Assembly: GCA_964525675.1 (NCBI GenBank)
Contig: CAZGJW010000001.1
Span: 40,467 to 104,466 of the forward strand
Length of the DNA stretch: 64,000 nt
DNA from: an uncultured Spirochaetota bacterium
Lineage (GTDB): Bacteria; Spirochaetota; B62-G9; DRHN01
Direction of reading: 5' to 3'
The notes below the pieces were generated by a model. That model was not told the origin of the DNA. It saw only the letters and a list, made by a program, of their open reading frames with translations, and ran no database searches. This document shows, piece by piece, positions 1 through 64,000 of the stretch. A program made the position numbers and the translations under genes. Each line of letters starts with the position of its first letter. The first letter of the stretch is position 1.

Positions 1-200
1 TTCATATCTTGGTTGACTCCGATTTTTTTCATCCCGATATTCAACGCTGCCTTTACCGGCATTCGGCCGATTGCCGCCTTCAGGGAACGTTCCTTCGCCG
101 CGCCGAAAAGCTCGTCGATTCTCTCTTGCCCTGATGTGGTGTAGTGATTGAAAATGTTTCGCACGATCTTCCTGTTCATTACATCTTCCAATTTAGACAT
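1..200 (-). CDS. hypothetical protein, partial; the gene runs off the left edge and its start codon is at 198-200
   Basis: Reverse-strand ATG is preceded by AAGGGGG 6 nt upstream. The open frame reads MSKLEDVMNRKIVRNIF... to the window edge. It is absent from the ORF track only because it is truncated. Confidence 0.4.
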   Translation of the reverse strand, partial: MSKLEDVMNRKIVRNIFNHYTTSGQERIDELFGAAKERSLKAAIGRMPVKAALNIGMKKIGVNQDM

Positions 201-410
201 ATATACCCCCTTCTAAGTAACTTCTCGCGAAGTTACTTTATGATATTCGGTCCCGCCAGGGACTTACGCCACTTCCAAGGTATATAAGGGCAAAATATGT
301 GCCAAATAAGCATCTATTTACTAAATCTATATATTATGAAAATTAACGAATTTATCACCTTTTCTTGAACTAACGAGTGCGAGAAATTATCTCGCACTTG
401 TTCGCGTTTA

Positions 411-833
411 GTGCGAGCAGTCGGCTATTTTTTCCTCTTTTCTTATAAACACATAAAACGATGCATAGAAGAAAAAGGGTACAAAACCCTTGTTATCGAT
501 GTCGGTATTCTCGATACACCCTGCTTCCAGCCCGATGTCACCCGTGCAGAAATGGCCCGCGATATCAACCTGCTCACCACACCCTATGTTTTCAACACAG
601 AAGATGCAACGCAAATGGCCAAGGCGGGAGCCGATATCATCGTTGCCCATATGGGCACAACCGTTTCAGGTTCGATAGGGGCAAAAACCGTGCGCGATGA
701 TATCATTTTTCTCTGTCACGGTGGGCCGATTGCCGAACCTGAGGATGCCTAGTACATCATCAAAACCTGCATCGGCATAGACGGTTTTTACGGGGCAAGC
801 TCCATGAACGCCTCCCGGTGGAGCGCGCAATAA
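411..833 (+). pseudogene. Tm-1-like (UPF0261 N-terminal domain + PF09370 TIM-barrel) gene remnant with internal deletions and an in-frame TAG
   Basis: The segment [22 protein letters not shown] matches UPF0261. It is joined directly to [29 protein letters not shown]...[13 protein letters not shown], which is PF09370. The TAG at 750-752 is in frame and is followed by YIIKTCIGIDGFYGASSM (compare the conserved GFYGASSMERLP). An upstream in-frame stop sits at 366-368, so about 500 aa of the expected protein are missing. Confidence 0.45.
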
Positions 834-1041
834 AAGAGCAGACAGAACAGTTCATAAAAATCAGGCGTCCCTGAAAGGCGAGGAAAGATTTCTGAATCCC
901 GGCTGTACACAGTATTTTTTAAAGATCTGATCCCCTTCTCAACGCAACAGACGCACTTTTTATTCATCATGTCGCCGGCACAAGCACCAGGATTTGTCAT
1001 ACCCTGTTTGGTGACGTATAATAAATCGGCGACAATATCGT

Positions 1042-1491
1042 TCAAAAAAGCACGCCTCTTGGAAATGGAACGAGAAGCAGCTTCGAAAAAAAGAGGTAGA
1101 AAAATCCGACCGTGGCAACCACGACCGCGATCTTTTTCAGCAGGTACAGGGCGGTTTTTTTCCTGCTGTCGAACATGATCGCAATGACTGAAAAAAAGAC
1201 GGCGCTCGTTACCACGAAACCGAGAAGCTTGATGAAAAACGTCCAGGCAATTAACAGAAGCCCGGCAGCAATGATATTGAGATACTTCACGCCGGTTTGT
1301 TCTAAGGCCTTCACCTTTTCCCGTTTTCTGAAAAAGCTCACGATCAGAAGCGCAAGGGCAAGGAGACCGAGAGCAATGACAACCGCCTGCGGAAACAGTA
1401 AGCCGAACATTGTAAACCGCCTCGACTCTATCCAGAAGTATGCGCAGAGGCCGAGAATGGCAATCGATGAAATTCTGTCCGCATTTTTCAT
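1042..1491 (-). CDS. tctB: tripartite tricarboxylate transporter small membrane subunit, TctB family
   Basis: 149 aa with 4 predicted hydrophobic helices. It overlaps the tctA stop by 4 nt and lies next to tctA and tctC. Confidence 0.6.
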   Translation of the reverse strand: MKNADRISSIAILGLCAYFWIESRRFTMFGLLFPQAVVIALGLLALALLIVSFFRKREKVKALEQTGVKYLNIIAAGLLLIAWTFFIKLLGFVVTSAVFFSVIAIMFDSRKKTALYLLKKIAVVVATVGFFYLFFSKLLLVPFPRGVLF

Positions 1492-2993
1492 TTCTTCTTT
1501 GCCTCAGCCAGATACTTTCTCAAAATCGGCCAGCATGCCGAAACCGCGGTGAGAAAAATCAGAACGATAGAAATAGGGCGGGTAAAAAAAATCGAAACAA
1601 TCGAGCCCGCAGCCTTGCCCATCAGAATCGACTGCACCAGTCCCTGCTCGCAGATATTCCCCAAAATCAGTCCGAGCACGATGGGACCCGGTCCGAAACC
1701 GACCTTTTTTCCCACATACCCGACAATGCCGAAGAAGAGCATTACGTATACATCGAAGATATTGTTGTGAATAGAGTACGACCCGATTATGCTCAGAAAA
1801 ACAACAAAGGGGGCGAGGAATGCGACCGGTATATTGGTGATGAGCTTCGATACCAGTTTGCCGCTGTATATTCCCATGGGCAGTATCAGCAAATTCGAAA
1901 GTATCAGTGAAAATATGAAGGTGTATATGATACCCGCATGAACCGTAAACAGGTCCGCGCCCGGCCGCATGCCCTGCAGCAGGAGGGCGCCGAGGAGCAC
2001 GGCTGCAGGCGGTGCACCCGGTATACCGAGAGTCAGAAGCGGTATGAGTGAGCCTGAAACCTCTGCATTATTCGAAGTTTCGGATGCAATGACACCGTCG
2101 ACAATCCCCCTTCCGAACTTCTGCGGGTACTTTGAGGCGCGAACTGCTTCGTTGTACGATACCAGTCCCGCAATATTTCCGCCTGCACCGGGAATGATCC
2201 CGACAATGGTGCCTATAACCGCGGACCTGATAACGAGCACCGGTTTTTTAAGGAGCTTGCGCAGTACGTTAAGGACTACATTTTTTTGTTTTCTGTAGGT
2301 AATAACGTGGTAGTGCTTTTCTTTCCTCTCGATCATACCTAATACTTCAGGAATACAGAAAAATCCGATCAGCGCCGGAATAAGGCCAATACCCTCCTGC
2401 AGGCTCACGGTCCCGAAGGTAAAACGGACGCTCCCGCCTATCGGCGCGATACCGATTGTGCTAATCAGAAGACCGAAAGCGCCGCCTATCAGCCCCTTGA
2501 GAATGGACTTCGATGCTAGGGTGGCAATAATTGTAAGCCCGAAGGTAGTGAGCCAGAAGAACTCGGGCGGGCCGAACTTGAGTGACGCTCTGGAAAGCGG
2601 GGGCGACAGGAATATGAGAAAGAGCACGCCGATGAGTCCGCCGACAACCGACGAAACAGTGGCCGTAACAATCGCCCTGTACGCTTCTCCCTTCTTTGCG
2701 AGAGGGTAGCCGTCGAACGTGGTGGCGATAGCGGATGGCGTGCCCGGCGTGTTTATGAGTATGGCGGAGAAACAGCCGCCGTATATTGCGCCACAGTATA
2801 TTGCACCGAGGAGCACGAGCCCGTGAATCGGCGCCATGGCAAAGGTAAAGGGTACGAGAAGCGCGATTGCCATTGTCGCGGTCAGGCCGGGAAGGGCTCC
2901 TACTATAATACCGGAACCAACCCCGAGAATGATGAAAAGCAGGTTCATAGGATAGAAGATGGCGATGAAGGACGACATCAAGTTTACGTTCAT
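1488..2993 (-). CDS. tctA: tripartite tricarboxylate transporter large permease, TctA family
   Basis: 501 aa polytopic membrane protein with a TctA-like N-terminus (GVGSGIIVGALPGLTATMAIALLVPFTF). Its genomic context is the TctC and TctB genes. Confidence 0.85.
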   Translation of the reverse strand: MNVNLMSSFIAIFYPMNLLFIILGVGSGIIVGALPGLTATMAIALLVPFTFAMAPIHGLVLLGAIYCGAIYGGCFSAILINTPGTPSAIATTFDGYPLAKKGEAYRAIVTATVSSVVGGLIGVLFLIFLSPPLSRASLKFGPPEFFWLTTFGLTIIATLASKSILKGLIGGAFGLLISTIGIAPIGGSVRFTFGTVSLQEGIGLIPALIGFFCIPEVLGMIERKEKHYHVITYRKQKNVVLNVLRKLLKKPVLVIRSAVIGTIVGIIPGAGGNIAGLVSYNEAVRASKYPQKFGRGIVDGVIASETSNNAEVSGSLIPLLTLGIPGAPPAAVLLGALLLQGMRPGADLFTVHAGIIYTFIFSLILSNLLILPMGIYSGKLVSKLITNIPVAFLAPFVVFLSIIGSYSIHNNIFDVYVMLFFGIVGYVGKKVGFGPGPIVLGLILGNICEQGLVQSILMGKAAGSIVSIFFTRPISIVLIFLTAVSACWPILRKYLAEAKKK

Positions 2994-3098
2994 ATCAGAT
3001 TCCCGTACCTTCTCTCATACAACATTCGCGCTGAACATGTGAAAAGATATCCTGCCATCACATAGGGACGCGTTGCGTCCGGATAATAACACCCTGTA

Positions 3099-4085
3099 CT
3101 AAATGACGCCGAGTCCCTTCAGAATCTCGGTGTACACAACCTTTTTCTTCTCGATGTACGCCTTAAACTCCTTTGACCTTATCTGCTGCACGAGAAAACC
3201 GAGCTCTTCCATCTTGTTCATGAATGTCGGGCTTTTACACACCGCCTCGAATGCGTCCTCGAGCCGCTTGATCACCTCGTCCGGCGTTCCCGGAGGTACG
3301 CACACACCGCGGTCAATACCTGCCGTCATATCGTACCCGAGCTCCATGAATGTCGGTACATCCGGAAGATGGGGCAGAAATCTCCTCTCGGTTCCAATCG
3401 CGAGAATGTTGATCTTGTCCCTGTGCAGAACGAGATCGTCGGAATTTGCAAACAGGGCCCCGGTATGGCCGCCGAGGAAATTGGCAACGGACGGAGCGGC
3501 GCCTGTCGACGGAATGTAGGTGAACTCTACACCGGCAAGCTTCTGAAGCTGCAACAGCGCGAGATGGTGCCCGCTGTGGGTACCTGAACCGCCGATTGTA
3601 ATCTCGCCCGGGTGTACCTTCGCATAGTCGATGAACTGCGCCAGAGTTTTGAACCTGCTGTCCTTTAGCACGGCGAGACCAATGGGGGTCGTCTCGAACA
3701 TGTACACGGGCACGAGCTGGTCCGTTTCATACCCAGCATTGTCCCTTACCAGCGGCTGAATGATAATATGGGGAATATTGTTTCCGCATATGGTGTAGCC
3801 GTCCGGTTTGTCCTTCACCAGGCTGGACCATGCAACGGCACCGCCCGCACCCGGCATATACTTGATGATTACATTGACGCCGAGATTCTTCTGCAGGTTT
3901 TCTTTTTGAAACTGCGCCGTTATATCCGATTGTCCGCCCGGATCGAACGGTATTATATACTCGATGTTCTGTGCTGGATATTTCTCCACCTCTTCACGCT
4001 CACCTGCGGCAAACATAGTAGAAGCGGCGGATAAAAGCATGGCACATACTATGAAGCCAACTACCAATCCTTTCGAATTTCTCAT
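3099..4085 (-). CDS. tctC: tripartite tricarboxylate transporter substrate-binding protein (TctC/Bug family)
   Basis: 328 aa with a signal peptide and a Bug-family periplasmic binding fold. It sits immediately upstream of tctA on the same strand. Confidence 0.8.
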   Translation of the reverse strand: MRNSKGLVVGFIVCAMLLSAASTMFAAGEREEVEKYPAQNIEYIIPFDPGGQSDITAQFQKENLQKNLGVNVIIKYMPGAGGAVAWSSLVKDKPDGYTICGNNIPHIIIQPLVRDNAGYETDQLVPVYMFETTPIGLAVLKDSRFKTLAQFIDYAKVHPGEITIGGSGTHSGHHLALLQLQKLAGVEFTYIPSTGAAPSVANFLGGHTGALFANSDDLVLHRDKINILAIGTERRFLPHLPDVPTFMELGYDMTAGIDRGVCVPPGTPDEVIKRLEDAFEAVCKSPTFMNKMEELGFLVQQIRSKEFKAYIEKKKVVYTEILKGLGVI

Positions 4086-4387
4086 AACAACCTCCTGTCG
4101 AATTTTACTGATACAAGAGTAACGCAGATTTAACTGGAGGTAAAGAAGGGTACGGAGCGCAAATAAAAAAAATACTTATAATTAATATAGAACTATAATT
4201 AATCCTTATATGTTTCGCCCTGCTCGTGCATATCCATAGAGATGAAAATATAAAGGGTTGTGAGCGGTACTGCCATCGCTTCAGAAAATACGCCGGGCCT
4301 GTTTTCATTTTCCCGTCAGACATTTATTTGATCAAGCGGGCTAATGTACTATATTATAGAAAACCTGTCTGGCACTGGAGAATCCTG

Positions 4388-5374
4388 ATGAAGAAGGTGG
4401 TATTTACCGGAGATCGGCTATTCTTAAAGTTTAAAAACTTCGAATACTTCGAAAAGCGGGCATCAGAAGCGGATCTGAAAATCGCGTACGTTCAAAGTGA
4501 AAACGACAATGACCTCAAAAAAGAAGTGAGGGAGGCTTCAGCCGTCGTTCTGATTGCGAGAAACATAAACCCGGATATCATAAACAGTATGGAAAAATGC
4601 GAGCTTATACTAACGCTTTCGGTCGGCTATGACTGTGTCGACCTCACGGCGGCAACAAGAAAAAAAATTCCCGTATGCAATACGCCCTCATACTGCACAG
4701 ATGATGTGGCCAACCATGCAATGACGCTCATACTGTCTCTCGCCAGGAAGATACAACAGATCATTCCGAATACACGGAATGCAAGCTGGGAATACAAATA
4801 TACGAAACCGATATTCAACTACAGAGATAAAATCTTTGCGATCATCGGCCTTGGAAAGATCGGGCGCAACATAGTTCCCAAGGCAAAGGGTTTCGGTATG
4901 CGCGTTATTGCGTACGATCCCTATGTCGATGATGACATTTTCATGCTGACCGGTGTTGGGCGCAGATACGAACTCGAGGATCTCCTCCGAGAAGCGGACT
5001 ATATTACCATCCATGCACCTCTCACCGCGGAGACGCGCCACATGATCGACGCACAGGCGTTTGGCCTCATGAAGGAGAATGCGGTTATTGTGAACACTGC
5101 GCGTGGTGCCATTATCGACCAGGACGCACTGTGCGATGCGCTCAGGCAGGGGAAAATCGCAGGCGCAGGTATAGATGTGCTCGAAAAGGAGCCGCCCGCC
5201 AAAGACAACCCGCTGCTGTCTTTTGATAACGCGATTATTACGCCCCATATCGCGTGGTATTCGGAGGAGAGCTTTAAAAAAGATATGGAACAGGGGATGG
5301 ATGAGCTCCTCCGCGTGCTGACCGGCCACAGGCCTAGATATATTGTCAATCCAGAAATATTCGGCACTACGTAG
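4388..5374 (+). CDS. D-isomer-specific 2-hydroxyacid dehydrogenase (NAD-binding, PHGDH/CtBP-like)
   Basis: A Rossmann GxGxxG motif (GLGKIGRNI) is present, along with the catalytic region conserved in D-2-hydroxyacid dehydrogenases. I moved the start to the internal ATG at 4388 (MKKVVFTG); the longer ORF prefix does not look coding. Confidence 0.8.
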   Translation: MKKVVFTGDRLFLKFKNFEYFEKRASEADLKIAYVQSENDNDLKKEVREASAVVLIARNINPDIINSMEKCELILTLSVGYDCVDLTAATRKKIPVCNTPSYCTDDVANHAMTLILSLARKIQQIIPNTRNASWEYKYTKPIFNYRDKIFAIIGLGKIGRNIVPKAKGFGMRVIAYDPYVDDDIFMLTGVGRRYELEDLLREADYITIHAPLTAETRHMIDAQAFGLMKENAVIVNTARGAIIDQDALCDALRQGKIAGAGIDVLEKEPPAKDNPLLSFDNAIITPHIAWYSEESFKKDMEQGMDELLRVLTGHRPRYIVNPEIFGTT

Positions 5375-5705
5375 AGGTGCGCTGTTTTATGATCATCGAA
5401 CCGAAAATATGAGCTCTGGCAGAAAGTTAATTCTGAGAATATCGAGGAGTTTTCTGATATACAGGGGTTCCGGGATGAATTTCATCACGGATTCGGCATG
5501 CCGGGAGTCGACTACACCGCCGACGCAAAGGTTAATGGCAGATAACGTACACCCCTTCCTGTTTCTGTATTACTCTGTTCATCAGCACGCGTTTCAAGAA
5601 TGATTGTTTAAATTAATAGATTCAGCATTACAGGCACGTGGTTTATAGAAAAAACACACACCTGCAACTACGTGGAAATATAACCGCCGGGGACATGCAC
5701 CGAAC

Positions 5706-7190
5706 TCAATCCTGTTCATAGGCTCCAATTGACCAGGCTCCGTCCCGCGGGTTGTCGTCCCGGTCGTAGTTGAACTGACCGTTGAAGAAGGTCGACCCGC
5801 CACCCTTCACCTCAGCAGGAGAGCCTGCAGTAAGATGCCAGTCGTTGTCATCTATTGTTGTCACATCGTTGTCAGTACCGTCAGGGTCTGTAAATACCGG
5901 ATCATAATCGATGTTTCCACCGGCAAAGCTCAGAGCATTGACACCGCTTCCATCTCCAAGCGACGAATAGTCGCTGCCATTGAAATATAGATAGGTAGCG
6001 CCGCCGGTACTCCAGAGATCATTTGCAATCAAGTTATCGGGGTACGCCGTAGTATCCGCGCAGTAGACGCAGTACGGAGCACTGCCGCCTGAGATAAAGA
6101 CGATATTGTTCCGTATATCCGGCTTGGCTCCAAGGCTGAGCACTATACCGTATGCACCGTTGCCTGCTCCACCGTCTATAGTGTTGTTCACGATGTATCC
6201 GGTCGAAGAGTCCCTAACTTCTATCCCCCGGGATCCGCTGGTCGGATCTCCTGCGTACACAAGGTTGTTCCGTATAAACATATCTGACGCTAACCCGATA
6301 AATATTCCCGTTGCCATATTACCGTTCTCACCGCCAGTTATAGTGTTGTTTTCAACTACACCACTTGAACTATTTATTCTTATGCCGGTTGTACCACTGT
6401 TTCCGTCATTGAAGTCACCGTAACCACCGTAGATGAAGTTGTCCCGTACGGTTATCGAGTCGCTTCCCTGTAGTCCGATACCGCCGCAGTCAATCCCCTG
6501 CCCAGCGTAAATATCGTTTCCTTCCACCACGGTTTCCCCGGTCACACTATCGATAAACAGTGCAGTTGTCGCACCCACGGCCGTATCGCCGCTGTACAGG
6601 GTACAATTCTCAATCGTGCTGTCCTGACCTCCCATACTAATACATTCTGTATCCCCCGGGTTTCCGGCGGCATCCCCGCCGTACACCATGTTGTTACTGA
6701 AGGTGACATTGTCCTGTATACTTACCGCACGCGAGCTTCCCGAAACATCCGCGCCTTCAATGGTAAAACCATCCATGGTCGAGTTAACCAGCGACACGGT
6801 GCGAACCCACTCTCCCGATGTTTGGGTGTTGGTGATTATTGTTTGATAGGTTGTGATACTTCTGTTGCTGAAGTCTGAGGAATACCCTCCATACACCTCG
6901 TCATTATCGAAATCGAGCCTTTCATTAGTGACACTGTAGGTCCCCTTTGCAACGTGGATGTTGGCAGATTGCGCCTCTTCACTGCTCTTCATCTGAAGCG
7001 CCGCCTGTATGGTTGCAAGCGGTTCACCCATTGTGCCATCGTTTGAATCGTTTCCTGTACCGCTGCTTACATAAATGCTAATAGTGCCCCCTACACTTCC
7101 ACTGTTATCTCCACCTCCACTGCAGCTAATGAGGAGCAACACGCTCACCAAAAAAATCGCTACAAGAGCGATAATACCGTATCTTTTCAT
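5706..7190 (-). CDS. secreted lipoprotein with right-handed parallel beta-helix repeats (pectin-lyase fold)
   Basis: Signal peptide plus lipobox (LLLISC). It contains many GG/N-rich ~22-aa beta-helix repeats. The C-terminal DWHLTAGSPA...GAYE motif is typical of beta-helix repeat proteins. Confidence 0.6.
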   Translation of the reverse strand: MKRYGIIALVAIFLVSVLLLISCSGGGDNSGSVGGTISIYVSSGTGNDSNDGTMGEPLATIQAALQMKSSEEAQSANIHVAKGTYSVTNERLDFDNDEVYGGYSSDFSNRSITTYQTIITNTQTSGEWVRTVSLVNSTMDGFTIEGADVSGSSRAVSIQDNVTFSNNMVYGGDAAGNPGDTECISMGGQDSTIENCTLYSGDTAVGATTALFIDSVTGETVVEGNDIYAGQGIDCGGIGLQGSDSITVRDNFIYGGYGDFNDGNSGTTGIRINSSSGVVENNTITGGENGNMATGIFIGLASDMFIRNNLVYAGDPTSGSRGIEVRDSSTGYIVNNTIDGGAGNGAYGIVLSLGAKPDIRNNIVFISGGSAPYCVYCADTTAYPDNLIANDLWSTGGATYLYFNGSDYSSLGDGSGVNALSFAGGNIDYDPVFTDPDGTDNDVTTIDDNDWHLTAGSPAEVKGGGSTFFNGQFNYDRDDNPRDGAWSIGAYEQD

Positions 7191-7458
7191 CTTAACCCCC
7201 TTTTGACAGAAAATTTAGTGAGATGTCATCATTTTACGATAACACGCGGTCCACATGACAATCACTATATACCCTAATTACATTATGTCAATAATTAATT
7301 ATAGTATTAAAGGTCTAGAAAAAATCCTGTTTTGAGATATTAACGTTTTGGCAGTGTTGCCACTGCTACGAGATAATTTTGGGGACATCATACTTAATTA
7401 CATTTCAGTAGAATACGTCTACATACGGCCGAGTATCTGGCAGTAAACTGGCAAGAAG

Positions 7459-8466
7459 TTACGTAAAGGGTACGTATTTTTGCGCGAGGTCGAAACAGGA
7501 GATAATTGCCTCCTCCATGCTCGCCGGATTTGCCGTTCCTTTCCAGGCAATATCGAATGCCGTGCCATGGTCGACGGAGGTTCTGATGAAGGGCAGGCCG
7601 AGGGTTACGCTCACGGTGCGGTAAAAATCATACGTCTTTGCCGCAATATGTCCCTGGTCATGGTACAGGGATAAAACCCCGTCGAACTCTCCTTCGAGTG
7701 CACGGTGAAAAACACTGTCCGCCGGCACAGGCCCATCGACATTCGCTCCTCTCTCCCGCGCAGCCTCACAGGCGGGCACAAGAACCTCCGCCTCTTCTCT
7801 GCCGAAAAGCCCGCCGTCGGAAGCATGGGGATTGAGCGCTGCAAGGGCAAGCCTTCTTTTTGCGTATCCAAGAGAGCGCAGGCAGGTATCTGCAAGAAGA
7901 ATACTGTCTGTTACTCCCGTGATGTTCAATTCCTCTATCATCTTTCTGAGGGAGATGTGCCGTGTATGGAAGAATATCTTGAGCCTGTCGACCATGAACA
8001 TGGTAACGCTGTCTGAGGAGCCTGCCATGCTCGAGAGCATCTCGGTATGGCCAATATAAGAAAACCCCGCCTTTTGAAGCGCCTCCTTGTTTATCGGCGC
8101 GGTAGCAATCCCGTCAACCTTTCCATCCAGGGCAAGATCTGCCGCCTTGCGTATATAAGAAACTGCGGCCCTGCCGCCAAGCTCAGATACTTCTCCAACC
8201 AGGAGTGAAGAAACATCTCGCACAATTTCCATGTCGAACACCGAAACGACGTTTCCTGGATGAAAAGCCTCTTCGACATTCCGAACCCGACTGACGGCAA
8301 TATCCATACCAAGCCTGTTCCGTACCGCTTCCATTACCGCCATGTCACCGATCACGACACAGGTCCCCTTTGCCCTGACCCTTTCCGAAGCGCATGCCCT
8401 GAGCACTATCTCGGGTCCGATGCCCGAAGGGTCCCCCATGGTTGCGGCGATTATCCTCCCCTTCAT
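7459..8466 (-). CDS. pdxA: 4-hydroxythreonine-4-phosphate dehydrogenase
   Basis: N-terminal IAATMGDPSGIGPEI, plus histidine and aspartate metal-binding regions typical of the PdxA/PdxA2 family. Confidence 0.85.
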   Translation of the reverse strand: MKGRIIAATMGDPSGIGPEIVLRACASERVRAKGTCVVIGDMAVMEAVRNRLGMDIAVSRVRNVEEAFHPGNVVSVFDMEIVRDVSSLLVGEVSELGGRAAVSYIRKAADLALDGKVDGIATAPINKEALQKAGFSYIGHTEMLSSMAGSSDSVTMFMVDRLKIFFHTRHISLRKMIEELNITGVTDSILLADTCLRSLGYAKRRLALAALNPHASDGGLFGREEAEVLVPACEAARERGANVDGPVPADSVFHRALEGEFDGVLSLYHDQGHIAAKTYDFYRTVSVTLGLPFIRTSVDHGTAFDIAWKGTANPASMEEAIISCFDLAQKYVPFT

Positions 8467-8532
8467 TTACTCCTCCATTTCTGGTGCATGCCACCGGCAT
8501 TGCGAACACACTTTTCGCCCCATTGGCCCAAT

Positions 8533-9348
8533 TCATTTTTTCTTTTTTCCTTTCAGCACGTTTTTGAACCGTTTCCCAACCCTCGAAACCTGCACCTGCA
8601 CCTGTTCTGCTTTCTGGGCCATGTCGGAAAGCACGCTTTCCCGCTCCGCCGTACATATAACAAGATCGAGTTCGTTTTTGGCATTCAGTACGGGAAAGAG
8701 CTCGAGCATGGCATCAAAATACTTCTCTCCTGACTCAAGGTGTACTTTGCCTGCAGACAATCCCTCCCGTTTTCGACCGATATCGCGTATGAGCTCTTCG
8801 AAGGGTAAACCCCGAACAATATCGACTATATTTTTCCCCTGGAATTCGTTCATACCAGAACCCAAACCATCGGCAAACCTTTTACTGCAGTACTGAATTG
8901 TTCCCTGAACATCGTTTATACAGAGCCGAAGCTCACAATGCTCCAGCAGAAATCGGTTCACCCCGGAAAGCACACCGATCTTGAGGCTTTTCGCCTCGTT
9001 CATTCTGTTGAGCTCGAAAAAGAGAGTGTTGATGCGCTCACCGAGCTTGCCGAGGCGTCGCATGTAATCTCCCGAATAGTACCTTCCCTGACGTGAGAGC
9101 TGTGATATCTTGTCAAGCTCCCGAAACACCTGAACGTTTTTCCTGCCCATGATAAGATAGAGCACGGCAACGATCAATACAGCGATTATGCTGATAAAAA
9201 CGGCGTTTTCGGCCTGGTACTTTACCTGCAGCACTCCGGCCACCCCTCCCCCGCTCATAGTCAGATAATTCTCCACGCCGAGCAGTATCAGAAGGGAACA
9301 GGTGAGAAAAAACGTAAGGTAAAAAAATGCTTTTTTTATGAGAACCAT
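8533..9348 (-). CDS. membrane protein with two N-terminal TM helices and a cytoplasmic domain of unknown function (possible sensor)
   Basis: I moved the start to the ATG at 9348, which has AAGGAGA 6 nt upstream. The longer ORF would overlap trkA by 40 nt. Confidence 0.5.
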   Translation of the reverse strand: MVLIKKAFFYLTFFLTCSLLILLGVENYLTMSGGGVAGVLQVKYQAENAVFISIIAVLIVAVLYLIMGRKNVQVFRELDKISQLSRQGRYYSGDYMRRLGKLGERINTLFFELNRMNEAKSLKIGVLSGVNRFLLEHCELRLCINDVQGTIQYCSKRFADGLGSGMNEFQGKNIVDIVRGLPFEELIRDIGRKREGLSAGKVHLESGEKYFDAMLELFPVLNAKNELDLVICTAERESVLSDMAQKAEQVQVQVSRVGKRFKNVLKGKKKK

Positions 9349-9349
9349 G

Positions 9350-10042
9350 TCATTCTCCTTGCAGCGAATCGATGTCCCCGTCTCGTGCAATAACGACGAG
9401 CACGTCTTCCTTTTCCAGAACTGCTGAAAGTGACGGCTGAAGTATTATCTCATCGATACGCGGATTTCCCTGATCATCAATGGATGTCTTCTTTCTCTTG
9501 ATCGATATAATGTTGATATTGAGCTTTTTCAAAAGGTCTATCTTCGGAACGGGTTTGCCGACCATGCTCTGTGGTACAATAATCTCCGCAAGCGATTGGT
9601 TCTGAGAAATTGGAACCCGCTCAAGAACATCAGGCGATATGAGCCTGCCTGCAAGCTGTCGCCCCTCCTCGATTTCTATAAAGAGCACTTCTGTTGCGCC
9701 CACCTGCTTGAGAACCTGCGCGTGTATATCGGATATGGCCCGCGAAATGATGTAGGGCACGCCGATGTTCTTGAGGATCGCGGTGGTCAGTATACTCGCT
9801 TCCATGTCGTCCCCGATTGCCACAACAGCCACGTCGACCTCCGCCAGCGGAGCACTTTTAATCGACTCCTCGTCGGTGCTATCGATCAGTATGGCCTGGG
9901 TTACCAGATCCTTTACCCGATCGACAAGCTTCTGGTTTACGTCGATTGCAATTACTTTTCCGCCCTTTTCGGAGAGAACCCTGCACAGCTCCAGACCAAA
10001 GGTCCCGATGCCGAATACGGCGAACGCCTTTTCCTTTCGCAT
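9350..10042 (-). CDS. trkA: potassium uptake protein TrkA/KtrA (RCK_N NAD-binding + RCK_C)
   Basis: GIGTFGLEL Rossmann motif. 230 aa. It lies immediately downstream of trkH. Confidence 0.8.
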   Translation of the reverse strand: MRKEKAFAVFGIGTFGLELCRVLSEKGGKVIAIDVNQKLVDRVKDLVTQAILIDSTDEESIKSAPLAEVDVAVVAIGDDMEASILTTAILKNIGVPYIISRAISDIHAQVLKQVGATEVLFIEIEEGRQLAGRLISPDVLERVPISQNQSLAEIIVPQSMVGKPVPKIDLLKKLNINIISIKRKKTSIDDQGNPRIDEIILQPSLSAVLEKEDVLVVIARDGDIDSLQGE

Positions 10043-10070
10043 GATGTGTACACTCCTTATCTGTTTTGTC

Positions 10071-11828
10071 TTATCCTATGGCTATATGTTCCGTGGGATG
10101 GATCACCGGATATTTCTTTGTTCGCTGTGAAAGCGCAATAAAAACCGTTAAAGGTCCTACCCTCCCGATAAACATGAGCAAAATAATGACGAGCTTTCCC
10201 GTATTCGTAAGACTCGAAGTGATACCGGCAGACAGCCCGACCGTGCCGATTGCCGACACCACCTCAAACAGGATATGAACGCTCTCGAACTGCTCAGTCA
10301 TGGTAAGAATGAGGGTGCCTGTAAATATAAGTATCGCATAGAGAAAAAGTATAAAAAAGGCACGGTTAATCAGATCACCCGTAATAGAGTGATTAAAGAT
10401 GGTGATCTCATCGCGATTTTTTATAATCCCGTTTATGTATCCCCCGATTACGGCAATGGTATTGACCTTGACACCACCGGCGGTAGAGCCCGAAGCCCCT
10501 CCGATAAACATAAAAAGTACCATGATGAGATAGGTGAAACGGTTCAGCGATGTGATGTCGATGGTGTTGAAACCGGCAGTTCGCAGTGTAACAGACTGGA
10601 AAAAAGCGGCCAGGTACTGGGTTTTCATGTTCAGGGGGAGTATGCTATTACCATGCTCAAAGGCGTAGATTATGAGCATGCCGGATACAATGAGTATACA
10701 ACTTACGGTGAGTACGGCCTTTGAGTTGAGCGTGAGACTGGCTCGTCTCTTCTCCCTGTAGCCGAAGAGAAGGTGAAGCCGGTCTCCGAACAGCCTATAT
10801 ACGTTCTGCAGAACGCTGAAACTAAACCCACCCAGAATAATGAGTGCAGCAATGGTGCCGTTGACGAGATAATTGTTCTTGAAGGAAACCAGATTATCAG
10901 AAAAGAGAGCAAAACCGGCATTACAGAAAGCCGATACCGAATGAAAGAGCGAAACGAATAACGATTCCCTGTTGAATCCGAAAATCCACGAGAAGGCAAT
11001 TATGAGCAGCAGGAATCCGATAAACTCGATGATCAGGGTGGAGCTTATAATGCTGCGCAGGGAGCCATGCAGGGATGTTGCGTCCTTCTCATCCAGAACG
11101 TACGATGCGATGAGCGTACTCTCGAGCGAAAGCTTTCTCCTGAACAGGAACATCATAAAGTATGAAAGAACCATGATGCCGAGCCCGCCGATCTGTATGA
11201 GCAGAAGAATCACCGTCTTTCCGGTAATGGAAAATCTGGTAGCCGTATCAACGACAATCAATCCCGTTACGCATACTGCCGATGTGGCGGTGAAAAAAGA
11301 ATCGATGAAGCCGAGCCTTGTTCTGTCGGCTGTCGCGTATGGCAACATGAGCAATAGCGTGCCCACGATAATGACCGACATGAAACTGAACAGCACTGCC
11401 TGTGCCGGATGTGTAGCTACTCGCCTGAGCAGGGTATTGATGCTGCGAATTCTCCCCCCGATTTTCACCATGATAAAAATATTACGAAGGATGATCACAT
11501 ATTTTCCCATTGAGGCGAGATCACGTGCCTTCATTATATAACCAGTATATTTGCTGAACAGGAAGAGAAGTAGAAATACACCGAGAAAGACTACTTCCGG
11601 GATATGCTGCTGAAAATAATCGATTTTTTGTTGGGCGCGCACGATCCCGCTTACAATTTCAAATATGAACAGGAGCAGTATGACATAATCGATCGCGTTT
11701 GTGAGGTATCCAGCCATGGTTGATTTGAGCCGACTGAACTCGATGAACAGTGAGATGACTCCCAGCAGGAGCACCACGGCAACGATCACGTTTGATTTTT
11801 CACGTTTTTTCATCCATGCACTATCCAC
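10071..11828 (-). CDS. trkH: TrkH/KtrB family potassium transporter; the start is uncertain and an N-terminal extension of about 130 aa is possible
   Basis: Repeated M1PM2 units carrying the GLGIM selectivity-filter-like motif, and SAVCVTGL near the TrkH core start. The ORF is about 100 aa longer than typical TrkH proteins. Confidence 0.8.
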   Translation of the reverse strand: MDSAWMKKREKSNVIVAVVLLLGVISLFIEFSRLKSTMAGYLTNAIDYVILLLFIFEIVSGIVRAQQKIDYFQQHIPEVVFLGVFLLLFLFSKYTGYIMKARDLASMGKYVIILRNIFIMVKIGGRIRSINTLLRRVATHPAQAVLFSFMSVIIVGTLLLMLPYATADRTRLGFIDSFFTATSAVCVTGLIVVDTATRFSITGKTVILLLIQIGGLGIMVLSYFMMFLFRRKLSLESTLIASYVLDEKDATSLHGSLRSIISSTLIIEFIGFLLLIIAFSWIFGFNRESLFVSLFHSVSAFCNAGFALFSDNLVSFKNNYLVNGTIAALIILGGFSFSVLQNVYRLFGDRLHLLFGYREKRRASLTLNSKAVLTVSCILIVSGMLIIYAFEHGNSILPLNMKTQYLAAFFQSVTLRTAGFNTIDITSLNRFTYLIMVLFMFIGGASGSTAGGVKVNTIAVIGGYINGIIKNRDEITIFNHSITGDLINRAFFILFLYAILIFTGTLILTMTEQFESVHILFEVVSAIGTVGLSAGITSSLTNTGKLVIILLMFIGRVGPLTVFIALSQRTKKYPVIHPTEHIAIG

Positions 11829-12308
11829 ATCGGACAGAAATTTTCAATCCTTGTTCGATTTATTGAATATATATGTTCTTTTCAGTGCTTCAATATAATA
11901 TATTGTGCCCGCATAGAAAAATTCAAAAAAGAACGGTATCGGGCTATCAGTCTGTTGCATCGTCTGCAAAGATCAACAAGTGTGGCAGAACAGAAAGGTA
12001 TTTCACTGCTGGAAGAATATGCTCTAAAATCAGATGCTTCAGAGCACATGATTGATGAGGTTCAAAATATACTCGAACTCATGACCCACAGAGACCGGAC
12101 TGCTTTTGCCAGGCGAGCACGTATCCTCCTGGGAAACCTCAACAGATACGCACATGGGTTCGATGTCTCTGATTGCTTCAGTACTGCTCTTAATGATGAC
12201 AGGCTGCTCCGACTCGACAGGTTCTGCTTCCTCTCCGTTTCCTGCATCGTATGGAACGTGACCGGAACGCCATGAGCAAAAAAGATGATAGATTGAATCC
12301 CCGGGATT

Positions 12309-13805
12309 TTATCTGCGATGTATCACTCGATAGAGCTGTTTGCCGATACGTTCCTGCGAGTACACCCGCTCTACCACCTCCTTGTTTACCCGTACCAGCG
12401 CTTCCCGGCGCTCCTGGTCGAAGAGCCGCAGGGTTGCGAGCACACTCGTTTCATTGCGGTCGATGAAACCCTTGACGTATCCAGGATCTTTGAGCTTGAG
12501 CACCTTCTTCAGTCGTTCCTGCAGGCCCAAATCCGGATCTTTTTCGCCGTTTCCAATATCCTTGTAATCCTTACCGTCTACAATCAATGCATTATAGAGA
12601 TGACCAAGCTTCATACCAGAAGCCTGAAAATCAGGTGTTATGTAGGGTATGCTTCTGCCGATGACGGCCCTGTCCAGCAGCCAGGGTTCTATATAGGAGA
12701 ATCCAAATCCCTCCAGAATACTCGTTGTAATGACAAGGTCTGAAGCGCTGTAGAGATCGCCGATACTGTAACTCACTATTTTCGAGCTATCCATCGGATC
12801 ATACTCGCGTTCCAGTGAGATGAGGTCTCCCAGGCCGATCGTTACTGGCAACCCATGTTTCTGTACAAATTCGACGAGCCGGTTTGCATACATGGCGTCG
12901 TCACCCGATTCCGGTTTGATGCTCACGAGCAGGTGGTAGGGATCCTTCAACCTGCAGTTGTCCCGCACCCTAGTATTATCAACGAGAAGGTTGAAAAAAT
13001 TGATGAGAAATATCGCCTCTTCCACATTCTTGCGGCGCACACAGCGTACAGGATAAAGGAGAAATCGAATGTCGGGGGAGAGGCCTTCCCTGGTGATTAT
13101 TTTCTCTCGAAGCTCTTTTCTGCGGTCATCGGGAGGCACGATTGTCCTGTCAACCGGATTGGGGATATAGTGTATGTTTACCTCTTCGATGCCGTGCTCA
13201 AGAAGCCGCATTCGATCATAGCGGTTTATTGCGATGTACGTAATACTTGGGTATGCAGGATAGAGAATGCTGTGCCAGTCAGGCACCACCCCGAACCTGG
13301 GGTGATGAAACTTCTTTACATTCCTGAAGAATGCAGGGCGCTGCTGTACAAAGTCATGACATCGGTAGATAAACCTCTTGCCCATCCCCCTGGTATATGC
13401 ATACTGCGTATACAGGTAGAATGCATAGGTTACATAAGGCTGTATACCGATCCCCAGGTTTTCAATCATGATGAGATCCATATCGGCAAGTTTGTCCACC
13501 AGCACCTCAGCCAGATTGGTGCCCATCCATACGTAGTCGTGCACCTGCTGATCGAAAACCGTTTTACCACTAAGCCTGCCGGCAGCCTCCTCAGCGTTGA
13601 ACTCATCAATGTTTCGAAAATCCACGTTTCGCGGCAGGGGCTTGATGAACTCCTCGTAATCAGGGGCCAGCTTGCCAAAGAGCGTAATTCTCATGTCGGG
13701 ATCGATTGCACTCAGGGCGCGTACATTCCGTGCAATCACCGTGTTCACGCCATCTCTAAACCCGATGCCGTAGTGGCCGATTCCAAGGTGCAACTTTTTT
13801 TTCAT
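12309..13805 (-). CDS. GT-B fold glycosyltransferase (GT4-like C-terminal domain), specificity unknown
   Basis: 498 aa. The C-terminal SILEGFGFSYIEPWLLDRAVIG resembles the GT4 E-x7-E region. It is paired with a canonical GT4 gene upstream. Confidence 0.55.
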   Translation of the reverse strand: MKKKLHLGIGHYGIGFRDGVNTVIARNVRALSAIDPDMRITLFGKLAPDYEEFIKPLPRNVDFRNIDEFNAEEAAGRLSGKTVFDQQVHDYVWMGTNLAEVLVDKLADMDLIMIENLGIGIQPYVTYAFYLYTQYAYTRGMGKRFIYRCHDFVQQRPAFFRNVKKFHHPRFGVVPDWHSILYPAYPSITYIAINRYDRMRLLEHGIEEVNIHYIPNPVDRTIVPPDDRRKELREKIITREGLSPDIRFLLYPVRCVRRKNVEEAIFLINFFNLLVDNTRVRDNCRLKDPYHLLVSIKPESGDDAMYANRLVEFVQKHGLPVTIGLGDLISLEREYDPMDSSKIVSYSIGDLYSASDLVITTSILEGFGFSYIEPWLLDRAVIGRSIPYITPDFQASGMKLGHLYNALIVDGKDYKDIGNGEKDPDLGLQERLKKVLKLKDPGYVKGFIDRNETSVLATLRLFDQERREALVRVNKEVVERVYSQERIGKQLYRVIHRR

Positions 13806-13834
13806 TCTCTCACTCCCTCGCTTACTCCCTAATG

Positions 13835-15031
13835 TCAGGTTTGTTGTGTTTTCAGGAGGGCCCGATCCCTGAGACTAATAGGAACGGTTTTTTTATCGAC
13901 CATCACCTTCCTGTACAGTTTTACATGTTTCTTTGCCGTAATGTTCCATCCGATAGATTCACGGACATAATTGAGCGCCCGTTTACTGTACTCAGCCTGA
14001 AGATCGTCGTCTTCCATGATGTTGATAATTGCTCGCTTTAATTCTGTGTCGTTACCAGGCGGCACCGCTATACCTGCACCGCTCGCCTCGATTTCAGCTT
14101 TGAGTCCCTCGATTCCGGAGGCTACAACAGGAACGCCGAGAGAAAAGGAGTGGGCAAGATTTCCACTCTGTGAGGCAAAGGTATACGGCATGACCATTGC
14201 GTCAAAGGAGGCGAGAATCCGCTCGTACTCTCCAGGAGAAAAACTTCCCAGAAGCACCTTGATACTGTTCCTTGAAGCACTCTTTTCGACAATACCAAGA
14301 AGTTTTTTCTTGTACTCGATCTGTTGGGGATCTCCAAGCCTCGCATCACCCGCAAGTACCAGTGTCGTATCAGGGCCCAGATGTCTCGACAGATCGTCCC
14401 ACATAGACAACACCCGGTGAAATCCCTTTGTGGGAGTGAACCAGCCGAGCATACCGAGCACCTTCTTGCCCCTCAGACCAAGCGCATCCTTCGCGCTATC
14501 CCTGGAGATGGATTTTCGTACTGATGCACCGTGCGGTATGACATATACGTTTTCCACAATACGGCCCAGGTTTGTGTGGAGATAGGCCCACTGGTAAAGT
14601 GCATGCACGATCCCGGCATCTACAAGCATTTGCATTGTATCCAGGTAGGAGCAGATCATGAAGCTCAGCTCGGTGTACACGGAATGGTAGGTTACAACCA
14701 CCGGCGGCTTACCCTCGACTTTCCACCGAAACAGGGGTCTGAAGAGGCCGCTTGCATTATCGCCCCCGGTGCGGTAGAGCCCGAACTCATGCTGAATATG
14801 TACGACGTCAGGCCGTATGCTCTTAACTACCTCGTACACGGCCTCATCCCAGCCGTGATGATCGGTATCGATTACCGGGTAAACATTTTTTTCTCCCGGA
14901 GCTCCGCCATCCGGATGACAGATAATGTGGATATCATTACCCTCATGCTGCAATGCTTCGACCAGCTCTTTAGAGTAGGTTGCAATGCCGCAGTGCCGCG
15001 GAAGCCAGCTCGACAACCATGCAATCTTCAT
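13835..15031 (-). CDS. glycosyltransferase family 4 (retaining GT-B)
   Basis: N-terminal Glyco_transf_4-like segment (KIAWLSSWLPRHCGIATYSKEL) and a C-terminal Glycos_transf_1 region. Confidence 0.75.
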   Translation of the reverse strand: MKIAWLSSWLPRHCGIATYSKELVEALQHEGNDIHIICHPDGGAPGEKNVYPVIDTDHHGWDEAVYEVVKSIRPDVVHIQHEFGLYRTGGDNASGLFRPLFRWKVEGKPPVVVTYHSVYTELSFMICSYLDTMQMLVDAGIVHALYQWAYLHTNLGRIVENVYVIPHGASVRKSISRDSAKDALGLRGKKVLGMLGWFTPTKGFHRVLSMWDDLSRHLGPDTTLVLAGDARLGDPQQIEYKKKLLGIVEKSASRNSIKVLLGSFSPGEYERILASFDAMVMPYTFASQSGNLAHSFSLGVPVVASGIEGLKAEIEASGAGIAVPPGNDTELKRAIINIMEDDDLQAEYSKRALNYVRESIGWNITAKKHVKLYRKVMVDKKTVPISLRDRALLKTQQT

Positions 15032-15080
15032 AATAATCTCTCCTCAGTTATTGACAAACTCATTGTTATTACAAAAATTC

Positions 15081-16142
15081 TTACGGTTCGTATCCCAGAC
15101 CTGGCCGATCTCCCGCGTAAAGCACTCCGTCTCTCAGAATGAGAGATCCTTTCGTTGGGTCTCCCTGGAGTCCCATGAATCCATCCAGATCTGCATAGAG
15201 CACATTTGACCGCGCAAGGGCAAAGTGGAGGCCGGCGGCTATTGCGAGCTCACACTCATCCATACAGCCAACCATCACCTCGAGGCCGGCCGATCGAGCC
15301 ACGGCGTTTATCATAAGTGCTTCATAGATTCCACCGGCTTTCATGATCTTGATGTTCACCATATCAACGAGCTCTCCGCGAGCGAGGCGGAATGCATCCC
15401 TGAGCGACATGATGCTCTCGTCCGCCATAATGGGAATAGCCGCCTCATGCGTCACAGCCCCAAGCAGGGGAAGCTCATCCCTGGGTGTCGGCTGCTCTAA
15501 AAGTTCGATGCGGGCGCATTCTGTTTTGTGTATGAACTGCATTGCCTGTTCCTTTGAATAACCCTGGTTGGCATCAAACCTGAGCTCCAGTTCATCGCCT
15601 GCCTTTTTCCGCACCCGCAGGACACGCTCGATATCCTCTTCCACGTTCAGGCCGCCCTTTAGCTTGACCGCTGTAAACCCACTTCTCATGTATGAGAGTA
15701 CCCGCTCAATGGTTCTGTCAACCGGGAGTATACCCACGGTGATGCTGGTTTTTATGCACGGCCGGTATCCACCGAGCAGTTTCCAGAGCGGAAGGCCGCA
15801 TACTTTTCCCAGTATGTCGTGCAGGGCCATATCGACACACGCTTCTGATGAAGGATGTCCTTTGAGATTAGGCCTGAGCTCCTCAAGCAGCAGAGCTATG
15901 CGCAGCGGATCCCGTCCACGGAGCGCAGAATCAATCGTATCACACACATCCTGCAGAACCGTATCTGCCGTTTCTCCTGTAACTGCCCGGTCAGGAGCAG
16001 CGCAGCCGTAGCCAACGATACCCCCATCCGTTCCCACGCGCAGAAACACGTTCACCGCTGTTTCAACCCGTTCATACGCAATAGAGTAGGGTTCCCTGAG
16101 GGAGAAAGAAAGTGGATATGCCTCGATTGTTCGTATCTTCAT
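15081..16142 (-). CDS. enolase-superfamily dipeptide epimerase (L-Ala-D/L-Glu epimerase-like, MR/MLE subgroup)
   Basis: The capping domain plus the KxK / D / E / D metal-ligand arrangement expected for a muconate-lactonizing-enzyme-type barrel. 353 aa. Confidence 0.8.
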   Translation of the reverse strand: MKIRTIEAYPLSFSLREPYSIAYERVETAVNVFLRVGTDGGIVGYGCAAPDRAVTGETADTVLQDVCDTIDSALRGRDPLRIALLLEELRPNLKGHPSSEACVDMALHDILGKVCGLPLWKLLGGYRPCIKTSITVGILPVDRTIERVLSYMRSGFTAVKLKGGLNVEEDIERVLRVRKKAGDELELRFDANQGYSKEQAMQFIHKTECARIELLEQPTPRDELPLLGAVTHEAAIPIMADESIMSLRDAFRLARGELVDMVNIKIMKAGGIYEALMINAVARSAGLEVMVGCMDECELAIAAGLHFALARSNVLYADLDGFMGLQGDPTKGSLILRDGVLYAGDRPGLGYEP

Positions 16143-16144
16143 TT

Positions 16145-16966
16145 TCAGTACCGTTTCTCGTGTATCTCATCCATGTTGAGATGCCTTAAATCATCCACGA
16201 AACGAACAAGATGTTCAATCATGATATGCCACAGCCGTTCACCCTTTTCACGAGTTGCTTTCGTTGGGTCTCCCAGAATTCCACTCCGTGAAATCTTCTC
16301 GGTCTGCGTATACCACTCCACGCTCCTGCTCGTACTGAAGTTGAGATACCTGCTCGAAAATCTGGGTATTGATTTCTTTGCCTTTTTCATATCGACCAAT
16401 TCGGGTCTTACTGCCAGAGCAGTGCTCGTCTCCATTTCTCCGGCATGAGCGTCGTTTGGGGTTTCTATGATTTTCTGCACATCCACGTCACTTGTCTCAC
16501 CGGTATCGACACAGGCGAAGATGCGGGCTTCACGGTTTATCATCTGGGCTGCATTCTGCAACGCAGGACCATTACCTCCATGACCATTGATGATCACCAG
16601 CTTACGTATGCCGTGACGCGCTATACTTATACCTATCTCATAGACCAGCCTGGTGAGGGTCTCATTACTGAGGCTGATAGTACCGCTGAACCCCATGTGA
16701 TGGTAAGATACACCATAGGAGACCAACGGCAGTACGATGGGTTTCGGTTCGCTCATCGCCTCTGCCACGGATCTGGCAAGATACTCTGCATCGAATGCAT
16801 CGGTATCCAGGGGCAGATGTGGGCCGTGCTGCTCGGTGGAGCCTACGGGAAGAAGCGCAATATCGATATCGGAGAAGCGCTGTTTTGCCTCAACCCAGGT
16901 AAGTTCCCCAAGTAAGATACCAGATTTCCCTTTCTTCACATCCATCGACATTCTCCTTGTTATCAT
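16145..16966 (-). CDS. creatininase-family amidohydrolase
   Basis: GSTEQHGPHLPLDTD metal-binding signature of the creatinine amidohydrolase family. Confidence 0.8.
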   Translation of the reverse strand: MITRRMSMDVKKGKSGILLGELTWVEAKQRFSDIDIALLPVGSTEQHGPHLPLDTDAFDAEYLARSVAEAMSEPKPIVLPLVSYGVSYHHMGFSGTISLSNETLTRLVYEIGISIARHGIRKLVIINGHGGNGPALQNAAQMINREARIFACVDTGETSDVDVQKIIETPNDAHAGEMETSTALAVRPELVDMKKAKKSIPRFSSRYLNFSTSRSVEWYTQTEKISRSGILGDPTKATREKGERLWHIMIEHLVRFVDDLRHLNMDEIHEKRY

Positions 16967-19536
16967 ACCGAAAGTGGATCAAAACTCCGCCACTGACCAT
17001 CTACTATTTTAAGCGCTCCCCGGGCATGCTGGAGATAGATGCGAAACAGCGGTCCTCGTATTTTGGGAGGTATGGTTTCAAAAGGTGAGTGCTCAGCATC
17101 GAAACGAAGGCTCTCCACCTCAGGATGAGGCGTTGCCCCTTCCCCTCCAGAAAGCATCCCCTTCTCACTGAGTAGATAGAGAACATGATCCATAACAGAA
17201 GACTCCTGATGCAGGCGCATGCGGGGCAATTCTCCAATACACACTGCCACCTGTTCTTCCGTATAACCGCAGAAGGACGGATCGGCGTCCAATGCTTTTA
17301 ACATCCCTACAGTGCGGTGACACTTTTCGCACTTCCCGCATGGTCGAGTCCGGTCCTTTTCTATCGATGCAGCATGACAGGATATTTGATTGCGCTGCAG
17401 TTGAGGGTACCGCTCCACAAGTATCTTTTGTACCAGCAGTTCCGAAAGTGACCGAAGGATGGAAAACTGCTCGATACCATATCCCTTGGCGTTGAAGTAG
17501 CCGCTCAGAGCAAGGTCGAAGTATCGACTCTGGTCGTAAAGTCCGTCGAAATACGGTATTCCTTGCAAGAAGCAGCGTCGCGTGGTATCGTATTCGTTAC
17601 CAATAAGCAGTAGTCCGATGCCGCGTTTCCTGAGCACGGGAAGGGCACCGAACAGAAACACGGCCACAGTCCAGAGCCGTATCGGGTAGTCATCAGCCCG
17701 TATATCAAGAAAATTCTGTCTGATAAAGGGAAAATGCTCGAGCATCCAGGAAAAAACGCGATCGGAGTTGGTCCATACCCTGGCGGTTCGCGGAATCCCG
17801 GACCTGAATGCACGGTAGCTGTTCAGTGCCGTGTACCAGTGTCTTCCTGATTCGTTGATAAACACCGGATGAGCCTCTATACAGGTCTCATCCATCAGCC
17901 CGAAGCTCAGGAGGCTCTCCTTTCCCCCGCTGGTCAGTACGGCACAGCGGTTTCGATCGGTCTCCCAGCACTGTAACGATTCGGGCTGTAGATCGGGAAA
18001 TAAAAGCTCAGCCTGCACATAGGATGGCCTTTTCTCGATCTTCATGGGATGAAATCCGGCTATAAGAAACGGATTGTGCTCGAGAAACTTCTTCACATAT
18101 ATTTCCCGCGCCGTATTCCGGAGCATGTATCTGAGAAATCGTCGATCGAACTCATCGTATACACCATGCAGAACAATGCTCCGGCAGAAAAGACCGTAGT
18201 TGAGCGCAATCTGCACAGCTATCATAGACGCCAGGTTTGTTGATGCCATGTCTTCAGGCTGAAACATCTCCTCTTCAAAGCGGTATATTAGATTGATGCT
18301 GTCGACCGCACCTCCCCTGTGAATCGAATACGGTGCTATAACGCGGTCCCGCTCTACACGAATTGGCCCCACCTCAAGCGAGTCGATGATAAGCAGGCTA
18401 CTGGTTTCTTCGCCCCAGGATTTTCGTTCCTTCTGCTTCTTACGGTACTTCCTGTTCACCTCGGGTTTGTATCGAACGAGATACGCTGTAATTTCATCCG
18501 CTCCCGAGATGAGCACGTCAGCAACAGGAAGGCTCGTCTCTTTTGAAATACGACTGCAAACGCGCCCTATTTCTTCCGGTTTTAGACCTTCATGGTTCAG
18601 GGTGACAGCACCGACAGGTCTTCCCGAAACGATTTCCAGTGCCTTTATCTGCAGGCCGAGCGGATGTAGCGTATATCCGGGAAACCCGTCGTACTCCTTC
18701 CGCGAAGGCGCATGCTGAAGCACGATAACATCGGGGCGTCCTGCTGTAAGTATCTCCATTCCGCCCGGGTAGGCCGGATTCAGGAAGCTTCCCTGCCCTT
18801 CAATCAAAATCACATCTGGGTGGTTGTCGTGCCAGGCCTGCCAGACCGCATTCTCGATCTCGCCAGTCACGAAATCAACGATAAGGGAATCGATGATAAT
18901 GCTGTAGTGCGCCCCCTGCATCCATGCCGTCTGACCCGTACCGATAAGCTCGACGCTGAGCCCCGCCTCCCGGAATGCATCGTACAGAATCCAGGCTGTG
19001 GTTCTCTTACCGAGCGCAGAATCCGTACCGAGTACCGCAATCTTCAGTGATTTGACCTCCTTGATTTTCCCGCTGAAGAAGTGCATTTCATCCCTGGGAG
19101 GAAGCTTCCGTATATCGCGTAATTTGACGTTGTGCCGAGCAGCCAGTTCTGCAAAATCCGGATCTTCGGAGAGTATATCGTGCAGGCCGCTATCCACATG
19201 GAGCCCGAGCCTGATTGCCTCTTTCACATCCTTCCGTGCCTTTTCACTCAGCCTCCCTCCGTCCGGTGCAAGGCCCACAACGAAATGAGTGGCCTGCGTA
19301 CCAGCTTCCTCAGCAGCCTGTACAGCCGCAGTCAGGTCTTCATACACTGGGATACCCGTAGCCCTGCCGTCGAGCACCTCTCCCGCATCCATTCCCGCAT
19401 AACGGCTGTCGATTACGGAAAGTGCACGGTAGCGTTCCGTTCGGCGTACGAGGCCATGGGCTGTCTTGCCGTTTGTTGTCGCAAATGCTCCCTCGCAGTA
19501 CACGATTGCGTTGCCATCGGGCCAGTGATTCATCAT
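16963..19536 (-). CDS. fusion protein: DUF1611-like N-terminal half + PP-loop ATP-pyrophosphatase domain (SGGKES) with a QueC-like C-terminal Cys cluster
   Basis: 857 aa with no internal stop. Residues ~1-360 resemble DUF1611 proteins (Rossmann-like N-terminal domain and P-loop-like C-terminal domain). Further downstream are CAVLTSGGKESLLSFGL (a PP-loop) and CHAASIEKDRTRPCGKCEKCH. It overlaps both flanking genes by 4 nt. Confidence 0.6.
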   Translation of the reverse strand: MMNHWPDGNAIVYCEGAFATTNGKTAHGLVRRTERYRALSVIDSRYAGMDAGEVLDGRATGIPVYEDLTAAVQAAEEAGTQATHFVVGLAPDGGRLSEKARKDVKEAIRLGLHVDSGLHDILSEDPDFAELAARHNVKLRDIRKLPPRDEMHFFSGKIKEVKSLKIAVLGTDSALGKRTTAWILYDAFREAGLSVELIGTGQTAWMQGAHYSIIIDSLIVDFVTGEIENAVWQAWHDNHPDVILIEGQGSFLNPAYPGGMEILTAGRPDVIVLQHAPSRKEYDGFPGYTLHPLGLQIKALEIVSGRPVGAVTLNHEGLKPEEIGRVCSRISKETSLPVADVLISGADEITAYLVRYKPEVNRKYRKKQKERKSWGEETSSLLIIDSLEVGPIRVERDRVIAPYSIHRGGAVDSINLIYRFEEEMFQPEDMASTNLASMIAVQIALNYGLFCRSIVLHGVYDEFDRRFLRYMLRNTAREIYVKKFLEHNPFLIAGFHPMKIEKRPSYVQAELLFPDLQPESLQCWETDRNRCAVLTSGGKESLLSFGLMDETCIEAHPVFINESGRHWYTALNSYRAFRSGIPRTARVWTNSDRVFSWMLEHFPFIRQNFLDIRADDYPIRLWTVAVFLFGALPVLRKRGIGLLLIGNEYDTTRRCFLQGIPYFDGLYDQSRYFDLALSGYFNAKGYGIEQFSILRSLSELLVQKILVERYPQLQRNQISCHAASIEKDRTRPCGKCEKCHRTVGMLKALDADPSFCGYTEEQVAVCIGELPRMRLHQESSVMDHVLYLLSEKGMLSGGEGATPHPEVESLRFDAEHSPFETIPPKIRGPLFRIYLQHARGALKIVDGQWRSFDPLSV

Positions 19537-20642
19537 CTCCTCCCCGTGAGAATCACAACGTATCTGCCGGGCTCGAGGCTCCGCTCCCGATACCCATTCG
19601 CGAGAACGGCCAGTCCCGCGGTGGAGGCAGGAAGTACACTGAGCCCCTCCTGTTCGCGGACCATTCGCGAAAAGGACATCATACTTCTATCTGAGACATA
19701 CCCGGCAAGCCCACCGGTTCTCCGAATGGCTTCCAGTGCAAGGTCACCGTCGATGGAGTGCCAGTTGATGAGCGGTTCGTTGATCTTTGTTTCCCGTATG
19801 TCCTCAGCAGAAAGATCCTCACAGGATGGCAGGTTTTTCAGATACGCCTGAACGATCGGATTTTTCCGGTACGAGGAACCGGCAATAAGTTTTGGAACAT
19901 GGGATGTTTTTCCACGTCTGTACAGGCTGACAAAACCTTTGTACATGCCTGCAAGGGTTGTCCCGTTAGACACCGGAACCGCAACGGCAGTCGGGGCGTC
20001 ACGGAGCTCATCGTATATCTCATAGGCGATCTCGCCGTACGCACTGAGCTGTAGAGCGGTATTTTCACCCCCGGGATTGGCGTCGTAGATCTCTTTTTCC
20101 GCTGCGTACTCCTGTGAGAGCTGTACCGTCTGTTCATAGTCAATCGGGGTTCGAATGATCTCGGCGCCGAATTTCCTGATCTCATCGATACGTTTGGTCT
20201 GATAGTTTTCAGGTATGAATATGAAACACTTGAGCCCTGCCATGTAAGATGCAAGTGCGATAGCCACACCGTAATTGCCGCAGGTAGCAACGGTCACTGC
20301 GTCGTATCCGCGCCTGAGTGCATCCATGCCCTGGGCAAAGGCAATACGGTCCTTCTGTGTGCCTGTCGGGTTACTCCCCTCGAACTTCATATAGATCTGT
20401 CGAAGGCCTATCTCCCGTTCACTGTTCCGGGCACGGGTCATGGTTGTGTCGCCGACCTGCGACTCAAATATATCCTCGTATGCCTCCAGGCGTTCTTCGA
20501 TGGTGAACTCAGGAGAAGATGCAATCTGGATCTGCCTTTCCGTATCGATGAGGATGTCAGGCGAGTCGGGCGTGGCACCATCGATGAGAGTGAAATTTCT
20601 GTTCGATGAAGGTGCGCTGTTCTGGTCTTCATATTCATTCAT
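19533..20642 (-). CDS. fold-type II PLP-dependent enzyme (threonine synthase / cysteine synthase-like)
   Basis: KFEGSNPTGTQKDRIA matches the PLP-lysine motif (xxSFKDR / GSVKDR) of the tryptophan-synthase-beta superfamily. 369 aa. Confidence 0.7.
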   Translation of the reverse strand: MNEYEDQNSAPSSNRNFTLIDGATPDSPDILIDTERQIQIASSPEFTIEERLEAYEDIFESQVGDTTMTRARNSEREIGLRQIYMKFEGSNPTGTQKDRIAFAQGMDALRRGYDAVTVATCGNYGVAIALASYMAGLKCFIFIPENYQTKRIDEIRKFGAEIIRTPIDYEQTVQLSQEYAAEKEIYDANPGGENTALQLSAYGEIAYEIYDELRDAPTAVAVPVSNGTTLAGMYKGFVSLYRRGKTSHVPKLIAGSSYRKNPIVQAYLKNLPSCEDLSAEDIRETKINEPLINWHSIDGDLALEAIRRTGGLAGYVSDRSMMSFSRMVREQEGLSVLPASTAGLAVLANGYRERSLEPGRYVVILTGRR

Positions 20643-20931
20643 ACTCGGCGGCTCCTCGTTGCATATATTAAAAAATCAAACACTACGTATCATTTTATGG
20701 GGCTTTTATTTTTCCATTTCTCCGAAAAATGGGCACCTGGAAAAAATATATATGATTTTTCACTGCGAGGCGATTGTGAAATGATCAGCCCCTTTCTTGA
20801 ACAGGCAACTCTCAAACTGTGTACGCATTATTCTGAATATCCTATTTTGTTAATCTTCGAGAATGCTTTATAATAGCGCACCAATTGAAAGTACAGATAG
20901 AATCATGCACCATCATCCAGGATTCATAAGT

Positions 20932-21900
20932 TTATTCATGAACTGGTGAAAACCAGACAGCCCTATGATGCAGCCGCACGCTTCCCCGCACCCACTGCCA
21001 TGCCTTCTCAGCTAAACGGCGCGTCAGAAGCAGAATAAGGTCGTCAGGTACACCTGCTGCCCGAAAGGATTGCGACGAGACGTCACACTGGTCGTTCATA
21101 TAATCAATCACTACGAATTTATTACTACGTTTGCTCATGGCTATTTCACATGAAAACCATTCGATACGGACAATATCGGCGATATCAGACGCAATTCCGA
21201 CCATCGACATCAGCCTGTGCTGCTCGAATTCTCGGATCATCGCATGCCGGTACACACCGCTTTGCGGATTCCACCAGCAGGGAAACAGCTCCCCGAACAG
21301 GTAAAAGATCCTGAACCATGCAACCACCCCCTCCAATACCTCCGGCTCCACAAACTCCTGCAGGAGGAAATGGTCGCCCGGATTGAAATTCCGCGCTTCG
21401 GCAATCTCCCGCAGAGTCAACCGATCCCGCACGATCTTCACTCCACGCTGCCCGTATCCTGTAGCCGGCTTGATGACAATTGGAAGTCCCAGTTTCTCTT
21501 TCTCTTCAAAGGTAAGCCTTCGCGAAGGCTCCCAGTTCCGTATCACCACGGTATTGGGTACTGGAATGCCGGCATTGATCAGGTTAAAATGTGTGATTGC
21601 TTTGTCCGCTGAAAACCGAACCTGATCTACATCGGCGACAATTCGGGTTCCATGGTCTTTGAGAAGGTAGGCAAATTTCGTGAATGGATGCTCCAGGTTT
21701 TCCGTGTCGGAAGCAAGGTCCAGGTAGAAACGGATTTTAAGCCTGCTTTCCAGGACATGAGACGCGACGTGCTCAAGCTTCGATTCATTTACTTTGAGAA
21801 AGCGAAGCCCTCGTGCTTCACACTCCCTGCGCAGAGCATCGATGAAGAGAACATCACCATTTTCATCAATCCACCCTATGCCGAAGTCGTATACGTCCAT
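20932..21900 (-). CDS. ATP-grasp family ligase (RimK-like fold)
   Basis: LPIVIKPATGYGQRGVKIV resembles the ATP-grasp phosphate-binding loop. 322 aa. Confidence 0.6.
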   Translation of the reverse strand: MDVYDFGIGWIDENGDVLFIDALRRECEARGLRFLKVNESKLEHVASHVLESRLKIRFYLDLASDTENLEHPFTKFAYLLKDHGTRIVADVDQVRFSADKAITHFNLINAGIPVPNTVVIRNWEPSRRLTFEEKEKLGLPIVIKPATGYGQRGVKIVRDRLTLREIAEARNFNPGDHFLLQEFVEPEVLEGVVAWFRIFYLFGELFPCWWNPQSGVYRHAMIREFEQHRLMSMVGIASDIADIVRIEWFSCEIAMSKRSNKFVVIDYMNDQCDVSSQSFRAAGVPDDLILLLTRRLAEKAWQWVRGSVRLHHRAVWFSPVHE

Positions 21901-21964
21901 AAAACCCTATTGTTACGGTTAAGATTCCCATTGGGATCATCAACAGCATATCATTGCAGCACTT

Positions 21965-22900
21965 TCATTGTACCCTCTTAAAAATAAAACTCAAGAGCTT
22001 GTACACGAGTTTCGCGGCAAGAAAATCGGGTGCTTTGTTTCGTGACGGGCAGAGCTCTACTACATCGAATCCCACCACCCGCCTGCTTTCAGTCACATTT
22101 CTCAACAGTCTGATCACCTCGTACCAGCCAAGGCCCCCCGGCTCGGGCGTTCCGGTGGAGGGCATGATTCCCGAATCAAAGACATCGAGATCGATAGTGA
22201 TATAGACGGGATCGATAAGCAGAGAGGAAACCTGTTCGAGGTATCGGTCGGAGACAGAACAATCGTGCGCAAAGAAAACACGCTCTTTCTTGAGACGAGA
22301 ATCCCCGGTCGTACCACGGGCACCCGCTTCGCTTGTACCACGGGCACCCGCTTCGCTTGTACCACGGGCACTCCCTTCGGTCGTATCCATGCTTCGTATA
22401 CCCACACTAACAACGGTATCGATGATTTCGCCGACTCTGGACATAACACAGGCATGATTGTAGCGGCTTCCCTGATACAAATCACGACGGTCGGAATGGG
22501 CATCTAGGTGCAGAACACTCAACGATCTGAAGTGCTCTGCATGGGCTGCAATGGTCCCAATAGATACCGAGTGCTCTCCTCCAAGTACCACCGTGAATTT
22601 ACCGTCGGCGAGATACCGAGCAACACGAGCCCTTACCTTTTCAACCATGGTTTCGACTTTCCACGCTCTAATCGGACGGGCCGTACACAGACCCTGCATG
22701 TACACCTGGGAATCGGTCTCAATATCGTAGAGCTCAAGGTTGCGAGATGCTTCCAATATGGCACGAGGTCCATGCCTGGAACCCTTCATCCAGGTACTCG
22801 TGCGGTCAAATGGTACGGACAACAGCACAACTCTTGAAGTATCGTATGTCGAGTACCTGAGTTCGAGACCGTAGAAGTTGCGAGGTGTCTTATCTTTCAT
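21965..22900 (-). CDS. speB: agmatinase / ureohydrolase (arginase family) carrying an in-frame low-complexity insertion
   Basis: GGEHSVS, DAHSDRRD and ITIDLDVFD Mn-binding motifs. The context is pdaD and a deoxyhypusine-synthase-like gene. The insertion EGSARGTSEAGARGTSEAGARGTTGDSR is encoded by a 24-bp tandem repeat. Confidence 0.8.
   Translation of the reverse strand: MKDKTPRNFYGLELRYSTYDTSRVVLLSVPFDRTSTWMKGSRHGPRAILEASRNLELYDIETDSQVYMQGLCTARPIRAWKVETMVEKVRARVARYLADGKFTVVLGGEHSVSIGTIAAHAEHFRSLSVLHLDAHSDRRDLYQGSRYNHACVMSRVGEIIDTVVSVGIRSMDTTEGSARGTSEAGARGTSEAGARGTTGDSRLKKERVFFAHDCSVSDRYLEQVSSLLIDPVYITIDLDVFDSGIMPSTGTPEPGGLGWYEVIRLLRNVTESRRVVGFDVVELCPSRNKAPDFLAAKLVYKLLSFIFKRVQ
22309..22380. 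repeat. 24-bp tandem repeat x3 (gtaccacgggcacccgcttcgctt, third unit diverged), in frame inside the agmatinase CDS
   Basis: Direct reading of the sequence: two perfect units and one imperfect unit. Confidence 0.85.
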
Positions 22901-22901
22901 A

Positions 22902-23456
22902 TTACTCCATGATAAATACCGCAGCAGCCATCACAGTGGTCCAGAGCCCGTCCTTATTTCCCTCAGCCGATTGACAGATATTTCTTGTCTTGAAAATATG
23001 GCCGCTTGCCCGGTACACATTCTTTCGCTCATCCCAGGCCTGGTCCGGGTCGAAAGGTATCCCGAGGGTAGTTGCCAGCATAGTTGCAGCCAGGTCTTCC
23101 GCGTAATTGCCCGAAATACGGGCGGTTTCGCCGAAGCTGTGGTGCTCGGCTATGTACCCGTAGTGCTCCCTCTCCTTGGGAACAGCTATACCGATAGCCG
23201 CAGAAACGAGACGATTTGGCTCTCTCGTCCCGTTTCTTGCCAAGACGCAATAGGTGAGCTGGCCGGCCTTTAACATCGCCAGCCCTTCTTCCTTGGTGAT
23301 TATTGCACACATTGGAGGCAAAATGCTCGAAACATAGACCAGGTTACACTTTTCGATGCACGCCTGTCTCAACGCCACTTCGAAAGAAGAGAGCTTGTCG
23401 CGGTGCATACCGACACCCTTGGTAAGGAAGAGTTTTTTCGGAATGAGCCCCATCAT
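22902..23456 (-). CDS. pdaD: pyruvoyl-dependent arginine decarboxylase
   Basis: N-terminal IPKKLFLTKGVGMHRDKLSSFEVALRQA...VYVSSILPP is a near-consensus PdaD start, including the self-cleavage serine region. 184 aa. Confidence 0.85.
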   Translation of the reverse strand: MMGLIPKKLFLTKGVGMHRDKLSSFEVALRQACIEKCNLVYVSSILPPMCAIITKEEGLAMLKAGQLTYCVLARNGTREPNRLVSAAIGIAVPKEREHYGYIAEHHSFGETARISGNYAEDLAATMLATTLGIPFDPDQAWDERKNVYRASGHIFKTRNICQSAEGNKDGLWTTVMAAAVFIME

Positions 23457-24484
23457 TTCTTCTCTCCGTCAAGAAATGCATTGAACTCCTTCTGGTTCCG
23501 ATTTCTCCACGAGCCATTGTGGTATGCAAAACTCGCAATGAGTGGCACCGCAATGGTGGCCTCGGAAAAAACGATCTGCTCAGCACCTTCGTCCACCTTA
23601 CCCCAGGAGTGCGCTTCCTTCAGGGTCGAACCGGACAACCCCCCGTCCCGTTCATCGGCAACGGTGATCTGCACGGCATATTTGTGCATGGATACCTCTT
23701 CACCAAGGATGTCCGCCGCAACCGTGACATCCTGGGCAAAGTTCTTGGGTACCCCGCCCCCGATCATGAACAGTCCCGTGGCCTTTGAAGCGACCTTTAT
23801 ACTTGTCAGCTCTAGGAAATCCTTCACCGAGTCTATCGTCACATGGGCCTTCTTTTTCCGCTCCCACTGATGATAGACCAGCCCGAATCCTGCGCTGGAA
23901 TCGGAGAAGGCGGGTACGAAGATGGGTACTCCCATCTGATGGGTAGCCCACATGACCGACCCCTTGCCTATTTTCTTTTTCACCAGGTATTTTGCCATAA
24001 TCCGGATGAACTCCCGCGAAGAGTACGGCCGTGCCGGGAGCCCGTCAGCGATCTCCTTTACGGTCATATCGCAGACGCGAAGCTCCTCCTCATCGATGTA
24101 GGTATCGTATATTCGGTCGATCTGTTGGCTCATAAGCCTGTCGTCGTCCGCCAACGGTGTGCCCTGATAGTGTTTGAAGCCCAGGGCCTCGAAGAAATCC
24201 TGATCCACTATGATTGCACCGGTAGAGACAATCACATCCACCATGTTGAACGAGACCAGGTCGACCACGATCTTTTTCAGTCCGGCGCTGAAGAGCGATC
24301 CCGCAAGGCAGAGGATAATGGTACAGTCATCGTCGGCGAGCATTGCGTCATATATACGTGCCGCCCGCGCCAGGTTTCTCGCCTGAAACGCCGTCTTCTC
24401 GAACTGCTCGATGATGGGGACTGCATTGAAGGTTTTTATATTTATGTGCTGCACTTCGTGCTTTAAATATTCCTTTTTGTCCAT
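23453..24484 (-). CDS. deoxyhypusine synthase-like protein (homospermidine-synthase-type polyamine aminobutyl transferase)
   Basis: DHS-family length and motifs. I moved the start to the ATG at 24484 (MDKKEYLKHE), which has AAGGAGGTG 7 nt upstream. The 38 codons before it in the ORF are Cys/Arg-rich and look non-coding. Confidence 0.8.
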   Translation of the reverse strand: MDKKEYLKHEVQHINIKTFNAVPIIEQFEKTAFQARNLARAARIYDAMLADDDCTIILCLAGSLFSAGLKKIVVDLVSFNMVDVIVSTGAIIVDQDFFEALGFKHYQGTPLADDDRLMSQQIDRIYDTYIDEEELRVCDMTVKEIADGLPARPYSSREFIRIMAKYLVKKKIGKGSVMWATHQMGVPIFVPAFSDSSAGFGLVYHQWERKKKAHVTIDSVKDFLELTSIKVASKATGLFMIGGGVPKNFAQDVTVAADILGEEVSMHKYAVQITVADERDGGLSGSTLKEAHSWGKVDEGAEQIVFSEATIAVPLIASFAYHNGSWRNRNQKEFNAFLDGEKK

Positions 24485-24918
24485 TTTTCTACACCTCCTT
24501 CTATTTATGCATGTTAAATATACCATGCATTCAGGTACAAATCCATACGTGTATCTATCGGGACACCCTCCCTTCGCACAGCATTTACAAAAACCCACTA
24601 TATTATGCTCACCGTGGAGGGATGGTCAATAAAATTCAAGTACAATATGAGGCATTAATCAAGAAAATTGCGGATATCACAACGGTTTCCACTTGTAATT
24701 ATAAGGATTATAATTATAATCAGTATAGGGGGTGGCAGATCATTCATAATACTTTTCTACCTGTTGGAGTTGGTACCAATAAGTAATACAGGGAAACTTG
24801 TTGACTTCATCGTCTGAACATGTTTATCATAACGCTGTGTTTCCACCAAATAGATATTCACTTCCATGGGCTCTGCATAACTTTATTATCGAGAGAGTAC
24901 GCTACAAGGAATCCCTCA

Positions 24919-27453
24919 ATGAGCAAAACAACATCTAAGCAACAAACCAGACCATCACTATCCATGGCGGCATTCAAGGGAACAGACCCGGCATGTCTTG
25001 AGGATTCTTTCAGGTATCACCTCGAGTACTCCCTGGGTAAGGACGAGTACAGCGCTACGCAACGCGACATCTTCAAGAGCCTTGCCATGACAGTGCGGGA
25101 CCTCCTGTTCGAGCGCTGGACCGAAACTCAGCAGACCTACTATCATAAGGCGGCCAAGAGGGTATACTACCTGTCCCTGGAGTTTTTGATCGGCAGGATG
25201 CTCAGCGACGCACTCATAAACCTGGGGATATACGAAAACATGCGAAAAGCCATGACCGTACTCGGCTGTGATATCGAGTCTCTTAAGGAAATCGAGTTTG
25301 ATGCAGGCCTCGGAAACGGCGGCCTGGGACGTCTTGCCGCCTGTTTCATGGACTCAATGGCCACACTCGGCATTCCCGCATACGGGTACGGTATCCGTTA
25401 CGAGTATGGTATCTTCTTCCAGAGAATACAAAACGGGTATCAAGTGGAGACGCCCGACAACTGGCTGAGGTACGGAAATCCCTGGGAGATCGAGCGTCCC
25501 GAGCACCTCTATCCCGTGAAGTTCTATGGGAGGGTGCACCAGTCCACCGATGACCATGGAAACTTTCACTGTGGCTGGGTGGACACTCAGGATGTCCTGG
25601 CCATGGCCTACGATACGCCCGTGCCCGGATACCGGAACAACACGGTGAACAACCTCCGGCTCTGGTCCGCCAAATCAACCCGGGAGTTTAATCTCGATTA
25701 CTTCAACCACGGAGATTACGAACGGGCTGTCGCCGACAAAGCCCATTCGGAAACCATCTCCATGGTCCTGTACCCCAACGACAACATGTTCGAGGGGAGG
25801 GAGCTCAGGCTGAAGCAGGAGTACTTCTTTGTGTCTGCGACCCTGCAGGACATTATAAGGCGTTTCATGAAGACCAATCCAAAAGGGTTCCAGCGATTTC
25901 CCGAAGAGGTCGCCATACAGCTCAACGACACGCACCCGGCCATTGCGATACCTGAGCTCATACGGTTACTCGTGGACGAGGAGCGGGTAGGCTGGGACGA
26001 GGCCTGGGATATAACAGTCAGGAGCTTTGGATACACAAATCACACGATTATGGGAGAAGCGCTGGAGAAATGGCCTGTGAGTCTCATGGGGCGCGTTCTT
26101 CCCCGGCACCTGCAGATCATCTACGAGATCAATCGGCGTTTCCTCGATCATGTACTGTCGTTGCACATCTCCGACAACGACCTCAAGATTCAAAACCTCT
26201 CCCTTATTGAGGAGGGGGCCGAAAAGAGGGTGCGAATGGCCAGCCTCGCGATCATGGGCAGCCATTCTGTGAACGGTGTGTCAGAGATCCATACCGGGCT
26301 GCTCAAAAGTGAGCTTTTCAGGGAATTTTATGAAATCTGGCCTGAACGGTTCAAAAATATTACCAACGGAATCACGCAGCGCCGATGGCTGAAGGCCTGC
26401 AACCCGGAGCTTTCGAAATTAATCACCAGTCACATTGGTGAGGGGTGGATCACTGATCTGTCCCAGCTGGAAAAGCTGGTTCCCCTCGCCGATGATGATG
26501 GGTTTCAGAAATCGTGGCTGGAGGTCAAACTGAAAAACAAGAAGAGGCTGGCAGAGTTTATCCGGAACCATGTAACGGTCAATCCATCTGCACTCTTCGA
26601 CTGCCAGGTGAAGAGATTCCACGAGTACAAGCGTCAGCTTCTCAATGCCCTGCACGTCGTATACCTCTACAACCGTATAAGGACGGGCAGTAACCCGATG
26701 TCCGTGCCCCGAATGTTTATTTTTGCCGGCAAGGCGGCTCCCGGGTACTGGACGGCCAAGCTCATCATCAAACTGATCAATTCTATCGCCGACAAGGTGA
26801 ATCATGACAAGGATGTAAATGACAGGATGAAGGTCGTGTTCCTCGCCAATTACGATGTCTCACTGGCAGAGCGGATCATCCCGGCCGCAGATCTCTCCGA
26901 GCAGATTTCAACGGCAGGAACCGAAGCTTCGGGGACCAGCAATATGAAGTTTGCCCTGAACGGGGCCTTGACCATCGGGACAATGGATGGTGCCAACGTC
27001 GAAATACTGCAGGAGGTCGGCAAGGAGAACTTTTTCACCTTCGGATTGACCACCGAGCAGATAGGATCCTTACGAATATCAGGGTACAGTCCCCGGGAGT
27101 ACTACGAGGGCAATCCGCATCTGAAAGGGGTGATCGATCTCATATCGGACGGATATTTTTCACCCGACGAACCGTCGCTCTTCAAACCCCTTGTTGACTC
27201 GCTGCTGAACGGGGGCGATCCCTATCTTCTACTGGCGGATTTTGCAGACTACCTTCGATGCCAGGAAGAGGTGATGAAAACCTACAGGGACAGGAAAAAA
27301 TGGGCACGGATGTCCATTTTGAACGTGGCACACATGGGCACGTTTTCAAGCGACCGCACGATTCAAGAGTATGCACGGGAGATCTGGGATGTCAAACCGG
27401 TTCTTGTCGAAGCTCCCCCCAAGCGTCTGTGTGATGACGGATCTGTCACCTGA
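24919..27453 (+). CDS. glgP: glycogen/maltodextrin phosphorylase
   Basis: EASGTSNMKFALNG, the pyridoxal-phosphate lysine motif of GT35 phosphorylases. Full-length architecture of about 845 aa. I moved the start to the ATG at 24919 (MSKTTSKQQ). Confidence 0.9.
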   Translation: MSKTTSKQQTRPSLSMAAFKGTDPACLEDSFRYHLEYSLGKDEYSATQRDIFKSLAMTVRDLLFERWTETQQTYYHKAAKRVYYLSLEFLIGRMLSDALINLGIYENMRKAMTVLGCDIESLKEIEFDAGLGNGGLGRLAACFMDSMATLGIPAYGYGIRYEYGIFFQRIQNGYQVETPDNWLRYGNPWEIERPEHLYPVKFYGRVHQSTDDHGNFHCGWVDTQDVLAMAYDTPVPGYRNNTVNNLRLWSAKSTREFNLDYFNHGDYERAVADKAHSETISMVLYPNDNMFEGRELRLKQEYFFVSATLQDIIRRFMKTNPKGFQRFPEEVAIQLNDTHPAIAIPELIRLLVDEERVGWDEAWDITVRSFGYTNHTIMGEALEKWPVSLMGRVLPRHLQIIYEINRRFLDHVLSLHISDNDLKIQNLSLIEEGAEKRVRMASLAIMGSHSVNGVSEIHTGLLKSELFREFYEIWPERFKNITNGITQRRWLKACNPELSKLITSHIGEGWITDLSQLEKLVPLADDDGFQKSWLEVKLKNKKRLAEFIRNHVTVNPSALFDCQVKRFHEYKRQLLNALHVVYLYNRIRTGSNPMSVPRMFIFAGKAAPGYWTAKLIIKLINSIADKVNHDKDVNDRMKVVFLANYDVSLAERIIPAADLSEQISTAGTEASGTSNMKFALNGALTIGTMDGANVEILQEVGKENFFTFGLTTEQIGSLRISGYSPREYYEGNPHLKGVIDLISDGYFSPDEPSLFKPLVDSLLNGGDPYLLLADFADYLRCQEEVMKTYRDRKKWARMSILNVAHMGTFSSDRTIQEYAREIWDVKPVLVEAPPKRLCDDGSVT

Positions 27454-27697
27454 GCAGCCCGATCATTTTTTTCTGGTCCCGAACATTCTCTACCTTTTTG
27501 GCGATCTCCGGGTCAAGGCAGTTCAGAAGCCAGGTGTACACGTCATTCTTCTTATCGTTTACATAGGTTGCAAACTCTTGTGGCGTGAGCTTTTTCAGTT
27601 GCGCTACGAGTTGGGCCTTGGTTTCGACGTAGGTTCCGTTATGAAAGTAGAACGCTTCGCCCGGTTTTACCTTTTTTCTTTTTTCCATGGCAAGCAC
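27446..27697 (-). CDS. hypothetical small protein (83 aa)
   Basis: Complete ORF convergent with glgP, overlapping its end by 8 nt. I see no recognisable motif. Confidence 0.3.
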   Translation of the reverse strand: MLAMEKRKKVKPGEAFYFHNGTYVETKAQLVAQLKKLTPQEFATYVNDKKNDVYTWLLNCLDPEIAKKVENVRDQKKMIGLLR

Positions 27698-27759
27698 CCC
27701 CTGTGAGATGGTCCACCTCTATACCAGTATTGTAGCATACGATCTGTAAAAAGCAAGAG

Positions 27760-28428
27760 TTAAACAGGGCAAATGTTGATTTTCACACCGTCAAAAAATG
27801 CTTCACACGCAGATATAGTACTACGATCGATCTTTTTCACCACAGGTATGTACGGGTCTTTGTCGATTCTGTCGTTCACAATCGGTTGCTCATTTTGAGT
27901 TGACTGCTTTTTTAAAAAAAAAGCTTTTTTAATTCTAATATTGTAAAAACTTGTTGAGCACCCTCCATCCCAGAGTCTGTACTGCACTTACCACATCACC
28001 TGTATTCGTTACCCTTTCAATGAGCTTTCCAAGGATGTTGAAACCGAGATTGCTGTATAAAAATATCCACGTGAACCGGAAAAGACCCGGCAATATTTCT
28101 TGAGGCTTCTGATATCGGTGTGTGAAAAAGGGCGATTGGATACAAGAATCCGGCAGGTATATCCTAGAGGAGCAAATATATTTTGAACGCTTTTACCAAG
28201 GGCAGTAATGATCTCTATTGAATATGCCGTCTTGACGATTCGAGAGAGGAGAGCAATTTGAAAACCGCTTCCAGTACCGATTTCAAGGACGACATCTGTC
28301 GGTTTGGGTTTTACTATCTGGGTCATATACGCCTGCCCGAGATAATCACTCAGAGCAGATCCGTATCCGATACCCCCAAAAGTCAAAAAGAAGAAAGTAA
28401 TGATGTCATTTCGAGGTCTTTCGGGCAA
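27760..28428 (-). pseudogene. decayed SAM-dependent methyltransferase (protein-L-isoaspartate O-methyltransferase-like) remnant
   Basis: VLEIGTGSGFQIALL is a SAM motif I, and it is preceded by a pcm-like YMTQ region. The reading frame breaks after about 110 aa and the continuation is found only as fragments in another ORF (27760-27987). Confidence 0.3.
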
Positions 28429-28506
28429 TACGTTTATATTCGAACCAGGACAAAATGATGATTATAACATCAAGTAAGGGTAACAATAATAAAAAGAAAG
28501 AACGGG

Positions 28507-28541
28507 TTTGACTAAATCTGAAAATTTGATAGACTATAAAC
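28507..28541 (+). promoter_or_regulatory. possible sigma70-type promoter for xfp (TTGACT - 17 nt - TAGACT)
   Basis: Sequence reading only. It lies about 200 nt upstream of the xfp ATG, whose RBS is AGGGAGG. Confidence 0.2.
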
Positions 28542-28741
28542 GACACCAGAGTAGAATCTGCAATAGGGTACGCCCATAATTTTCCACTAAGAGCCATTTA
28601 TGTACGAGCCTTTGTCGATATTGAATTGAAAATACGTTCAAACAGACGATGCTTGCGGCCATGAAGTTGTTGAGTGAAGAGAACAAGAAATGGATGATTA
28701 CAGAGACATTTCAGATCGAGTAAAGGATAGGGAGGCATACA

Positions 28742-31132
28742 ATGCGCAGTGCGAAGAGTAATCTCATGGCAACAGGTGGTGTGCTCAGTGATGTTGAACT
28801 CGAGAGGATGAATGCCTACTGGCGTGCGGCAAACTACCTCTCTGTAGGACAGATTTATCTCCTCGATAACCCCCTGCTGAAGCAACCACTCAAAGAGGAG
28901 CACATCAAACCGCGCCTTCTCGGACACTGGGGCACGACGCCCGGCCTCAACTTCATCTACGTGCACCTGAACCGGGTAATAAACAGGCTCAACCTGAACA
29001 TGATATATATCATTGGTCCCGGGCACGGAGGGCCCGCACTGGTTGCCAACACCTATCTGGAGGGGAGCTACAGTGAGGTGTATCCCCACATCTCGCAGGA
29101 CGAGGAGGGGATGCGCAGGTTGTTCAAGCAATTTTCATTTCCGGGCGGCGTTCCAAGCCACGTCGCACCGGAGACGCCCGGCTCCATACACGAGGGCGGA
29201 GAGCTCGGCTACGCGCTGTCGCACGCCTACGGTGCTGTATTTGACAATCCTGATCTGATCGTAGCCTGCATTGTCGGTGATGGTGAGGCCGAGACCGGTG
29301 CTTTGGCCGCAAGCTGGCACTCGAATAAATTCCTCAATCCCATAACCGATGGGGCCGTGCTGCCCATCCTTCACCTCAACGGTTTCAAGATCGCCAACCC
29401 TACGGTTCTTGCCCGCATGAGCAGCGGGGAGCTGAAAAGCTTTTTCACGGGCTGTGGTTATAAACCTCGTATCGTGGAAGGATCGGAGCCCGCGGAGATG
29501 CACCAGCTCATGGCGGCTACGCTCGACCGGAGCATACGGGAGATCAGGGCAATTCAAAGCAGTGCTCGGGAGAAGGGTGACGCTTCGCGGCCGATGTGGC
29601 CCATGATCGTGCTTATTACGCCCAAGGGCTGGACCGGGCCCAAAGAGGTGGACGGGAAAAAAACTGAAGGCTCCTGGCGGAGCCACCAGGTTCCCCTGTC
29701 CGGGATGGCGGGAAACTCATCCCACGTCAGGCAGCTCGAGGACTGGATGCGAAGCTACCGCCCCCAGGAGCTCTTCGACACAACGGGCAGGCTAAGATCG
29801 GAGATCGCCTCTCTGGCACCGAAAGGTTTGAGGCGTATGGGCGCGAACCCCCACACCAACGGAGGAATACTGCTACGCGATCTGAACCTACCGGATTTCA
29901 GGGCTTACGGTGTAAAGGTGGAAAACCCGGGGACGACAATGGCTGAGAGCACAAGAATCATGGGACAGTTCATCCGCGACGTCATGAAGCTCAATGCAGA
30001 GAGCAGAAACTTCATGGTGGTGGGTCCTGACGAGACGTCGTCTAATCGGCTGGACGCCCTGTTCGAAGTGACGGACCGGCGCTGGGTAGCGGAAGTCCGT
30101 CCCGGGGACGAACATCTGTCGCCAACTGGACGGGTGTGGGAGATCCTGAGCGAGCACACTTGCCAGGGCTGGCTGGAAGGGTATCTGCTCACTGGAAGAC
30201 ACGGGCTGTTCTCCAGTTACGAGGCCTTCATCCACATCGTCGATTCCATGTTCAACCAGCATGCCAAGTGGCTGAAGACGACCAGGTATATCAGCTGGCG
30301 GCGTCCCATCGCGTCGCTTAACTACCTTCTCTCCTCCCATGTGTGGCGCCAGGACAACAACGGCTTCTCCCATCAGGACCCGGGCTTTATCGATCACGTG
30401 GTGAACAAGAAGGCCGAGATTATACGGGTGTATCTGCCCCCCGATGCGAACACACTGCTTTCGGTTACGGCCCACTGCCTGAAAAGCCGTCACTACATAA
30501 ACGTCATCATCGCGGGAAAGCAGCCGGCACTCCAGTACCTTGATATGGATGCTGCTGTGAAACACTGCACGGCGGGGATCGGGATCTGGGAATGGGCGAG
30601 CAGCGATCAGGGAAGTGACCCTGACGTGGTGCTCGCCTGCGCGGGCGATATACCCACTCTCGAAGTCCTTGCAGCCGCTGATCTGCTGCGACAGCGATTC
30701 CCGGAGCTGAAGGTGCGCATTGTCAACGTGGTAGATCTGATGACGCTGCAGCCGGAGAAAGAGCACCCGCACGGTCTGTCGGACAAGGATTTCGATGCTA
30801 TCTTCACAACCGACAAGCCTATCATTTTCGCTTTTCACGGTTACCCATGGCTTATTCACCGGCTCACCTACCGGCGTACGAACCATCGAAACCTTCATGT
30901 CCGGGGCTACAAGGAGGAGGGAACGACCACCACGCCCTTCGACATGGTGGTGCTGAACGAGCTCGACCGCTACCATCTGCTGAATGACGTCATCGATCGC
31001 GTTACGTCGCTGGGACACAAGGCGGCCTATACGAAGCAGTACATCAGGGATAAACTGATTGAGCACCGGGAGTACATCAGGAAGTATGGTGAGGACACAC
31101 CAGAGATACGGAATTGGACATGGCCGTACTGA
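28742..31132 (+). CDS. xfp: xylulose-5-phosphate/fructose-6-phosphate phosphoketolase
   Basis: 796 aa. N-terminal [16 protein letters not shown] and the [15 protein letters not shown] and EGGELGY signatures of the XFP family. Confidence 0.9.
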
Positions 31133-31254
31133 AATTCTGGGGAACTGGAATGTTTGCCACCAGCAATTTTTTCAAATTGAACAGATTTTTGAGAAACATT
31201 GTTTTACCCTCTTTTTCAAAAAGAGACACCTTTTAATATTCTTCACCATGTAAC

Positions 31255-32142
31255 GTGGTGGCAACTGGCAGGGCCACTGAGTTCGGCAAAATATCGGAAC
31301 GGCTTAAATTAAGGGCGCCAGAAACGGAGTTCCAGCGCGGGGTGCGCCGCTTCGGAAACTTGCTCCTTGAGATAACACTTATGCTGGTCATTTCGATTTT
31401 CGCAATCAACGTATACCTTCACCGCCCTGTTTTGGAGTCCTTTCCCTTTTCCCTTGCCCTCGCTGTGGGACTCACACCACAGCTTCTGCCCGTTATAATC
31501 AGCATCAATCTCGCCCACGGGGCGAAACTTATGGCCCGAAAGCGGGTAATCGTCAAGCATCTACCGGCGATCGAGAACTTCGGAAACATGTTCAGCATGG
31601 CCGGTGCCTCGCTCTTCCTGCCCTTCCTTCCCCTTCTACCAAAGCAAATCCTGTTGACGAATCTGCTGACCGACGTTCCCGAAATGACCATCGCTGCAGA
31701 CCATGTCGATCCTGAAACCGTTAAAAAACCGAGACGGTGGGATATCAGGTTTATACGCAGATTCATGCTCACCTTCGGTGTGCTCAGCTCGGCTTTCGAC
31801 TACGCGACATTCGCCGTGCTGCTTCTGTTGCTTCACGCATCAACTGAGCAGTTCAGGGCGGGGTGGTTCATCGAGTCGGTGGTATCCGCAACCCTCATTG
31901 TGCCGGTTATCAGAACGCCGAAGATTTGCCTCAAAGGCCGTCCTCACATGTCACTCGTCATTGCTACCCTGATCATTGCTGCAGTAATTCCATACAGCCC
32001 GCTTGCGAGGATTTTCTCTTTCCAGAAGGTTCCTCCTGTCTTCCTCCTCGCCGTCGGCTGTATCATTAGTACATATGTCGTTGCTGTTGAACTGGTGAAA
32101 AAACTATTCTATAAAACTGTACAGGTTAAGGCGCTTGACTAG
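31255..32142 (+). pseudogene. mgtA: remnant of Mg2+-importing P-type ATPase (MgtA-like): missing the N-terminal third and carrying a clean in-frame deletion of the whole P/N catalytic domains
   Basis: TEFGKI (end of the A-domain), TM3, and TM4 with LAVGLTPQLLP...KRVIVKHLPAIENFGNM are joined directly to FLPFLPLLPKQILLTNLL...KKPRRWD...RFML, which is the MgtA C-terminal TM bundle. There is no DKTGT or GDGxND. An in-frame stop lies 24 nt upstream of the GTG start. Confidence 0.6.
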
Positions 32143-34720
32143 AGATGGTATAAAAAAAAGACTGATCCACATTATTTTGCCCCTGGTGAGCGCCTCGCTC
32201 TTTGTTCTTGCTCTCCATGTGCTCTTTCGCGAGCTGCACGACTATAATTACCGGGCTGTGGTCCGGTATTTTCAGCAGATTCCCCGCCTGCGCCTGGCCC
32301 TGGCTGTTGCATCCAGCTTGATGAGCTATCTCATGCTGACATTCCACGATGTGCTTGGCCTGCGGTATGCGGGCCACTCACTGCCCTACGGCAAGATCGT
32401 TTTTACCTCCTATACGGGCTATGCTTTCAGTAACAGCGTAGGGTATTCATTTCTCAGTGGCGGGGCAATACGGTACCGTTTGTACTCGGCATGGGGACTG
32501 AGCACGCTTGAGATCGCAAAGGTAATCGTCTTCTGCTTTGTGACGTCTCTGCTCGGCTATTGTATGGTTGCAGGTGTGGTTTTCACAGTGGGGAGTGAGT
32601 CGATACCGTCGCCACTTCACCTTCCCGTACACTTTCGCACCGTAAGACCGATCGGTGTTGCTTTTCTTACACTTGTCATGCTCTACTTTGTATTGACGAT
32701 GACTATGAAAAGGCACTTCGTTATCCGTAAGATACAATTTGCATTCCCCAAGTACAGGCTGGCGCTATTGCAACTGAGCATCTCTTCCATGGACTGGTTT
32801 TTTGCTTCCGCAACCCTCTACTTGCTTTTTCCTCCCCACTCCGGTATATCTATCTTCGGCTTCATGGGTATCTACCTGCTCAGCCAACTCGCCGGATCGG
32901 CGAGTCAGGTTCCGGGAGGGCTTGGCGTTTTCGAGGTGGTCATGGTGCTTTTGCTCTCCTCGACTGTCACCCATTCGCAAATTATTGGAACATTGCTTTC
33001 CTTCAGGATTATCTACTACTTCATGCCCCTGGTGATTGCAAGCCTCATGTTCGGCACCTATGAGCTGCTCCATCGGGCCATGATCAAAAAAGGAGTGACA
33101 AATTCTTTTGTCAGTAGAGTGACGGCGCTTACCCCCCAGGTGTTTGCACTGCTGGTTTTTTTTGGAGGGACGCTGCTGCTCTTTTCCGGTTCGGTACCAT
33201 TTCTTACAAATCGGGCGGAGTTCATCTCCCGACTGCTCTCCCTATACACGATCGAGATAAGCCACTTTCTGGGAAGTATCATCGGTGTAAGCCTCCTTCT
33301 GCTCGCCCTGGGACTCCTGAAGCGTCTCAATGCAGCTTATTATGCCGTTATAGCCTTTCTCGCGCTGGGTATAGTGCTCTCGCTTCTGCGGGGCATGAGG
33401 TACGGCGTAGCCATTATGCTTTTACTCATACTTATTGCCCTGATCCCTTCACGGAAGCAGTTCTACCGCCAAACCGCACTCACCGCACATCGTTTCAGCT
33501 TAGAATGGAGCATTGTTATTTTTCTCATGATTCTGACGAGCACCTGGCTTGGTCTCTTCTCCTACAGGAACGTCAGGTATTCAGGCGAGCTTTGGTGGCA
33601 GTTCAGCCTGAAAGGCGATGCTTCGCGTTTTCTCAGGGCGAGTGTTGGCGTGGCCGTTGTGCTGCTTGCGTTTGGGATAAGCAGGCTTATACGCCCCGCT
33701 GAGTACAGAACCGCTCTCCCAAACAAGGAACAGCTCGAGAGGGCTCGAGCTATTATTATGAACTCTGACAATCCAAACGCCTCCCTTGCGCTGCTGGGTG
33801 ATAAGGCGTTTCTGTTCAGCAGGAAAGGGAACTGCTTTATCATGTATGGAGTTTGCAGGAGGAGCTGGATCGCACTGGGCGACCCCGTTGGGCCCAGGGA
33901 GGAGTGGAGGGATCTTATACTGGATTACCACACTGTATGTAACCGGTATGGCGGTCTTTCCGTCTTCTACGAGATTGCCGAGGAACACACAACGCTCTAC
34001 CGTGATCTTGGCCTCTCCTTGTTCAAGTTCGGAGAGGAAGCGTGGGTCAACCTCCCAAGCTTCAGCATGGAGGGAGGAGCGCGCAGTGATTTTCGCCACA
34101 TGATCAACCGCATAGGGAAGCAGGGATGGACCTTCGAAATCGTTGCTCCTGAGAATGTTCCGGACATCCTTCCGGAATTAAAACATATCTCCGATGAATG
34201 GTTGGCCATGAAAAACGCTGAAGAAAAAGGCTTCTCCCTCGGCTTCTTCGATGCCGATTATCTGTCAGGTTGCCCCCACGCCGTTTTAATGCGCGGGAAA
34301 GAAATCAGCGCATTCGTCAATATCCTGACCGGTACGGGAAGGGAGGTATTTTCCCTCGACCTTATGCGTTACGGGTCGAATGCGCCGGAGCATGCGATGG
34401 AGTTTCTCTTTCTTAAGCTTATCCAGTGGGGAAGACTGAACGGGTACATCTGGTTCAACCTTGGTATGGTGCCGCTTGGTGGGCTGAAGGACGATGATCT
34501 CTCGCCGGTGTGGGACCGAATTGGAACTTTAATTTTTCGCCAGGGTGAGCACTTCTATCATTTTCAGGGTTTGCGGGAGTTCAAAGAGAAGTTTGATCCT
34601 GTCTGGAAACCCCGGTACCTCGCCCTGCCCGGCGGTCTTGCCCTCCCACGGGTACTCTTCGATGTGGCGACGCTTATATCGAAGGGCAGGGGCATTGATG
34701 TCGCGGGTCGTGGAAAATAA
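32135..34720 (+). CDS. mprF: bifunctional lysyl-phosphatidylglycerol flippase/synthase MprF
   Basis: 861 aa. A polytopic N-terminal half plus a C-terminal LPG-synthase (DUF2156) domain, with LGDKAFLFS...WIALGDPVG. Confidence 0.85.
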   Translation: MTRDGIKKRLIHIILPLVSASLFVLALHVLFRELHDYNYRAVVRYFQQIPRLRLALAVASSLMSYLMLTFHDVLGLRYAGHSLPYGKIVFTSYTGYAFSNSVGYSFLSGGAIRYRLYSAWGLSTLEIAKVIVFCFVTSLLGYCMVAGVVFTVGSESIPSPLHLPVHFRTVRPIGVAFLTLVMLYFVLTMTMKRHFVIRKIQFAFPKYRLALLQLSISSMDWFFASATLYLLFPPHSGISIFGFMGIYLLSQLAGSASQVPGGLGVFEVVMVLLLSSTVTHSQIIGTLLSFRIIYYFMPLVIASLMFGTYELLHRAMIKKGVTNSFVSRVTALTPQVFALLVFFGGTLLLFSGSVPFLTNRAEFISRLLSLYTIEISHFLGSIIGVSLLLLALGLLKRLNAAYYAVIAFLALGIVLSLLRGMRYGVAIMLLLILIALIPSRKQFYRQTALTAHRFSLEWSIVIFLMILTSTWLGLFSYRNVRYSGELWWQFSLKGDASRFLRASVGVAVVLLAFGISRLIRPAEYRTALPNKEQLERARAIIMNSDNPNASLALLGDKAFLFSRKGNCFIMYGVCRRSWIALGDPVGPREEWRDLILDYHTVCNRYGGLSVFYEIAEEHTTLYRDLGLSLFKFGEEAWVNLPSFSMEGGARSDFRHMINRIGKQGWTFEIVAPENVPDILPELKHISDEWLAMKNAEEKGFSLGFFDADYLSGCPHAVLMRGKEISAFVNILTGTGREVFSLDLMRYGSNAPEHAMEFLFLKLIQWGRLNGYIWFNLGMVPLGGLKDDDLSPVWDRIGTLIFRQGEHFYHFQGLREFKEKFDPVWKPRYLALPGGLALPRVLFDVATLISKGRGIDVAGRGK

Positions 34721-34747
34721 TGTCGTGATTGAGGCTAAGGTGTACTG

Positions 34748-35155
34748 TCACGCTTTGAAGAACATGCGTACCTTGGCGGCTATCTGCCGGTCGGTCATCT
34801 TATCCGCCCTTTGGACACCTTTTACACGGCTGCCAAGTTCCTTCGATCTATGGATATGTTTCTCCAATTCCTCTTTTGCCTCCCCGGGCCCGAAGATCAG
34901 GATCGACTCAGCATCACGCAGGAATTCAGTCACCGATTCATAGTATGCATCCAGATGATGTTGGTATTTTCTGTCCACTTTACCCTCTGCCGCCACATCC
35001 TGCGGACCGTAAGGAGTTGAGGATCTCGACCCGCCGGCAAGCCGAACATGTTTCCCGATGTCCGATTTGACGATTTGGTTCCGCTCCGTACCTTTTTCGA
35101 GTATCACAAGAACCGCTTTTCTATGATCAATCCATATACCTACCTTTTCCCCCAT
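34748..35155 (-). CDS. hypothetical cytoplasmic protein (135 aa)
   Basis: Complete ORF with RBS-like GGAGG upstream. No motif I can recognise. Confidence 0.4.
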   Translation of the reverse strand: MGEKVGIWIDHRKAVLVILEKGTERNQIVKSDIGKHVRLAGGSRSSTPYGPQDVAAEGKVDRKYQHHLDAYYESVTEFLRDAESILIFGPGEAKEELEKHIHRSKELGSRVKGVQRADKMTDRQIAAKVRMFFKA

Positions 35156-35469
35156 GGTAGAATCCCTCCTGTGTTACGTCTATTCCTGCTGTCGATATAC
35201 TTTCCCGATTACCGGCAGATCTCGATACTTTTTATGGCTCAGTCGTTTCACGGAGCTCATCCCTGCAAGCGTTTCTATGAGATGCAGGTACCGACTCGAA
35301 TACCGCAGCAGTTTTCCTCTGGCTATTTGGGTTTCTTCACCTTAACATAGAACCCCCCTTTCAGATATAAAAAAATGTCGCCCGTGTGGGCTGCATGTTA
35401 TTCAGCCGATTTCGGCATTTCAAAATGTGTTTGCTGACAATGCGATATTGCCAGAGATAGGCTTAAATA

Positions 35470-35625
35470 TAGGTAAGTAAACTTATCAATCTTAGAAGTT
35501 GAAAATTATCACTTACCTGATGGTTTTTACCTAAAGTATGTAATATTACGGCAATGTAGTATAATATAGTCATTTGTATTCGAAATTCTGGTACAAAATG
35601 CCAGAATTCTAATGGATAAAACCAT
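35470..35625. repeat. structured ~157-bp repeat element, copy A; it contains the palindrome AATTCTGGTACAAAATGCCAGAATT and the inner inverted repeat AGGTAAGT/ACTTACCT
   Basis: About 98% identical to the reverse complement of 48779-48935. A diverged same-orientation copy lies at 38672-38786. Confidence 0.8.
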
Positions 35626-35660
35626 AGCTGAATAGTTACGTTTTTTATTAACTTTTAAGG

Positions 35661-36428
35661 ATGAAACATGGTAATAATAAGAAACAAATTCATCATGAAG
35701 GAGGTTTGATTGTGAAACGGTCGATACTAATTGTTACGGTTTTACTGATCACAGCTTTTTTACTCGTCGGCTGCGTTTCCACCAAGAAGTTCGAAAAACT
35801 CGAGTCAGACAACGCACGCATCAAGTCTGAAAACGCAACTCTCAAAAAGGACCTTGATCGGGCACATGCCCGGATAGCCGAGCATGAACAGCAGATCGCC
35901 ACGCTTCAGAAGGAACAGGAACAGGAAGTTGTAGCGCTGAAACAGACCTACGATAATCTCATCGGTGAGCTGAAGAAAGAGATCGACAGCGGGGAAATCC
36001 AGGTCCAGCAGATCAAAGGACGCCTGCAACTGACAGTTGCGGAACGCCTGTTCTTCGATACCGGCAAGGCTGAGATAAAGTCGGAGGGACAGGCTGTGCT
36101 GCGCCGTATCGGGCCAATCCTAAAAAAGATACCCGAGAAGAATATCAGGGTCGAGGGCCATACCGACAATGTGCCGATCGGAAAGTCACTGCGTGGGCAA
36201 TATTCAAGTAACTGGGAGCTTGGAGCAGCACGGGCGGTCAATGTGGTGCGTTTTCTGCAAAATGAGTCGGGTATCGATCCCCTGCGCCTGAGCGCGGTCT
36301 CCTACGGCCAGTACCGTCCCATCGCAACGAACAGGACCAAACAGGGACAGTCAAAAAACAGACGAATCGAGATCATACTGATCGACAGGGATCTGGACCT
36401 GGCGAAGAAGATGCGACAGAACCTCTAA
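35661..36428 (+). CDS. OmpA/MotB-family peptidoglycan-associated lipoprotein with an N-terminal coiled coil
   Basis: LVGCVS lipobox. The OmpA_C domain is present (RVEGHTDNVPIG...NRRIEI). The RBS is AAGGA. Confidence 0.75.
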   Translation: MKHGNNKKQIHHEGGLIVKRSILIVTVLLITAFLLVGCVSTKKFEKLESDNARIKSENATLKKDLDRAHARIAEHEQQIATLQKEQEQEVVALKQTYDNLIGELKKEIDSGEIQVQQIKGRLQLTVAERLFFDTGKAEIKSEGQAVLRRIGPILKKIPEKNIRVEGHTDNVPIGKSLRGQYSSNWELGAARAVNVVRFLQNESGIDPLRLSAVSYGQYRPIATNRTKQGQSKNRRIEIILIDRDLDLAKKMRQNL

Positions 36429-36459
36429 GACATTTTACCATAACAGAAGCTCATGCTCA

Positions 36460-37638
36460 TCAGAGCGACTTCTCGAGATTGAAGAGGGATGTACGAAAAT
36501 AGAGGATGGGCTTATTTCCGCTCTGGAGCCCCCGGGCTATGAAGAGCTCAGTTTTGAAATGGCTGTTTTTCTGCCCGGAGAGTACAAAGGAAAACCCTGC
36601 ACCAAGGCTTGCGAGATAGTGAAGATCGGACTTCAAACCGATGCTTTCCTGATAGAGAAGCGAATCGATAAGCAGTTTCAGCCTGAACTGGTGAATTCTG
36701 AGGCGGTTTTTCAAAAGAGTGAGCTCTCTATCTCTGAACAGCTCGTGTTCAGTATCGACTGTGAAAAGGTTGAAGCTGAATGCGTTGATTGATCTATTCT
36801 CATATCCCCGAATGGTGTCGAAGCCGCCGAGCTCGTAATAACCTGCAAGCTTCTTTTCCCAGATTGCGATTGGATAGTCGAGTGTCCCCCTGAGAATGAA
36901 AAACCAGCTACTCCGGATATTGCAGTGGTATAGAAGCTGATTCTCGTTACGCATGTCAACCGGTGTGTCGAAGCCATCCCGAAACCGTGCCTTGAAGACC
37001 GTGCGGTAATTGAGGCCTTTGAAGTAGAGCTTGTTCGTTGGATCGAGCGCCCTCACACCGTCGTATATGAAGCTGAGCTTGGGCACCAGATCGAAACCAT
37101 CCTCGAGGACCCGTGCTTCGGTCAGGCTCCCCTTGAACACATCGTCAAGCAGGAATGCAGGCTCCAGGTACAGCTTGGGAGCCAGACGATAGCCAATCCC
37201 CACTTCAAAGCCCCTGTTGCGCTCTATATATTTGTCTGTGGGAACGAGCACGATGTCCGAACCGCTTATCCCCGGCGCTACCAGATTCTCGAAGTCCGTG
37301 CTCTGAAAAAATTTTAGATAGGGCCGGAAGCGTTTGATATTATAGGCAAATATAAGCTCGCTGTTGATATTGCTTGAGATAATGCCGTAGCCCAGATAAA
37401 AGATGAGATCCAGTCTATTGAAGGGTTGTGTGAATGAGAGCGTCACATTGCCGCTTGGAAGGACAAGATCGAGAGACGGACTCACCTGTGCTCGCACCTC
37501 TGAATATTTCACATTCAGCTTCTTAGCCTCTTCAGTCTTCGGTTCATCACTCACTTTTTCTTCGGCTGCCACCCTGGTTCCAAAGAAAGAAATCATGGCA
37601 ATGAAAAGAAAAGACAATGATACGATGCGTGTTTTCAT
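36460..37638 (-). CDS. putative outer-membrane beta-barrel protein
   Basis: A signal peptide follows the ATG at 37638. The sequence shows an alternating hydrophobic pattern and is rich in Y/F/G. It sits in an envelope-gene context. Confidence 0.45.
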   Translation of the reverse strand: MKTRIVSLSFLFIAMISFFGTRVAAEEKVSDEPKTEEAKKLNVKYSEVRAQVSPSLDLVLPSGNVTLSFTQPFNRLDLIFYLGYGIISSNINSELIFAYNIKRFRPYLKFFQSTDFENLVAPGISGSDIVLVPTDKYIERNRGFEVGIGYRLAPKLYLEPAFLLDDVFKGSLTEARVLEDGFDLVPKLSFIYDGVRALDPTNKLYFKGLNYRTVFKARFRDGFDTPVDMRNENQLLYHCNIRSSWFFILRGTLDYPIAIWEKKLAGYYELGGFDTIRGYENRSINAFSFNLFTVDTEHELFRDRELTLLKNRLRIHQFRLKLLIDSLLYQESIGLKSDLHYLASLGAGFSFVLSGQKNSHFKTELFIARGLQSGNKPILYFRTSLFNLEKSL

Positions 37639-37787
37639 AAACCAATTCCCATGTGAAACAAAAGGCATTACGGTATAAAAAGATCTATCAGTCTTCAACT
37701 TAAAATTGCCGCCGGTACTGAATTTCAGTATACTTCTATATCGTACATTCTTGCAAATATTTCGTAATGCACTGAAAGGAGGACTGT

Positions 37788-38033
37788 ATGAAGTTCGTTA
37801 TTGGCATCATCATCGGTATTCTCGTTATCGTTTTCATGGTACAGAACGTAGAGGTCATTGATATAACCTTCCTTGCATGGACCATGCATCTGCCCCGTGC
37901 AATCATGATCCTGATTGTTTTCGTGCTTGGCATCTGCGTTGGGTATGTCGCACGAGGTGTTCGCACCCGAAAGAAGGAGAAGAAAGAAGAGCTCGAAGAC
38001 CTGAAAGAATCTGCAAAGGACGCGCGGAAATAA
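37788..38033 (+). CDS. LapA-like small inner-membrane protein (DUF1049)
   Basis: 81 aa, two TM helices, a Lys/Glu-rich tail, and a strong RBS (AAAGGAGG). Confidence 0.5.
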   Translation: MKFVIGIIIGILVIVFMVQNVEVIDITFLAWTMHLPRAIMILIVFVLGICVGYVARGVRTRKKEKKEELEDLKESAKDARK

Positions 38034-38671
38034 CAAAGAGTCGCTCTATAACTGCCTCTTGATAGATGTGCAATTTTCCTGTTATTTTGCAGGAAGCTTT
38101 TTACGCAACCTCTGCGCTATGTTCCTTTCAATGAGTATGATCTCGGCTCTCCTGTTCTTTGCCAATATCTAACTCAAGGATATTGTGTATCTTTTTTTTC
38201 AGCACGTTTGAGCATTCGTAACTATTCATTTCTCTTTCAAAACGTCTTTTCAAACCTAAAGAGTGATGTTTTTAAAATAGAAGGGCAAACTTGAAGTCAG
38301 GGAAGTGAATACTTTCTATTCATCATTACCTTGTTCATCCTTAGGTCGTTCCATGATTAAATCCTCACCCGCCTGTTTTGTTTCACTAATCTTTTGCTCA
38401 AGTTCTGCTTTATCATTCTTAAGTGATTTTACAGTCTTCTTGAGTCTTCTATTTTTAAATATGATAAAAATACAGGACAAATTACTATACTTCGAGGTAT
38501 AAACCATAGCAATTGGCGTCTTTCTTACAGGTAAAGCTAAAAGCAACAGTAAAAGAAATTATTTATGGTTTTATCCTTCTTCTGCTGCTCTTCAGTTCTG
38601 AGTACCTTCCCACTTCTGCAGCCTTCAAAAATAGGCAAGTGAACTTCCAAACGTAAAAGGTTCAAATCGAC

Positions 38672-38786
38672 ACTTGCCTAATGGTTTTTACCTATAGAAT
38701 GCAATGATAGGTAATTGTAACATAATAAGTCAGTTGAGCATCAAAATTCTGGTACAAAAAACCAGAATTTTGATGGATAAAACCAT
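38672..38786. repeat. diverged partial copy B of the repeat element (same orientation as copy A)
   Basis: It shares AATGGTTTTTACCT...AAATTCTGGTACAAAAAACCAGAATTTTGATGGATAAAACCAT with copy A at about 75% identity. Confidence 0.6.
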
Positions 38787-38980
38787 AATTTTAATATTCA
38801 CGAAATGAAAACCGGCCTTCTCATTAACATTCTACCCGGAACAGAACATTTAATCAACAAAGAAGTTATTCGGACGCTTCGCGTCCGAATAATGCCGCCG
38901 GTGAGCAGCGATACGAAGACGCATTTCTTCCGAATAGTTCAACTAATTGTAAACCATTTTTTCTCAAAAGGAAAAATCTC

Positions 38981-39250
38981 TTGACTGATATGCTCAGAAT
39001 ATACACATTAATACATATAATACTATGTATCAGAGCCTTCAAGGAGACCAAGATGAGAACCACATTAAATATAGACGACACACTGATTGAAAGAGCATCC
39101 AAATTAACAGGGATAAAGGAAAAAACGTCTCTGGTAAAACGCGGTTTGGAATCGTTGATTGCTCTTGAAAGCAGCAAAAGACTTTCACAATTGGGGGGTA
39201 GTGAAAAAAAACTGAATCCTGTTCCCCGAAGAAGAACATCGGGTGAATGA
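38981..39250 (+). CDS. vapB: type II antitoxin, VapB/ribbon-helix-helix-like
   Basis: MRTTLNIDDTLIERASKL start. 89 aa. The stop overlaps the vapC start. Confidence 0.6.
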   Translation: MTDMLRIYTLIHIILCIRAFKETKMRTTLNIDDTLIERASKLTGIKEKTSLVKRGLESLIALESSKRLSQLGGSEKKLNPVPRRRTSGE

Positions 39251-39620
39251 TATGGTTCTGGTCGATACATCTGTCTGGATATCCCACCTGCGCACTGGCG
39301 AGCCTGATCTTGAGATTCTCCTCAACAACGGGAATGTTATCTGTCATTTGTTTATAATCGGAGAACTTGCCTGCGGCAATCTGAAGAACCGGTCTGAGAT
39401 TCTTTCACTTCTCCAGGCGCTCCCCCGGGCCGAATGTGCCGGTGATGAAGAGGTCCTGTACTTTATCGAAAAAAACCATCTTACGGGCAGGGGAATAGGA
39501 TATATTGACGCTCATCTGCTCGCTTCCGCGGTGCTGACTGACGCCCCGATATGGACCTTCGACGTACAGTTACAGAAGGCAGCATCTAATTTAGGTTTGA
39601 GCGCAGGGACCCATGAATAA
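39243..39620 (+). CDS. vapC: type II toxin VapC (PIN-domain ribonuclease)
   Basis: MVLVDTSVWISHLR with conserved PIN acidic residues. 125 aa. Confidence 0.75.
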   Translation: MNDMVLVDTSVWISHLRTGEPDLEILLNNGNVICHLFIIGELACGNLKNRSEILSLLQALPRAECAGDEEVLYFIEKNHLTGRGIGYIDAHLLASAVLTDAPIWTFDVQLQKAASNLGLSAGTHE

Positions 39621-40869
39621 AAAAGATATACCCCCCTACTTTTCTACAGGTGAAAAAGGCTCCTTTGCAGAAAAAACCCTTCAATGGAGAAAACCCTCCA
39701 TAGTGGACAGGGTCATCAAGGCGAATAGTTTCAACCATAGCCAGAAAAAGGCGCTTATATCTCTTAAAAATGAGATAACGGCAGGCAGGATTACAAATCC
39801 CTTCAACGACCCCGCAGTTCACATCGATACGATGGAGGAAAAATCTCTTTCCATCTGGAGGCGTGAGGTTTCCCGCTATGAGGGGGGATCGTGGCTCGAT
39901 ATCCCCTTCTATTTCGCCGAGGCTTACTTCTACATGAGAATTCTCATTGCAGTCGGATACTTCGACATGACATCATCCTTTCATATGAAAGACCCGTACA
40001 GGCCGTTCAAAGAACGGGAGCTCTATGAAGAAAACGGCGGGCTCGAGTTAGGAAGAACACTCGTCGGGCTTTTGGAGGATCGTCTCTTTGAAACCGGGCG
40101 CCCTATCAAAGAGAAAAAGAAGGAGCTTAAATCCATCCTCTATTACGAGCTCTGGGGCAACCGGGTCGATTTGAGTCTCTACTATATTGCAGACGATTCG
40201 AGGGAAAAAACCTCGGAACATGAGTCGCATAACCTTCTCATCGATCACAGCGAGCGGCTCATCGATCTTCTGGGCATGGCGGGCAGGCGGATCGACATCA
40301 TATTAGACAACTCGGGGCAGGAACTGGTGTGTGACCTGATTCTCACATGGTATCTTCTTGCGACCTCACCCGAAAGAAAAATCCATCTCCATGCGAAAAA
40401 ATACCCATTCTACGTGTCTGATGCGATGGCAAATGATGTCCTGGAGACCATCAGTGCGCTTCGGGCCGACAGAGACGAGGCACTGTCTCGTATCGGGCAA
40501 GAGCTTTTCGGGTTTCAGGAGCAGGGGAGGCTTTTTCTGCACGACCATTACTTCTGGAACAGCCCCCTTGGGTACGACCAGCTGCCGGAAGGCATCTCAC
40601 AGGAGCTTGCGCTATCTGACATGGTTCTTCTCAAGGGAGACGTAAACTACAGGAGGATGCTTTCAGACAGGAAGTGGGAGATGTCGCGAAACATGGAAGA
40701 ACTGACCGGGGTTTTCCCCACATCATTTACGCTTATCCGAACCATGAAGAGCGAATGCATCGTTGATATTGACAACTACAGGGCACAGGAACTTTTTATA
40801 AAGGACCCCGACTGGCTCGTAAACGGGGTTCGCGGTATTATCAGGGTGGTCGAAAAGAGCCGGGTATGA
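39613..40869 (+). CDS. DUF89/ARMT1-like protein (damage-control phosphatase family)
   Basis: IILDNSGQELVCDLILTWYLL fits the DUF89 DNxGxE...D metal-site pattern. 418 aa. Confidence 0.5.
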   Translation: MNKKDIPPYFSTGEKGSFAEKTLQWRKPSIVDRVIKANSFNHSQKKALISLKNEITAGRITNPFNDPAVHIDTMEEKSLSIWRREVSRYEGGSWLDIPFYFAEAYFYMRILIAVGYFDMTSSFHMKDPYRPFKERELYEENGGLELGRTLVGLLEDRLFETGRPIKEKKKELKSILYYELWGNRVDLSLYYIADDSREKTSEHESHNLLIDHSERLIDLLGMAGRRIDIILDNSGQELVCDLILTWYLLATSPERKIHLHAKKYPFYVSDAMANDVLETISALRADRDEALSRIGQELFGFQEQGRLFLHDHYFWNSPLGYDQLPEGISQELALSDMVLLKGDVNYRRMLSDRKWEMSRNMEELTGVFPTSFTLIRTMKSECIVDIDNYRAQELFIKDPDWLVNGVRGIIRVVEKSRV

Positions 40870-41043
40870 GGTTTTGTACACCGTACTTCGATTAAACAGA
40901 CATTTATTTCTAACGTACAGAGCTCTCTCAAGTCGATTCTCGGGTTGATTAGACCTTTCAGCCGGCTACACCCCGTTTAAACAACTGCATTCATTGACAC
41001 ATGGTAGTTTCAAAACTATCTTAAAAAAGGGGGGGATGCTTCT

Positions 41044-41334
41044 TTGAGCCTGTACCGCGTACACTTCAAGTGGAAAGATAAGGAGATGCAGCTTACCGCA
41101 AAAAGCCTTGATCTCACACACCCCTACTTCGTCTCGATAAAGGATATCGTCTTCCCTGAAGAAAAAAAGCTCATTATAAACCCTTCCGAGGACGACTTTC
41201 GAAAGACATTCAGCGAAGCGAACCACCTCATGATCCCCTTCCAATCGGTCGTTCTGATAGAGGAGCTTCCCGAAAAGGGGAAACCCAGAGTCATGAAGTT
41301 TGAAAAAGTTGAAAAGGATAAAAAGAACAAATAA
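41044..41334 (+). CDS. hypothetical small protein (96 aa)
   Basis: Complete ORF upstream of the first MttB paralog. No motif I can recognise. Confidence 0.3.
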   Translation: MSLYRVHFKWKDKEMQLTAKSLDLTHPYFVSIKDIVFPEEKKLIINPSEDDFRKTFSEANHLMIPFQSVVLIEELPEKGKPRVMKFEKVEKDKKNK

Positions 41335-41383
41335 AAATTTCGTAAGAATAACATAAAACTCCCTCGTATAAGGAGGCTATGTA

Positions 41384-42892
41384 ATGGCGCTTCGCGGATA
41401 TATGAGAAAGTTCCCTCCGTTCAAGATCCTGTCCGACGATCAGGTCGAGCATATCCATCACGGTACGCTCGATGTGCTTGCCGAATCAGGTGCAAAAATC
41501 TATCATGATGAGGCATTAAAGGTTTTCAAGAAGGCAGGCTGCAACGTCGATTTCGAGACAAAGCTGGTAAAGTTTCCGCCCGCGCTTGTGGAGGAGAGCC
41601 TGCGTAACTGCCCGGGCAGTTTTCGCGTAAAATCAAGAAATCCTGCGCACGATCTCATTCTCAGTCAGGACCATGTGGTGTTTTTCAACTTTCCGGGAAG
41701 AGACATCGTCGACCTCGACACCTGGGAATCACGGCCACCGACGAGGCAAGAGCATATAGATCTCGTCCGTGTTCTGGATTTTCTGCCGACCGTTCATTTT
41801 CTCAACAACTACCCCTACTTCGGATACAGGGGTATACCTGAGACCATGAAAGAGATGGAAGGGGCCGCCATCCGACTTGCGTATTCAACCAAGGTAACCA
41901 TGGAGATAGCAAACAATGACAATGACCGCTTTACCTTTCAGGCAGCCAAAGCCCTGGGGACCGAGATGTTCGCAAACCCGAACACCTCATCCCCCCTCAC
42001 CTGCTACACAGACCAGACGAACGCATGCTTCCTCGCAGCAGAACATGGCTTTCCAAGCATGATATGGGACGGTGCAACAGCCGGAAGCACCGCACCGGCG
42101 AGCATTGCAGGCGCCGTAGTTATGAGTAATGCAGAGATAATCCCATATATCGTGCTCCTCCAGCTTTTGAAACCCGGTTCCCGCGTTGCCGTTGCCAACC
42201 TTGTGCTCCCTCAGAACATGAAAACAGGAGCGCCCGCCTTCGGCGATATCGGCGTCAGCCTACACACCGCCGCCTACAACCAGGTATGGCGGTATTACGG
42301 AGTCCCTACGGTCGCCTCTTCTTCCGGCGTGAGTAATTCGAAGATGATAGGGTTTCAGCTCGCATATGAAAAGACTATACCAAGCCTTATCGGCGCAATG
42401 TCCGGTTCGAGCGCGGTGCAGCTGCACAGCAGTGTATATGGCGAAATAAGCGCTCATCCTGTTCAGGCTGTTCTCGATGATGATATTGCGGGCATGATAG
42501 GAAGATTTGTCCAGGGCATCGAGGTAAGCGAGGACTCCCTTGCAGTTGATCTTATGAATGAAGTGGGTCCCATACCGGGCCATTTCCTCGGCAAGGCGCA
42601 CACCCGACAATGGTGGGAAAAAGAGCAGTACGTTACGAAAAGTACAGACCGAGTCTCTTATCCGGAATGGGTCATCAGCGGGAAAAAAACCGCGGTTGAT
42701 TACGGAAAAGAGCGTGTCGAAGAAATCCTTGCAACCCATACAGTAGACCCTCCCCTGACCGATAAGGAGACAGAGGGGGTTGGGCGAATTCTCAGGGAGG
42801 CACGGCAGTACTATAAAAAGCATGAGCTTATATCAGATGCGGAATGGGAGGAGTATAAAAAAACCCTGAAAGAGGAAGGGCGGCCGTTTTAG
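41384..42892 (+). CDS. MttB-superfamily methyltransferase (trimethylamine/quaternary-amine:corrinoid methyltransferase family), non-pyrrolysine type
   Basis: 502 aa. Family-wide N-terminal K(F/L)(P/K)PxxILSxEQxEHIHxGTLxVLxxTG and TIM-barrel body. No in-frame amber codon. The RBS is AAGGAGG. Confidence 0.85.
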   Translation: MALRGYMRKFPPFKILSDDQVEHIHHGTLDVLAESGAKIYHDEALKVFKKAGCNVDFETKLVKFPPALVEESLRNCPGSFRVKSRNPAHDLILSQDHVVFFNFPGRDIVDLDTWESRPPTRQEHIDLVRVLDFLPTVHFLNNYPYFGYRGIPETMKEMEGAAIRLAYSTKVTMEIANNDNDRFTFQAAKALGTEMFANPNTSSPLTCYTDQTNACFLAAEHGFPSMIWDGATAGSTAPASIAGAVVMSNAEIIPYIVLLQLLKPGSRVAVANLVLPQNMKTGAPAFGDIGVSLHTAAYNQVWRYYGVPTVASSSGVSNSKMIGFQLAYEKTIPSLIGAMSGSSAVQLHSSVYGEISAHPVQAVLDDDIAGMIGRFVQGIEVSEDSLAVDLMNEVGPIPGHFLGKAHTRQWWEKEQYVTKSTDRVSYPEWVISGKKTAVDYGKERVEEILATHTVDPPLTDKETEGVGRILREARQYYKKHELISDAEWEEYKKTLKEEGRPF

Positions 42893-42993
42893 GATCATCC
42901 TGAATGTAATCGTGAGCACCCGTGGGGAAACAACAGGAACAGACCGCAGCCAATAGCTGTGATATATGATATGGAGAGGAAGGTGGTGTAAAG

Positions 42994-44445
42994 ATGTCTA
43001 TAAAAGGTTTTTCGAGGAATTTCAAACCGCTACAGATTCTTTCTGAAGAACAGGTTGAAGATATCCACCGAGGTGTTCTCGCAGTTTTGCAGAATACAGG
43101 GCTGAGATTTGAAAGCAAGCTGGCGCTTAAAACCTTCGAAAAAAATGACTGCTCAGTAGACTATGAGGAGATGAGGGTAAAATTTCCGCCTGGGCTCGTT
43201 GAGGAATGCCTTCGAAAAACACCGAGCAGTTTCTACTTTAAATCAAGAGACCCCTCATGCGATCTGATTGTCGGCGGCAACACAACCTACTTCTGCTCTT
43301 TCCCGGGGATGAACACCGTTGACCTCAATACCTGGGAGGCGCGAAGGGCGACAAGAGAGGAAAACAAAGAGGCCCTCATTGTACTTGATGCCCTTGAAAA
43401 CCTCCATTTTTTAACTCCCTACACGCCCTATTTCGGCTTTGATTCCACTCCTCCAGTGATGTCCATACCGGAAAGCACTGCGGCAAAGATCAAATATACA
43501 ACAAAGCTGCAGTTTTCCGGGTACCAGAAAGATTGTGAAATCTTCACGATAGAAATGGCGAATGCTGCGAATACCGAAATTCAGGGGATGATGGAAAGCT
43601 CACCTCCTCTCACCTTTTATGAAGACGCGGCCATGTCTGCCTACCGGTATGCCAAGGCAGGCCTTCCGCTCCATATCACCTCAGGGGCTATCATGGGTGG
43701 GACGTCACCTGCAACCATTGCCGGCACACTCGTCACCAGTGTCGCGGAAATCGCAGGAGGTATTGTGTTCGTACAGCTTGTCAGGCCAAATACGAGAGTC
43801 ATTGCAAATGCCTTCGTTTTTCCCCAAAACATGATGACCGGCCTGCCCTTCTTCGGGTCAGTGGGCATCTCACTTCACGAAGCGGCCTTTAATCAGATAT
43901 GGCGAAAGTACGGCATTCCTGTGCAGAGCTCGGCGATCGGGCCTACGAATTCGAAGATGATTGACTACCAGAACTGTTATGAAAAGTCGATCCCTGCGCT
44001 GACCGCTGCAATGTCCGGAGCCCACATAATACAGTTCCACGGCGGCGTGTACGGCGAATTGACGTATCATCCTGTTCAGTCAATTATGGATGATGATGTT
44101 GCGGGGGTTATCGGTCGTCTTATCGAGGGATTTGAAGTATCGGATGAAACACTGGCCATAGATCTTATCAAAGAAACAGGGCCGATACCGGGCTTTTATT
44201 TAAATACCGCACATACAAGAAACTGGTGGAAAAAGGAACAGTTCGTCCCCAGGGTGGCGGATCTCCTTCCCTACGGGCAGTGGGAAGCCGGGGGAAAAAA
44301 ATCTGCTCTCGACAGGGCAAAAGAACGGATGAAAGAGATAGTTGAAACTCACAGGCCTGTTCCCCTGTCTGATGAACAGGAGAGAGAGATTGATAATATT
44401 CTGGAAAAAGCCAGAAACTACTACAGAAAAAAGGGGTGGCTCTGA
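42994..44445 (+). CDS. MttB-superfamily methyltransferase paralog 2 (non-Pyl)
   Basis: 483 aa. The same conserved blocks as 41384-42892 (for example HPVQxxxDDDxAGxIGR, GPIPGxxLxxxHTRxWWKKEQ). Confidence 0.85.
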   Translation: MSIKGFSRNFKPLQILSEEQVEDIHRGVLAVLQNTGLRFESKLALKTFEKNDCSVDYEEMRVKFPPGLVEECLRKTPSSFYFKSRDPSCDLIVGGNTTYFCSFPGMNTVDLNTWEARRATREENKEALIVLDALENLHFLTPYTPYFGFDSTPPVMSIPESTAAKIKYTTKLQFSGYQKDCEIFTIEMANAANTEIQGMMESSPPLTFYEDAAMSAYRYAKAGLPLHITSGAIMGGTSPATIAGTLVTSVAEIAGGIVFVQLVRPNTRVIANAFVFPQNMMTGLPFFGSVGISLHEAAFNQIWRKYGIPVQSSAIGPTNSKMIDYQNCYEKSIPALTAAMSGAHIIQFHGGVYGELTYHPVQSIMDDDVAGVIGRLIEGFEVSDETLAIDLIKETGPIPGFYLNTAHTRNWWKKEQFVPRVADLLPYGQWEAGGKKSALDRAKERMKEIVETHRPVPLSDEQEREIDNILEKARNYYRKKGWL

Positions 44446-44468
44446 ATTTTTATTCAAAGGCATGGTAC

Positions 44469-44789
44469 ATGGAACTTTTTGAAGAAATCACTCACGCTCG
44501 TAAAATCCTTGGAGTGGCGGAGTCAGCCACCCTGAAACAGATTCAAAAAAATTATAGAGACCTGGTCAAGAAATGGCATCCCGATCGATGCCGGGAAAAA
44601 AAAGAAATATGCAGGGAAAAAACCTCTTTGATTCTGCAGGCGTATAAAACCATAAGAGACTACTGCAATAATTACCGCTTTACTTTTTCCCGGGAGGAGA
44701 TAGAAAAATATATGCCGGATGAAGAGGTCTGGATAAAAAAATACGGAAGCGACCCCATCTGGGGGAGGCACCATCCGGGGAACAAATGA
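44469..44789 (+). CDS. small J-domain (DnaJ-like) protein
   Basis: ARKILGVAESATLKQIQKNYRDLVKKWHPDR carries the HPD motif. I moved the start to the ATG at 44469; the longer ORF begins inside the mttB paralog 2 stop region. Confidence 0.45.
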   Translation: MELFEEITHARKILGVAESATLKQIQKNYRDLVKKWHPDRCREKKEICREKTSLILQAYKTIRDYCNNYRFTFSREEIEKYMPDEEVWIKKYGSDPIWGRHHPGNK

Positions 44790-44940
44790 GAAGTAATTTC
44801 TGCCAAGCGATGTGTGTAACCATGCTCGAATCAATAATCGTGAGGGGTATTATTTTTTCAGTCTTTACACCATATCTATAAATCAAAGTGTGTGTTAATG
44901 TATGGTAAAATATTTAAATATATAACCGGAGGGACCTATA

Positions 44941-45594
44941 ATGGATGATGAAACCAAGACAATTCTTGAAAATCTGAGAAAGGCTGTCTTCGAGTACGAC
45001 AACGATCTGGCTGCTAAGTCGGCCACGCAGTCAGTTGAAAAAGAAATCGACCCGCTCGAAGCCCTCGATGTAATGACCACAGCCATCAGAGAAATTGGAG
45101 ATGCCTTTGGAACAGGGGAACTCTGGCTCCCCGATCTCGTCGGTGCATCCGATGCAATGCAGTCGGCGGTGCCAATACTGGAAAAAGAGATCAAAAAGAG
45201 GGGCGCGCATAGAGAGTCTCTGGGAAGAGTTGTAGCAGGCACGGTATTCGGCGATATTCACAGCATAGGAAAGACCATGGTGGCCACCCTCCTCACTGCT
45301 GCGGGATTCGAGGTGCATGACCTGGGTGTAAATGTAAATGCGAAAGGCTTTATAGATGCAGTGAGCAAGTACAATGCCAACCTGGTTGTTATGTCAGCGC
45401 TTATGACCACAACATGTGTTGAGCAGGAAAAGGTGGTTGCAGAATTAAAGAAGGAGGGGTTGAGGGAGAAGGTTAAGATCATGGTAGGAGGAGCTGCCGT
45501 TACCGAGGAATTTGCCGAGACGATCGGTGCTGACGGGTATGATCCGACTGCGCCGGGCGCTGTCGCCCTGGCAAAGAAGCTGCTGGGAAAATAG
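44941..45594 (+). CDS. corrinoid (cobalamin-binding) protein, MtbC/MttC-like
   Basis: A B12-binding_2 helical cap followed by a Rossmann B12-binding domain with a DxHxxG motif (GDIHSIGK). 217 aa. Confidence 0.85.
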   Translation: MDDETKTILENLRKAVFEYDNDLAAKSATQSVEKEIDPLEALDVMTTAIREIGDAFGTGELWLPDLVGASDAMQSAVPILEKEIKKRGAHRESLGRVVAGTVFGDIHSIGKTMVATLLTAAGFEVHDLGVNVNAKGFIDAVSKYNANLVVMSALMTTTCVEQEKVVAELKKEGLREKVKIMVGGAAVTEEFAETIGADGYDPTAPGAVALAKKLLGK

Positions 45595-45624
45595 GTATGT
45601 TGTGGTCCATAAGGAGATTTTATT

Positions 45625-47136
45625 ATGGCAATAAAAGGATATACACGAAATTTCCCCCCTTTAAAAATCCTGAGCGATGAACAGATAGAGCAAATTCATA
45701 CCGGCACATTGAAAGTGCTTAAAAAGACAGGTGTGCGGTTTGACAGCGAAAGAGCGTTAAAGCTTTTTGAAAAAAACAGGTGCACCGTTGACTACGGCAG
45801 CAACAGGGTGCGGTTTCCCGAGGCATTAGTGGAGGAATCGTTACGGAGCTGCCCGAGCAGGTTCCATGTACAGGCAAGAAATCATGAAAATGACATGGTC
45901 TGGGGTGGTAATACAACATATTTTCAGGCCCTGGCCGGCACAAGGACGGTTGATCTTGATACATGGAATCCTCGAACGCCCACGAGAAAAGAGTACTATA
46001 ATGGAATTACTGTTCTCGATGCACTGGAAAATGTGAGTATTATTCCATGGTACACACCATGGTTCGGGTTCAAGAATATCCCGCCTGTTATGGCCATGCC
46101 TGAAGGCCTTGCCGCACGATTGAGGAACTCAAGTAAATTTACATGCGCCGGTTATTCTATGGGGTGTGAGGTGTTTAATATACAAATGGCTCAAGCTGCC
46201 GGTACAGAGCTGAGAACCATGATGGCCGCCTCCCCTCCACTGACTTTTTATGATGAGACGATCGATGCTGCCTACAGGATCATAGAAGCCGGGTTTATCC
46301 TTCTCCCGACTTCCGGATGTGTGTACGGCGGCACTGCTCCTGCTACAATTGCTGGCTCATTAATAAGCGGGAATGCTGAAATCATTGCAGGAATAATATT
46401 TGCCCAGCTCATCAAACCGGGAACGAGAATAATAGTACAGGATTTTTCCTTTCCGCAGAACATGAGAACAGGCGCTCCTGCGTTCGGGTCAATTGAAATT
46501 TCAATGCACCAGGCAGCATTTAACCAGATCTGGCACTGGTATGGAGTCCCCACAGACGGAGCGGTATGCTATCCCAATTCAAAAATGATAGATTATCAAT
46601 CAGGGTACGAAAAAGCTATTATTGCTTCGATAGGAGCGCTGTCCGGCACAAATACAATATGGATTCAGGGTGCACTGTATGGTGAGCTCGCCTTTCATCC
46701 TGTGCAGGCAATAATCGATGATGATATTGCAGGTATGCTCGGAAGGTTCCTGGGGGGTGTTAACGTCACCGAGGAGACCATGGCAAAAGACGTCATCGAT
46801 GAGGTGGGGCCTATCCCGGGTCATTATCTCAATACAAAACATACCAGGAAGTGGTGGAAAAAAGAGCAGTTTATTCCAAAATCAGCCGACAGATTAACGC
46901 ATCCGGAATGGTTAAAAACGGGTAAAAAAGACTGTATTGAGCTCGCCAGGGAAAAATATGAAGAGATATGTGAGACGCACAGGGTAAATCCCCCGCTGAC
47001 TGAACATCAGGAACAGGACATAGAAAAAATCCTGAAAGAAGCGCGGGAACACTATAGAAAAAAGGGGCTCATTTCTGATGCTGAATGGGAATACTATCAG
47101 AAGGATATTGCATCCACCGGCTATCCATATGAATAG
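45625..47136 (+). CDS. MttB-superfamily methyltransferase paralog 3 (non-Pyl)
   Basis: 503 aa. The same conserved blocks and no in-frame stop. Confidence 0.85.
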   Translation: MAIKGYTRNFPPLKILSDEQIEQIHTGTLKVLKKTGVRFDSERALKLFEKNRCTVDYGSNRVRFPEALVEESLRSCPSRFHVQARNHENDMVWGGNTTYFQALAGTRTVDLDTWNPRTPTRKEYYNGITVLDALENVSIIPWYTPWFGFKNIPPVMAMPEGLAARLRNSSKFTCAGYSMGCEVFNIQMAQAAGTELRTMMAASPPLTFYDETIDAAYRIIEAGFILLPTSGCVYGGTAPATIAGSLISGNAEIIAGIIFAQLIKPGTRIIVQDFSFPQNMRTGAPAFGSIEISMHQAAFNQIWHWYGVPTDGAVCYPNSKMIDYQSGYEKAIIASIGALSGTNTIWIQGALYGELAFHPVQAIIDDDIAGMLGRFLGGVNVTEETMAKDVIDEVGPIPGHYLNTKHTRKWWKKEQFIPKSADRLTHPEWLKTGKKDCIELAREKYEEICETHRVNPPLTEHQEQDIEKILKEAREHYRKKGLISDAEWEYYQKDIASTGYPYE

Positions 47137-47195
47137 AAGCTTATTCATTTCAAACGAACCCTGCCTCAAGGTTATGCGAAAGGATTATTCTGTAG

Positions 47196-47945
47196 ATGGG
47201 TTTATCAAGCTCTATTATCGAACGAATGTCTGAACCTGCAGAAAACTACACCATAAAACGAGTGCAGGCAGGCCTCATATATTCCGCAGTTCAGCTCGAT
47301 AACAACGCCGCCGGCGTTGCCTACACCTTCCCGATGAAAGAGCACTGCAGTCCCGGAATGCGCCGCGACCAAAAACCACTGACAGGAAGAAAGGCCGTTG
47401 AGCTGATCCCTTATCTGGGAGATAAGAACCTGGTAATGTCCTCTCTCGCACTCGCAGCGATAAACGCCCTGCTTGCAACAGAAGAGATTCCTGAAGGTGT
47501 GAGTTTCGGGGATATTCTGGGCAACCTCGATATTCGGAAAGGGGATCAGGTCTGCATGGTGGGAAGCTTTCTGCCGCTTCTTCCCGCTCTGGAGAAGAGG
47601 CATGTTCGAGTCGTTGCTGTTGATGAAACACCAAAGCCTCATACAGGGCCGCCTGAAGATGCTGAAAAGCTTCTTCCCGAAAGTCAGGTTGCCATCATTA
47701 CCGGTACAGCAGTTATCAACAACACAATTGACCGCATGCTGGTGCTTGCCCGAACCTGCCGTGAGGTCGCCGTGCTTGGAGCTTCCACCCCATTGCTGAA
47801 AGAGGCGTTTGTCGACACTTCGGCAACCTGCCTTTCGGGAATCAGAGTGACGGAGCCTGAAAAGGTGCTTCAGACAATAGGCGAGGGATTAGGGTTCAGA
47901 GAGTTCAAAAAATATGTTCGCAAAGTAAACCTGAGGCTCAAATAA
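47196..47945 (+). CDS. DUF364/DUF4213-like Rossmann-fold protein (putative cofactor/metal-handling protein associated with corrinoid systems)
   Basis: 249 aa. A glycine-rich Rossmann-like core. Positioned between mttB paralog 3 and the TsaA-like gene. Confidence 0.45.
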   Translation: MGLSSSIIERMSEPAENYTIKRVQAGLIYSAVQLDNNAAGVAYTFPMKEHCSPGMRRDQKPLTGRKAVELIPYLGDKNLVMSSLALAAINALLATEEIPEGVSFGDILGNLDIRKGDQVCMVGSFLPLLPALEKRHVRVVAVDETPKPHTGPPEDAEKLLPESQVAIITGTAVINNTIDRMLVLARTCREVAVLGASTPLLKEAFVDTSATCLSGIRVTEPEKVLQTIGEGLGFREFKKYVRKVNLRLK

Positions 47946-47981
47946 AATTACTTTGATACAACAGGCAAAGGGAAAAAGTAT

Positions 47982-48773
47982 ATGGACGGCGCTGAAGAAA
48001 CTCTGTTAAATGGTGAGAAAATAAAATCCCTGCTGCTGTACTTGCTGAGTCATAATAAAGAGCATCTGAAGGAAAACGAGAAATGGGTGAAGATGATTCA
48101 GCAGGCCGGTTTCGAAGAAATTGCCCATACGATCAAAGAAATCAATACATTGACAGAGACAGCCAATCAGCACCTTGAATACGCTAAAAAAAAACTCGAG
48201 GATAGTAGCGGAAAGTGCCAACCAGCAGTTAAGGAAAAGAAAAAAAATGATGTAATCCTAGAGACGCAGCATACTGAAAAACCTGCTCTTTTTGAATTCA
48301 GGCAGATCGGAACCATACATACTCCCTATACCGATAACGCGCCGTACCAGCCGGTTGAAGAGGATCAGGGAACATTTTCTGTAGAGCTTTTTCAACAGTA
48401 TACCGACGGCCTCGCTGAGTTAAACCGATTCTCTTACATGTATGTACTCTATTACGTACACAAACTACAGCGGAAACCCGCTATGATGACATCTCCTCCG
48501 TGGGCCCACGGCAAAACTGTCGGCGTGTTCGCAAGCCGTTCCCCTGTACGGCCAAACCTCATAGGACTGAGTATTGTTCGTATAAAACGGATCGTGGAAA
48601 ACAAAATATACACGTCGGGACTTGATGTGTTTGATGGTACACCGCTCCTCGATATCAAGCCCTATATAAAAGATCTCGATTCGAAGGATGACGCTGATTA
48701 CGGCTGGATTGAAGATTTGAAAGGGTATGAACATTTGCTTTTGCATATCAAAGGCATACCTCACGAGTATTGA
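47982..48773 (+). CDS. TsaA/YaeB (TrmO)-like SAM-dependent methyltransferase with an extra N-terminal ~100 aa
   Basis: The C-terminal 160 aa (GTIHTPY...RPNLIGLSIVRI...GTPLLDIKPY) match the TrmO beta-barrel family. Confidence 0.65.
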   Translation: MDGAEETLLNGEKIKSLLLYLLSHNKEHLKENEKWVKMIQQAGFEEIAHTIKEINTLTETANQHLEYAKKKLEDSSGKCQPAVKEKKKNDVILETQHTEKPALFEFRQIGTIHTPYTDNAPYQPVEEDQGTFSVELFQQYTDGLAELNRFSYMYVLYYVHKLQRKPAMMTSPPWAHGKTVGVFASRSPVRPNLIGLSIVRIKRIVENKIYTSGLDVFDGTPLLDIKPYIKDLDSKDDADYGWIEDLKGYEHLLLHIKGIPHEY

Positions 48774-48778
48774 GAAGT

Positions 48779-48935
48779 ATGGTTTTATCCATTAGAATTC
48801 TGGCATTTTGTACCAGAATTTCGAATACAAATGACTATATTATACTACATTGCCGTAATATTACATACTTTAGGTAAAAACCATTAGGTAAGTGATAATT
48901 TTCAACTTCTAAGATTGACAAGTTTACTTACCTAT
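48779..48935. repeat. repeat element copy C (inverted orientation relative to copy A)
   Basis: Reverse complement of 35470-35625 with only 2-3 mismatches. Confidence 0.8.
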
Positions 48936-48985
48936 TTATTTGTATTGTCATTAAATTTTATTCAACAGTAAAGGAACCATGCACA

Positions 48986-49615
48986 ATGAACAGTCATACA
49001 TCATTTAAAGGATACTCCTTGGTATCCTGCGGGACATTGCGTGATGAAGTAGAGTATTTGGAAAAAACAGGCTTTTTGGATGCGGATAAGGTATTATTTA
49101 CAGCACCCGGCCTGCATGAAAAGCAGAAGGAACTACAAAAACAGCTTGTAAGGCAGCTTGAAAACGCAAGAAAATACTCCGAGAAAGTAATCGTACTGTA
49201 CGGGGAGAGATGCTATCTCGATCCGGACGATCCTTCAAGAGACATAAACCGACTCCTCGCGGAAAACGGACCCGATCTTTCACAGGTGCACGCCAAAAAC
49301 TGCATAGATATGCTTGCGGACGAGGATGAGAGGGAAGAAATTCGAAACGGGAGAAAGATATACTGGCTTACGCCAGGGTGGGTAAAATACTGGAAGATAA
49401 TTTTCAGTAAATGGGATGTCGGTATGGCAAATGAAACCTTTCCCGGGAATGATTCAGCAATCGTGCTGGACGCAATCGGCTCCTTTGATGAAATTTGCGA
49501 AAAGGAGCCCGAAAAGATACTTGAATTCTCAGACTGGATGAAACTCGGCATTGAATCACATCAAGTGACCTTAGACCGGTTTAAAGAACTTCTGCTGGAG
49601 CAGATCAACCAATAA
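48986..49615 (+). CDS. DUF1638-like protein (family recurrently adjacent to corrinoid methyltransferase genes)
   Basis: 209 aa. This assignment comes from overall resemblance only. Confidence 0.4.
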   Translation: MNSHTSFKGYSLVSCGTLRDEVEYLEKTGFLDADKVLFTAPGLHEKQKELQKQLVRQLENARKYSEKVIVLYGERCYLDPDDPSRDINRLLAENGPDLSQVHAKNCIDMLADEDEREEIRNGRKIYWLTPGWVKYWKIIFSKWDVGMANETFPGNDSAIVLDAIGSFDEICEKEPEKILEFSDWMKLGIESHQVTLDRFKELLLEQINQ

Positions 49616-49794
49616 TCAGAAGAGTTTCCACATTCAAAATAAACATTCTGCCTTTTCAAAACTCTTGCCTTCCCCCGAGGTTCAAAAGATCTTAAAGTAG
49701 AGAGATTTTACGCCTTTACTTTCTAATTGTTGCAGGTAATGATTGTGAATAGTTTAAAGAATTTTCTCGTTTAAAAAAATCATACGATTAAGGA

Positions 49795-50122
49795 ATGCTT
49801 CTCATGGGGAAAAAAAGAGTGCTGTTCGTCTGTGTTCATAACTCCGCGCGAAGCCAGATGGCTGAATCCTATCTCCACAGGCTTGCTGGAGACAGATTCG
49901 AGGTGGAGAGCGCGGGGCTGGAACCCGGTACCATCAACCCAACCCGTGTTAGAAAAGTGCGGGATTCGATCAAGGAAAAAATCCTTCAATTTATTCAGAC
50001 TGCATAAGGTTCTTGCCCATTCTCTAAAATTATGTAAATTTCTAGTTGAGGTGAAAAATAATTATGGGCGACGAGTTTTTTTCTCACAGCATGTTCGGAG
50101 ACGAGACCCTCGAAGAGGTTGA
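49795..50122 (+). pseudogene. arsC: arsenate reductase / LMW-PTP family (ArsC, thioredoxin-coupled type), frameshifted remnant
   Basis: [17 protein letters not shown]-loop. The reading frame ends after 70 aa; a weak continuation (NPV.EKCGIRS) appears in the +1 frame of ORF 49832-50122. Confidence 0.4.
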
Positions 50123-50387
50123 GGAAGAACTGAAAGAGCCCGATATGTACGGTGTTGTTCTCCACAACGATCACTACACCACCATGGATTTCGTGGTCGA
50201 GGTCATCGTGAGGGTGTTCCACAAGCCTGTTGTCGAAGCTGCCAAAATTATGATGGATGTGCACAAGAAGGGAAAAGGAATGGTGGGGGCCTACCCATAT
50301 GATATTGCGTCAACAAAGTGCACACAGGTTCTGCAGATGGCACGGGCGCAGGAGTTTCCCCTCAAGTGCACGGTGGAAAAATATTGA
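50064..50387 (+). CDS. clpS: ATP-dependent Clp protease adaptor ClpS
   Basis: YGVVLHNDHYTTMDFVVEVIVRVFHK is near-consensus ClpS. 107 aa. Directly upstream of clpA. Confidence 0.85.
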   Translation: MGDEFFSHSMFGDETLEEVEEELKEPDMYGVVLHNDHYTTMDFVVEVIVRVFHKPVVEAAKIMMDVHKKGKGMVGAYPYDIASTKCTQVLQMARAQEFPLKCTVEKY

Positions 50388-50462
50388 AAATCTGCGCACA
50401 TCAAGATGCAGGAAACAGGTGATACAGCATAATCCTTAAACTACTCTCAGGCGGTTGGGTTA

Positions 50463-52721
50463 ATGGAAATCAGCCCTGAAGTTCAGAGCGTGCTCAATGC
50501 GGCATACCGGGATGCGAAAGAGCGCAATCACGAGTACCTCACCGCCGAGCATATTCTCTACGCTTCCCTTTTCTTCGAATCCCCCAGAGCAATCATCGAG
50601 GAGTGCGGGGCTGATCCTAATACGATTAAAGAAGATCTCGAGCAATACTTCTCTGAGCATATCCCGGTCGTTTCCGGTTCGGAGCCCGTTCAATCGGCGG
50701 GATTTCAGAACGTAATCGAACACGCCCTCTTCCATACCGAGTCCTCGCAAAAGGGCGAGCTTGATATCGGTGACATTCTCATCTCCATATATGAGCTCGA
50801 ACAGTCGCACGGCGCGTACTATCTCAAAAGGGCAGGTATCACCAGGCTCGACCTCCTCAACGTAATCTCGCACGGCGGTGTTCTGACCGATCCCGCCGGC
50901 TCTCCCGATACACCGCTTACTGAAGACGAGGCTGCGGGGGTACGTCCGAAAAAAAAGGTACTCGAGCTTTTTACCGTCGAGCTTACCGGGCTCGCGCGGC
51001 AGGGCAAACTCGACCCCCTTATCGGCAGGGAGGATATTCTGGAGCGCACCATACAGGTGCTATGCCGGCGGCTGAAAAATAACCCCGTTTTTGTCGGTGA
51101 GCCCGGCGTTGGCAAGACGGCAATCGCCGAAGGCCTTGCCCAGCGTATCGTGAGCGAAGAGGTGCCTGGCCTGCTCAAAGGTTTTCGTATTTTCGCTCTC
51201 GACATGGGAAGCGTACTCGCGGGCACACGCTTCAGGGGAGACTTCGAAGAGCGGATAAAAAAGGTGCTCGCGGCACTGACGAAACTCGAAAAGGCAATCC
51301 TTTTCATCGATGAAATACACACCGTTGTGGGCGCAGGAGCCGTGTCCGGAGGCTCCATGGACGCATCAAACCTCCTCAAGCCGGCACTCGCCGCAGGCAC
51401 GCTCCGCTGTATCGGCTCCACAACCTTTGAAGAGTATAAAAAGTATTTCGAAAAGGACAGGGCCCTGACACGGCGTTTCCAAAAGATCGATATTCCGGAA
51501 TCGACATCCGAAGAGACCTATAAAATTCTCCTCGGATTGCGCGGACACTACGAGGAGTTTCATAACGTCCGGTACACGGACGATGCACTGAAAAGCGCCG
51601 TTGATCTCTCCTCGAAATACATCACTGAACGCTTTCTTCCGGACAAGGCTATCGATGTAATCGATGAGGCAGGCGCGTACATGCGCATCATGTCATACAG
51701 GGAAAATGAAGGCGACTCTCAGAAAAAAACGGTTACCGGTGATGAAATAGAAAAGGTGGTCGCAAAGATCGCGCGCATTCCGGAGCGAACCGTTTCGCAG
51801 TCTGAGGTCGGCAGGCTGAAAAATCTGGGTGTTGAACTGAAGAAGGTGATTTTCGGCCAGGATGAAGCGGTCGAGACGGTCGTTGAGGCGGTGAAGCGTT
51901 CCCGCGCGGGTTTCCGCGAGGAGAACAAGCCGGTCGCCTCGTTCCTTTTCGTCGGCCCGACCGGTGTCGGAAAGACGGAGCTCGCCCGCCAGCTTGCCCA
52001 TATACTGGGCATCGCCATGCACCGGTACGACATGAGCGAGTACCAGGAAAAGCACACGGTCTCCCGGCTCATCGGGTCGCCTCCGGGGTACGTAGGCTAT
52101 GAGGAGGGCGGACTGCTGACCGATGCCATCCGCAAAACACCCCATGCAGTGCTCCTTTTAGATGAAATAGAAAAGGCCCATCAGGATGTATACAACGTGC
52201 TCCTCCAGATGATGGATTATGCCACGATTACCGACAATGCGGGTAGAAAGGCTGATTTCAGAAACGTGATCATCATCATGACCTCGAATGCCGGCGCGCG
52301 TGATATCGGAAAGCCGGTCATCGGATTCGGCGGCGGGGAGATTACCGAGCAGGCCATAACCGACGCGGTTGAGCGGGCATTCGCTCCCGAGTTTCGAAAC
52401 AGACTCGACAAAATCGTTCATTTCAACAGGCTCGAGGAGCCGGTCGTGCTGAAGATCGTGGACAAGGAGATCAGGGCGTTTACCGGCCAGCTCGAGGAAA
52501 AGGGCGTACGTCTTACGGTCACGACCGGATGCAGGAAATGGCTCGCACAAAAGGGATACTCGCGGGAATTCGGCGCGCGAAACATCAGCAGGCTCATACA
52601 GGATAAGGTCAAGTCCTTCTTTGTCGACGCCGTGCTGTTCGGGGTCCTCTCTCACGGCGGAAAGGCCGTTGCCGATGTGAAGAAGGATGACGTTGTGGTC
52701 TCTGTTGTGGATGCCCCATGA
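50463..52721 (+). CDS. clpA: ATP-dependent Clp protease ATP-binding subunit ClpA
   Basis: Two AAA+ modules (GEPGVGKTAIAEGLA, GPTGVGKTELARQLA). A single N-domain repeat pair and no ClpB middle domain. 752 aa. Confidence 0.9.
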   Translation: MEISPEVQSVLNAAYRDAKERNHEYLTAEHILYASLFFESPRAIIEECGADPNTIKEDLEQYFSEHIPVVSGSEPVQSAGFQNVIEHALFHTESSQKGELDIGDILISIYELEQSHGAYYLKRAGITRLDLLNVISHGGVLTDPAGSPDTPLTEDEAAGVRPKKKVLELFTVELTGLARQGKLDPLIGREDILERTIQVLCRRLKNNPVFVGEPGVGKTAIAEGLAQRIVSEEVPGLLKGFRIFALDMGSVLAGTRFRGDFEERIKKVLAALTKLEKAILFIDEIHTVVGAGAVSGGSMDASNLLKPALAAGTLRCIGSTTFEEYKKYFEKDRALTRRFQKIDIPESTSEETYKILLGLRGHYEEFHNVRYTDDALKSAVDLSSKYITERFLPDKAIDVIDEAGAYMRIMSYRENEGDSQKKTVTGDEIEKVVAKIARIPERTVSQSEVGRLKNLGVELKKVIFGQDEAVETVVEAVKRSRAGFREENKPVASFLFVGPTGVGKTELARQLAHILGIAMHRYDMSEYQEKHTVSRLIGSPPGYVGYEEGGLLTDAIRKTPHAVLLLDEIEKAHQDVYNVLLQMMDYATITDNAGRKADFRNVIIIMTSNAGARDIGKPVIGFGGGEITEQAITDAVERAFAPEFRNRLDKIVHFNRLEEPVVLKIVDKEIRAFTGQLEEKGVRLTVTTGCRKWLAQKGYSREFGARNISRLIQDKVKSFFVDAVLFGVLSHGGKAVADVKKDDVVVSVVDAP

Positions 52722-53407
52722 AAGAGCGTTTTCCCTATCTCGACGAGAACAGCAGTTTCCAGTTCCCTTCTCCCGACAGCGCAACACCCGAGGGAATCGT
52801 TGCCGTGGGGGGCAACCTGTCGCCCGGCATGCTCCTCTCCGCCTACAGCCAGGGCATTTTCCCCTGGTATTCCGACGGCGACCCTATCATCTGGTGGAGC
52901 CCTGACCCGCGCTGCGTAATATTCACAGACGAGCTTCACGTCTCGAAATCGATGAAAAAACTGCTTCGCCAGGGGCGGTTCAGCATAACGCTTGACAGTC
53001 GGTTTCGCGACGTGATCACGGCCTGTAAAAAAATACCCCGCAGGTTCCAGAACGGCACATGGATCACCGATGCAATGCTCGAGGCCTACTGTATCCTGCA
53101 CGACCTCGGCTATGCGCACTCTGTCGAGGCGTGGGATGGGGGCTCGCTCGCAGGCGGCATGTACGGTGTATCGCTTGGCAGTTTCTTCTTCGGCGAGTCG
53201 ATGTTCAGCCTCATCCCGAACGCATCAAAGGCCGCTATTATCCATCTCAGCGACATCATCAAAAAAATGGGTTTTTTGATGATCGACTGCCAGATATTTT
53301 CTCCGCACCTTCGAACACTGGGCGCACGGATGATACGAAGGGATGAGTTTCTTCGCCTGCTGGAAGATGGCTTGAAATCAGAAACGCATCGGGGGAACTG
53401 GGGTTAA
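52718..53407 (+). CDS. aat: leucyl/phenylalanyl-tRNA--protein transferase
   Basis: FPWYSDGDPIIWWSPDPRCVIF signature. Operonic with clpS-clpA, which is the N-end-rule arrangement. Confidence 0.85.
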   Translation: MKERFPYLDENSSFQFPSPDSATPEGIVAVGGNLSPGMLLSAYSQGIFPWYSDGDPIIWWSPDPRCVIFTDELHVSKSMKKLLRQGRFSITLDSRFRDVITACKKIPRRFQNGTWITDAMLEAYCILHDLGYAHSVEAWDGGSLAGGMYGVSLGSFFFGESMFSLIPNASKAAIIHLSDIIKKMGFLMIDCQIFSPHLRTLGARMIRRDEFLRLLEDGLKSETHRGNWG

Positions 53408-53486
53408 TTTATTGGCATATGAGATTTGAATTTTCAGAGTAGCCGGTTTCTTTTCTTCAACATGCTTTTCATTTAAGAAAAACATT

Positions 53487-54320
53487 TCAATACCGGGTGA
53501 ACTGGGACTCTTGGCCGTTAGCGGTCATCGTTAAAACAGTTTCCGAAGCGCTCACAGTGAAAGTATACGGCTCTGATCCCCAGTACGGCTCAAGGTCGGT
53601 GATAAAAGAGTCCCAGCCTGTGTCCTGGTCGTCTATCCAGTTGATGCCATCATAGCCTTTTTCAAGCGTTACCGTGATCGTGCCGTCGCCCGCGGTATAG
53701 TTGCCCCGTACACCCCAGACAAGTATCCCCGCACTGTTGAGGTCAAAGGATAACATCTGAAAATGATGCCTGTCCATGGTGCAGGTTGTCTTTATGTTGC
53801 TGGACTCAACTATCTGAGTCATGTACCATGCGCCGATATGGTTCAAAGATGAGCTTATCCGGGTATAGGTCATAGAATCTCCGTTCATGGTCAAGGTGAG
53901 GTCGCTTTCAGAGACTGAATAGGCCATACTATACGGTGGGGAACCCCAGAAATCATTCACTGTCGCAATAAAGTTGTTCCAGCTCGCACTGTCACTGTCC
54001 ATCCATTCTTCCTCCATGTACCCATCTGAGACCGTAATCGTCAATACACCCTCAGATTCTGTATAGGTGCCGATCAGGCCCCATACGAACATTGAGTTGT
54101 TGAGATCATAACTCAGCATCTGTATCTTCTGTGAACCGAGAATACAGGTCGATTCAATGTCCGATGTATCCCATACCAGTGTCGTGTACCAGGAACCGAG
54201 GTATGAGGAGCCATCTGTGCTTTCCTTGCTGTTGCACGACGCACCAAGGGCCAGGCCCGCAGAGAACAGCACAACCAAAAATAAAAAAACTGCCACAGCG
54301 TTGAGTATCCTTCGTTTCAT
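53487..54320 (-). CDS. secreted (lipo)protein built from two tandem ~125-aa repeats of an unknown domain
   Basis: Signal peptide with LALGASC. The internal duplication is plain in the sequence (GSWYTTLVWDTSDIESTC... matches GAWYMTQIVESSNIKTTC...). Confidence 0.5.
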   Translation of the reverse strand: MKRRILNAVAVFLFLVVLFSAGLALGASCNSKESTDGSSYLGSWYTTLVWDTSDIESTCILGSQKIQMLSYDLNNSMFVWGLIGTYTESEGVLTITVSDGYMEEEWMDSDSASWNNFIATVNDFWGSPPYSMAYSVSESDLTLTMNGDSMTYTRISSSLNHIGAWYMTQIVESSNIKTTCTMDRHHFQMLSFDLNSAGILVWGVRGNYTAGDGTITVTLEKGYDGINWIDDQDTGWDSFITDLEPYWGSEPYTFTVSASETVLTMTANGQESQFTRY

Positions 54321-54533
54321 GATATCCCCTTTTTAATAGTTTATTTTCTCCCGTTATGCATAATAAAGCAAACAAATACTAAAATGAAAATAAATAATGG
54401 ACGCAATCATATATCAGCAATAAATATATTGCCTTTGAAAATTATACCATGTCTTTTGTAAAATAAAAGAAAAAAAATAAAAGTTTTTTTTGCATTTTTA
54501 AACATTTGATAATAAATATAAATATCGCTATTT

Positions 54534-54980
54534 TTGCTAGAAAAAATGCCAGATGGGACACGAATTATTTTGAAAATCACCGACAAAGTATCCATCCCCA
54601 TACGCGAAATCGAGATGAGCGCTATCCGCGCACAGGGAGCGGGAGGTCAGAATGTGAACAAGGTCTCAACCGCCGTGCACCTGCGCTTCAATATTAATGC
54701 TTCCTCTCTGCCCGATTTGTACAAACAACGGCTTTTAAAACTGAACGATCAGCGCATCACCGTGGATGGTATAGTCGTTATCAAAGCTCAGCAGTACCGA
54801 AGCCAGGAGAAGAACAGGGAGGAGGCGTTGAAACGCCTGAGAGAGCTTATCAGAAGCGTTGTCGTATCACCGAAAAAACGAAAAAAGACCAGGCCGACCG
54901 AGAGCTCTCAGGAAAAGCGCCTCGACCAAAAGAGTAAACGCGGACAGATCAAGGCCCTGAGGGGGAAGATCAGCGATTAA
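54534..54980 (+). CDS. arfB: alternative ribosome-rescue factor ArfB (peptidyl-tRNA hydrolase, GGQ family)
   Basis: RAQGAGGQNVNKVSTAVHLRF GGQ motif and a basic C-terminal tail. 148 aa. Confidence 0.75.
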   Translation: MLEKMPDGTRIILKITDKVSIPIREIEMSAIRAQGAGGQNVNKVSTAVHLRFNINASSLPDLYKQRLLKLNDQRITVDGIVVIKAQQYRSQEKNREEALKRLRELIRSVVVSPKKRKKTRPTESSQEKRLDQKSKRGQIKALRGKISD

Positions 54981-55034
54981 AAGGTATCATCCATTACGAA
55001 TAGTATCCAGGCAGGCAGATGAAGAAACTGTTTT

Positions 55035-56513
55035 TCAAGTGCTGACGATACTTCGCGTCACTTTGCCGAAATGTAGTCCGTAAATCGCAAGCTCCACCGC
55101 AACGGGAAACGCCTTAGATTTGGTAAACAGGGTCTTGAAGAGGAGCCTCCAGTATCTGAGCCTGGATTCCGAGACAATGCCGATACGCCACATGCTCTTA
55201 ACAAAGGCCTTGATATCCTCTATCGTAATCGTTCCCCGTGCCGTAGGCTGGTAGTTATCGATGAATGTATCGATTCTTTTGTAGTAATATTTTGGTGAGT
55301 AGATTGTCGAAAGAATTTTTTTGTACCCTGCAACAAGCTTTTTCTTCCCCATTTTCGGAACAAAGTTCAGGCTGCCGTCCGTGTTCTCTCCGGTTGTGTC
55401 TTTGAGAAGCCTGTTTTCAGATTTAAGCCTTCGCCACAGGCCTGTTTGCGGCAGCGCATTGAGCAGGCCGACCATGGCTGTGACAACGCCGATTTGCTGA
55501 ATGAATTTTATCTGAGCCTCGAATATCCGTTCCGTGTCACTGTCAAATCCGACAATAAATCCTCCCATAACCTGCATGCCGTTCTGCTGTATGATCTTTA
55601 CCGACTCCGAGAGGCTCCGGGTCACATTCTGCGTCTTGCGGCATTCTTTCAAACTATCAATGTTGGGAGTTTCAATACCAAGAAACACCTTCGAAAAATT
55701 CGCATCCTTCATCAGTACCATTAATTCCTCGTCGTCCGCCAGGTTCGTGCTGGCTTCGGTCAAAAGCTTATACGGGTATCGATGCTCCTTCTGCCATGCT
55801 ATAAGTGACGGCAGCATTTTTTTTACCCGCGCTTTGTTTCCGATGAAATTATCATCAACTATGAACAAAGACCCCCGCCAGCCTTCGTCGTAGAGCAGCT
55901 GTATTTCATGCAGCAACTGTTCAGGGCTCTTCGTTCTGGGAATCCTCCCGTTCATGACAATGATGTCGCAGAATTCGCAGTTGAACGGGCATCCCCGTGA
56001 ATACTGCACAACCATCGACGCGTAATTCCTGAAGTCGATCAGCGACCACAACGGGGCAGGCGTTTTTGTAATATCCGGCCTTTTTTCGGATGTGTAGAGG
56101 TGCCGGGGATTCCCCTTTTTCAAGTCTTCAAGAAAAAGAGGCAGGGTGATTTCCGCTTCATTCAGCACAAAATGATCGACTCCCTGAAACTCTTCATGCC
56201 TCGTCGTAAACAGGGGTCCACCTGCAACAATTTTTTTGCCGTACAGGGCACATTTTCTGATGATTTCCAGTGCATTTTCTTTCTGTACGATCATTGCGCT
56301 GATAAACACGATATCCGCCCATACAATATCTTCTTCCTTCAGGTCTGAAATATTCACATCAACGAGTTTCTTGTTCCACTCCTCAGCTAGCATAGAGGCA
56401 ACCGTCATAAGCCCCAGCGGAGGAAATGCCGCCTTCTTGGAAATGAATCTAAGAATATATTTGAAGCTCCAGAAGGTGTTTGGGTACTTTGGATAGACCA
56501 GTAAAACGTTCAT
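55035..56513 (-). CDS. B12-binding-domain radical SAM protein (class B, DUF4070 C-terminal)
   Basis: N-terminal cobalamin-binding Rossmann domain, then YSRGCPFNCEFCD (CxxxCxxC). 492 aa. Confidence 0.8.
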   Translation of the reverse strand: MNVLLVYPKYPNTFWSFKYILRFISKKAAFPPLGLMTVASMLAEEWNKKLVDVNISDLKEEDIVWADIVFISAMIVQKENALEIIRKCALYGKKIVAGGPLFTTRHEEFQGVDHFVLNEAEITLPLFLEDLKKGNPRHLYTSEKRPDITKTPAPLWSLIDFRNYASMVVQYSRGCPFNCEFCDIIVMNGRIPRTKSPEQLLHEIQLLYDEGWRGSLFIVDDNFIGNKARVKKMLPSLIAWQKEHRYPYKLLTEASTNLADDEELMVLMKDANFSKVFLGIETPNIDSLKECRKTQNVTRSLSESVKIIQQNGMQVMGGFIVGFDSDTERIFEAQIKFIQQIGVVTAMVGLLNALPQTGLWRRLKSENRLLKDTTGENTDGSLNFVPKMGKKKLVAGYKKILSTIYSPKYYYKRIDTFIDNYQPTARGTITIEDIKAFVKSMWRIGIVSESRLRYWRLLFKTLFTKSKAFPVAVELAIYGLHFGKVTRSIVST

Positions 56514-57254
56514 TCTTTAAACCGCCTCTTTTTTTCAGATAAGCCGAACGATAAAAAATTATTCGAATCGTGCTGTGAAATTAAGGAATGTACCGGTATT
56601 GAACCAGCGGTGTCACTATTGAAGGTTTTTTTAAGGGGTTATTATTTTAGAGAGGATATTGCCATTTCATAGTATCAGTGCTGATATCATCGACTAAACT
56701 AAACTACCCAACCCTTCACGTAATGAAAACGAGTTAATAAAAACCATCCGGCTTAACGCGCTTTTACCGCATCAAAAAAAACACTTCACACCTTATTCTC
56801 ATAACATCCTATATAAGCTGTGATTCATTACGATAAAAGTCAATGAATATTGTTTTATCAATATGAATATCGGTGTGCCGACGAAAACTTTACCGGTGTC
56901 AGACCCCATAGAAAACTTATAATATCCTGTCAGTGGTTATACGTCCGTGTAAAGTTCCGGAATGGATCCTTTTTCTGAAGCGTTTACGGTATTGTGGCTT
57001 CTATTTGAAATAAAGATACCAAGACTCACGAGAAGGGTGAGTGCGGCAAAGAATACGAGCACTCTGATTATCACTTCCCTGTCACCTCCCGCGTTATATA
57101 TTGTATGGTGTATACATTTATTTTCGTTACACATCAATGAAGAGTTGATCGTTTTTTTCCACTACTGTAGTTCGTTCGGCAGTACACTTTATATTATGCA
57201 CCATGTGGAGGGTTGTGTCAAATAATTATCAGTAATTATGGTCAATCACTCCCG

Positions 57255-59927
57255 CTAATCACGAGCCATCTGGCGGAGTACGGTATGCAAAATACCTCCG
57301 TTTCTGTAATACTCAAATTCTATATACGTATCGAGGCGTGCAAGAACGGAAAAACCTTTCAGCTCACCCGTGTCACTAACAGCTTCCACTTTGAGCATCT
57401 GACCTGCTTCATGAACGGGCTCGATCCTGTAGCGCTCCATACCGGTAAGGCCCAGAGATGGAACATTCTGTCCTTCAATGAATTGAAGAGGCAGCACCCC
57501 CATGCCGATTAGATTGCTTCGGTGTATGCGCTCAAAGCTTTCAGCGATAACCGCCTTTACGCCAAGAAGGAGGGTTCCCTTTGCTGCCCAGTCCCTCGAG
57601 CTCCCAGCGCCATACTCCCTGCCCGCAATGACGATAAGCGGAATACCACGACCCCTGTACTCAACAGCCGCATCATAGATAGGCATAACCGTTCCGTCAG
57701 GAATGAGCTTCGTCACACCACCCTCGGTGCCGGGTACGAGTAGATTTTTTATGCGGATATTTCCGAATGTCCCACGCATCATCACCTCGTGATTGCCCCG
57801 CCTAGATCCGTAGCTGTTGAAATCCTCCGGCTTTACACCGTGTTCGATAAGCCATTTCCCGGCCGGGCTTTCGGCAGGTATACTTCCTGCCGGTGATATA
57901 TGATCCGTGGTTACCGTTTCCCCTAAAAGTGCGAGCACTCTGGCATCTTCAATTACAGGTTGTGCCGGAAGCTGGCGGGTTAGACCGTTGAAAAACGGTG
58001 GTTTTTTGATATAGGTGGACGTATCATTCCAGGCGTACCGCTTTGCCTTTTTCACCTTTACCTGGTTCCAGGTCTCATTCCCTGTGTAGACATTCGCATA
58101 CTCTGTGGTAAAAAAATCAGAAGAGAGCACTTTCTGCATAACATCCTGTACCTCTTTTTCTGACGGCCAAATATCGGAAAGATACACCGCCCCCCCGTTT
58201 CTGTCGTATCCGACCGGCTCTTTTGTAAGATTCTTCATCTTTCCTGCAAGAGCGTAGGCAACAACGAGGGGTGGAGACATGAGAAAGTTTGTGCGCACCT
58301 CCTGATGAATCCTTCCCTCGAAATTCCTGTTCCCGGAGAGCACGCTCGCTGTGACAAGGTCATTCTCGCGTATTGCCCTGCTGATTTCAGGCAGGAGAGG
58401 GCCCGAGTTCCCGATGCAGGTGGTGCATCCGTACCCGACCAGATGAAAACCGAGCGCTTCGAGATACGGGGTGAGCTCGGCCCCGTCCAGGTAGCGTGTC
58501 ACTACCTTTGATCCGGGTGCAAGGCTCGTCTTTACATGCGGAGGAACCTCGAGCCCCAGCTGCACCGCTTTTTTGGCAAGCATGCCCGCGCCGACCATGA
58601 CCGTCGGGTTCGATGTATTCGTACAGCTCGTGATTGCAGCAATAACAACGGAGCCGTCTTCAATCACTGCATCCCTCCCGTGAAGGCTGAAATGGACCTC
58701 CCTGCACTTTTTCTTCATTGATTTCAACATTTCAGGAATCGACGTGTGCGCCCTGTTGAGCGGGATTCTGTCCTGCGGCCACTTTGGCCCGGCGATGGAC
58801 GGCTCAATAGATGCCAGATCGAATTCGATCACGTCGGTAAAATCGGGACCGGGGGTGCCTTTATCTCTAAAAAGGCCCTGCGCCCTCATGTATTTCTCCA
58901 CAAGGTCGACGAGCTCTTTCGGCCTGCCTGTTTCACTGAGATAGAGCAGGGTGTTCGCGTCGGCAGGAAAATACACGACCGTTGCTCCTGTTTCCGGAGA
59001 CATATTGCTCACGAGCGCCCTGTCCGCAACCGACATGGAAGCGACTCCCGGGCCGAAGAACTCAACGAATTTACCGACGACCCCGTATTTTCGCAGCCGT
59101 TCGATCACATGAAGCACAATATCCGTTGGAGTGGTTCCAGGTCTGAGCCTGCCGGTGAGCCTGAATCCGATAACATCCGGTACGAGCATGTAGTAGGGCT
59201 GGCCGAGCATTACCGCCTCAGCCTCGATACCGCCGACGCCCCATCCTAAAACGCCGAGTCCGTCTATCATCGGTGTGTGAGAGTCGGTTCCCACAAGGGT
59301 GTCTGGAAAGGCATAGGTTTCATCCCCGGTATGCGCTGTTTGCACGGTTTGCACCGCCTTCGCCAGATACTCGAGATTTACCTGATGGCAGATTCCCGTG
59401 GCAGGCGGCACAACACGCAGATTTTTAAAAATCGCCGCGCCCCACCGCAGCAGTTCGTAGCGTTCGCGGTTTCGTTTGAACTCCATGTCGGCATTGTACA
59501 AAAGCGCCCTTCTTGTTGCATAGCGGTCCACCTGCACCGAATGATCGATAACGAGATCAACCGGTATACGGGGATCGACCCGCTGTGCATCTCCTCCCAG
59601 GTCGGCAAGCGCATCACGCATAACCGCAAGATCGACAAGCGCAGGAACACCGGTAAAATCCTGCATGAGGACCCGGGCCGGCATAAACGGCACTTCTCCT
59701 TCCTGACCGAACACGAGCTTTTTCACGTCATCCTCTCCGATCAGGCTCCCGTCAATGTTCCGCACAACGGATTCAAGAAGAATTTTCAGGGTATACGGCA
59801 TTCGCGTAATGTCTTTCCCGAGTTTTTCCGAAAGCCGGTTCAGGCTGAAGTAACGAACCTCCCCCATTGCTGAAGAGAGACCGGCCACGATACCGAGCGA
59901 GTCGGTATATGGTTTTTCCGGGGACAT
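57255..59927 (-). CDS. acnA: aconitate hydratase A (aconitase/IRP family)
   Basis: 890 aa. Fe-S ligating cysteines sit in the CTNTSNP and YGCTTCIGNSGPL contexts, and a C-terminal swivel domain is present. Confidence 0.9.
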   Translation of the reverse strand: MSPEKPYTDSLGIVAGLSSAMGEVRYFSLNRLSEKLGKDITRMPYTLKILLESVVRNIDGSLIGEDDVKKLVFGQEGEVPFMPARVLMQDFTGVPALVDLAVMRDALADLGGDAQRVDPRIPVDLVIDHSVQVDRYATRRALLYNADMEFKRNRERYELLRWGAAIFKNLRVVPPATGICHQVNLEYLAKAVQTVQTAHTGDETYAFPDTLVGTDSHTPMIDGLGVLGWGVGGIEAEAVMLGQPYYMLVPDVIGFRLTGRLRPGTTPTDIVLHVIERLRKYGVVGKFVEFFGPGVASMSVADRALVSNMSPETGATVVYFPADANTLLYLSETGRPKELVDLVEKYMRAQGLFRDKGTPGPDFTDVIEFDLASIEPSIAGPKWPQDRIPLNRAHTSIPEMLKSMKKKCREVHFSLHGRDAVIEDGSVVIAAITSCTNTSNPTVMVGAGMLAKKAVQLGLEVPPHVKTSLAPGSKVVTRYLDGAELTPYLEALGFHLVGYGCTTCIGNSGPLLPEISRAIRENDLVTASVLSGNRNFEGRIHQEVRTNFLMSPPLVVAYALAGKMKNLTKEPVGYDRNGGAVYLSDIWPSEKEVQDVMQKVLSSDFFTTEYANVYTGNETWNQVKVKKAKRYAWNDTSTYIKKPPFFNGLTRQLPAQPVIEDARVLALLGETVTTDHISPAGSIPAESPAGKWLIEHGVKPEDFNSYGSRRGNHEVMMRGTFGNIRIKNLLVPGTEGGVTKLIPDGTVMPIYDAAVEYRGRGIPLIVIAGREYGAGSSRDWAAKGTLLLGVKAVIAESFERIHRSNLIGMGVLPLQFIEGQNVPSLGLTGMERYRIEPVHEAGQMLKVEAVSDTGELKGFSVLARLDTYIEFEYYRNGGILHTVLRQMARD

Positions 59928-59948
59928 GACACCTCCTCTATCTTTTTT

Positions 59949-60587
59949 TCATTCCAGTCCAAGCTTTTTGAGTTTCGGCCGAATGACGACCGAGCAGTAT
60001 CCAAGGGTGGGATGCTTCTCGTAGTAATCCTGATGATAATCCTCTGCAGGATAAAAAACCTCAAGAGGCTTTATCTCTGTAACAACGGGAGCATCGAAGT
60101 GCACGGCGGTTTTCTCTTTTGATTTTTCAGCAACTTTCTTCTGCTTCTCGTCCGAGTATAGAATAATCGATCGGTACTGCGATCCCACATCAGCTCCCTG
60201 CCGGTTAGGAGTGGTCGGATCATGGGCCTTCCAGAAAAGTTCGAGCAGGTCTTCGTAACCGATACGATCCGGATCATACTCTATGCGCACGACCTCCGCA
60301 TGCCCTGTCGTATCTGAACAAACCTCCCGGTAGGTTGGACTCGGCCTCAAACCGCCGGCATAGCCCGATACGACCGATTTGACACCATCGATCCTTTCAT
60401 AAACCGCTTCAATGCACCAGAAGCAGCCTCCTCCAAAGACCGCAATTTCGGTTTTTCCGGATTTATTCTCATCCATCGCGTTCTCCCTGTTTCGAGCGCT
60501 CTCTGCGGCTGGAACCGTTTTGAAAAATATCACCACGGCAACTGCCGCTGCAAAAACTACAGCAAGATATAGTAAGGGTTTCTTCAT
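59949..60587 (-). CDS. msrA: peptide methionine sulfoxide reductase MsrA with an N-terminal signal/anchor
   Basis: GGGCFWCIEAVY catalytic motif. 212 aa. Confidence 0.85.
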   Translation of the reverse strand: MKKPLLYLAVVFAAAVAVVIFFKTVPAAESARNRENAMDENKSGKTEIAVFGGGCFWCIEAVYERIDGVKSVVSGYAGGLRPSPTYREVCSDTTGHAEVVRIEYDPDRIGYEDLLELFWKAHDPTTPNRQGADVGSQYRSIILYSDEKQKKVAEKSKEKTAVHFDAPVVTEIKPLEVFYPAEDYHQDYYEKHPTLGYCSVVIRPKLKKLGLE

Positions 60588-60758
60588 TCCGGTACTCCCG
60601 TCCCTAATACATTAATGTATATATCCGGCCTTGAACAGGACAAGTTTTCACTCCCTCTTTATTGAAGGTTCTGCTTTTTTTTCCAAATCATTTAAATTAT
60701 ATGATTTCCATAAAACTGCATCTCATGTATACTATTGTAGTGAACTGTCAGACCCCCG

Positions 60759-61097
60759 ATGAATGCATTTCTTTTCAAAGGCATGGTATCGTCAATGAGC
60801 AGGCTAAAACGCTGGTATGACAAGAATCCTGAATTGAAAAAATGGCTTGAGAGGTTGAAACATGCAGAAGAGGAAAAGAGAAACATCATCCTCGACGGCA
60901 TCAAACAGCTTGACAGCAACTTCGATAGTGATCTCATTGATCGGCATGTGATGGAATTCCCCATGGAGATGAAAAGAAGGTGGTATGACCAGAATCCGTA
61001 CTGCTGGCTCATCATCAACGGATTGAAATATGCAGATGATATCTTCCTCCAGAAAGTGATAGATTACCTGCAAAGAGAGCTTCCGCATCCCCTATGA
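60759..61097 (+). CDS. hypothetical protein (112 aa)
   Basis: ORF only. Confidence 0.3.
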   Translation: MNAFLFKGMVSSMSRLKRWYDKNPELKKWLERLKHAEEEKRNIILDGIKQLDSNFDSDLIDRHVMEFPMEMKRRWYDQNPYCWLIINGLKYADDIFLQKVIDYLQRELPHPL

Positions 61098-61144
61098 TAC
61101 AAAAAGATTGACGAAATAAAAATATATATGTAAAATACATATGT

Positions 61145-61537
61145 ATGTTAAATAATTGTTGCAAAAGCAAGAACTGGAAGTACAACGATATCGTTTCCAC
61201 CGTCATTCTTATCCTATTGAACAGGGAACCTGATCACGGGTACAATATTATACATGCGGTTTCAGATTTGCTCGGTTATTCGCCCACATTGAACGGGATG
61301 ATATACAGACTCCTGGCGTTCTTTGAAATGAACGGTCTCGTCCGTTCCGAGTGGAAGATCGAGGAAGCATCCCAGCCGAAAAAGGTATATACGATAACAC
61401 AAAAAGGTGAATCAATTCTCAGGGAGAGAATCAGTATCTTAAAGGCTCAAATAAATCGATTGAAGGAAATCCTTACCCTGTATGAAGGAGGAACACAATG
61501 GTCATCGCATTTTCAGCAGACGACAATGAGGGATTGA
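61145..61537 (+). CDS. PadR-family transcriptional regulator
   Basis: Winged-helix pattern: PDHGYNIIHAVSDL...GMIYRLLAFFEMNGLVRSEW...KKVYTITQKGE. Confidence 0.6.
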   Translation: MLNNCCKSKNWKYNDIVSTVILILLNREPDHGYNIIHAVSDLLGYSPTLNGMIYRLLAFFEMNGLVRSEWKIEEASQPKKVYTITQKGESILRERISILKAQINRLKEILTLYEGGTQWSSHFQQTTMRD

Positions 61538-61899
61538 AATCCCGAATATCGCATCACTTCGGCAGGTGTCCTTACTACATTTTCGTCGAGGTCGAAAATA
61601 AAAACATTATTTCAGTAAACGGTGAAGAAAATCCGTACTACACGTCACATGAGCCCGGCGCTGTTCCCGGGTACATATCCTCAAAGAATGCCCACTTTAT
61701 AGTTACGGGCGGCATGGGGCCGAGGGCGGTACAGTTCTTCGAGCAGTACAAGATAGCCCCGATTATCGGTGTTTCAGGGATTATTGAAGATGTGCTGAAC
61801 GATATTCTGGAAGGCAAATATGAGGTTGTCGGTGTGCGGGATTACGATCCCTCAAAACATGACAGACACAAGGATGAACTGGGTCACGGGCATAATTAA
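61498..61899 (+). CDS. NifB/NifX-family (dinitrogenase FeMo-cofactor-binding fold) protein
   Basis: ISHHFGRCPYYIFVEV...FIVTGGMGPRAVQFFEQYKIAP pattern. Overlaps the PadR gene by 40 nt. Confidence 0.6.
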   Translation: MVIAFSADDNEGLKSRISHHFGRCPYYIFVEVENKNIISVNGEENPYYTSHEPGAVPGYISSKNAHFIVTGGMGPRAVQFFEQYKIAPIIGVSGIIEDVLNDILEGKYEVVGVRDYDPSKHDRHKDELGHGHN

Positions 61900-61920
61900 T
61901 TGCGGGTACGGCATACCCCG

Positions 61921-62664
61921 TCAGGTTGTCCTCAGTTTCCACAAAACAGAGAACGATTCTTCGAGGCGGGTGCCGAGCGCCTCACCCTGCCGGGTCGTCA
62001 CATCGTCCTCATTCTCGAATACCCCGTACGGAATGCTATATCCCCGAACCTGCAGGTAGTGCGCATCACGTGAGGAAAAATCCTCCCAGTCGCTCTCTCT
62101 GTACAGGGCTTCCATCTTGTCGTCGGGAAGGCTGTGCTGGAGAATGCTGCCGGAGTCGTTCGGGTTATACCGCTCTTTATTTTTTCGTACCGATTCAGAG
62201 TATGAAACATTGATATAGAGCACCGCTGCCGACTCGAGAATACGTTCTGAGAGATTCTCAAACGCGCGGGCAAACCCTCCGTGCTCCCTGCCCCGGGCAA
62301 ACTCGAGTATGGCTGTGCACGTCTTATGATAACGCGGGTCCCTTTTCAGTTTTTTTTCATATTCAAGGGAGATTCGCCGAATAAGCACATCCCATAGATG
62401 CATGTATTTAAAAAACCCGTCTTCTGTCGTATGCAGGCGAGGCTTTCCCATCTCGGTGAGAATTGTGTCCTCCTCAAACCACGACCAGAGCATGGGAAAG
62501 TCATCGATCTCTTCAAAATCTCCAATATGAAACCGCCGTTTGCGTTCACTTCTTCCAACGTTTTTCAGGTACTGTATAATTTCACTCTTACCTGCAGCAG
62601 GTCGTGCTACGAGCACAAGCACTGAAAATCTATTTGAGTCCCTTATCCTTCCTGTGATACTCAT
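61921..62664 (-). CDS. P-loop NTPase / small-molecule kinase-like protein
   Basis: Walker A: VLVLVARPAAGKSEI. 247 aa. The kinase assignment is inferred. Confidence 0.4.
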   Translation of the reverse strand: MSITGRIRDSNRFSVLVLVARPAAGKSEIIQYLKNVGRSERKRRFHIGDFEEIDDFPMLWSWFEEDTILTEMGKPRLHTTEDGFFKYMHLWDVLIRRISLEYEKKLKRDPRYHKTCTAILEFARGREHGGFARAFENLSERILESAAVLYINVSYSESVRKNKERYNPNDSGSILQHSLPDDKMEALYRESDWEDFSSRDAHYLQVRGYSIPYGVFENEDDVTTRQGEALGTRLEESFSVLWKLRTT

Positions 62665-62742
62665 TTCTTCACGTTCCTTCCGGCAAATTTTAAAAACAGG
62701 AAATCGATATAAGATACGAGCTCATCGCCCACATCAGGCCAG

Positions 62743-64000
62743 TCAGTATGAATAACTGCTCCCACCGATAAACTCCCTGAGGAGAGATGTGCCGGGAACT
62801 ACACTCTCCTCACTCCATTCCGGGAGCTCACTGAACATTTCAATAACCCGCTGAGCTCTGGCAAGCGCATCCGCCCTTTCGGGATCGTTTTTGAATTCTT
62901 CGATGAAGCCGGGAAAGAATCTGCCGAGCCTGTGCTTCATGATGGGAAGCTCATAGGGAAAAAAACTGTTGAGAATGTAATGAGCCTTTGTAATGCGTGA
63001 AATGATGTACCTCATTTCAGACCGCCGTACATAATGCCAGTGCGCGATTGTCTGCCCGGGGCTGTAATTTCTAAACTGCATATCCCGCACCATTCGACGA
63101 AGCATTCTGATATCGGCCCACCGTATGAACCGTCCCTCGCAGTTTTTTATCTGCGAGAGTGTTTCAATGTACAGGTTGAACTTATTCTGCTCGGGGATAT
63201 CACCGGTCATTTCCTCGAACATGCCGTGCAGAGAATCGATGAGAAGAATTTCTTTGTCCCCGAGTGAAAGACTTCCCGAGACCCCTTCCTTGTTGCCTGT
63301 CTTGAAATTATAGTAGGGAACCTGTATGGTTTTTCCGGCAAGAAGTGCCTTCAGATGTTCATTGATGAGCGCGAGGTCCAGAGCCTGCGGTGTTTCGTAG
63401 TCGTAATCACCGACCGCGTCCTTCGGCTGGTCCTTGAGATCGAAGAAATAATGATCCACATTCAGTGTAACGAGCCTGTACCCGAGCTTTTCCAGGTCTT
63501 TTTCTATTTTTATCGTGGTAGTCGTTTTGCCGGATGAGGAGGGACCGGATACGATGATTATTTTGATGTCTTCGATTCTGTCTTCAATGAGCCTCACAGC
63601 GCTTTCAAGCTCATTCGCGTAGAACCCCTCGGATACTGCCACCAGCTCGCCGAAACGGTTTTCTTCGATGTGTTCTCTGATCTGGTTCAGTTGAACGCAG
63701 CCCTGGTCTATTCCCCAGGAGAGCACATACCACAATTTCTGATAGGGGATGTTATCGGAGGAGTATGTCAGGCTCTCCCTGCCGGCCCGTTTGAGTGCGT
63801 GCTCGTAGCGGTATATTATGTATGCCTTTGCTGTCTTTGCGTGGCCACGTTCAATAAGCGATTTTTCGACGAGGTCCTGTACCTCCTCGACAGTCGGGTA
63901 ACTCTGCGGATAACCCGCAGATTCGAGACGCTCGATAACGTCGTCTGTTACCTTTTCGGCGGTTGCTCTTTCGCGCCCGCCGACGGCAATTGCCGCCTGA
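62743..64000 (-). CDS. ATP-cone domain + uridine-kinase/phosphoribulokinase-like nucleoside kinase; the 5' end lies beyond the window edge
   Basis: The frame stays open upstream of the listed alternative start (...IERLESAGYPQSYPTVEEVQDLVEKSL...AKAYIIYRYEHAL is ATP-cone-like). Downstream is IIIVSGPSSSGKTTTT, a Walker A, and a PRK/UK-like body. Confidence 0.55.
   Translation of the reverse strand, partial: QAAIAVGGRERATAEKVTDDVIERLESAGYPQSYPTVEEVQDLVEKSLIERGHAKTAKAYIIYRYEHALKRAGRESLTYSSDNIPYQKLWYVLSWGIDQGCVQLNQIREHIEENRFGELVAVSEGFYANELESAVRLIEDRIEDIKIIIVSGPSSSGKTTTTIKIEKDLEKLGYRLVTLNVDHYFFDLKDQPKDAVGDYDYETPQALDLALINEHLKALLAGKTIQVPYYNFKTGNKEGVSGSLSLGDKEILLIDSLHGMFEEMTGDIPEQNKFNLYIETLSQIKNCEGRFIRWADIRMLRRMVRDMQFRNYSPGQTIAHWHYVRRSEMRYIISRITKAHYILNSFFPYELPIMKHRLGRFFPGFIEEFKNDPERADALARAQRVIEMFSELPEWSEESVVPGTSLLREFIGGSSYSY

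Follow-up and report, generated by a model that had tools for sequence, protein, structure and literature searches.

Organization of the four-gene block

The window analysed here is a 64,000-nucleotide stretch of a contig from an uncultured Spirochaetota bacterium. Four co-directional open reading frames lie on its minus strand at 20642-19533, 19536-16963, 16966-16145 and 16142-15081, bearing out the shared orientation reported in a preliminary description of the locus, and together they encode five activities within ~5.5 kb. Gene 1 (19533..20642, 369 aa) encodes a fold-type II PLP enzyme resembling threonine synthase. Gene 2 encodes an 857-aa fusion protein, of which the N-terminal half (aa 1-355, 18472..19536) belongs to DUF1611 by PF17396 and PF07755 and the C-terminal half (aa 356-857, 16963..18471) is a QueC-like PP-loop ATP pyrophosphatase by its structure model. 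Gene 3 (16145..16945, 266 aa when counted from the likely start codon at 16945) encodes a creatininase-family metal amidohydrolase (PF02633), and gene 4 (15081..16142, 353 aa) encodes an enolase-superfamily dipeptide epimerase (MR_MLE_N and MR_MLE_C). Profile matches to PALP, DUF1611, Creatininase and MR_MLE upheld all of the domain calls made earlier.

The genes had been described as joined by two 4-nt overlaps and a 2-nt gap. The gap (16143-16144) is present, as is the overlap at 19533-19536 with its ATGATG sequence, but the overlap at 16963-16966 is probably a start-codon artefact, arising only with the longest gene 3 reading frame (start 16966). An alternative ATG at 16945 is preceded by AAGGAG 7 nt upstream, and the gene 3 counterpart in the closest relatives is 266 aa long, which points to a probable 17-nt gap between genes 2 and 3 rather than an overlap; the genes are tightly packed even so. 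Promoter and terminator scans returned counts no higher than the shuffled expectation.

Conservation and phylogenetic spread

Synteny was counted in the 59 related loci whose flanking DNA was long enough, the wider locus set comprising 80. The PALP, DUF1611, PP-loop, creatininase and epimerase genes occurred in the same order and on the same strand within 6.5 kb in 53 of the 59 loci, and a further two held all five activities, but with insertions. Cassette loci came from at least 570 species-level genomes of more than 10 phyla, with carriers in the Spirochaetota, Acidobacteriota, Gemmatimonadota, Ignavibacteria, Desulfobacterales, Zixibacteria, Calditrichota, KSB1, Planctomycetota, Krumholzibacteria and other groups. 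The carriers were mostly sediment heterotrophs, with freshwater, aquifer and soil genomes also among them, and at least one cultured organism, strain NaphS2, has the cassette. Identity was 52-70%, and the median pairwise identity was 64-68%. The cassette has probably spread by horizontal transfer among sediment and soil bacteria.

Gene fusions differed between lineages. In most loci (62 of 77) the creatininase is the C-terminal domain of the PP-loop protein. Most other phyla encode DUF1611 separately, and its fusion to the PP-loop domain, as in the window, was found in five loci, all from Spirochaetota. These alternative fusions link the three middle activities and, together with the cross-phylum synteny, support the single functional unit that had been proposed. 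Distant variants keep PALP, DUF1611 and PP-loop but have a GNAT or a DLH hydrolase in place of the last two genes. A few genomes are without DUF1611 or the epimerase (loci L051 and L009), suggesting that not every step is obligatory. An adjacency not conserved in related genomes would have spoken against the unit proposed in the preliminary description; the neighbourhood comparison gave the opposite result, a strongly conserved adjacency. The block is thus confirmed as a real operon.

Its combination of genes had been said to match no characterised pathway, in agreement with which the NCBIfam equivalog cut-offs for DgcN, DgcA, MftE, creatininase, Ala-Glu epimerase and MurL were all missed. Literature searches on DUF1611, on creatininase with epimerase and threonine synthase, on QueC/PP-loop with creatininase, and on MurL with PP-loop yielded no account of the cassette.

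The cassette proteins and their characterised relatives

Gene 1 matched PF00291 (PALP) at 189 bits, and the codon of its Schiff-base lysine, Lys97, lies at 20352-20354. It shares with ThrC the fold-II PLP fold; its best solved relatives are the threonine synthases 2zsj and 1uim (~1e-25), and it passed the NCBIfam model PRK06381 'threonine synthase' (416 bits, cut-off 266). However, it fell below the cut-off of TIGR00260 for thrC (87 bits versus 167) and also failed four other ThrC models. R160 of the Thermus threonine synthase is the phosphate-binding arginine for O-phosphohomoserine. A glutamine of gene 1 aligns with this residue in two independent pairwise alignments, which at ~25% identity are suggestive only, and glutamine at the equivalent position is at least 95% conserved among 63 gene 1 orthologs. 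A further difference from ThrC is that the PLP gene heads the cassette, standing first in 71 of the 80 loci. The enzyme probably does not make threonine from O-phosphohomoserine.

The DUF1611_N and DUF1611_C domains (90 bits with PF17396 and 206 bits with PF07755) cover aa 45-349 of the gene 2 product. This half consists of a Rossmann-like N domain and a P-loop C domain; the Walker-A motif GTDSALGKRT occupies aa 170-179 (19000-19029), and the PDB relatives are 2g0t (143 bits), 2obn and 7xrj. The earlier view that the neighbourhood of DUF1611 and an enolase-type epimerase is functionally unassigned is outdated, given one characterised pair, the only one of its kind: DgcN, a DUF1611 member, is a D-glutamate N-acetyltransferase (EC 2.3.1.312), and DgcA is an N-acetyl-D-glutamate racemase (EC 5.1.1.25). 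As in the cassette, one operon encodes both a DUF1611 protein and an enolase racemase of the MLE subgroup. The amino group is acylated and the alpha-carbon is then inverted, in a catabolic route that also spends acetyl-CoA. Orthology of the cassette to DgcN/DgcA was excluded, however, with scores far under the cut-offs both for gene 2 (NF041892, 145 bits versus 480) and for the epimerase (NF042940, 145 bits versus 400). The cassette epimerase is nearer than DgcA to true dipeptide epimerases and keeps their DxD motif, and the Dgc pathway has no counterparts of the PLP, PP-loop and creatininase activities.

The C-terminal 500 aa of the fusion protein were unannotated, and the structure model upheld the earlier call of a PP-loop domain. 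The domain has the features of the QueC type, namely the PP-loop fold, an SGGxDS-type motif (SGGKES at 17914-17931) and a C-terminal four-Cys site (17320-17382); an additional motif, NESGRHW, lies at 17836-17856. Its top structural matches were QatC, QueC and Cap9, which are carboxylate-adenylating amide formers sharing this fold. However, identity to them is 13-19%, the PP-loop protein exceeds QueC more than twofold in size, and QueC sequence models gave no match at E <= 0.01 (NCBIfam) or E <= 10 (Pfam). Neither queD, queE, queF nor other deazapurine genes were among the recurrent neighbours of the cassette. The Cys motif looks like the zinc site of QueC, with no sign of sulfur chemistry.

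Among characterised enzymes, MurL alone has a sequence profile that the PP-loop family matches, and the match is very weak: with NF041275 (cut-off 700), the protein of the window scored 14 bits and its relatives at most 38 bits. MurL, which uses ATP and releases AMP, acts on an N-acylated C-terminal Glu by adenylating its alpha-carboxylate, and it epimerises in one direction only, L to D. The cassette family differs in being ~500 aa long with N- and C-terminal domains of its own, in being usually fused to creatininase, and in having neither a MurD2 partner nor a cell-wall context; no Mur-ligase family was found among the recurrent neighbours. The P0250 group, the best carrier of MurL similarity, is located in a phage-like contig. 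A search seeded with P0250 returned only six proteins, and MurL was not one of them.

Gene 3 matched PF02633 (Creatininase) at 255 bits, and five of the six metal and catalytic residues of creatininase align (E34, H36, D45, H120, H178), with a glycine in place of E122; judged by this alignment, the metal site is largely intact. These features are shared with the family that includes creatinine amidohydrolase, MftE and ArfB. In contrast to those enzymes, the cassette hydrolase is usually part of a PP-loop fusion, and gene 3 missed the NCBIfam cut-offs of both MftE (165 bits versus 172) and creatininase (130 versus 235). Mycofactocin, radical-SAM and riboflavin/F420 genes did not adjoin the cassette.

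The best solved relative of the gene 4 product is the L-Ala-D/L-Glu epimerase YkfB of B. subtilis (236 bits). The catalytic lysines (KxK on strand 2 and K on strand 6) and the three Mg ligands D/E/D, which are K160/K162, D191, E219, D244 and K268 in YkfB numbering, all align and are at least 80-95% conserved among 60 orthologs. The orthologs also conserve the DxD motif (ADLDG, aa 317-321), which follows strand 8 and in YkfB structures binds the N-terminal ammonium of the free dipeptide. The cassette epimerase thus keeps the catalytic and metal residues and the DxD motif of YkfB/YcjG, and it likewise keeps a conserved K271 (NIKIMK), a second-shell residue whose role in dipeptide epimerases has been described (10.1101/2022.03.03.481873). 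However, it missed the Ala-Glu epimerase equivalogs NF041118 (222 bits, cut-off 500) and PRK15129 (87 bits, cut-off 343), and the cell-wall recycling partners of YkfB/YcjG (YkfA, YkfC, MpaA) are missing here, except for one S66 enzyme in locus L021. Arg24 of YkfB, which binds the gamma-carboxylate of Glu in Ala-Glu, corresponds to a conserved Glu in the 60 orthologs. This replacement makes Ala-Glu an unlikely substrate.

Genes surrounding the cassette

In the window, polyamine genes precede the cassette and TrkH/TrkA genes follow it; the polyamine genes form a separate module. No transporter, regulator or peptidase (NlpC/P60, M14 or other) recurred among 110 immediate neighbours or in 10-kb flanks. 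Upstream of the PLP gene, Rfam searches found no riboswitch or leader at gathering or E <= 1 thresholds, and the upstream regions of the loci shared no k-mers. A RiPP-type precursor peptide was considered and rejected, with no small open reading frame conserved beyond close relatives.

A putative pathway to a dipeptide-like metabolite with a D-residue

We tentatively propose that the block is a self-contained metabolic operon which acts on an intracellular small molecule and whose ATP-dependent pathway may yield a dipeptide-like metabolite with a D-residue. This reading, the likeliest of those considered, stops short of being probable. Beside the observed folds, motifs, fusions and synteny, we infer the substrates, the order of steps, the biosynthetic direction and the product from family chemistry. 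The threonine-synthase-like PLP enzyme would supply or make an amino-acid building block, which DUF1611 would N-acylate, following the precedent of DgcN. The QueC/MurL-like PP-loop enzyme could then adenylate the carboxylate with ATP and form an amide bond or an activated cyclic intermediate, and the creatininase-family hydrolase, being physically coupled to it, could remove the acyl group or open the cyclic amide. In the resulting dipeptide with a free N-terminus, the enolase-type epimerase would invert the C-terminal residue, giving a dipeptide-like metabolite with a D-configured and probably non-acidic C-terminal residue. This order of steps was built to fit the fusions, and the operon would work without a dedicated transporter or regulator. 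The presence of two energy-consuming activation enzymes favours synthesis or remodelling over simple hydrolysis. Also in favour of the proposal are the carboxylate-adenylating relatives of the PP-loop fold, the weak MurL similarity, the complete catalytic residues and DxD motif of the epimerase, the largely intact creatininase metal site and the N-acetyltransferase precedent within DUF1611. Against it count the catabolic role of DgcN/DgcA, the S66 LD-carboxypeptidase inserted in L021, the genomes that lack DUF1611 or the epimerase, the weakness of the MurL match and the PRK06381 cut-off passed by the PLP enzyme.

For the ~500-aa PP-loop protein itself, it is nearly, if not quite, an even call that it founds an unnamed, widespread enzyme family with kinship to QueC and, more remotely, to MurL. 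Such a family would use ATP to form an amide in an N-acylated amino acid, or to cyclise or epimerise it. Together with fused or neighbouring DUF1611 and creatininase, a dedicated PLP enzyme and a dipeptide epimerase, it would make an undescribed D-residue metabolite common to anaerobic sediment and soil bacteria of more than 10 phyla.

Alternative explanations

The cassette could instead serve the catabolism or salvage of D-amino-acid peptides (from necromass, for example, or as fragments of peptidoglycan stem peptides), an explanation that we regard as unlikely but worth serious attention. The epimerase would convert an L,D- to an L,L-dipeptide, with the creatininase-type enzyme serving as dipeptidase or deacylase. 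A released D-amino acid would be acylated by DUF1611 in the manner of DgcN, and the PLP enzyme would break down or convert a released amino acid. Three parts of the cassette have closest characterised relatives that act on D-Glu or Ala-Glu (YkfB, DgcN/DgcA and MurL), and the carriers are largely sediment heterotrophs. In the Spirochaetes locus L021, an S66 LD-carboxypeptidase, a peptidoglycan-peptide enzyme, is inserted directly upstream of the PLP gene; the ykf operon of B. subtilis similarly has ykfA (S66-type) beside ykfB. However, the conserved Glu in place of the Glu-binding Arg of YkfB, the low DgcN and DgcA scores and the lack of a recurrent peptide transporter, peptidase or regulator in the immediate neighbours and 10-kb flanks all speak against salvage. 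An ATP-consuming PP-loop enzyme has no obvious part in hydrolytic catabolism, and the invariant gene order and very tight sequence conservation are unusual for peripheral catabolic operons.

A rather improbable alternative is ATP-driven, one-way racemisation of the MurL type, providing a D-amino acid for the cell envelope or another use. The PLP enzyme would make an L-amino acid and DUF1611 would N-acylate it; adenylation by the PP-loop enzyme would lead to an oxazolone-like ring that epimerises, and ring opening or deacylation would fall to the creatininase-type cyclic amidohydrolase fused to the PP-loop enzyme. The ATP use, AMP release and L-to-D direction of MurL itself are consistent with this scheme, as are the weak MurL-profile matches in the PP-loop family, the 62 of 77 loci in which the PP-loop is fused to a member of a cyclic-amide hydrolase family, and the position of DUF1611, an acyltransferase-family protein, directly before the PP-loop. 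However, the scheme has no use for the dipeptide epimerase, which is intact and conserved and has its DxD motif, the similarity to MurL is weak, and neither a MurD2-like partner nor a cell-wall gene recurs nearby. The oxazolone chemistry would itself be conjectural.

Slightly less probable again is that the cassette, together with glycosyltransferases and an ATP-grasp ligase, makes a compatible solute or low-molecular-weight thiol that is glycosylated and derived from an amino acid. These accessory genes had been regarded as an upstream extension of the block. A RimK/LysX-like ATP-grasp ligase (20932..21900, minus strand; weak PF08443 match, rimK_fam 52 bits) does lie directly upstream at 21900-20932, but both glycosyltransferase-like genes are downstream on the minus strand: a GT4 glycosyltransferase with GT4 Pfam matches (15031-13835) and a 498-aa protein weakly resembling mannosylglucosylglycerate synthase (13805-12309, 50 bits). 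In Spirochaetota, the GT4 and GT-like genes remain close to the cassette, in three different arrangements, and the ATP-grasp gene is upstream in three genomes. The TrkH/TrkA and polyamine genes flanking the cassette of the window, a K+ channel and a GH130 gene near that of L012, and YitT/DUF2179 membrane proteins in ~10 of ~55 downstream positions (10 of 110 immediate neighbours) also count in favour of this idea.

Across the 80 loci, however, the glycosyltransferase pair was found near the cassette in four (L011, L012 with GT4 only, L020 and L021, in differing arrangements) and was missing from 76, while the ATP-grasp gene was found in two, L012 and L021, upstream in both, and was missing from 78. 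All of these loci are in or near Spirochaetota, so that the supposed extension is lineage-specific and the genes are Spirochaetota-only accessories. The Trk genes of the window had no match in the 80 loci, MscS- or SLC12-like genes were sporadic, and YitT/DUF2179 proteins alone recurred; a systematic link to osmotic or ion transport was rejected on these grounds. Freshwater, aquifer and soil genomes are among the carriers. Scores with BshA and MshA were 26-36 bits, and the Cys motif is QueC-zinc-like. The thiol or compatible-solute idea, raised in the preliminary description, thus fails for the conserved core because the glycosyltransferases and ATP-grasp ligase are lineage-specific; it is a possibility for the Spirochaetota lineage only.

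An anti-phage system of the QatC/Cap9 type, or a role in queuosine or deazapurine metabolism, is suggested by the top structural matches QatC, QueC and Cap9 but is highly improbable. PADLOC matched none of the four proteins, QatA/B/D, CD-NTase and queD/queE were not recurrent in the flanks, no QueC HMM matched, and the partners are all small-molecule enzymes. Chance adjacency of housekeeping genes (threonine synthase, creatininase, cell-wall epimerase), to which the automatic names pointing to unrelated pathways might lead, is refuted by the gene fusions and by a gene order that 53 of 59 loci share over more than 10 phyla, and its likelihood is negligible.

Implications

Thousands of cassette proteins stand in databases as 'threonine synthase', 'creatininase family protein', 'NAD-dependent epimerase/dehydratase family' or 'hypothetical'. 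The conserved gene order and the fusions show that these proteins are part of a single pathway, and that most of the labels are probably mistaken. On our best reading, the cassette is a good target for function discovery rather than a new kind of system, and since it is compact, self-contained and present in the cultured strain NaphS2, its reconstitution is realistic. Solving it would give a function to an unnamed PP-loop family, would place MurL-type chemistry, itself poorly understood, in a context, and would extend the logic of DUF1611 and enolase-type enzymes past D-glutamate catabolism. The cassette might also point to a common metabolite of sediment microbiomes that has not yet been described.

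Organization of the operon

The cassette is a block of four minus-strand genes (20642-15081, defined by ORFs and Pfam matches) encoding a fold-type II PLP enzyme (PALP; 20642-19533, 369 aa), a fusion of DUF1611 and a PP-loop domain (19536-16963, 857 aa, with DUF1611_N and DUF1611_C at residues 45-349), a creatininase (16966-16145, 273 aa as the longest ORF), and an epimerase (MR_MLE_N and MR_MLE_C; 16142-15081, 353 aa). Pfam bore out the corresponding domain calls of the preliminary description (as PALP, DUF1611, Creatininase, and MR_MLE), and the ATGATG overlap of genes 1 and 2 (19533-19536) and the 2-nt gap between genes 3 and 4 (16143-16144) reported there were present. The reported 4-nt overlap at 16963-16966 holds with the longest creatininase ORF, but not with the likelier start at 16945. 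Since this in-frame ATG has AAGGAG at the right distance 5' and the creatininase gene of the closest relatives is 266 aa long, the sequence makes a 17-nt gap between genes 2 and 3 more likely than an overlap. An ATP-grasp gene and two glycosyltransferase genes had been placed upstream. By transcription direction this is correct for the ATP-grasp gene (21900-20932, minus strand), but the GT4 gene (15031-13835, minus strand) lies downstream of the block, followed by a gene for a 498-aa GT-like protein (13805-12309, minus strand).

Conservation and spread

The 500-aa PP-loop domain (residues 356-857 of the fusion protein) had more than 3,261 homologs at 90% clustering. Among the 120 matches listed, identity to the window domain was 54-93%, and the domain occurred alone (~500 aa), after DUF1611 (~857 aa), or before a creatininase domain (~770-800 aa). 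With each species represented by a single genome, at least 570 genomes were found to encode it, and the best 80 loci were compared. They include Spirochaetota, Acidobacteriota (Holophagae, Thermoanaerobaculia, Aminicenantes), Gemmatimonadota, Ignavibacteria, Cytophagia, Desulfobacterales, Zixibacteria, Calditrichota, KSB1, Planctomycetota, Krumholzibacteria, and others, with one cultured carrier (strain NaphS2); the locus closest to that of the window, at 93% identity, comes from an uncultured Spirochaetota MAG.

Searches with the window proteins against the 80 loci (tblastn) found the order PALP, DUF1611, PP-loop, creatininase, MR_MLE and the strand kept almost everywhere. The neighborhood check suggested in the preliminary description thus came out in favor of the block: 53 of the 59 loci with sufficient flanking DNA carried the complete co-linear five-part set within 6.5 kb. 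Two further loci had it with insertions, and four lacked one or two parts, with PALP and PP-loop present in all. Fusions of PP-loop with creatininase occurred in 62 loci and of DUF1611 with PP-loop in five, all Spirochaetota, and 10 loci had a stand-alone PP-loop gene. The block is firmly established as one functional unit, and the alternative fusions firmly tie together three of its five activities (DUF1611, PP-loop, creatininase). Pairwise median ortholog identity between phyla was 64-68%, which is unusually high and, at the sequence level, suggests strong constraint and horizontal spread. A PALP protein (P0275) that is 87% identical to that of the window carries an NCBI label assigning it to a MAG of Candidatus Hodarchaeota (Asgard archaeon); mis-binning of a bacterial contig is the probable cause, and recent transfer the alternative.

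Distant PP-loop relatives (24-45% identity) kept the trio PALP, DUF1611, and PP-loop, with a GNAT acetyltransferase or a dienelactone-hydrolase-type enzyme in place of creatininase and epimerase. The GNAT gene follows the trio in locus L091 (1131-5065) and is convergent in L096 (48-2038), and the hydrolase-type gene follows it in L005 (5718-10612).

Predicted activities of the enzymes

All five catalytic domains are clearly intact. Residues 356-857 had no Pfam or NCBIfam match above noise and no solved-structure match by sequence. Their AlphaFold model (25 homologs) was confident (mean pLDDT 88.8, pTM 0.88), and Foldseek ranked QatC, QueC, and Cap9 first, in line with the earlier PP-loop reading of the second half of the fusion. 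The domain carries the motif SGGKES (family consensus SGGKDS) and an invariant C-x12-C-x2-C-x2-C that resembles the zinc site of QueC.

The closest solved structure to the epimerase is B. subtilis YkfB (236 bits). The KxK pair, strand-6 Lys, three metal ligands, Lys271, and DxD motif align and are kept in 60 orthologs. In YkfB, a dipeptide is bound by the DxD motif at its free N-terminal ammonium and by Arg24 at the Glu side chain. Here, a conserved Glu occupies position 24, which, together with the retained DxD motif, argues for a dipeptide substrate other than Ala-Glu. The PLP enzyme is closest to threonine synthase structures (~1e-25), and it passed the NCBIfam model PRK06381 'threonine synthase' and failed TIGR00260. 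Arg160 of Thermus ThrC binds the substrate phosphate; an invariant Gln at this position makes threonine synthase activity doubtful, although the alignment, at ~25% identity, is suggestive only. The creatininase aligns with P. putida creatininase at five of its six metal and catalytic residues and has Gly in place of E122 (motif NGHGGN); its score is just under the MftE cut-off and far under the creatininase cut-off. The DUF1611 domain has a Walker-A motif. Its characterized relative DgcN is a D-glutamate N-acetyltransferase and the partner of the enolase-family racemase DgcA. The DUF1611 domain and the epimerase studied here score far under the DgcN and DgcA cut-offs, respectively.

Gene context

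The cassette is firmly shown to be autonomous in gene context. Clustering of flanking ORFs found no gene beyond the cassette in more than 10 of the 80 loci, and only YitT_membrane/DUF2179 recurred in a Pfam census of 110 immediate neighbors (10 of 110), mostly directly after the epimerase gene in Desulfobacterales. No conserved transporter, peptidase, or regulator was seen in these flanks and neighbors, the upstream regions gave no hit in Rfam and had no motif in common, and no small ORF was conserved. The ATP-grasp gene recurred only in L012 and L021 among the compared loci. In L021 (5533-7495), it is followed by an overlapping S66 LD-carboxypeptidase gene and then by the cassette, PLP gene first; this is the only compared locus with a peptidoglycan-peptide enzyme adjoining the cassette.

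Directly upstream of the window ATP-grasp gene, on the same strand, are abutting or overlapping genes (21965-24598, minus strand) for a deoxyhypusine-synthase-like protein, a pyruvoyl-dependent arginine decarboxylase, and an agmatinase. The first passes the NCBIfam 1,9-bis(guanidino)-5-aza-nonane synthase model (565 bits, cut-off 500). The genes form a compact polyamine module, which suggests that homospermidine is made from agmatine. L012 has this module, but the 93%-identical relative (L001/L011) lacks it. Genes for K+ uptake (TrkH and TrkA, 9350-11828, minus strand) follow the two glycosyltransferase genes and share their strand; the equivalent place in L012 has a K+ channel gene (Ion_trans_2 and TrkA_N/C; 10979-12007). 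Taken with these genes, the glycogen phosphorylase (24820-27453) and the GH130 genes found in L012 and L021 give the impression of an ion/osmotic neighborhood specific to this Spirochaetota lineage.

Further away (41384-49615, plus strand) are three paralogous MTTB-family methyltransferase genes (41384-42892, 42994-44445, 45625-47136) with genes for a corrinoid B12-binding protein (44941-45594), a DUF364/DUF4213 protein, a TrmO-like protein, and DUF1638, which look like a quaternary-amine (betaine-type) methyltransferase system of a Spirochaetota-like genome. A 295-aa ORF (31255-32142, plus strand) with only an E1-E2 ATPase domain tail and Cation_ATPase_C is apparently a truncated P-type ATPase, possibly a pseudogene remnant; an MprF-like lysyl-phosphatidylglycerol synthase gene (32135-34720) begins before it ends.

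Proposed pathway and alternatives

We tentatively propose that the cassette encodes a short pathway acting on an intracellular small molecule, in the order protect, activate, couple, deprotect, epimerize. The PLP enzyme would supply an amino acid, DUF1611 would N-acylate an amino group, and the PP-loop domain would adenylate a carboxylate, followed by coupling to an amine or cyclization. The coupled creatininase-type hydrolase would then take off the acyl group or open the ring, and the free dipeptide so formed would have its C-terminal residue inverted by the epimerase. Such an order would explain why precisely DUF1611, PP-loop, and creatininase are fused, and the epimerase would act last because it needs a free N-terminus.

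Catabolism or salvage of peptides with D-amino acids would fit the closest relatives, which share an Ala-Glu and D-Glu theme, and the S66 enzyme in L021. It is weakened by the Glu24 replacement in the epimerase and the lack of a conserved transporter or peptidase, and it appears less likely than the proposed pathway. MurL, described by its discoverers as having no known domains (PMC5808125, PMC8788868), is the only named family touched by the PP-loop sequence profile, very weakly for the window protein (E 0.0097) and at E 4e-4 for three relatives and 7e-10 for P0250. A MurL-style module for ATP-driven racemization would leave the dipeptide epimerase unexplained, and we consider it improbable. 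The group matching the MurL profile best includes P0399, a 466-aa relative (L097, 2599-3999) on a phage-genome-like contig with many small co-directional unannotated ORFs.

The glycosylated solute or thiol product suggested in the preliminary description is slightly less probable still and could apply to Spirochaetota only. The GT4 and GT-like pair occurred in only four of the 80 loci, all Spirochaetota or close relatives, where GT4 always accompanies the 498-aa protein; the pair is convergent in L020 and ~7 kb off the cassette in L021. The 498-aa protein had no Pfam family above threshold and a weak NCBIfam match to mannosylglucosylglycerate synthase (50 bits, cut-off 640). A defense role (empty PADLOC result and immediate-neighbor census), a queuosine role (the same census), and chance adjacency (five-part synteny) are effectively excluded.

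Each part of the cassette belongs to a known superfamily, and DgcN/DgcA, MurL, and QueC/Cap9 are precedents for its general logic. Neither the five-part combination nor the fusions nor the 500-aa PP-loop family is named in Pfam, NCBIfam (June 2026), or PADLOC, and no description of the cassette was found in the searchable literature, consistent with the earlier statement that no characterized pathway matches the combination. The cassette is a metabolic operon assembled from known enzyme families; it overturns no principle and answers no famous open question. It probably exposes systematic misannotation, and for function discovery it offers a target that is well defined, widespread, and experimentally tractable.

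Follow-up and report, generated by a model that had tools for sequence, protein, structure and literature searches.

A predicted homospermidine operon probably stands beside an S66-associated ATP-grasp ligase by recent juxtaposition in an uncultured Spirochaetota lineage

The polyamine genes and the ATP-grasp ligase gene that share a strand in the window (the whole 64,000-nt stretch of DNA analysed here) probably reflect a recent juxtaposition of separate units, namely a homospermidine operon and a ligase of an S66-associated family that most likely does not acylate polyamines. The initial annotation had instead extended the polyamine operon to include the ligase and suggested amide-linked polyamine conjugates as its product. 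The features concerned are as follows.

24602..24629, minus strand: promoter-like site TTGACC-16-CATAAT (10/12) upstream of speY, a consensus match only
24484-23453 (23453..24484), minus strand: speY, deoxyhypusine-synthase (DHS) homolog, predicted synthase of N1,N9-bis(guanidino)homospermidine (G44G); ORF confirmed; Pfam DS, NCBIfam NF002699
23456-22902 (22902..23456), minus strand: pdaD, predicted pyruvoyl-dependent arginine decarboxylase (arginine to agmatine); ORF confirmed; Pfam PvlArgDC, TIGR00286
22900-21965 (21965..22900), minus strand: arginase-family gene, speB-type ureohydrolase; ORF confirmed; Pfam Arginase, TIGR01230, metal-site motifs
22311..22379, no strand assigned: in-frame 24-nt tandem repeat (2.9 copies) in a lineage-specific speB insertion
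21967..21994, minus strand: promoter-like site TTGAGT-16-TACAAT in the last speB codons, upstream of the ATP-grasp gene, suggestive only
21900-20932 (20932..21900), minus strand: ATP-grasp ligase of an uncharacterised family; ORF confirmed; homologs, AlphaFold model, Foldseek, dN/dS
20643..20931, no strand assigned: non-coding gap of 289 nt, where L008, L035 and L166, relatives within Spirochaetota, have an S66 gene
19533..20642, minus strand: threonine-synthase-like PLP enzyme of fold type II, heading a four-gene module that is widely conserved
16963..19536, minus strand: fusion of DUF1611 (both its N- and C-terminal domains) with a PP-loop ATPase domain that is QueC-like and has an SGGKES motif
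16145..16966, minus strand: creatininase-family amidohydrolase
15081..16142, minus strand: enolase-superfamily dipeptide or N-acyl-amino-acid epimerase-like protein

All four genes are real, with ORFs where the initial annotation had placed them; all are on the minus strand, which the annotation had left unstated. The spacings it gave also hold: a 4-nt overlap links speY and pdaD, pdaD and speB are 1 nt apart, speB and the ATP-grasp gene are separated by 64 nt, and the gap from the ATP-grasp gene to the PLP gene (20642-19533) measures 289 nt. The speY ORF stays open as far as a GTG at 24598, but family-model matches and the homology with locus L007 begin at the ATG at 24484. The run of minus-strand genes extends beyond the ATP-grasp stop codon, to ~12309. 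We infer transcription units in which the promoter-like site upstream of speY, whose region is syntenic with L038, likely marks the start of the polyamine operon. Because only 64 nt separate the ATP-grasp gene from speB on their common strand and no terminator is predicted in between, co-transcription of the ligase with the polyamine genes is plausible in this organism. The second promoter-like site, at 21967..21994, is conserved in both L007 and L006, even though the latter has lost speB.

The first three genes, taken from the outset for polyamine genes, appear from their sequences to form an ordinary homospermidine operon of a recently characterised kind. The speY product matches Pfam DS (9e-94, 314 bits) and scores 565.9 bits against NCBIfam NF002699 (1,9-bis(guanidino)-5-aza-nonane synthase), above the equivalog cut-off of 500, with every score against true DHS models under the respective cut-off. 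PdaD aligns over the full length of Pfam PvlArgDC (PF01862; 3e-59, 199.9 bits, profile positions 1-161 of 161), passes TIGR00286 (114.4 bits, cut-off 106.95) and falls slightly short of NF009064 (199.2 bits, cut-off 207). The SpeB homolog matches Pfam Arginase (5e-62) and TIGR01230 (228 bits, cut-off 174), keeps the metal-site motifs GGEHS, DAHSD and DLDVFD intact, and carries a repeat-built insertion of ~30 residues. The Pfam assignments of all three products are far beyond chance. Genomic association agrees, speY adjoining an arginine decarboxylase gene and an agmatinase-type partner gene; the order speY-pdaD-speB recurs in L007, L086, L087, L090 and L094, and the ligase is absent from the last four of these loci.

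Diverse SpeY homologs have been shown to couple two agmatines to give G44G, and the SpeB homologs associated with them act as hydrolases on G44G but not on agmatine (PMC10981699, PMC13625781); the SpeY/SpeB/pyruvoyl-ADC cluster of Caldilinea aerophila has been characterised experimentally (PMC13625781, PMC10981699). The window holds the same three enzyme families as the SpeY (CdmS) pathway of, for example, Thermus thermophilus and C. aerophila, with an arginine decarboxylase (ADC) of pyruvoyl type in both the window and the C. aerophila cluster. It too is a tight operon, but its host belongs to an uncultured Spirochaetota lineage and its SpeB bears the repeat-built insertion. By the published route, which the gene order matches, PdaD would decarboxylate arginine to agmatine, and SpeY, a predicted agmatine-homocoupling G44G synthase, would use NAD to couple two agmatines. 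The SpeB homolog, judged by its association with SpeY and by analogy (PMC13625781), would then remove two ureas from G44G to yield homospermidine. Since SpeY would couple agmatines and SpeB would act on G44G, the route should bypass putrescine; of the path from arginine through agmatine and putrescine to a homospermidine-type product that had been suggested earlier, agmatine and homospermidine stand and the putrescine step does not.

The fourth gene encodes what modelling indicates is a full three-domain ATP-grasp ligase, predicted to be an active ATP-dependent carboxylate-amine ligase. The protein matches Pfam RimK weakly (22.7 bits, cut-off 21), has 107 full-length homologs and yields an AlphaFold (AF2) model with a pLDDT of 89, for which Foldseek returns matches to Ddl and LysX/ArgX at probability 1.0. 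Residues K100, K144, E252, D266 and N269 (ATP-binding lysines and acidic/Asn metal ligands) are invariant across the family, the C-terminal half contains the family-specific invariant motifs CWW and DYxND, and the window ligase carries 24/24 invariant family columns. The gene is under purifying selection, with a dN/dS of 0.081 against L007 and likewise 0.081 against L006, where the ligase stands alone.

Sequence comparison places the ligase in a small, discrete and uncharacterised family, mostly from Candidatus Omnitrophota and Spirochaetota (675, 325 and 149 cluster representatives at E 1e-3, 1e-10 and 1e-30, out of 1.84 billion). The window ligase shares 50-58% identity with members linked to S66 genes across 98-100% of its length, and a neighbour-joining tree nests the window clade within the S66-linked clades. 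The initial annotation had named clustering with a housekeeping family such as RimK as a result that would count against a polyamine role; the family with which the ligase robustly clusters indeed lacks a polyamine association, but is an uncharacterised one and not RimK.

Membership of the named ATP-grasp families was rejected in each case. For RimK/LysX, scores were 52.4 bits against a cut-off of 143.4 (TIGR00768) and 51.9 against 275.6 (LysX), with the models aligning to ligase residues ~22-185 only; GshB gave 24 bits against 408 and an hhalign probability of 25% for a GshB-like protein; cyanophycin synthetase (CphA) gave 26 bits against 877, and Ddl (NCBIfam) 26 bits against 243. The LysX/ArgX/RimK alpha-L-glutamate ligases nonetheless provide the best family-model scores (52 bits each for TIGR00768 and LysX), share the three-domain architecture of ~300 residues, and include two of the best structural matches (3vpb and 3vpd, TM 0.62-0.64); yet identity is only 16-20%, and, unlike in LysX/RimK systems, no LysW-type carrier or S6-related gene lies near the window ligase. 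Ddl heads the Foldseek and PDB-profile matches (3v4z, 2e-14; 3r23, 4e-5) at 13-17% identity, and Ddl-like paralogs occupy the same operon as more distant members of the ligase family. Glutathionylspermidine/trypanothione synthetases (Gsp) are ligases that use ATP to conjugate polyamines through amide bonds. Their likeness to the window ligase lies only in the general carboxylate-amine ligation that the initial annotation proposed: no sequence relationship is detectable, Pfam GSP_synth is matched neither by the window protein nor by 40 homologs (E <= 0.1), and none of the 50 best Foldseek matches listed is a Gsp-type structure.

The genomic neighbourhoods of the family also argue against a ligase dedicated to polyamine conjugates. 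Polyamine genes lie beside it at 1 of 80 family loci, that of an 89%-identical relative, and none of 80 SpeY loci has the ligase nearby. Its sole widely conserved neighbour is an S66 LD-carboxypeptidase-like gene, present on the same strand at 42/80 loci (<=200 nt away in 38 of the 42) and at 32 of the 61 loci having flanks on both sides; Ddl-like ligases lie upstream at 25/80. The S66 neighbour is LdcA-like at 136 bits, under the LdcA cut-off of 378 bits. No S66 homolog occurs within the 64-kb window, and no S66 remnant is detectable in the 20643..20931 gap.

Synteny in relatives places the ligase with the PLP/DUF1611 block. The order in L008 and L166/L167 is ATP-grasp, S66, PALP, DUF1611 fusion, creatininase and epimerase, and L035 has the first four of these; ligase identity is ~57% where the order is kept, and polyamine genes are missing from all of these loci. 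Because the ligase and S66 head the block in these deeper relatives, it is the block, rather than the polyamine genes, with which the ligase shares the older synteny. L007 keeps the polyamine-ligase adjacency, and L006 has an intact ligase preceded by a speB remnant, with no polyamine genes within 10 kb; the adjacency is therefore ancestral to a small clade. The units are also separable, since L038 has lost everything from speY to codon ~177 of the ligase, half of that gene, yet retains the PLP module at 93-98% amino-acid identity, and in GCA_964521865.1 the ligase and the module are on different contigs. From the counts at ligase and SpeY loci, together with this synteny and these deletions, we conclude that the adjacency is a shallow, lineage-specific juxtaposition. 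The suggestion that the ligase bridges two modules survives in part: it heads the block together with S66 in deeper Spirochaetota, but it is separable from it.

The explanation that we favour can thus be set out as follows. The ancestral partner of the ligase family would be an S66 (LD-carboxypeptidase/MccF-like) hydrolase, and in Spirochaetota the ligase-S66 pair would have come to head the PLP, DUF1611-QueC-like, creatininase and epimerase module. In the window lineage the S66 gene would have been lost and the polyamine operon would have come to sit upstream of the ligase. The enzyme would ligate an amino acid onto the carboxylate group of a second amino acid or of a short peptide; that substrate would probably contain a D-amino acid or be of murein type, the sort that the S66 partner would trim. 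We infer that the ligase most likely acts on such a peptide-type substrate and not on polyamines. LdcA/MccF-type S66 genes and murein-peptide gene sets offer a parallel, S66 being the conserved neighbour of the ligase family and the Spirochaetota cluster also holding an L-Ala-D/L-Glu-epimerase-like enolase-superfamily enzyme. The pairing of S66 with an Ala-Glu epimerase recalls the ykfA-ykfB murein-peptide genes of B. subtilis, although S66 is absent from the window and the murein-peptide recycling set is not known to include an ATP-grasp ligase. One point against this explanation is that selection maintains the ligase here although S66 is not next to it; the enzyme must therefore have a partner encoded elsewhere or act in a different role.

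Alternatively, the ligase could be the first enzyme of the downstream pathway, with S66 encoded elsewhere in the genome and the PLP, DUF1611-QueC-like, creatininase and epimerase proteins acting on a shared metabolite derived from an amino acid or dipeptide; murein or D-amino-acid peptide salvage and synthesis of a small peptide-like solute are candidates. We consider this unlikely. The conserved Spirochaetota order and the ykfA-ykfB resemblance speak for it, as do the L013 locus, where the ligase adjoins a homolog of the window's 498-aa GT4-like protein, and other phyla in which the PLP module pairs with a different, GshB-like ligase and a QEGLA/MATCAP carboxypeptidase-like gene, plus FGase (L169, L172, L174-177). 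Against it, most family members (Omnitrophota) have S66 and lack the PLP module, the module is widespread without this ligase (L168, L170, L171), the two are unlinked in GCA_964521865.1, and L038 keeps the module after truncation of the ligase.

The whole minus-strand run might alternatively be an island for adaptation to osmotic or ionic stress, its genes co-regulated and biochemically independent. The run also holds two GT4-type glycosyltransferases and TrkH/TrkA. Across unrelated lineages, genes for ion transport repeatedly stand next to the module: TrkH/TrkA in the window and L166, MscS and MgtE in L169, L171 and L174-177, CNNM in L172 and an AA_permease-TrkA fusion in L168. The 498-aa protein is distantly similar to mannosylglucosylglycerate synthase, and L086 has a GT4 gene and a homolog of the 498-aa protein near speY. 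This reading is improbable, given that all of its evidence is of neighbourhood and comes from a small sample (~ten lineages), that no regulatory elements were identified, and that the similarity to the compatible-solute enzyme amounts to 50 bits against a cut-off of 640.

Even less probable is the model of the initial annotation, in which the ligase, as part of the polyamine operon, links homospermidine, G44G or agmatine to the carboxylate of an amino acid or peptide. The product would be an amide-linked conjugate resembling gamma-glutamyl- or glutathionyl-polyamines and possibly feeding the PLP/DUF1611 block. In its favour are the 64-nt same-strand spacing with no terminator-like site, the arrangement kept in L007 with its trace in L006, the purifying selection on a ligase whose usual S66 neighbour is missing, and L169, an unrelated lineage in which a divergent DHS-like gene, an agmatinase gene and an ADC gene adjoin the PLP module. 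These are outweighed by the locus counts, the dissimilarity to Gsp-type synthetases, the intact ligase of L006, and the conserved promoter-like motif directly upstream of the ligase; moreover, the invariant residues are common to the window ligase and its S66-linked homologs (56-58% identity), with no sign of a specificity change. We therefore see no good evidence that the ligase makes unusual polyamine conjugates, nothing beyond adjacency being in favour, although, given L169, some functional tie between polyamine genes and the PLP-module neighbourhood may exist. Recruitment of the ligase to the speY operon in this small Spirochaetota clade after S66 loss, to acylate homospermidine or a guanidino precursor with an amino acid for elaboration by the PLP/DUF1611-QueC-like/creatininase/epimerase module, would yield an amide-linked polyamine metabolite not known before and assign a first function to either the ligase family or the widespread PLP/DUF1611 module, but we give it very little credence.

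The downstream block itself bears comparison with the D-Glu racemisation pathway, of which dgcN is described as the key gene (PMC12363236). The DgcN/DgcA pathway combines a DUF1611 N-acetyltransferase with an enolase-type racemase, and the window block likewise has DUF1611 and enolase-superfamily proteins; these match DgcN and DgcA at 145 bits each, far under the respective cut-offs of 480 and 400. Unlike in DgcN/DgcA, the window-type DUF1611 protein is fused to a QueC-like domain and always occurs with a PLP enzyme and a creatininase-family protein, and in other phyla the creatininase-family protein is fused to the QueC-like domain.

On the minus strand, four consecutive ORFs run from 24484 to 20932, and the same-strand run extends past them through a PLP block, a GT4 glycosyltransferase, a 498-residue GT4-like protein, TrkH and TrkA. 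The four genes and the PLP block comprise the following features:

24484-23453, minus strand, DS-family protein (speY; Pfam DS, 9e-94)
23456-22902, minus strand, pyruvoyl-dependent arginine decarboxylase (pdaD; Pfam, 3e-59)
22900-21965, minus strand, arginase/agmatinase-family protein (speB-type; Pfam, 5e-62)
21900-20932, minus strand, ATP-grasp protein of 322 residues (the ligase; weak ATP-grasp matches, RimK at 22.7 bits)
20642-19533, minus strand, PLP enzyme, threonine-synthase-like (PALP)
19536-16963, minus strand, DUF1611-QueC-like fusion protein of 857 residues
16966-16145, minus strand, creatininase-family protein
16142-15081, minus strand, enolase-superfamily epimerase

The four-gene arrangement described in the initial annotation was confirmed in its ORFs, coordinates and spacings: there is a 4-nt overlap between speY and pdaD, and gaps of 1 nt, 64 nt and 289 nt separate pdaD from speB, speB from the ligase gene, and the ligase gene from the PLP gene, respectively. 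A terminator scan found no minus-strand terminator in either the speB/ligase or the ligase/PLP gap; the sole minus-strand match sits within speY, and the count is no higher than shuffles predict. Scans for tRNAs and Rfam families across the window returned no matches, so the gaps are not explained by an RNA element. A promoter-like site (TTGAGT-16-TACAAT, a consensus match only) lies at 21994-21967 in the final codons of speB and is kept in the related locus L007, as well as in L006, which has no speB gene left; a second such site, likewise a consensus match only, lies upstream of speY at 24629-24602. Transcripts that start at the polyamine operon may also run on into the ligase.

With 565.9 bits, the speY protein passes the cut-off of 500 for the NCBIfam model NF002699 ("1,9-bis(guanidino)-5-aza-nonane synthase"), and it stays under the cut-offs of every true deoxyhypusine synthase model. 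The enzyme, named CdmS or SpeY, converts two agmatine into N1,N9-bis(guanidino)homospermidine (G44G), from which a ureohydrolase then produces homospermidine (PMC10981699). G44G was the product of all SpeY homologs assayed across diverse phyla, SpeB homologs associated with SpeY hydrolyze G44G and not agmatine, and Caldilinea aerophila carries a SpeY/SpeB/pyruvoyl-ADC cluster (PMC13625781). Taken together, the family score and the published SpeY activity identify the trio as another instance of a known pathway. By analogy, the SpeB homolog of the window probably acts on G44G, and the product of the trio would be homospermidine, as family membership here and the published activity of homologs suggest. 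Thus, the polyamine operon proposed initially is real, while its route via putrescine is replaced by one from arginine through agmatine and G44G to homospermidine (NF002699 score; PMC10981699, PMC13625781). The operon is thereby assigned to a pathway that was not described until 2024-2026, whose known range now includes uncultured Spirochaetota.

The speB-type gene has the highest dN/dS in the cluster (0.19) and contains an in-frame 24-nt tandem repeat (22311-22379; 2.9 copies, 95% matches) encoding ARGTSEAG-type units. The repeat falls in a 25-32-residue insertion seen only in the window and in L007, where its sequence differs; the speB homologs of loci L086 and L169 are without the insertion.

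A search of 5.8 billion proteins recovered 107 homologs of the ligase, nearly all of 327-328 residues with end-to-end alignment and most from Candidatus Omnitrophota MAGs; the family is found in Omnitrophota and Spirochaetota as well as in a small number of further uncultured lineages. When 1.84 billion cluster representatives were searched exhaustively with a profile, E-value cut-offs of 1e-3, 1e-10 and 1e-30 left only 675, 325 and 149 matches, which argues for a small, discrete family that stays separate from RimK and other large families. The AlphaFold model of the ligase (pLDDT 89) resembles structures of Ddl and of LysX/ArgX (probability 1.0), yet with a TM of 0.6 and 13-20% identity. The nearest curated models are RimK and LysX (52 bits each, far under their cut-offs), to which the N-terminal and central domains alone align; the GshB, cyanophycin synthetase and Ddl models give 24-26 bits, and none of 40 family members matched the glutathionylspermidine synthetase family.

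Across an alignment of 40 homologs, 24 columns are invariant. The invariant residues include K100, K144, E252, D266 and N269, which we take to be ATP-binding lysines and metal ligands, and the family-specific invariant motifs are DK(S/A)ITH, CWW and DY(M/V)ND. In the last of these (residues 266-270), the presumed metal-binding Asp and Asn are spaced three residues, unlike the E-x-N spacing usual in most ATP-grasp enzymes. Judged from its sequence, the ligase gene is functional; its dN/dS is 0.081 against L007 and likewise against L006. Literature searches found nothing relevant on ATP-grasp enzymes with LD-carboxypeptidases or with Omnitrophota, nor on DUF1611 with ATP-grasp. The family is uncharacterised and notable for itself, not as evidence of an unusual polyamine product.

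A one-genome-per-species scan yielded at least 554 ligase relatives, of which the best 80 loci were taken together with 10 kb or less of flanking sequence and searched with all window proteins, and their neighboring ORFs were clustered. Among these best 80 of at least 554, a same-strand S66 (LD-carboxypeptidase-like) peptidase gene was present in 42, at most 200 nt away in 38 of those 42, and 32 of the 61 loci with both flanks contained one; the ligase-linked S66 scored 136 bits against the muramoyltetrapeptide carboxypeptidase LdcA. Ddl-like ATP-grasp genes, often paired, lie upstream of the ligase in 25 of the same best 80, mainly in a group of remoter paralogs (~40% identity), typically arranged in an operon of HTH, small protein, two Ddl-like genes, ATP-grasp and S66. 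The polyamine genes speY, pdaD and speB adjoin the ligase in a single one of the 80, L007 (ligase 89% identical). In a neighbor-joining tree of 74 homologs, the clade of window, L007 and L006 is sister to S66-linked Spirochaetota sequences and lies inside the S66-linked family, a nesting that marks the S66 linkage as ancestral and the polyamine adjacency as derived and shallow.

In Omnitrophota (L041, L047, L053, L062, L065, L068 and others), the paralog operon encodes an ArsR-like HTH, a ~120-residue protein, two Ddl-like ligases, ATP-grasp and S66, with GH65-like phosphorylase genes recurrent downstream; several genomes contain both ligase paralogs. An arginase-family gene 1.7 kb from the ligase in an archaeal MAG (L043) was rejected as a second polyamine link, being on the opposite strand with intervening genes, 26% identity and housekeeping surroundings.

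Natural variants among the relatives indicate that the polyamine trio, the ligase and the PLP block are mutually separable. The arrangement of L007 is identical to that of the window. L006/L001 (ligase 88% identity) retain nothing of the arrangement but the ligase, its 64-nt spacer and the terminal ~29 codons of speB, in otherwise unrelated surroundings (M50 peptidase, hypothetical protein, MarR), and their assembly (GCA_964521865.1) has the PLP/DUF1611/creatininase/epimerase genes on another contig than the ligase. L038 (~93% nucleotide identity) has lost speY, pdaD, speB and the half of the ligase that binds ATP to an in-frame deletion, which leaves speY codons 1-3 (MDK) joined to ligase residue ~178, and the PLP block is retained at 93-98% amino-acid identity. 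The more distant Spirochaetota loci L008, L166/L167 and, in part, L035 have ATP-grasp, S66, PALP and the DUF1611 fusion, with polyamine genes absent, and creatininase and epimerase continue that order in L008 and L166/L167. S66 and the PLP block are the older syntenic neighbors of the ligase. Such synteny would fit a ligase that is the integral first step of a PLP-module pathway, a reading we regard as unlikely next to the L038 and L006/L001 variants. In the reverse direction, a SpeY search of metagenomes gave 80 loci at 60-74% identity, 40 of them extending 4 kb or more downstream, and none has the ligase or any PLP-block gene; four of the 80 have the order speY-pdaD-speB, stopping after speB. 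With the one polyamine-linked ligase locus in 80 and the absence of glutathionylspermidine synthetase matches, this leaves the initially proposed role of the ligase in polyamine conjugation highly improbable, and that tempting, unsupported pathway inference is removed. Most probably, the units are juxtaposed but independent, and the ligase is not dedicated to polyamines.

The fused ORF in L038 (9974-10444; window 24484 joined to 21375) encodes 156 residues under the speY start signals, and ~1.2 kb of additional DNA lies ahead of the PLP gene. In L035 (9447-10744 of CP070841.1, a Spirochaetota chromosome), the ligase homolog appears to be broken into two frames near residue 80, through a frameshift or an assembly error, and DUF1611 and the QueC-like domain are not fused. 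The S66 gene is absent from the whole window, where the 289-nt gap holds its place relative to L008/L035/L166; an S66 pseudogene in this gap was rejected, as tblastn of the gap and the whole window (E <= 10) gave chance matches only.

ATP-grasp enzymes generally proceed through an acyl-phosphate intermediate, and the ligase would build an amide bond in this manner. Its acceptor may be an amino acid or short peptide, plausibly with D-amino acid or of murein type; an acceptor of this kind is suggested by the S66 association, the Ddl-like ligases in paralog operons and the dipeptide-epimerase-like protein encoded by the clusters of Spirochaetota. Two well-defined uncharacterised targets emerge, the S66-paired ligase family and the very widespread, highly conserved PLP/DUF1611/QueC-like/creatininase/epimerase module; assigning a substrate to either one would make thousands of "hypothetical" annotations interpretable.

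Within this module, the DUF1611 protein ends in a QueC-like PP-loop ATPase domain of 497 residues (16963-18456) with SGGKES and Cys-rich CGKCEKC motifs (AF2 model pLDDT 85; Foldseek: QatC 4e-6, QueC 7e-5, Cap9 2e-4). At least 3265 homologs of this domain (55-58% identity) occur across phyla, whether as a fusion with DUF1611, as a fusion with creatininase or standing alone. In distant lineages (L168-L173, L174-L177), one of them represented by a Gemmatimonadota chromosome, the PALP, DUF1611, QueC-like, creatininase and epimerase block is kept, and no literature was found on this gene set. In the lineage of L169, L172 and L174-L177, the module is flanked by a GshB-like ATP-grasp ligase, a QEGLA/MATCAP-family protein, FGase and MgtE; in L169 (1-15210), a divergent DHS-like gene, agmatinase and SpeA-type ADC also adjoin it. 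The lineage is thus a second case of an ATP-grasp ligase with a carboxypeptidase-like gene, and L169 itself a second polyamine adjacency. Because the DHS-like gene is divergent (117 and 101 bits, both scores below cut-offs) and absent from the related L174-L177, it was rejected as proof of a polyamine link and is a lead. Ion-transport genes are recurrently near the module, and a wider functional neighborhood around it is a weak possibility; neither these nor the L169-type neighbors mark out the ligase of the window as acting on polyamines.

The GT4 glycosyltransferase and the 498-residue GT4-like protein (12309-15031; the latter with 50 bits to mannosylglucosylglycerate synthase) travel together, adjoining speY in L086 (3-2656) and the PLP module in L173 (12631-15346), and a homolog of the 498-residue protein follows the ligase in L013 (2811-4115).

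Follow-up and report, generated by a model that had tools for sequence, protein, structure and literature searches.

A probable non-autonomous mobile repeat without terminal inverted repeats in intergenic DNA of an uncultured Spirochaetota lineage

Three copies of one repeat in the window

The DNA analysed here, referred to as the window, is a stretch of 64,000 nucleotides from an uncultured Spirochaetota bacterium. It holds three copies of one repeat, designated A, B and C (Table 1). A repeat search of the window returned copies A and C as the arms of an inverted repeat of 158 nt with 99% complementarity, and a direct comparison placed the two mismatches at 35485 (A/G) and 35519 (G/A). The near-identical inverted pair described in an earlier note on this DNA was thus borne out. 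Both copies are located on one contig in opposite orientations, about 13 kb (13.1 kb) apart.

The genes bracketed by A and C encode an OmpA-like lipoprotein, a 392-aa unknown protein, a LapA-domain protein, VapB with a PIN protein, an ARMT1-like protein, three MttB-family methyltransferases, a corrinoid protein, a DUF364 protein and a TrmO-like protein. This content matches what had been described before, i.e. envelope genes, vapBC and a methyltransferase cluster. A diverged internal copy had been placed at 38672-38786. Its existence was confirmed, but its extent was not, as the full-length copy B is longer (Table 1).

Table 1. Positions of the repeat copies, of the modules of copy A and of related sites in the window
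Feature	Position	Strand	Description
Copy A	35469-35626	+	Complete, 158 nt, youngest subfamily, ATA-GG...CC-ATA; flanked by a minus-strand 135-aa ORF on one side and an OmpA-like lipoprotein gene on the other
5' foldback module of copy A	35471-35518	+	AGGTAAGT (35471-35478) pairs with ACTTACCT (35511-35518)
3' module of copy A	35520-35626	+	Inverted 12-mers ATGGTTTTTACC (35520-35531) and GGATAAAACCAT (35614-35625) at its edges
Relic	38565-38578	-	AAGGATAAAACCAT, resembles the 3' end of the element in opposite orientation, ~50 bp upstream of copy B
Copy B	38631-38787	+	Complete, 157 nt, from an older subfamily; ~73% identity to A; located upstream of vapB
Copy C	48778-48935	-	Complete, 158 nt, youngest subfamily, with 2 mismatches relative to A; antisense within the 212-nt spacer between the TrmO-like and DUF1638 genes
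Unoccupied target	57095-57097	-	Single ATA; an orthologous contig (L043/L055, ~89-92% identical) carries a full element there

Architecture and family of the element

The consensus of the element is ATA-(GGYAAGT...ACTTRCC)-TAAT-(GGTTTTTACC...hairpin TTCTGG-N9-CCAGAA...GGATAAAACC)-ATA, with ATAGGYAAGT... at the 5' end and ...GGATAAAACCATA at the 3' end. Its inverted repeats are internal, and one set closes each of two modules. The 5' module has a loop of about 32 nt in copy A, and its stem is AGGCAAGT/ACTTGCCT in other subfamilies versus AGGTAAGT/ACTTACCT in A. The interior of the 3' module consists of a variable centre and a conserved hairpin, AATTCTGG-TACAAAATG-CCAGAATT at 35584-35608 with an N9 spacer; ATGGATAAAACCAT occupies 35612-35625 of copy A. 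All sub-motifs claimed for the repeat in the earlier note were located in this copy. The pattern TTCTGG-N9-CCAGAA matched the window three times, against 0.16 matches expected by chance. Strictly conserved are ATGGTTTTTACCT, the TTCTGG-TACAAAA-CCAGAA hairpin and TAATGGATAAAACC.

Hairpins are subterminal on both sides: one begins 2 nt inside the 5' boundary, and the conserved one leaves 18 nt up to the 3' boundary. Of the 5' end GGYAAGTRAACTT, only GG(T) recurs in the reverse-complemented 3' end GGTTTTATCCATT, and thus the element is devoid of terminal inverted repeats. Inspection by eye for IHF sites and terminal inverted repeats yielded nothing convincing. The element is 125-220 bp long with a mode of 158 bp, has no open reading frame or coding capacity, and its G+C content is 28% compared to 49% for the genome.

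An exact-pattern scan detected the element in 3 Spirochaetota MAGs and 68 metagenome stretches. A search with nhmmer produced 127 hits, which corresponded to 75 copies with distinct flanks; because these reside on metagenome and genome contigs of several related populations, 75 is not a copy number per genome. Similarity stopped at the edges of the element and the flanks were unrelated. The young subfamily comprises about 25 copies with at least 97% identity (28 copies with at least 93%), A and C among them; another subfamily numbers 11. The family also includes decayed, truncated, chimeric and tandem copies. Viral contigs scanned with two patterns and plasmid and phage collections searched by blastn gave no match. 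Because A and C belong to this young subfamily of about 25 near-identical copies, their near-identity needs no local explanation and is ascribed to recent insertion.

Insertion sites and alternative explanations

The element is inserted at ATA in A/T-rich intergenic DNA, in either orientation to genes. All copies are intergenic, and their orientation with respect to the flanking genes was unbiased (22 co-directional, 19 antisense, 19 divergent and 7 convergent). Three pairs of filled and empty alleles were found with flanks of ~92-95% identity, and each empty site consists of one ATA. In one pair contig L001 carries the element and L039 does not. At a second site L039 carries it, whereas L001, L036 and L050 have the empty allele, and at the third (~57095) it is present in L043 and absent from the window. 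The presence/absence polymorphism at orthologous sites identifies the element as mobile. The loci of copies A and C are rearranged in the related MAGs L099 and L091, respectively, and have no clean empty allele there.

ATA is nearly invariant at both ends of the element and was seen in the left flank of 67-69 of 69 copies; in one young copy (L087) the left triplet is TTA and the right one ATA. The target context is A/T-rich and asymmetric, being A-rich on both sides. Copies in head-to-tail tandem are joined as CC-ATA-GG with one ATA common to both. An ATA on either side of the element and a single ATA at empty sites fit a TA/ATA duplication, and fit equally well an insertion beside ATA without duplication. 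Dozens of copies with target-site duplications had been named beforehand as support for a plain MITE; the 75 sites supply the copies, while duplications are one of the two fits to the data.

Homologous recombination could in principle use two inverted repeats of 158 bp with two differences and a spacing of 13.1 kb, and the chimeric and tandem copies show that members of the family do recombine with each other. Nevertheless, a programmed or RecA-mediated inversion with A and C as its recombination sites, by which the envelope, vapBC and methyltransferase genes would change direction, is in our view very unlikely; an invertible segment had been one of the options in the earlier note. Their identity is common to about 25 copies at unrelated loci and hence a property of the family. 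Contigs spanning the junctions were all in the orientation of the window (MprF-A-OmpA in L014 and L016; TrmO-C-DUF1638 in L005, L006/L018 and L007); they originate from three samples (3300031257, 3300032062 and 3300031255) and, being contigs, could miss minority orientations. The spirochaete population is present in JGI samples 3300031257, 3300032062 and 3300031698. No recombinase gene is located in or beside the segment among the genes of 29-59 kb, and flipping would not shift any gene relative to an evident promoter. The same note had also listed, as a candidate, an operator of a dimeric regulator repeated before the envelope, toxin-antitoxin and methyltransferase genes, in which case the palindromes would serve to co-regulate these genes. 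The palindromes AATTCTGG-N9-CCAGAATT and ATGGTTTTTACC with GGATAAAACCAT are indeed perfect and strongly conserved, and copies A and B are upstream of genes on the same strand. Yet the 75 copies adjoin functionally unrelated genes (flgD/flgE, spoVG, ackA, ABC transporters, MTHFR, regulators), occur in both orientations, between convergent genes, within operons and as tandem duplicates, and are lacking from orthologous loci of relatives with flanks of ~89-95% identity. Moreover, conservation spans the entire 158 bp, well beyond a site of 20-30 bp. An operator function thus has hardly any credence.

A functional RNA with a conserved fold, either an sRNA gene or a leader or processing signal acting in cis, would be another way to account for the element or for what it has become. 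An influence on mRNA stability has precedents in other bacterial repeats, among them ERIC and Correia (PMC3184786). The plus strand had a predicted folding energy of -38.5 kcal/mol with a z-score of -4.9 versus shuffled controls, the minus strand a z-score of -3.4. One stem underwent a double change between subfamilies (AGGTAAGT/ACTTACCT versus AGGCAAGT/ACTTGCCT) and a compensated change occurs in the TTCTGG/CCAGAA stem of a single copy. On the other hand, pairing in 30 diverse copies was 81.3% versus 80.8% in column shuffles, and their covariation score of 0.062, compared to 0.057 in shuffles, was reached by 52 of 500 shuffles. The stems are maintained through sequence conservation, as expected of inverted repeats in DNA, and there is no preference of orientation to genes. 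RNAalifold recovered only the invariant closing stem from 62 distinct copies. Rfam had no match in the window at gathering thresholds and only chance-level hits to copy A at E<=10. A scan of 35000-39400 for sigma-70 promoters and intrinsic terminators detected none inside copy A and one weak minus-strand match in copy B. A functional RNA of this kind is therefore improbable.

A probable mobile element and its presumptive mobilising enzyme

Taken together, we are confident that A, B and C represent one small mobile element, non-coding and non-autonomous, which has spread through the intergenic DNA of an uncultured Spirochaetota lineage. The earlier suggestion of a MITE-like element was essentially right in view of the 75 sites and the filled and empty alleles; strict terminal inverted repeats are absent. 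Because these belong to the definition of a MITE (PMC11602168), the element is MITE-like, yet outside the strict definition. In a census, genomes of Spirochaetes were unusually rich in MITE-type repeats with ~145 per genome (PMC11602168). We infer that A and C are independent recent insertions that by chance are 13 kb apart and opposed, while B probably is an older one. Its two foldback modules, both closed by a short inverted repeat of their own, travel as one unit. Effects on neighbouring genes, if any, would be a by-product, e.g. a stable foldback in the transcript between the TrmO-like and DUF1638 genes or upstream of the OmpA-like gene.

Movement of the element would rely on an enzyme encoded elsewhere in the genome. 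There was no transposase or recombinase partner among the gene calls of the window or in ~830 kb of related, element-carrying loci. In these loci HMMs of half-elements did not reveal a pair of a 5' end and a 3' end enclosing a gene, and all-against-all megablast of the ~830 kb detected no internal repeat of at least 350 bp. Clustering of 832 ORFs produced no multi-copy transposase-like protein, and neither these searches nor Pfam on the genes between close pairs of copies gave anything beyond ordinary metabolic, transport and regulatory genes. Because no such partner was found, the mode of movement is a matter of inference. We favour an enzyme that would handle the two ends differently and join them at a short ATA core, because nothing but GG/CC is common to the termini, the context of the target is asymmetric and a single ATA serves both copies of a tandem. 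Such an enzyme could be a single-strand HUH transposase as in IS200/IS605, or else a serine recombinase as in IS607. We rank a classical DDE transposase with a TA/ATA duplication of 2-3 bp below these two, which is the least certain of our assignments. An insertion of the IS200/IS605 type would lead to an orientation bias with respect to GC skew; no such strand bias was seen in the sign of the skew on the element's strand (40:28, p=0.18), and A and C themselves are opposed, which counts against this type, albeit in a weak test as the skew of short contigs is noisy. A route new for small bacterial repeats is conceivable at best as an outside chance. For example, a trans-acting recombinase would join dissimilar ends at the 3-nt ATA core, and the conserved sequences would represent a structured cofactor of ssDNA or RNA, comparable to ωRNA and bridge RNA, instead of ordinary transposase binding sites.

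Relation to known systems and significance

In Correia, RUP and ERIC elements, one DDE transposase recognises inverted repeats of 10-26 bp at the termini, whereas here only GG...CC is common to both termini, each of two modules has its inverted repeats inside it and no sequence similarity to those elements was seen. In other respects these TA-flanked MITEs (Correia/CREE of Neisseria, RUP of Streptococcus pneumoniae and ERIC of enterobacteria) are alike: they are non-coding, 100-160 bp long, present in dozens of copies per lineage, intergenic in either orientation and polymorphic for presence between close strains, and they share subfamilies, termini containing T-A and foldback (PMC3184786).

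Elements derived from IS200/IS605, i.e. palindrome-associated elements and REP/BIME with RAYT, also lack terminal inverted repeats, have hairpins near both ends and use an asymmetric target. They insert 3' of a short fixed sequence with no requirement for duplication, which is one of the two modes that would fit the ATA sites of the present element. Known targets of IS200/IS605 comprise 4-5 nt, in contrast to the 3 nt of the fixed sequence here; in addition, the loop of the 5' hairpin is unusually large (~30 nt), no GC-skew orientation bias was seen and neither a Y1 HUH transposase nor TnpB was found nearby. The IS607 family of serine-recombinase transposons resembles the element in the absence of terminal inverted repeats, in an identical very short core on both sides, in low target specificity and in the circle-like junction CC-ATA-GG of the tandem copies. 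The known core of IS607 is GG, whereas it is ATA here, and no serine recombinase was found in the loci examined. To our knowledge, there are no non-autonomous IS607 derivatives of such a kind. BOX of Streptococcus pneumoniae and bcr of the Bacillus cereus group likewise are modular, dispersed intergenic repeats of ~150 bp with stable predicted folds and no known transposase. Their sequences are unrelated and their module structure differs; the clean filled and empty ATA alleles are more direct evidence of insertion.

Thus the 13-kb segment is best viewed as ordinary chromosome with three insertions of a dispersed repeat, neither a switch nor a regulon. In this uncultured spirochaete lineage, the family represents a clean case of a bacterial repeat that lacks terminal inverted repeats but whose mobility is directly attested by filled and empty alleles, a young burst, tandems and chimeras. 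The repeats account for assembly breaks in these genomes and mark spots where rearrangements between relatives may happen. Naming the mobilising enzyme would reveal the transposition chemistry behind such elements.

Copies in the window and their family

An inverted-repeat search of the window bore out the near-identical pair claimed in the earlier note, copies A and C, with arms 99% complementary; direct comparison showed two mismatches, at 35485 and 35519. Copy B, the third copy, was present as claimed, while its extent had been given too short. The palindromes quoted in the note were all found, and TTCTGG-N9-CCAGAA had three matches in the window versus 0.16 expected from shuffles. Gene order was taken from Pfam scans and gene calls on identical public contigs.

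Copies of the element with their neighbouring genes in the window, and head-to-tail tandems at public loci
Feature	Coordinates	Strand	Remark
MprF	32135-34720	+	
135-aa ORF		-	between MprF and copy A
Copy A	35469-35626	+	158 nt
OmpA-like lipoprotein	35661-36428	+	next after copy A
392-aa protein	36520-37698	-	no Pfam match in precomputed gene calls; between OmpA-like and LapA-domain genes
LapA-domain protein	37788-38033	+	followed by copy B
Copy B	38631-38787	+	full length, ~73% identical to A
VapB, PIN-domain protein, ARMT1-like protein			after copy B, in that order
Three MttB-family methyltransferases, corrinoid protein			after ARMT1-like gene
DUF364			after MttB/corrinoid genes, ahead of TrmO-like gene
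TrmO-like protein	47982-48773	+	followed by copy C
Copy C	48778-48935	-	158 nt; antisense between TrmO-like gene and DUF1638
DUF1638	48986-49615	+	after copy C
Tandem, L046	7598-7912		
Tandem, L057	9083-9400		
Tandem, L064	2-198		
Tandem, L022	2892-3123		

The vapBC pair and the ARMT1-like gene head the same gene string as the MttB cluster. The three paralogous MttB-superfamily genes (41384-47136) have a conserved 71-nt stretch in common (repeat family D1) and cluster with one corrinoid protein, DUF364, the TrmO-like protein and DUF1638. Directly abutting MprF, an ORF of 295 aa (31255-32142) encodes no more than the C-terminal portion of a P-type cation ATPase (E1-E2_ATPase in part, and Cation_ATPase_C) and is probably a gene fragment. 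Elsewhere in the window a 24-bp unit (CGCTTGTACCACGGGCACCCGCTT) stands three times in tandem with 81-100% identity (22306-22385; repeat family D3), and two minus-strand genes encode proteins of 498 and 494 aa (12309-13805 and 5706-7190) with no Pfam match in precomputed gene calls.

When one genome from each species was scanned with an exact pattern, the element turned up in three Spirochaetota MAGs, with 72-86% identity across its whole length and homology ending at its ends; the flanks were unrelated and the contexts diverse (antisense between flgD and flgE, downstream of spoVG, divergent from ackA, near ptsI). A second pattern yielded 68 stretches in metagenome contigs, and a profile search of all loci gave 127 hits, from which 75 full-length copies with distinct flanks were obtained, 42 of them on loci with a tetranucleotide composition indistinguishable from that of the window. 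Pairwise comparison placed 25 copies at identities of at least 97% (28 at at least 93%) in one cluster, to which A and C belong. Another subfamily comprised 11 copies of ~170 nt; there were several smaller ones, B's among them, short forms of 125-130 nt without the central part, subfamily chimeras, and truncated and decayed copies. We interpret A and C as two recent insertions from the youngest subfamily and B as older. Pattern scans did not find the element in viral contigs, nor was it found in plasmid or phage collections. Copies of the youngest subfamily, at least 97% identical to A/C, also occurred on L021, L024, L034, L047 and other loci of 39-41% G+C, which differ clearly from the window in G+C (49% there) and in tetranucleotide usage (r 0.6-0.7); the element may have spread from one organism to another, or these loci may be atypical parts of a genome.

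With 28% G+C the element stands out from its 49% G+C genome. It consists of two foldback modules, AGGYAAGT(G)...(C)ACTTRCCT with a loop of ~30 nt, and a second closed by ATGGTTTTTACC and GGATAAAACCAT that contains a conserved hairpin, AATTCTGG-TACAAAA(N2)-CCAGAATT, and a variable centre that the short forms have lost. The outer termini have only GG...CC in common, so that there are no terminal inverted repeats. Single-strand folding was better than that of shuffles (z of -4.9 and -3.4 for RNA of the plus and minus strand, -3.1 for DNA). Among 30 diverse copies, 81.3% pairing compared with 80.8% in column shuffles, and the covariation score of 0.062 versus 0.057 was reached by 52 of 500 shuffles; thus the stems are kept by sequence conservation. 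Isolated double changes were seen: subfamilies differ by T-A versus C-G in module 1, and a single copy has TTATGG/CCATAA. At L045 (1391-1443, minus strand) a lone young-subfamily 5' module (ATAGGTAAGT...CACTTACCTAAT) runs straight into ATA and unrelated DNA; the 3' module may have been excised precisely, or the 5' module may be able to stand alone.

Filled and empty sites

The flanks on either side of each copy were joined and used to search the other loci, which yielded three pairs of filled and empty alleles. L001 is filled between flgD and flgE where L039 is empty (...TTACT-ATA-AGT...); at another site a young copy is present in L039, and L001, L036 and L050 are empty (...CCAAATA-ATA-ATT...); and L043/L055 are filled where the window, with flanks ~92% identical, is empty at a minus-strand ATA (57095-57097). 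In all three the occupied site reads flank-ATA-[GG...CC]-ATA-flank and the empty one has a single ATA. Across 69 copies the ATA hardly varied at either end. On its left it was preceded by four A/T bases, with A at position -4 in 61 copies, and the base to its right was A in 51, indicating an A/T-rich target that is not symmetric. The four tandems join as ...AAAACC-ATA-GGYAAGT... with one ATA in common; the members of the L046 tandem are reciprocal chimeras of A-type and B-type subfamilies, suggesting that copies recombine with one another.

At the place of window 27497-35166, ~7.7 kb is absent from the relative MAG CAZFTJ01 (L099, 2230-2720; 94-95% identical in shared genes). The missing stretch comprises XFP phosphoketolase, the truncated cation ATPase, MprF and the 135-aa ORF. 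At this place CAZFTJ01 carries a tRNA gene fragment (3' part); it lacks copy A and retains just 39 bp of the OmpA-like gene. The window contains no tRNA. The difference looks like an island-type insertion or deletion. In the related MAG CAYSRJ01 (~86% identical; L091, 2660-4000, against window 48547-48985) the TrmO-like gene is shortened to a 90-aa DUF8180 part; between it and DUF1638 lies ~1.3 kb with an antisense molybdopterin-enzyme domain fragment (MoCoBD_2) and no copy of the element.

Inversion, regulation or mobility

The earlier note had considered an invertible 13-kb segment and a regulator's operator, neither of which was supported. Copies of the family do recombine, as chimeras and tandems show, and an inversion between A and C may occur as a rare event; nothing spoke for a programmed one. 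Several public assemblies contain the same strain, with L008 matching the window at 99.985% identity along 20.4 kb, and in three samples all junction-crossing contigs had the window's arrangement, at copy A (135-aa ORF-A-OmpA; L014, L016) as well as at copy C (TrmO-C-DUF1638; L005, L006/L018, L007), while shorter contigs ended inside the repeat as a repeated sequence predicts. No recombinase is encoded between 29 and 59 kb of the window, and the near-identity of A and C requires no local explanation because ~25 copies at other loci are equally similar to A. Every copy is intergenic. Relative to the element's own direction, the flanking genes run with it at 22 sites and both against it at 19, while 19 sites have divergent and 7 convergent neighbours. 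This mixture excludes an obligatory role as leader, promoter or terminator, and matches the pattern of dispersed mobile repeats. Copy A contained no promoter or terminator consensus, and neither it nor the window had an Rfam match.

We conclude with high confidence that the element is a non-autonomous mobile element. The note's first proposal, a MITE-like element, was right in substance; lacking the terminal inverted repeats that define a strict MITE, the element was not filed as one.

How the element may move

No transposase was detected among the window's gene calls, between half-element pairs that might enclose a gene, by a search for repeated segments of at least 350 bp, or among multi-copy proteins or genes lying between close copy pairs. 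A DDE transposase producing a TA or ATA duplication appears less likely, although a 2-bp TA duplication would account for one young copy whose left flank reads TTA and whose right flank reads ATA; of the options, an element outside the classical TIR/DDE type is the more likely. The dissimilar ends, near-end hairpins, ATA pattern, asymmetric A-rich target and ATA-sharing tandems are best fitted by an enzyme that would treat the two ends differently and join at a short core. Candidates would be the single-strand HUH transposase of IS200/IS605 or the serine recombinase of IS607. The former enzymes insert beside a short target without duplication; with the latter, an identical short core ends up on either side of the insertion. 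Like IS200/IS605-derived elements, the element has subterminal hairpins and lacks terminal inverted repeats, yet their partner enzyme and strand bias are missing here; orientation did not follow GC skew (40:28, p = 0.18), and the fixed sequence of only 3 nt also argues against this candidate.

In behaviour the element resembles bacterial MITEs such as Correia, RUP and ERIC, and ERIC-type elements likewise carry a TA at each terminus (PMC3184786). Spirochaetes are reported to be rich in such repeats, with ~145 per genome in Leptospira, Sediminispirochaeta and Treponema (PMC11602168). We view the element as a genome parasite of an ordinary kind, for which the present data document mobility well; what is unusual is the structure of its ends, together with the lack of a transposase in the searches above.

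Follow-up and report, generated by a model that had tools for sequence, protein, structure and literature searches.

Gene content of the cluster

The window, a 64-kb stretch of DNA from an uncultured Spirochaetota bacterium (a sediment spirochaete), carries three genes for non-Pyl MttB-superfamily methyltransferases (MT1), which were assigned by Pfam and NCBIfam searches and a neighbor-joining (NJ) tree. These are MttB1 (41384..42892, 502 aa), MttB2 (42994..44445, 483 aa), a third paralog, and MttB3 (45625..47136, 503 aa), the partner of MttB1. Between MttB2 and MttB3 lie a gene for a small J-domain protein with an HPD motif (44469..44789; Pfam DnaJ, 1.7e-12) and the gene for the cognate corrinoid protein, CoP (44941..45594; Pfam PF02607+PF02310). 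MttB3 is followed by genes for a DUF4213+DUF364 protein with enolase-N-like and Rossmann-like domains (47196..47945; Pfam), a DUF8180 + TrmO_N beta-barrel SAM-methyltransferase-like protein (47982..48773; Pfam/NCBIfam), and a DUF1638 protein (48986..49615; Pfam PF07796), the last two being separated by a MITE-like repeat (48765..48937). Upstream of MttB1 are genes for a small DUF1820 protein (41044..41334; Pfam PF08850, 5.4e-15), which was 75% identical to its ortholog at locus L019 by tblastn and has an alternative ATG start at about 41095, and a DUF89/ARMT1-like protein (39613..40869; Pfam PF01937, 2.9e-54). The start of the DUF89 gene is overlapped by the 3' end of a VapC (PIN) toxin gene (39243..39620; Pfam PIN), in an arrangement that matches L019, and this is preceded by a VapB antitoxin gene (38981..39250; Pfam PF09957, E=3.7e-14), a syntenic neighbour kept in L019-L026. 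Another copy of the MITE-like repeat, about 165 nt long, lies upstream of vapB (38627..38790; find_repeats, blastn).

All these genes are on the + strand, and every gene named in a sequence-only reading of the same DNA was found by ORF calls, translations, Pfam and NCBIfam. However, DUF89 lies outside the range 41384-49615 given for the set, and DUF1820 had been overlooked. The J-domain ORF had been described as overlapping the stop of MttB2. The J orthologs are 102-103 aa long and align from residue 7-11; the GTG start at 44436 is reached only by extending the ORF. The true start is likely ATG 44469, from which the J domain is still detected, and the overlap is therefore probably not real.

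The MttB paralogs and the corrinoid protein

The PF06253 match was full-length in MttB1, MttB2, and MttB3 (E ~1e-74 each). As had been claimed, the three genes are intact and amber-free; there was no internal stop, and the lengths are those of the orthologs. Their non-Pyl membership also held, as no UAG is present and the Pyl334 column of the three paralogs contains Val (the preceding column has Gly), Pro, and Tyr. The window has no tRNA, hence no pylT, and no Rfam element. The paralogs had been called mutually divergent. They do fall into separate orthogroups in the NJ tree, each with its own invariant pocket residues, in agreement with functional differentiation, but they are 47-55% identical and far closer to one another (bit scores of about 500) than to DhMtgB and MbMttB (171-198 and 144-162, respectively).

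The pocket signature of MttB1 is an invariant F-N-F-P-G, V312, and Q347, and that of MttB3 is D312, Y317, and W347 (MtgB numbering). The glycine-betaine ligand residues of MtgB are Y97, R312, H348, and F356 (PMC13080624). In contrast, orthogroup-specific invariant residues replace them here: F356 falls in a gap across the whole clade and R312 became Val, Asp, or Gln, in a sequence alignment at about 30% identity that is uncertain by one position either way around residues 348-356.

CoP consists of a B12-binding_2 cap domain and a B12-binding domain with the motif GDIHSIG (DxHxxG). A profile search found no other corrinoid protein in the window, and the three paralogs share this one. It scored 189.5 bits on TIGR02370, and its scores on the MtgC and MtbC models were nearly equal and below the family cutoffs of both.

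MT2 and activase genes and the orthologous loci

The reported absence of an MT2 (MtqA/MtbA-like) or RamA-type gene nearby was borne out by three kinds of search. Pfam analysis of the larger window ORFs gave no MT2 and no activase, locus-derived profile HMMs (URO-D, RACo, Pterin_bind) found none among all window ORFs with 50 aa or more, and tblastn at E<=1 revealed neither in the window. MT2 and RamA/RACo were also not found in about 8 kb to the right of the window, and none of the best 120 matches of a URO-D profile search lay on the 112-, 137-, or 139-kb contigs.

A genome scan gave matches in Spirochaetota MAGs at 88-92% identity and in Aerophobetes, Actinomycetota, and Anaerolineales at 65-71%. 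Most of the orthologous MttB1/MttB3 loci in other taxa have canonical URO-D, RACo, or pterin-binding partners. The best NCBIfam matches of their URO-D proteins were MtaA/CmuA, below cutoff; the best match of their RACo proteins was AcsV, also below its cutoff, and the RamA subfamily model matched as well; the pterin-binding methyltransferase scored above the PRK07535 cutoff (298.7 vs 259 bits).

The MttB1-type and MttB3-type genes form a conserved pair in at least four phyla, in many cases with a gap of 2-40 nt or an overlap between them. The two genes lie in one cluster at L001, L005, L006-8, L009, L027, L028, L030, L031, L035, L036, and L037 as well as in the window lineage. Across phyla, the MttB1 orthogroup was always accompanied by an MttB3-type partner where the flank sufficed, with two exceptions (L029 and L032). 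Outside the window lineage, the pair has one corrinoid protein at the locus, usually canonical partners, and often carbohydrate-type ABC importers. The spirochaete loci L027 and L028 contain orthologs of all three MttB proteins and the corrinoid protein at 75-81% identity, with two URO-D genes and CUT1 permeases in addition at L028. MttB2 orthologs in these trio clusters were 80-81% identical, and MttB3 orthologs at 75-81% identity were found in URO-D-CoP-MttB-MttB-URO-D operons. Among the sampled loci, the MttB2 orthogroup had members only in Spirochaetota; MttB2 is missing from this cluster in the sister species, and L019 has nothing that corresponds to segment 42891-44465.

Substrate of the MttB proteins

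The paralogs had been placed in the quaternary-amine or other methyl-donor branch, with the suggestion that three different substrates feed one corrinoid protein. The characterised non-Pyl MttB members all act on quaternary amines, and by this precedent the three paralogs and CoP would resemble MtpB, MtcB, and MtyB with MtqC, acting on three osmolyte-derived substrates. The three differentiated pockets, the single shared corrinoid protein, and its nearly equal MtgC and MtbC scores are consistent with such a system, and the Guaymas Basin origin of related MAGs suggests sediment, where betaines are common. Nevertheless, we regard betaine-type enzymes as a possible but rather doubtful explanation. 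The aromatic and basic ligand residues of MtgB (F356 and R312) are lost, and three independent substrates are questionable, as the MttB1 and MttB3 types are inherited together as a closely linked pair and not independently.

The gene neighbourhoods also argue against betaines. Carbohydrate-type ABC importers, fucose isomerase (FucI), RhaM, LacI, GH4, and polyol dehydrogenases recur around the orthologs. The order FucI-SBP-permeases-(RhaM)-URO-D-CoP-MttB3 is present in both L006 and L071, whose organisms share only about 69% nucleotide identity. The binding proteins of the orthologous loci most resemble those for maltose, trehalose, sorbitol, and sulfoquinovosyl-glycerol; a GH4 glycosidase and a GlcN6P-isomerase-like gene are present at L031, and a CUT2 sugar ABC system at L036. 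A neighbour census covered 140 ORFs at 26 loci of the wider clade. The leading families were BPD_transp_2, Peripla_BP_4, ABC_tran, RACo, Peripla_BP_1, and xylose-isomerase-like TIM barrels, together with Zn-ADH, URO-D, SDR, Pterin_bind, SBP_bac_1, and LacI; BCCT and OpuAC were absent from the 25 families listed.

These data point to a methylated carbohydrate or polyol, and not a betaine, as the probable substrate, a choice for which the characterised enzymes offer no precedent. As no transporter or sugar gene adjoins the window cluster, this suggestion draws on the 65-81% identical orthologs and the wider clade. In operons with URO-D, the sugar-side enzymes could be the URO-D proteins instead of the MttB pair. 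The lead of more interest is that this MttB group may strip methyl groups from sugars.

Proposed methyl-transfer system

We favour, with some reserve, the view that the cluster is the substrate-activating half of a canonical cobalamin-dependent methyl-transfer (demethylation) system whose partners are elsewhere. A methylated sugar, deoxysugar, or cyclitol, and not glycine betaine or its relatives, would enter through a carbohydrate-type ABC importer. MttB1, MttB2, and MttB3 would act as MT1 enzymes, transferring the substrate methyl group to the one neighbouring corrinoid protein in its Co(I) state. The co-inherited MttB1 and MttB3 may be subunits of one enzyme or may carry out two demethylations that are consecutive or related. 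The corrinoid protein, now in the methyl-Co(III) state, would pass its methyl group to tetrahydrofolate (or another acceptor) through a URO-D/MtaA-type or pterin-binding MT2, and the Co(II) corrinoid protein would be rescued by a RACo/RamA-type activase, probably with help from DUF1638. In Eubacterium limosum, MtqA/RamQ are encoded in trans, with MT1, corrinoid protein, and MT2/activase in separate clusters (PMC8604678); MT2 and activase would likewise be encoded elsewhere in the genome of the spirochaete. DUF89, DUF1820, the J-domain protein, DUF364, and the TrmO-like protein would be a lineage-specific addition outside the core reaction.

Accessory genes

Among the sampled loci, the accessory set (DUF89, DUF1820, J, DUF364, TrmO-like, and DUF1638) was confined to one narrow Spirochaetota lineage. 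Within it, the tightly spaced order DUF89-DUF1820-MttB1-J-CoP-MttB3-DUF364-TrmO-DUF1638, with J ancestrally directly upstream of the corrinoid protein gene, is kept across several species. DUF89 is present in every lineage locus that reaches far enough upstream (L010, L019-L026, L074); its product matched eukaryote-type damage-control phosphatases (a metal-dependent phosphatase family) over the full length (PDB 6umq, 3.4e-38; S. pombe and yeast YMR027W homologs). The DUF364 protein had weak PDB matches (3npg, 3l5o). The TrmO-like protein lacks the TrmO C-terminal domain, and its N-terminal extension of about 100 aa is Pfam DUF8180; this PF26551+PF01980 architecture occurs in more than 1000 homologs.

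It had been proposed that one or more of these proteins could supply the missing corrinoid activation or methyl-transfer half-reaction. DUF1638, the TrmO-like protein, and DUF364 might reactivate the Co(II) corrinoid protein by SAM-dependent reductive methylation, like the activation domain of MetH, one of them might double as the methyl-unloading enzyme, and the J protein might recruit DnaK to the corrinoid protein. The conserved gene order and spacing and the lack of a canonical MT2 or activase in the 64 kb and adjoining ~8 kb fit this proposal. The only characterised DUF364 family member binds and acts on a SAM derivative (PMC12930334), and folding of MtyB required co-production of its corrinoid protein (PMC8604678), which makes a chaperone link conceivable.

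DUF1638 is the sole accessory gene with a published genetic link to B12 reactivation. DUF1638 mutants are methionine auxotrophs in an organism with a split MetH lacking the SAM-binding activation domain, and DUF1638 rises together with RamA on glycine betaine. P0406, a close relative with 57% identity, carries a fused class I SAM methyltransferase; L029 has an MttB1-type gene and a DUF1638 remnant followed by a homolog of this methyltransferase, and CpaM-like methyltransferases adjoin L001 and L028. The AF2 model of DUF1638 (pLDDT 93.8) has a flavodoxin-like alpha/beta fold, and its Cys15, Cys76, Cys106, and His44, conserved in the alignment, could be metal or Fe-S cluster ligands.

Despite these links, we consider replacement of MT2 and activase by the accessory proteins improbable, and only the DUF1638 part of the proposal survived. 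The set was missing from all sampled loci outside the lineage, most of which have canonical partners, and in the decayed loci of the lineage MttB1, CoP, and MttB3 stay intact while TrmO, J, or DUF364 is degraded. The TrmO-like gene of the sister species is a pseudogene, frameshifted twice and truncated in independent assemblies; in L026, TrmO is cut to 88 aa and J is a remnant, and in L042 DUF364 and TrmO are fragmentary, DUF364 being intact in L010, L019, and L026. The DUF8180-TrmO family is widespread and does not adjoin MttB elsewhere, a metagenome scan for DUF364 relatives found the same lineage only, and in alphaproteobacteria DUF1638 co-occurs with RamA-like proteins and does not replace them. 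This distribution and decay suggest a local, lineage-specific add-on that is not needed for the core reaction. The accessory genes may nonetheless play some part in the system of this spirochaete, as they are under purifying selection where intact (dN/dS 0.13-0.24) and tightly spaced.

Selection and repeats

The dN/dS values were 0.05-0.07 for MttB1 and 0.05-0.12 across MttB1, CoP, and MttB3, indicating purifying selection. They were 0.086 for DUF1638, 0.08-0.10 for DUF1820, 0.13-0.19 for DUF89, and 0.15-0.22 for the J-domain gene. That the MttB/corrinoid module is a nonfunctional remnant, left after loss of importer, MT2, and activase among unrelated neighbours assembled around MITE-like repeats, is very hard to credit: the repeats do lie on both sides of the cluster and, in L010, of an additional truncated MttB, gene content differs among close relatives, and dS is mosaic along the cluster, but MttB1, CoP, MttB3, and DUF1638 are intact in all sampled species of the lineage and under strong purifying selection with dS up to 0.9. 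The repeats at 38627-38790 and 48765-48937 form an inverted pair, with a third copy at 35465-35626, and the copy at 48765-48937 carries a promoter-like site (48770-48798).

MttB paralogs and their corrinoid protein

The gene cluster described in the sequence-only reading is real: ORF analysis with Pfam and NCBIfam matches placed its genes on the plus strand at 38.9-49.6 kb. The products of MttB1 (41384-42892), MttB2 (42994-44445), and MttB3 (45625-47136) matched the MTTB domain PF06253 over nearly the whole protein, with scores of 248.5, 250.8, and 248.5 bits against a gathering cutoff of 25. The corrinoid protein CoP (44941-45594) is of the cognate type, having a cap and a B12-binding domain (PF02607+PF02310), a TIGR02370 score of 189.5 bits, and the DxHxxG motif in the form GDIHSIG. 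From these matches, MttB1, MttB2, and MttB3 are assigned to the MttB superfamily with a cognate CoP, and methyl transfer to Co(I)-corrinoid is predicted.

The superfamily founder is the Methanosarcina barkeri enzyme MbMttB/MttC (trimethylamine, pyrrolysine (Pyl) at position 334; PDB 7xcl). Its alignment with the window paralogs spans the TIM-barrel core, but the paralogs are without UAG or Pyl. All three ORFs are free of internal stops and match their orthologs in length, and their scores with the Pyl-MttB equivalog model TIGR02369 (296.7, 293.2, and 314.1 bits) are below its cutoff of 525. A Pyl-containing trimethylamine methyltransferase was ruled out by these scores together with the lack of an in-frame UAG. 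Pyl334 of MbMttB (X in PDB 7xcl) aligned to Tyr316 of MttB3. In a MAFFT alignment the column was Val or Pro in the MttB1 group, Pro in the MttB2 group, and Tyr in the MttB3 group, and the window proteins have Val (with Gly one column before), Pro, and Tyr, respectively. The paralogs are non-Pyl proteins, as had been claimed. No pyl genes were found in the window, a tRNA scan of the window gave no tRNA gene and hence no pylT, and an Rfam scan of the window gave neither a cobalamin riboswitch nor any other Rfam family.

The best match among solved structures was Desulfitobacterium hafniense MtgB (DhMtgB/MtgC/MtgA; PDB 2qne, 9yce), which shares PF06253, the absence of Pyl, and a cognate DxHxxG corrinoid protein. 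However, the paralogs scored 171-198 bits against DhMtgB, far weaker than the about 500 bits among themselves, and 144-162 bits against MbMttB; these two, taken from PDB alignments, were the characterised references compared. The identity among the three paralogs was 47-55%. A neighbor-joining tree of 81 MttB sequences from the related loci fetched for comparison, which was rooted on DhMtgB as outgroup and is therefore silent on placement, put each paralog in its own orthogroup.

In MtgB, glycine betaine is bound by Y97 and F356 (cation-pi) and by R312 and H348 (carboxylate) (PMC13080624). These residues were mapped onto the window proteins by sequence alignment at about 30% identity. The Y97 column was Pro, Pro, or Ser/Ala in the three groups, the R312 column was Val (MttB1), Asp (MttB3), or Gln (MttB2), invariant in each orthogroup, the H348 column was Leu/Ile, Phe, or Ile, and the F356 column was a gap across the whole clade. 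By this residue test, an MtgB-type glycine betaine methyltransferase would be ruled out, as none of the four ligand residues is kept. The Pyl/Leu317 position was Val/Pro in MttB1, Tyr in MttB3, and Pro in MttB2, and position 347 (MtgB numbering) was Gln, Trp, and Gln in the same order. Because orthogroup-specific invariant residues fall at positions lining the MtgB substrate pocket, the paralogs, each in a separate orthogroup, are functionally differentiated, which had been the guess of the earlier reading.

A conserved MttB1/MttB3 pair

MttB1-type orthologs (65-79% identity) with MttB3-type partners (75-81% identity in Spirochaete-like loci) were found in Spirochaetota, Aerophobetes, and Actinomycetota, and an Anaerolineales MAG had the MttB1-type gene alone. 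Both types lie in one cluster with a single CoP at every locus with enough flank, except L029 and L032. The order in paired loci was CoP-MttB1-MttB3 or CoP-MttB3-MttB1, and the two MttB genes were often 2-40 nt apart or overlapped. At the Spirochaete loci L027 and L028, an MttB2-type gene (80-81% identity) is present as well. Because MttB1 and MttB3 are co-inherited and tightly coupled, a heteromer or two linked steps would fit better than unrelated substrates.

Outside the window lineage (the window and loci L010, L019-L026, L042, and L074), the pair usually occurs with canonical partners, namely URO-D, the reductive activase RACo, and a pterin-binding methyltransferase. The URO-D proteins gave best NCBIfam matches of the MtaA/CmuA type, below cutoff; RACo matched AcsV best, below its cutoff, and also matched the RamA subfamily model; and the pterin-binding methyl-THF:corrinoid methyltransferase scored 298.7 bits against a cutoff of 259. 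Uncharacterised operons of the forms CoP-MttB-MttB-RACo-MeTr and URO-D-CoP-MttB-MttB-URO-D with CUT1 or CUT2 importers were present in Aerophobetes, Actinomycetota, Anaerolineales, and other Spirochaetota (L001, L005, L006, L009, L027, L028, L030, L031, L036, L037, and L071). They share true orthologs of the window MttB proteins and the same single CoP. However, they carry in cis an importer, an activase, and MT2 (the corrinoid:THF methyl-unloading enzyme), and have no J, DUF364, TrmO-like, DUF1638, DUF89, or DUF1820 gene, whereas the window lineage shows the reverse. The window locus is a lineage-specific variant of this widespread, uncharacterised MttB-pair system.

Spirochaete-type operons at L001, L005-L008, and L028 have two different URO-D paralogs on either side of CoP-MttB-MttB; one is about 400 aa long, the other about 412 aa, and they share 34-37% identity. 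Candidate roles are MT2 for one and a second MT1 (the substrate-demethylating role assigned to the MttB proteins) for the other. The 412-aa type has many near relatives in Clostridia, Bacteroidota, Verrucomicrobiota, and Hydrogenedentota.

Carbohydrate genes and candidate substrates

A CUT1 binding protein and two permeases were found at L005, L006, L009, L028, L030, L031, and L071, and the binding proteins were nearest to maltose, trehalose, sorbitol, and sulfoquinovosyl-glycerol binders; L036 had a CUT2 sugar ABC system. In both L006 and L071, which come from organisms with a DNA identity of only about 69%, an L-fucose isomerase gene immediately precedes the importer. RhaM and LacI were present at L006, mannose-6-phosphate isomerase at L001 and L005, and a GH4 glycosidase with a GlcN6P-isomerase-like gene at L031. 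An unbiased census took in another 26 genome loci from the wider clade, with 140 ORFs that lie at most 3 kb from an MttB or CoP gene. The top families were BPD_transp_2 (13), Peripla_BP_4 (7), ABC_tran (7), RACo (6), and Peripla_BP_1 (6), followed by xylose-isomerase-like TIM barrels (5), Zn-dependent dehydrogenases (5), and BPD_transp_1 (5), and then by URO-D (4), SDR (4), Pterin_bind (4), SBP_bac_1 (3), and LacI (3). Neither BCCT nor OpuAC was among the 25 families listed for these ORFs.

We tentatively suggest that the MttB1/MttB3 pair and the wider clade with the WW(K/E)KEQ motif might use a corrinoid to demethylate methylated carbohydrates or cyclitols, and that in the window lineage this core might be joined to a DUF1638-centred, SAM-linked helper module. 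The substrate assignment, a methylated carbohydrate or cyclitol, is itself possible though rather doubtful; candidates are O-methyl fucose or rhamnose, 6-O-methyl-galactose, and pinitol-like O-methyl-inositols. Literature searches on MttB or corrinoid enzymes with methylated sugars or pinitol/cyclitols, and on MttB with fucose, found no linking paper, so the proposed action on methylated carbohydrates or polyols is new. Yeast and human DUF89-type phosphatases prefer sugar phosphates, which is compatible with a sugar substrate, yet no evidence for it.

To our knowledge, few genes of unknown specificity in anoxic sediments outnumber the non-Pyl MttB homologs, for which annotation as methyltransferases of trimethylamine or glycine betaine is routine. 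The clade studied here is a two-gene pair with its own pocket residues, adjoined in several phyla by carbohydrate importers, fucose isomerase, mutarotase, and polyol dehydrogenases. The pair and its sugar context point to an unrecognised anaerobic demethylation of algal or plant methyl-sugars or cyclitols, from which the methyl group would enter C1 metabolism. If true, it would do anaerobically what oxygenases do in sugar demethylation, would act on a class of substrates that no member of the MttB superfamily is known to use, and would place such metagenome genes in carbohydrate degradation, not methylamine cycling. The proposal names concrete substrates, and the consistent carbohydrate context of the system is a more valuable lead than speculation about its accessory genes.

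MT2 and reductive activase

The earlier observation that the cluster has no MT2 or activase in cis was upheld for the window and about 8 kb to its right. Pfam gave no match to PF01208 or PF00809 among the larger window ORFs, profile HMMs derived from the loci gave no URO-D, Pterin_bind, or RACo/RamA among all window ORFs of at least 50 aa, and tblastn of MT2 and activase proteins against the window (E<=1) gave chance-level matches only. The sequence of about 8 kb past the right edge is present on a near-identical JGI contig and contains an ATP-cone/PRK gene, genes of a phosphonate-type ABC system, and genes for a polysaccharide deacetylase and an aldo-keto reductase; no MT2 or activase was found in this stretch. 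A RACo/RamA-type activase is present in the orthologous loci L009, L030, L031, and L035-L037. In the URO-D profile search, none of the 120 matches listed of 3783 was on the contig of the window.

We think it fairly probable that the core mechanism operates with MT2 and activase encoded in trans. In Eubacterium limosum (MtpB/MtcB/MtyB-MtqC-MtqA-RamQ), several differentiated non-Pyl MT1 enzymes likewise act with one corrinoid protein, and the MT1 genes, the corrinoid protein gene, and the genes for MT2 and the ATP-dependent activase lie in separate clusters (PMC8604678). MtyB of that organism required its corrinoid protein for folding. By analogy, the window system is predicted to work like that of E. 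limosum. However, the window CoP gene is inside the MT1 cluster, and two of the window MT1 genes form a pair conserved across phyla. Next to orthologs of the window genes lie carbohydrate importers and sugar enzymes rather than MFS or amine transporters. The only other cobalamin-domain protein of the window is a B12-binding radical SAM enzyme with DUF4070 (55035-56513, minus strand).

Accessory proteins

The central speculation of the sequence-only reading, that accessory genes replace MT2 or the activase, was not supported: these genes are lineage-restricted, and those for the TrmO-like, J, and DUF364 proteins decay. A modest form stays alive, in which a DUF1638-centred, SAM-linked module would help corrinoid reactivation, because of the facts on DUF1638, DUF364, and the TrmO-like protein (a RamA link, a SAM-methyltransferase fusion, and a SAM-derivative enzyme).

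Of the accessory genes, only DUF1638 (48986-49615; PF07796 at residues 40-203, 78.8 bits, cutoff 27) belongs to a family whose function has been studied in published work. The Phaeobacter inhibens gene adjoins that of a corrinoid-binding protein, and DUF1638 and a RamA-like protein are both needed for the B12-dependent reaction of a split methionine synthase without the SAM-binding activation domain; the distribution of DUF1638 mirrors that of RamA (bioRxiv 10.1101/192971). In Ruegeria pomeroyi, DUF1638 was induced together with RamA on glycine betaine (PMC12478193). However, DUF1638 of P. inhibens accompanies a RamA-like activase, and none was found near the window cluster (window and about 8 kb to the right). 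The window DUF1638 subfamily is small (259 representatives at 50% clustering). In its alignment Cys15 and Cys76 were invariant and Cys106 and His44 nearly so, and a confident model predicted a flavodoxin-like alpha/beta fold with no close solved relative. In the 396-aa metagenomic protein P0406, DUF1638 (57% identity) and a class I SAM methyltransferase form one fusion. In L029 (2085-2772), the gene for a homolog of this methyltransferase (42% identity) immediately follows an MttB1-type gene and what remains of a DUF1638 C-terminus. The NCBIfam model "corrinoid protein-associated methyltransferase CpaM" was the best hit, though weak, of the P0406/L029-type methyltransferases, and gave weak top or near-top matches to 216-aa methyltransferases beside L001 and L028. 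What the cluster contributes on DUF1638, whose requirement for B12 enzymes is known from genetics only, is comparative evidence: the gene is under strong constraint, the protein keeps conserved Cys and His residues, and a fusion with a SAM methyltransferase occurs.

The one DUF364 member that has been characterised cyclises a SAM derivative (PMC12930334), and DUF364 otherwise adjoins metal ABC transporters (PMC2954201). A metagenome scan with the alignment of the window type (DUF4213+DUF364, 47196-47945) found two loci only, both of the window lineage. The TrmO-like protein (47982-48773) scored 115.7 bits with PF01980 and 121.7 bits with TIGR00104 (cutoff 93.25), and has the motifs SRSPVRPN and DGTPLLDIKPY (RSPxRPN and DGTPxLDIKPY types). 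It ends about 30 residues past TrmO_N, and no TrmO C-terminal domain was found in it, which ruled out the canonical two-domain architecture; its best PDB match was the single-domain AF_0241. Its N-terminal domain of about 100 aa is DUF8180 (PF26551, precomputed annotation). More than 1000 homologs from anaerobic bacteria and archaea share the DUF8180+TrmO_N architecture, and none of the contexts sampled elsewhere was next to MttB genes.

The small J-domain protein, encoded between MttB2 and CoP, matched DnaJ PF00226 (47.6 bits, cutoff 27.8) with HPD in KKWHPDRC, and no Zn-finger or C-terminal DnaJ domain was found in it. Its ORF reaches GTG 44436 only through extension; orthologs have 102-103 aa and aligned from residue 7-11, and the alignment makes ATG 44469 the likely start. 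The overlap of this gene with the MttB2 stop reported earlier is an artefact of ORF extension and is probably not real. DUF89 (DUF89/ARMT1-like, 39613-40869) scored 184.8 bits with PF01937, matched PDB 6umq (3.4e-38 over residues 7-410), and has homologs in Schizosaccharomyces pombe and yeast (YMR027W). By these matches it is a full-length eukaryote-type damage-control phosphatase-like protein, and a phosphatase role is predicted. For the DUF1820 gene (41044-41334), which the earlier reading overlooked, a literature search found nothing.

Variation within the window lineage and flanking regions

A genome scan showed that the nearest clusters were in the Spirochaetota MAGs CAYSRJ01 and CAZFTJ01 (92% and 88% MttB1 identity), followed by a Guaymas Basin Spirochaetes MAG (75%). 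The order DUF89-DUF1820-MttB1-J-CoP-MttB3-DUF364-TrmO-DUF1638 recurs in the lineage with short gaps. Within the lineage, MttB2 occurs in the window only; the segment 42891-44465 has no counterpart in L019, and in place of MttB2, L010 and L042 carry an additional MttB gene that is truncated at its 5' end and has a MITE-like repeat beside it. MttB1, CoP, and MttB3 were intact in every lineage locus. The TrmO-like gene of the sister species has two 1-nt deletions, seen in many independent assemblies, and has lost its last ~75 codons. In L026 this gene is down to 88 codons and the J gene is a 33-codon remnant, and in L042 DUF364 and TrmO are fragmentary. The dN/dS against sister species was 0.05-0.07 for MttB1, 0.07-0.12 for both CoP and MttB3, 0.09 for DUF1638, 0.08-0.10 for DUF1820, 0.13-0.19 for DUF89, 0.15-0.22 for J, 0.18-0.24 for DUF364 (0.52 against L026, at dS 0.03), and 0.20 for the TrmO-like gene.

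The dS was mosaic along 41384-47945 (against L019, L026, and L010), being 0.77-0.91 in MttB1, only 0.24-0.25 in MttB3, and 0.03 in DUF364 against L026. This pattern suggests that parts of the cluster recombined recently between lineages. A MITE-like element of about 165 nt, which contains a palindrome (AAAATTCTGGTAC...GTACCAGAATTTT), is present in three copies, at 35465-35626, 38627-38790, and 48765-48937. The copies at 35.5 kb and 48.8 kb are inverted and 98.7% identical, and two copies bracket the vapBC-to-TrmO block. Further copies lie beside the extra truncated MttB in L010, and in L025 and L075/L076. A role of the inverted repeats as borders of a mobile unit was not supported, as copies also occur at unrelated sites.

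Directly 5' of the cluster is a toxin-antitoxin pair (38981-39620, plus strand) of vapB (38981-39250) and vapC/PIN (39243-39620). The vapC stop overlaps the DUF89 start, and this arrangement is kept in the sister species. Downstream of DUF1638 lie a shortened LMWPc remnant, clpS, clpA, and aat. The remnant (49795-50007) encodes 70 aa of a low-molecular-weight phosphotyrosine phosphatase; the corresponding gene of sister strains encodes 144 aa and is preceded by a MazE-like antitoxin gene. At 31255-34720, a 295-aa ORF with only C-terminal P-type ATPase parts precedes the gene of an MprF-like lysyl-phosphatidylglycerol synthase. Next to the phosphorylase gene, sister strains have only a fragment of 91 aa (LPG_synthase_C), so this region has been rearranged between close relatives. 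A minus-strand run at 15081-24598 encodes a deoxyhypusine-synthase-like protein, a pyruvoyl-dependent arginine decarboxylase, an arginase/agmatinase-family protein, an ATP-grasp protein, a PLP-dependent enzyme, an 857-aa DUF1611 protein, a creatininase-family protein, and an MR/MLE enolase-superfamily protein, and looks like a polyamine-derived biosynthetic cluster.
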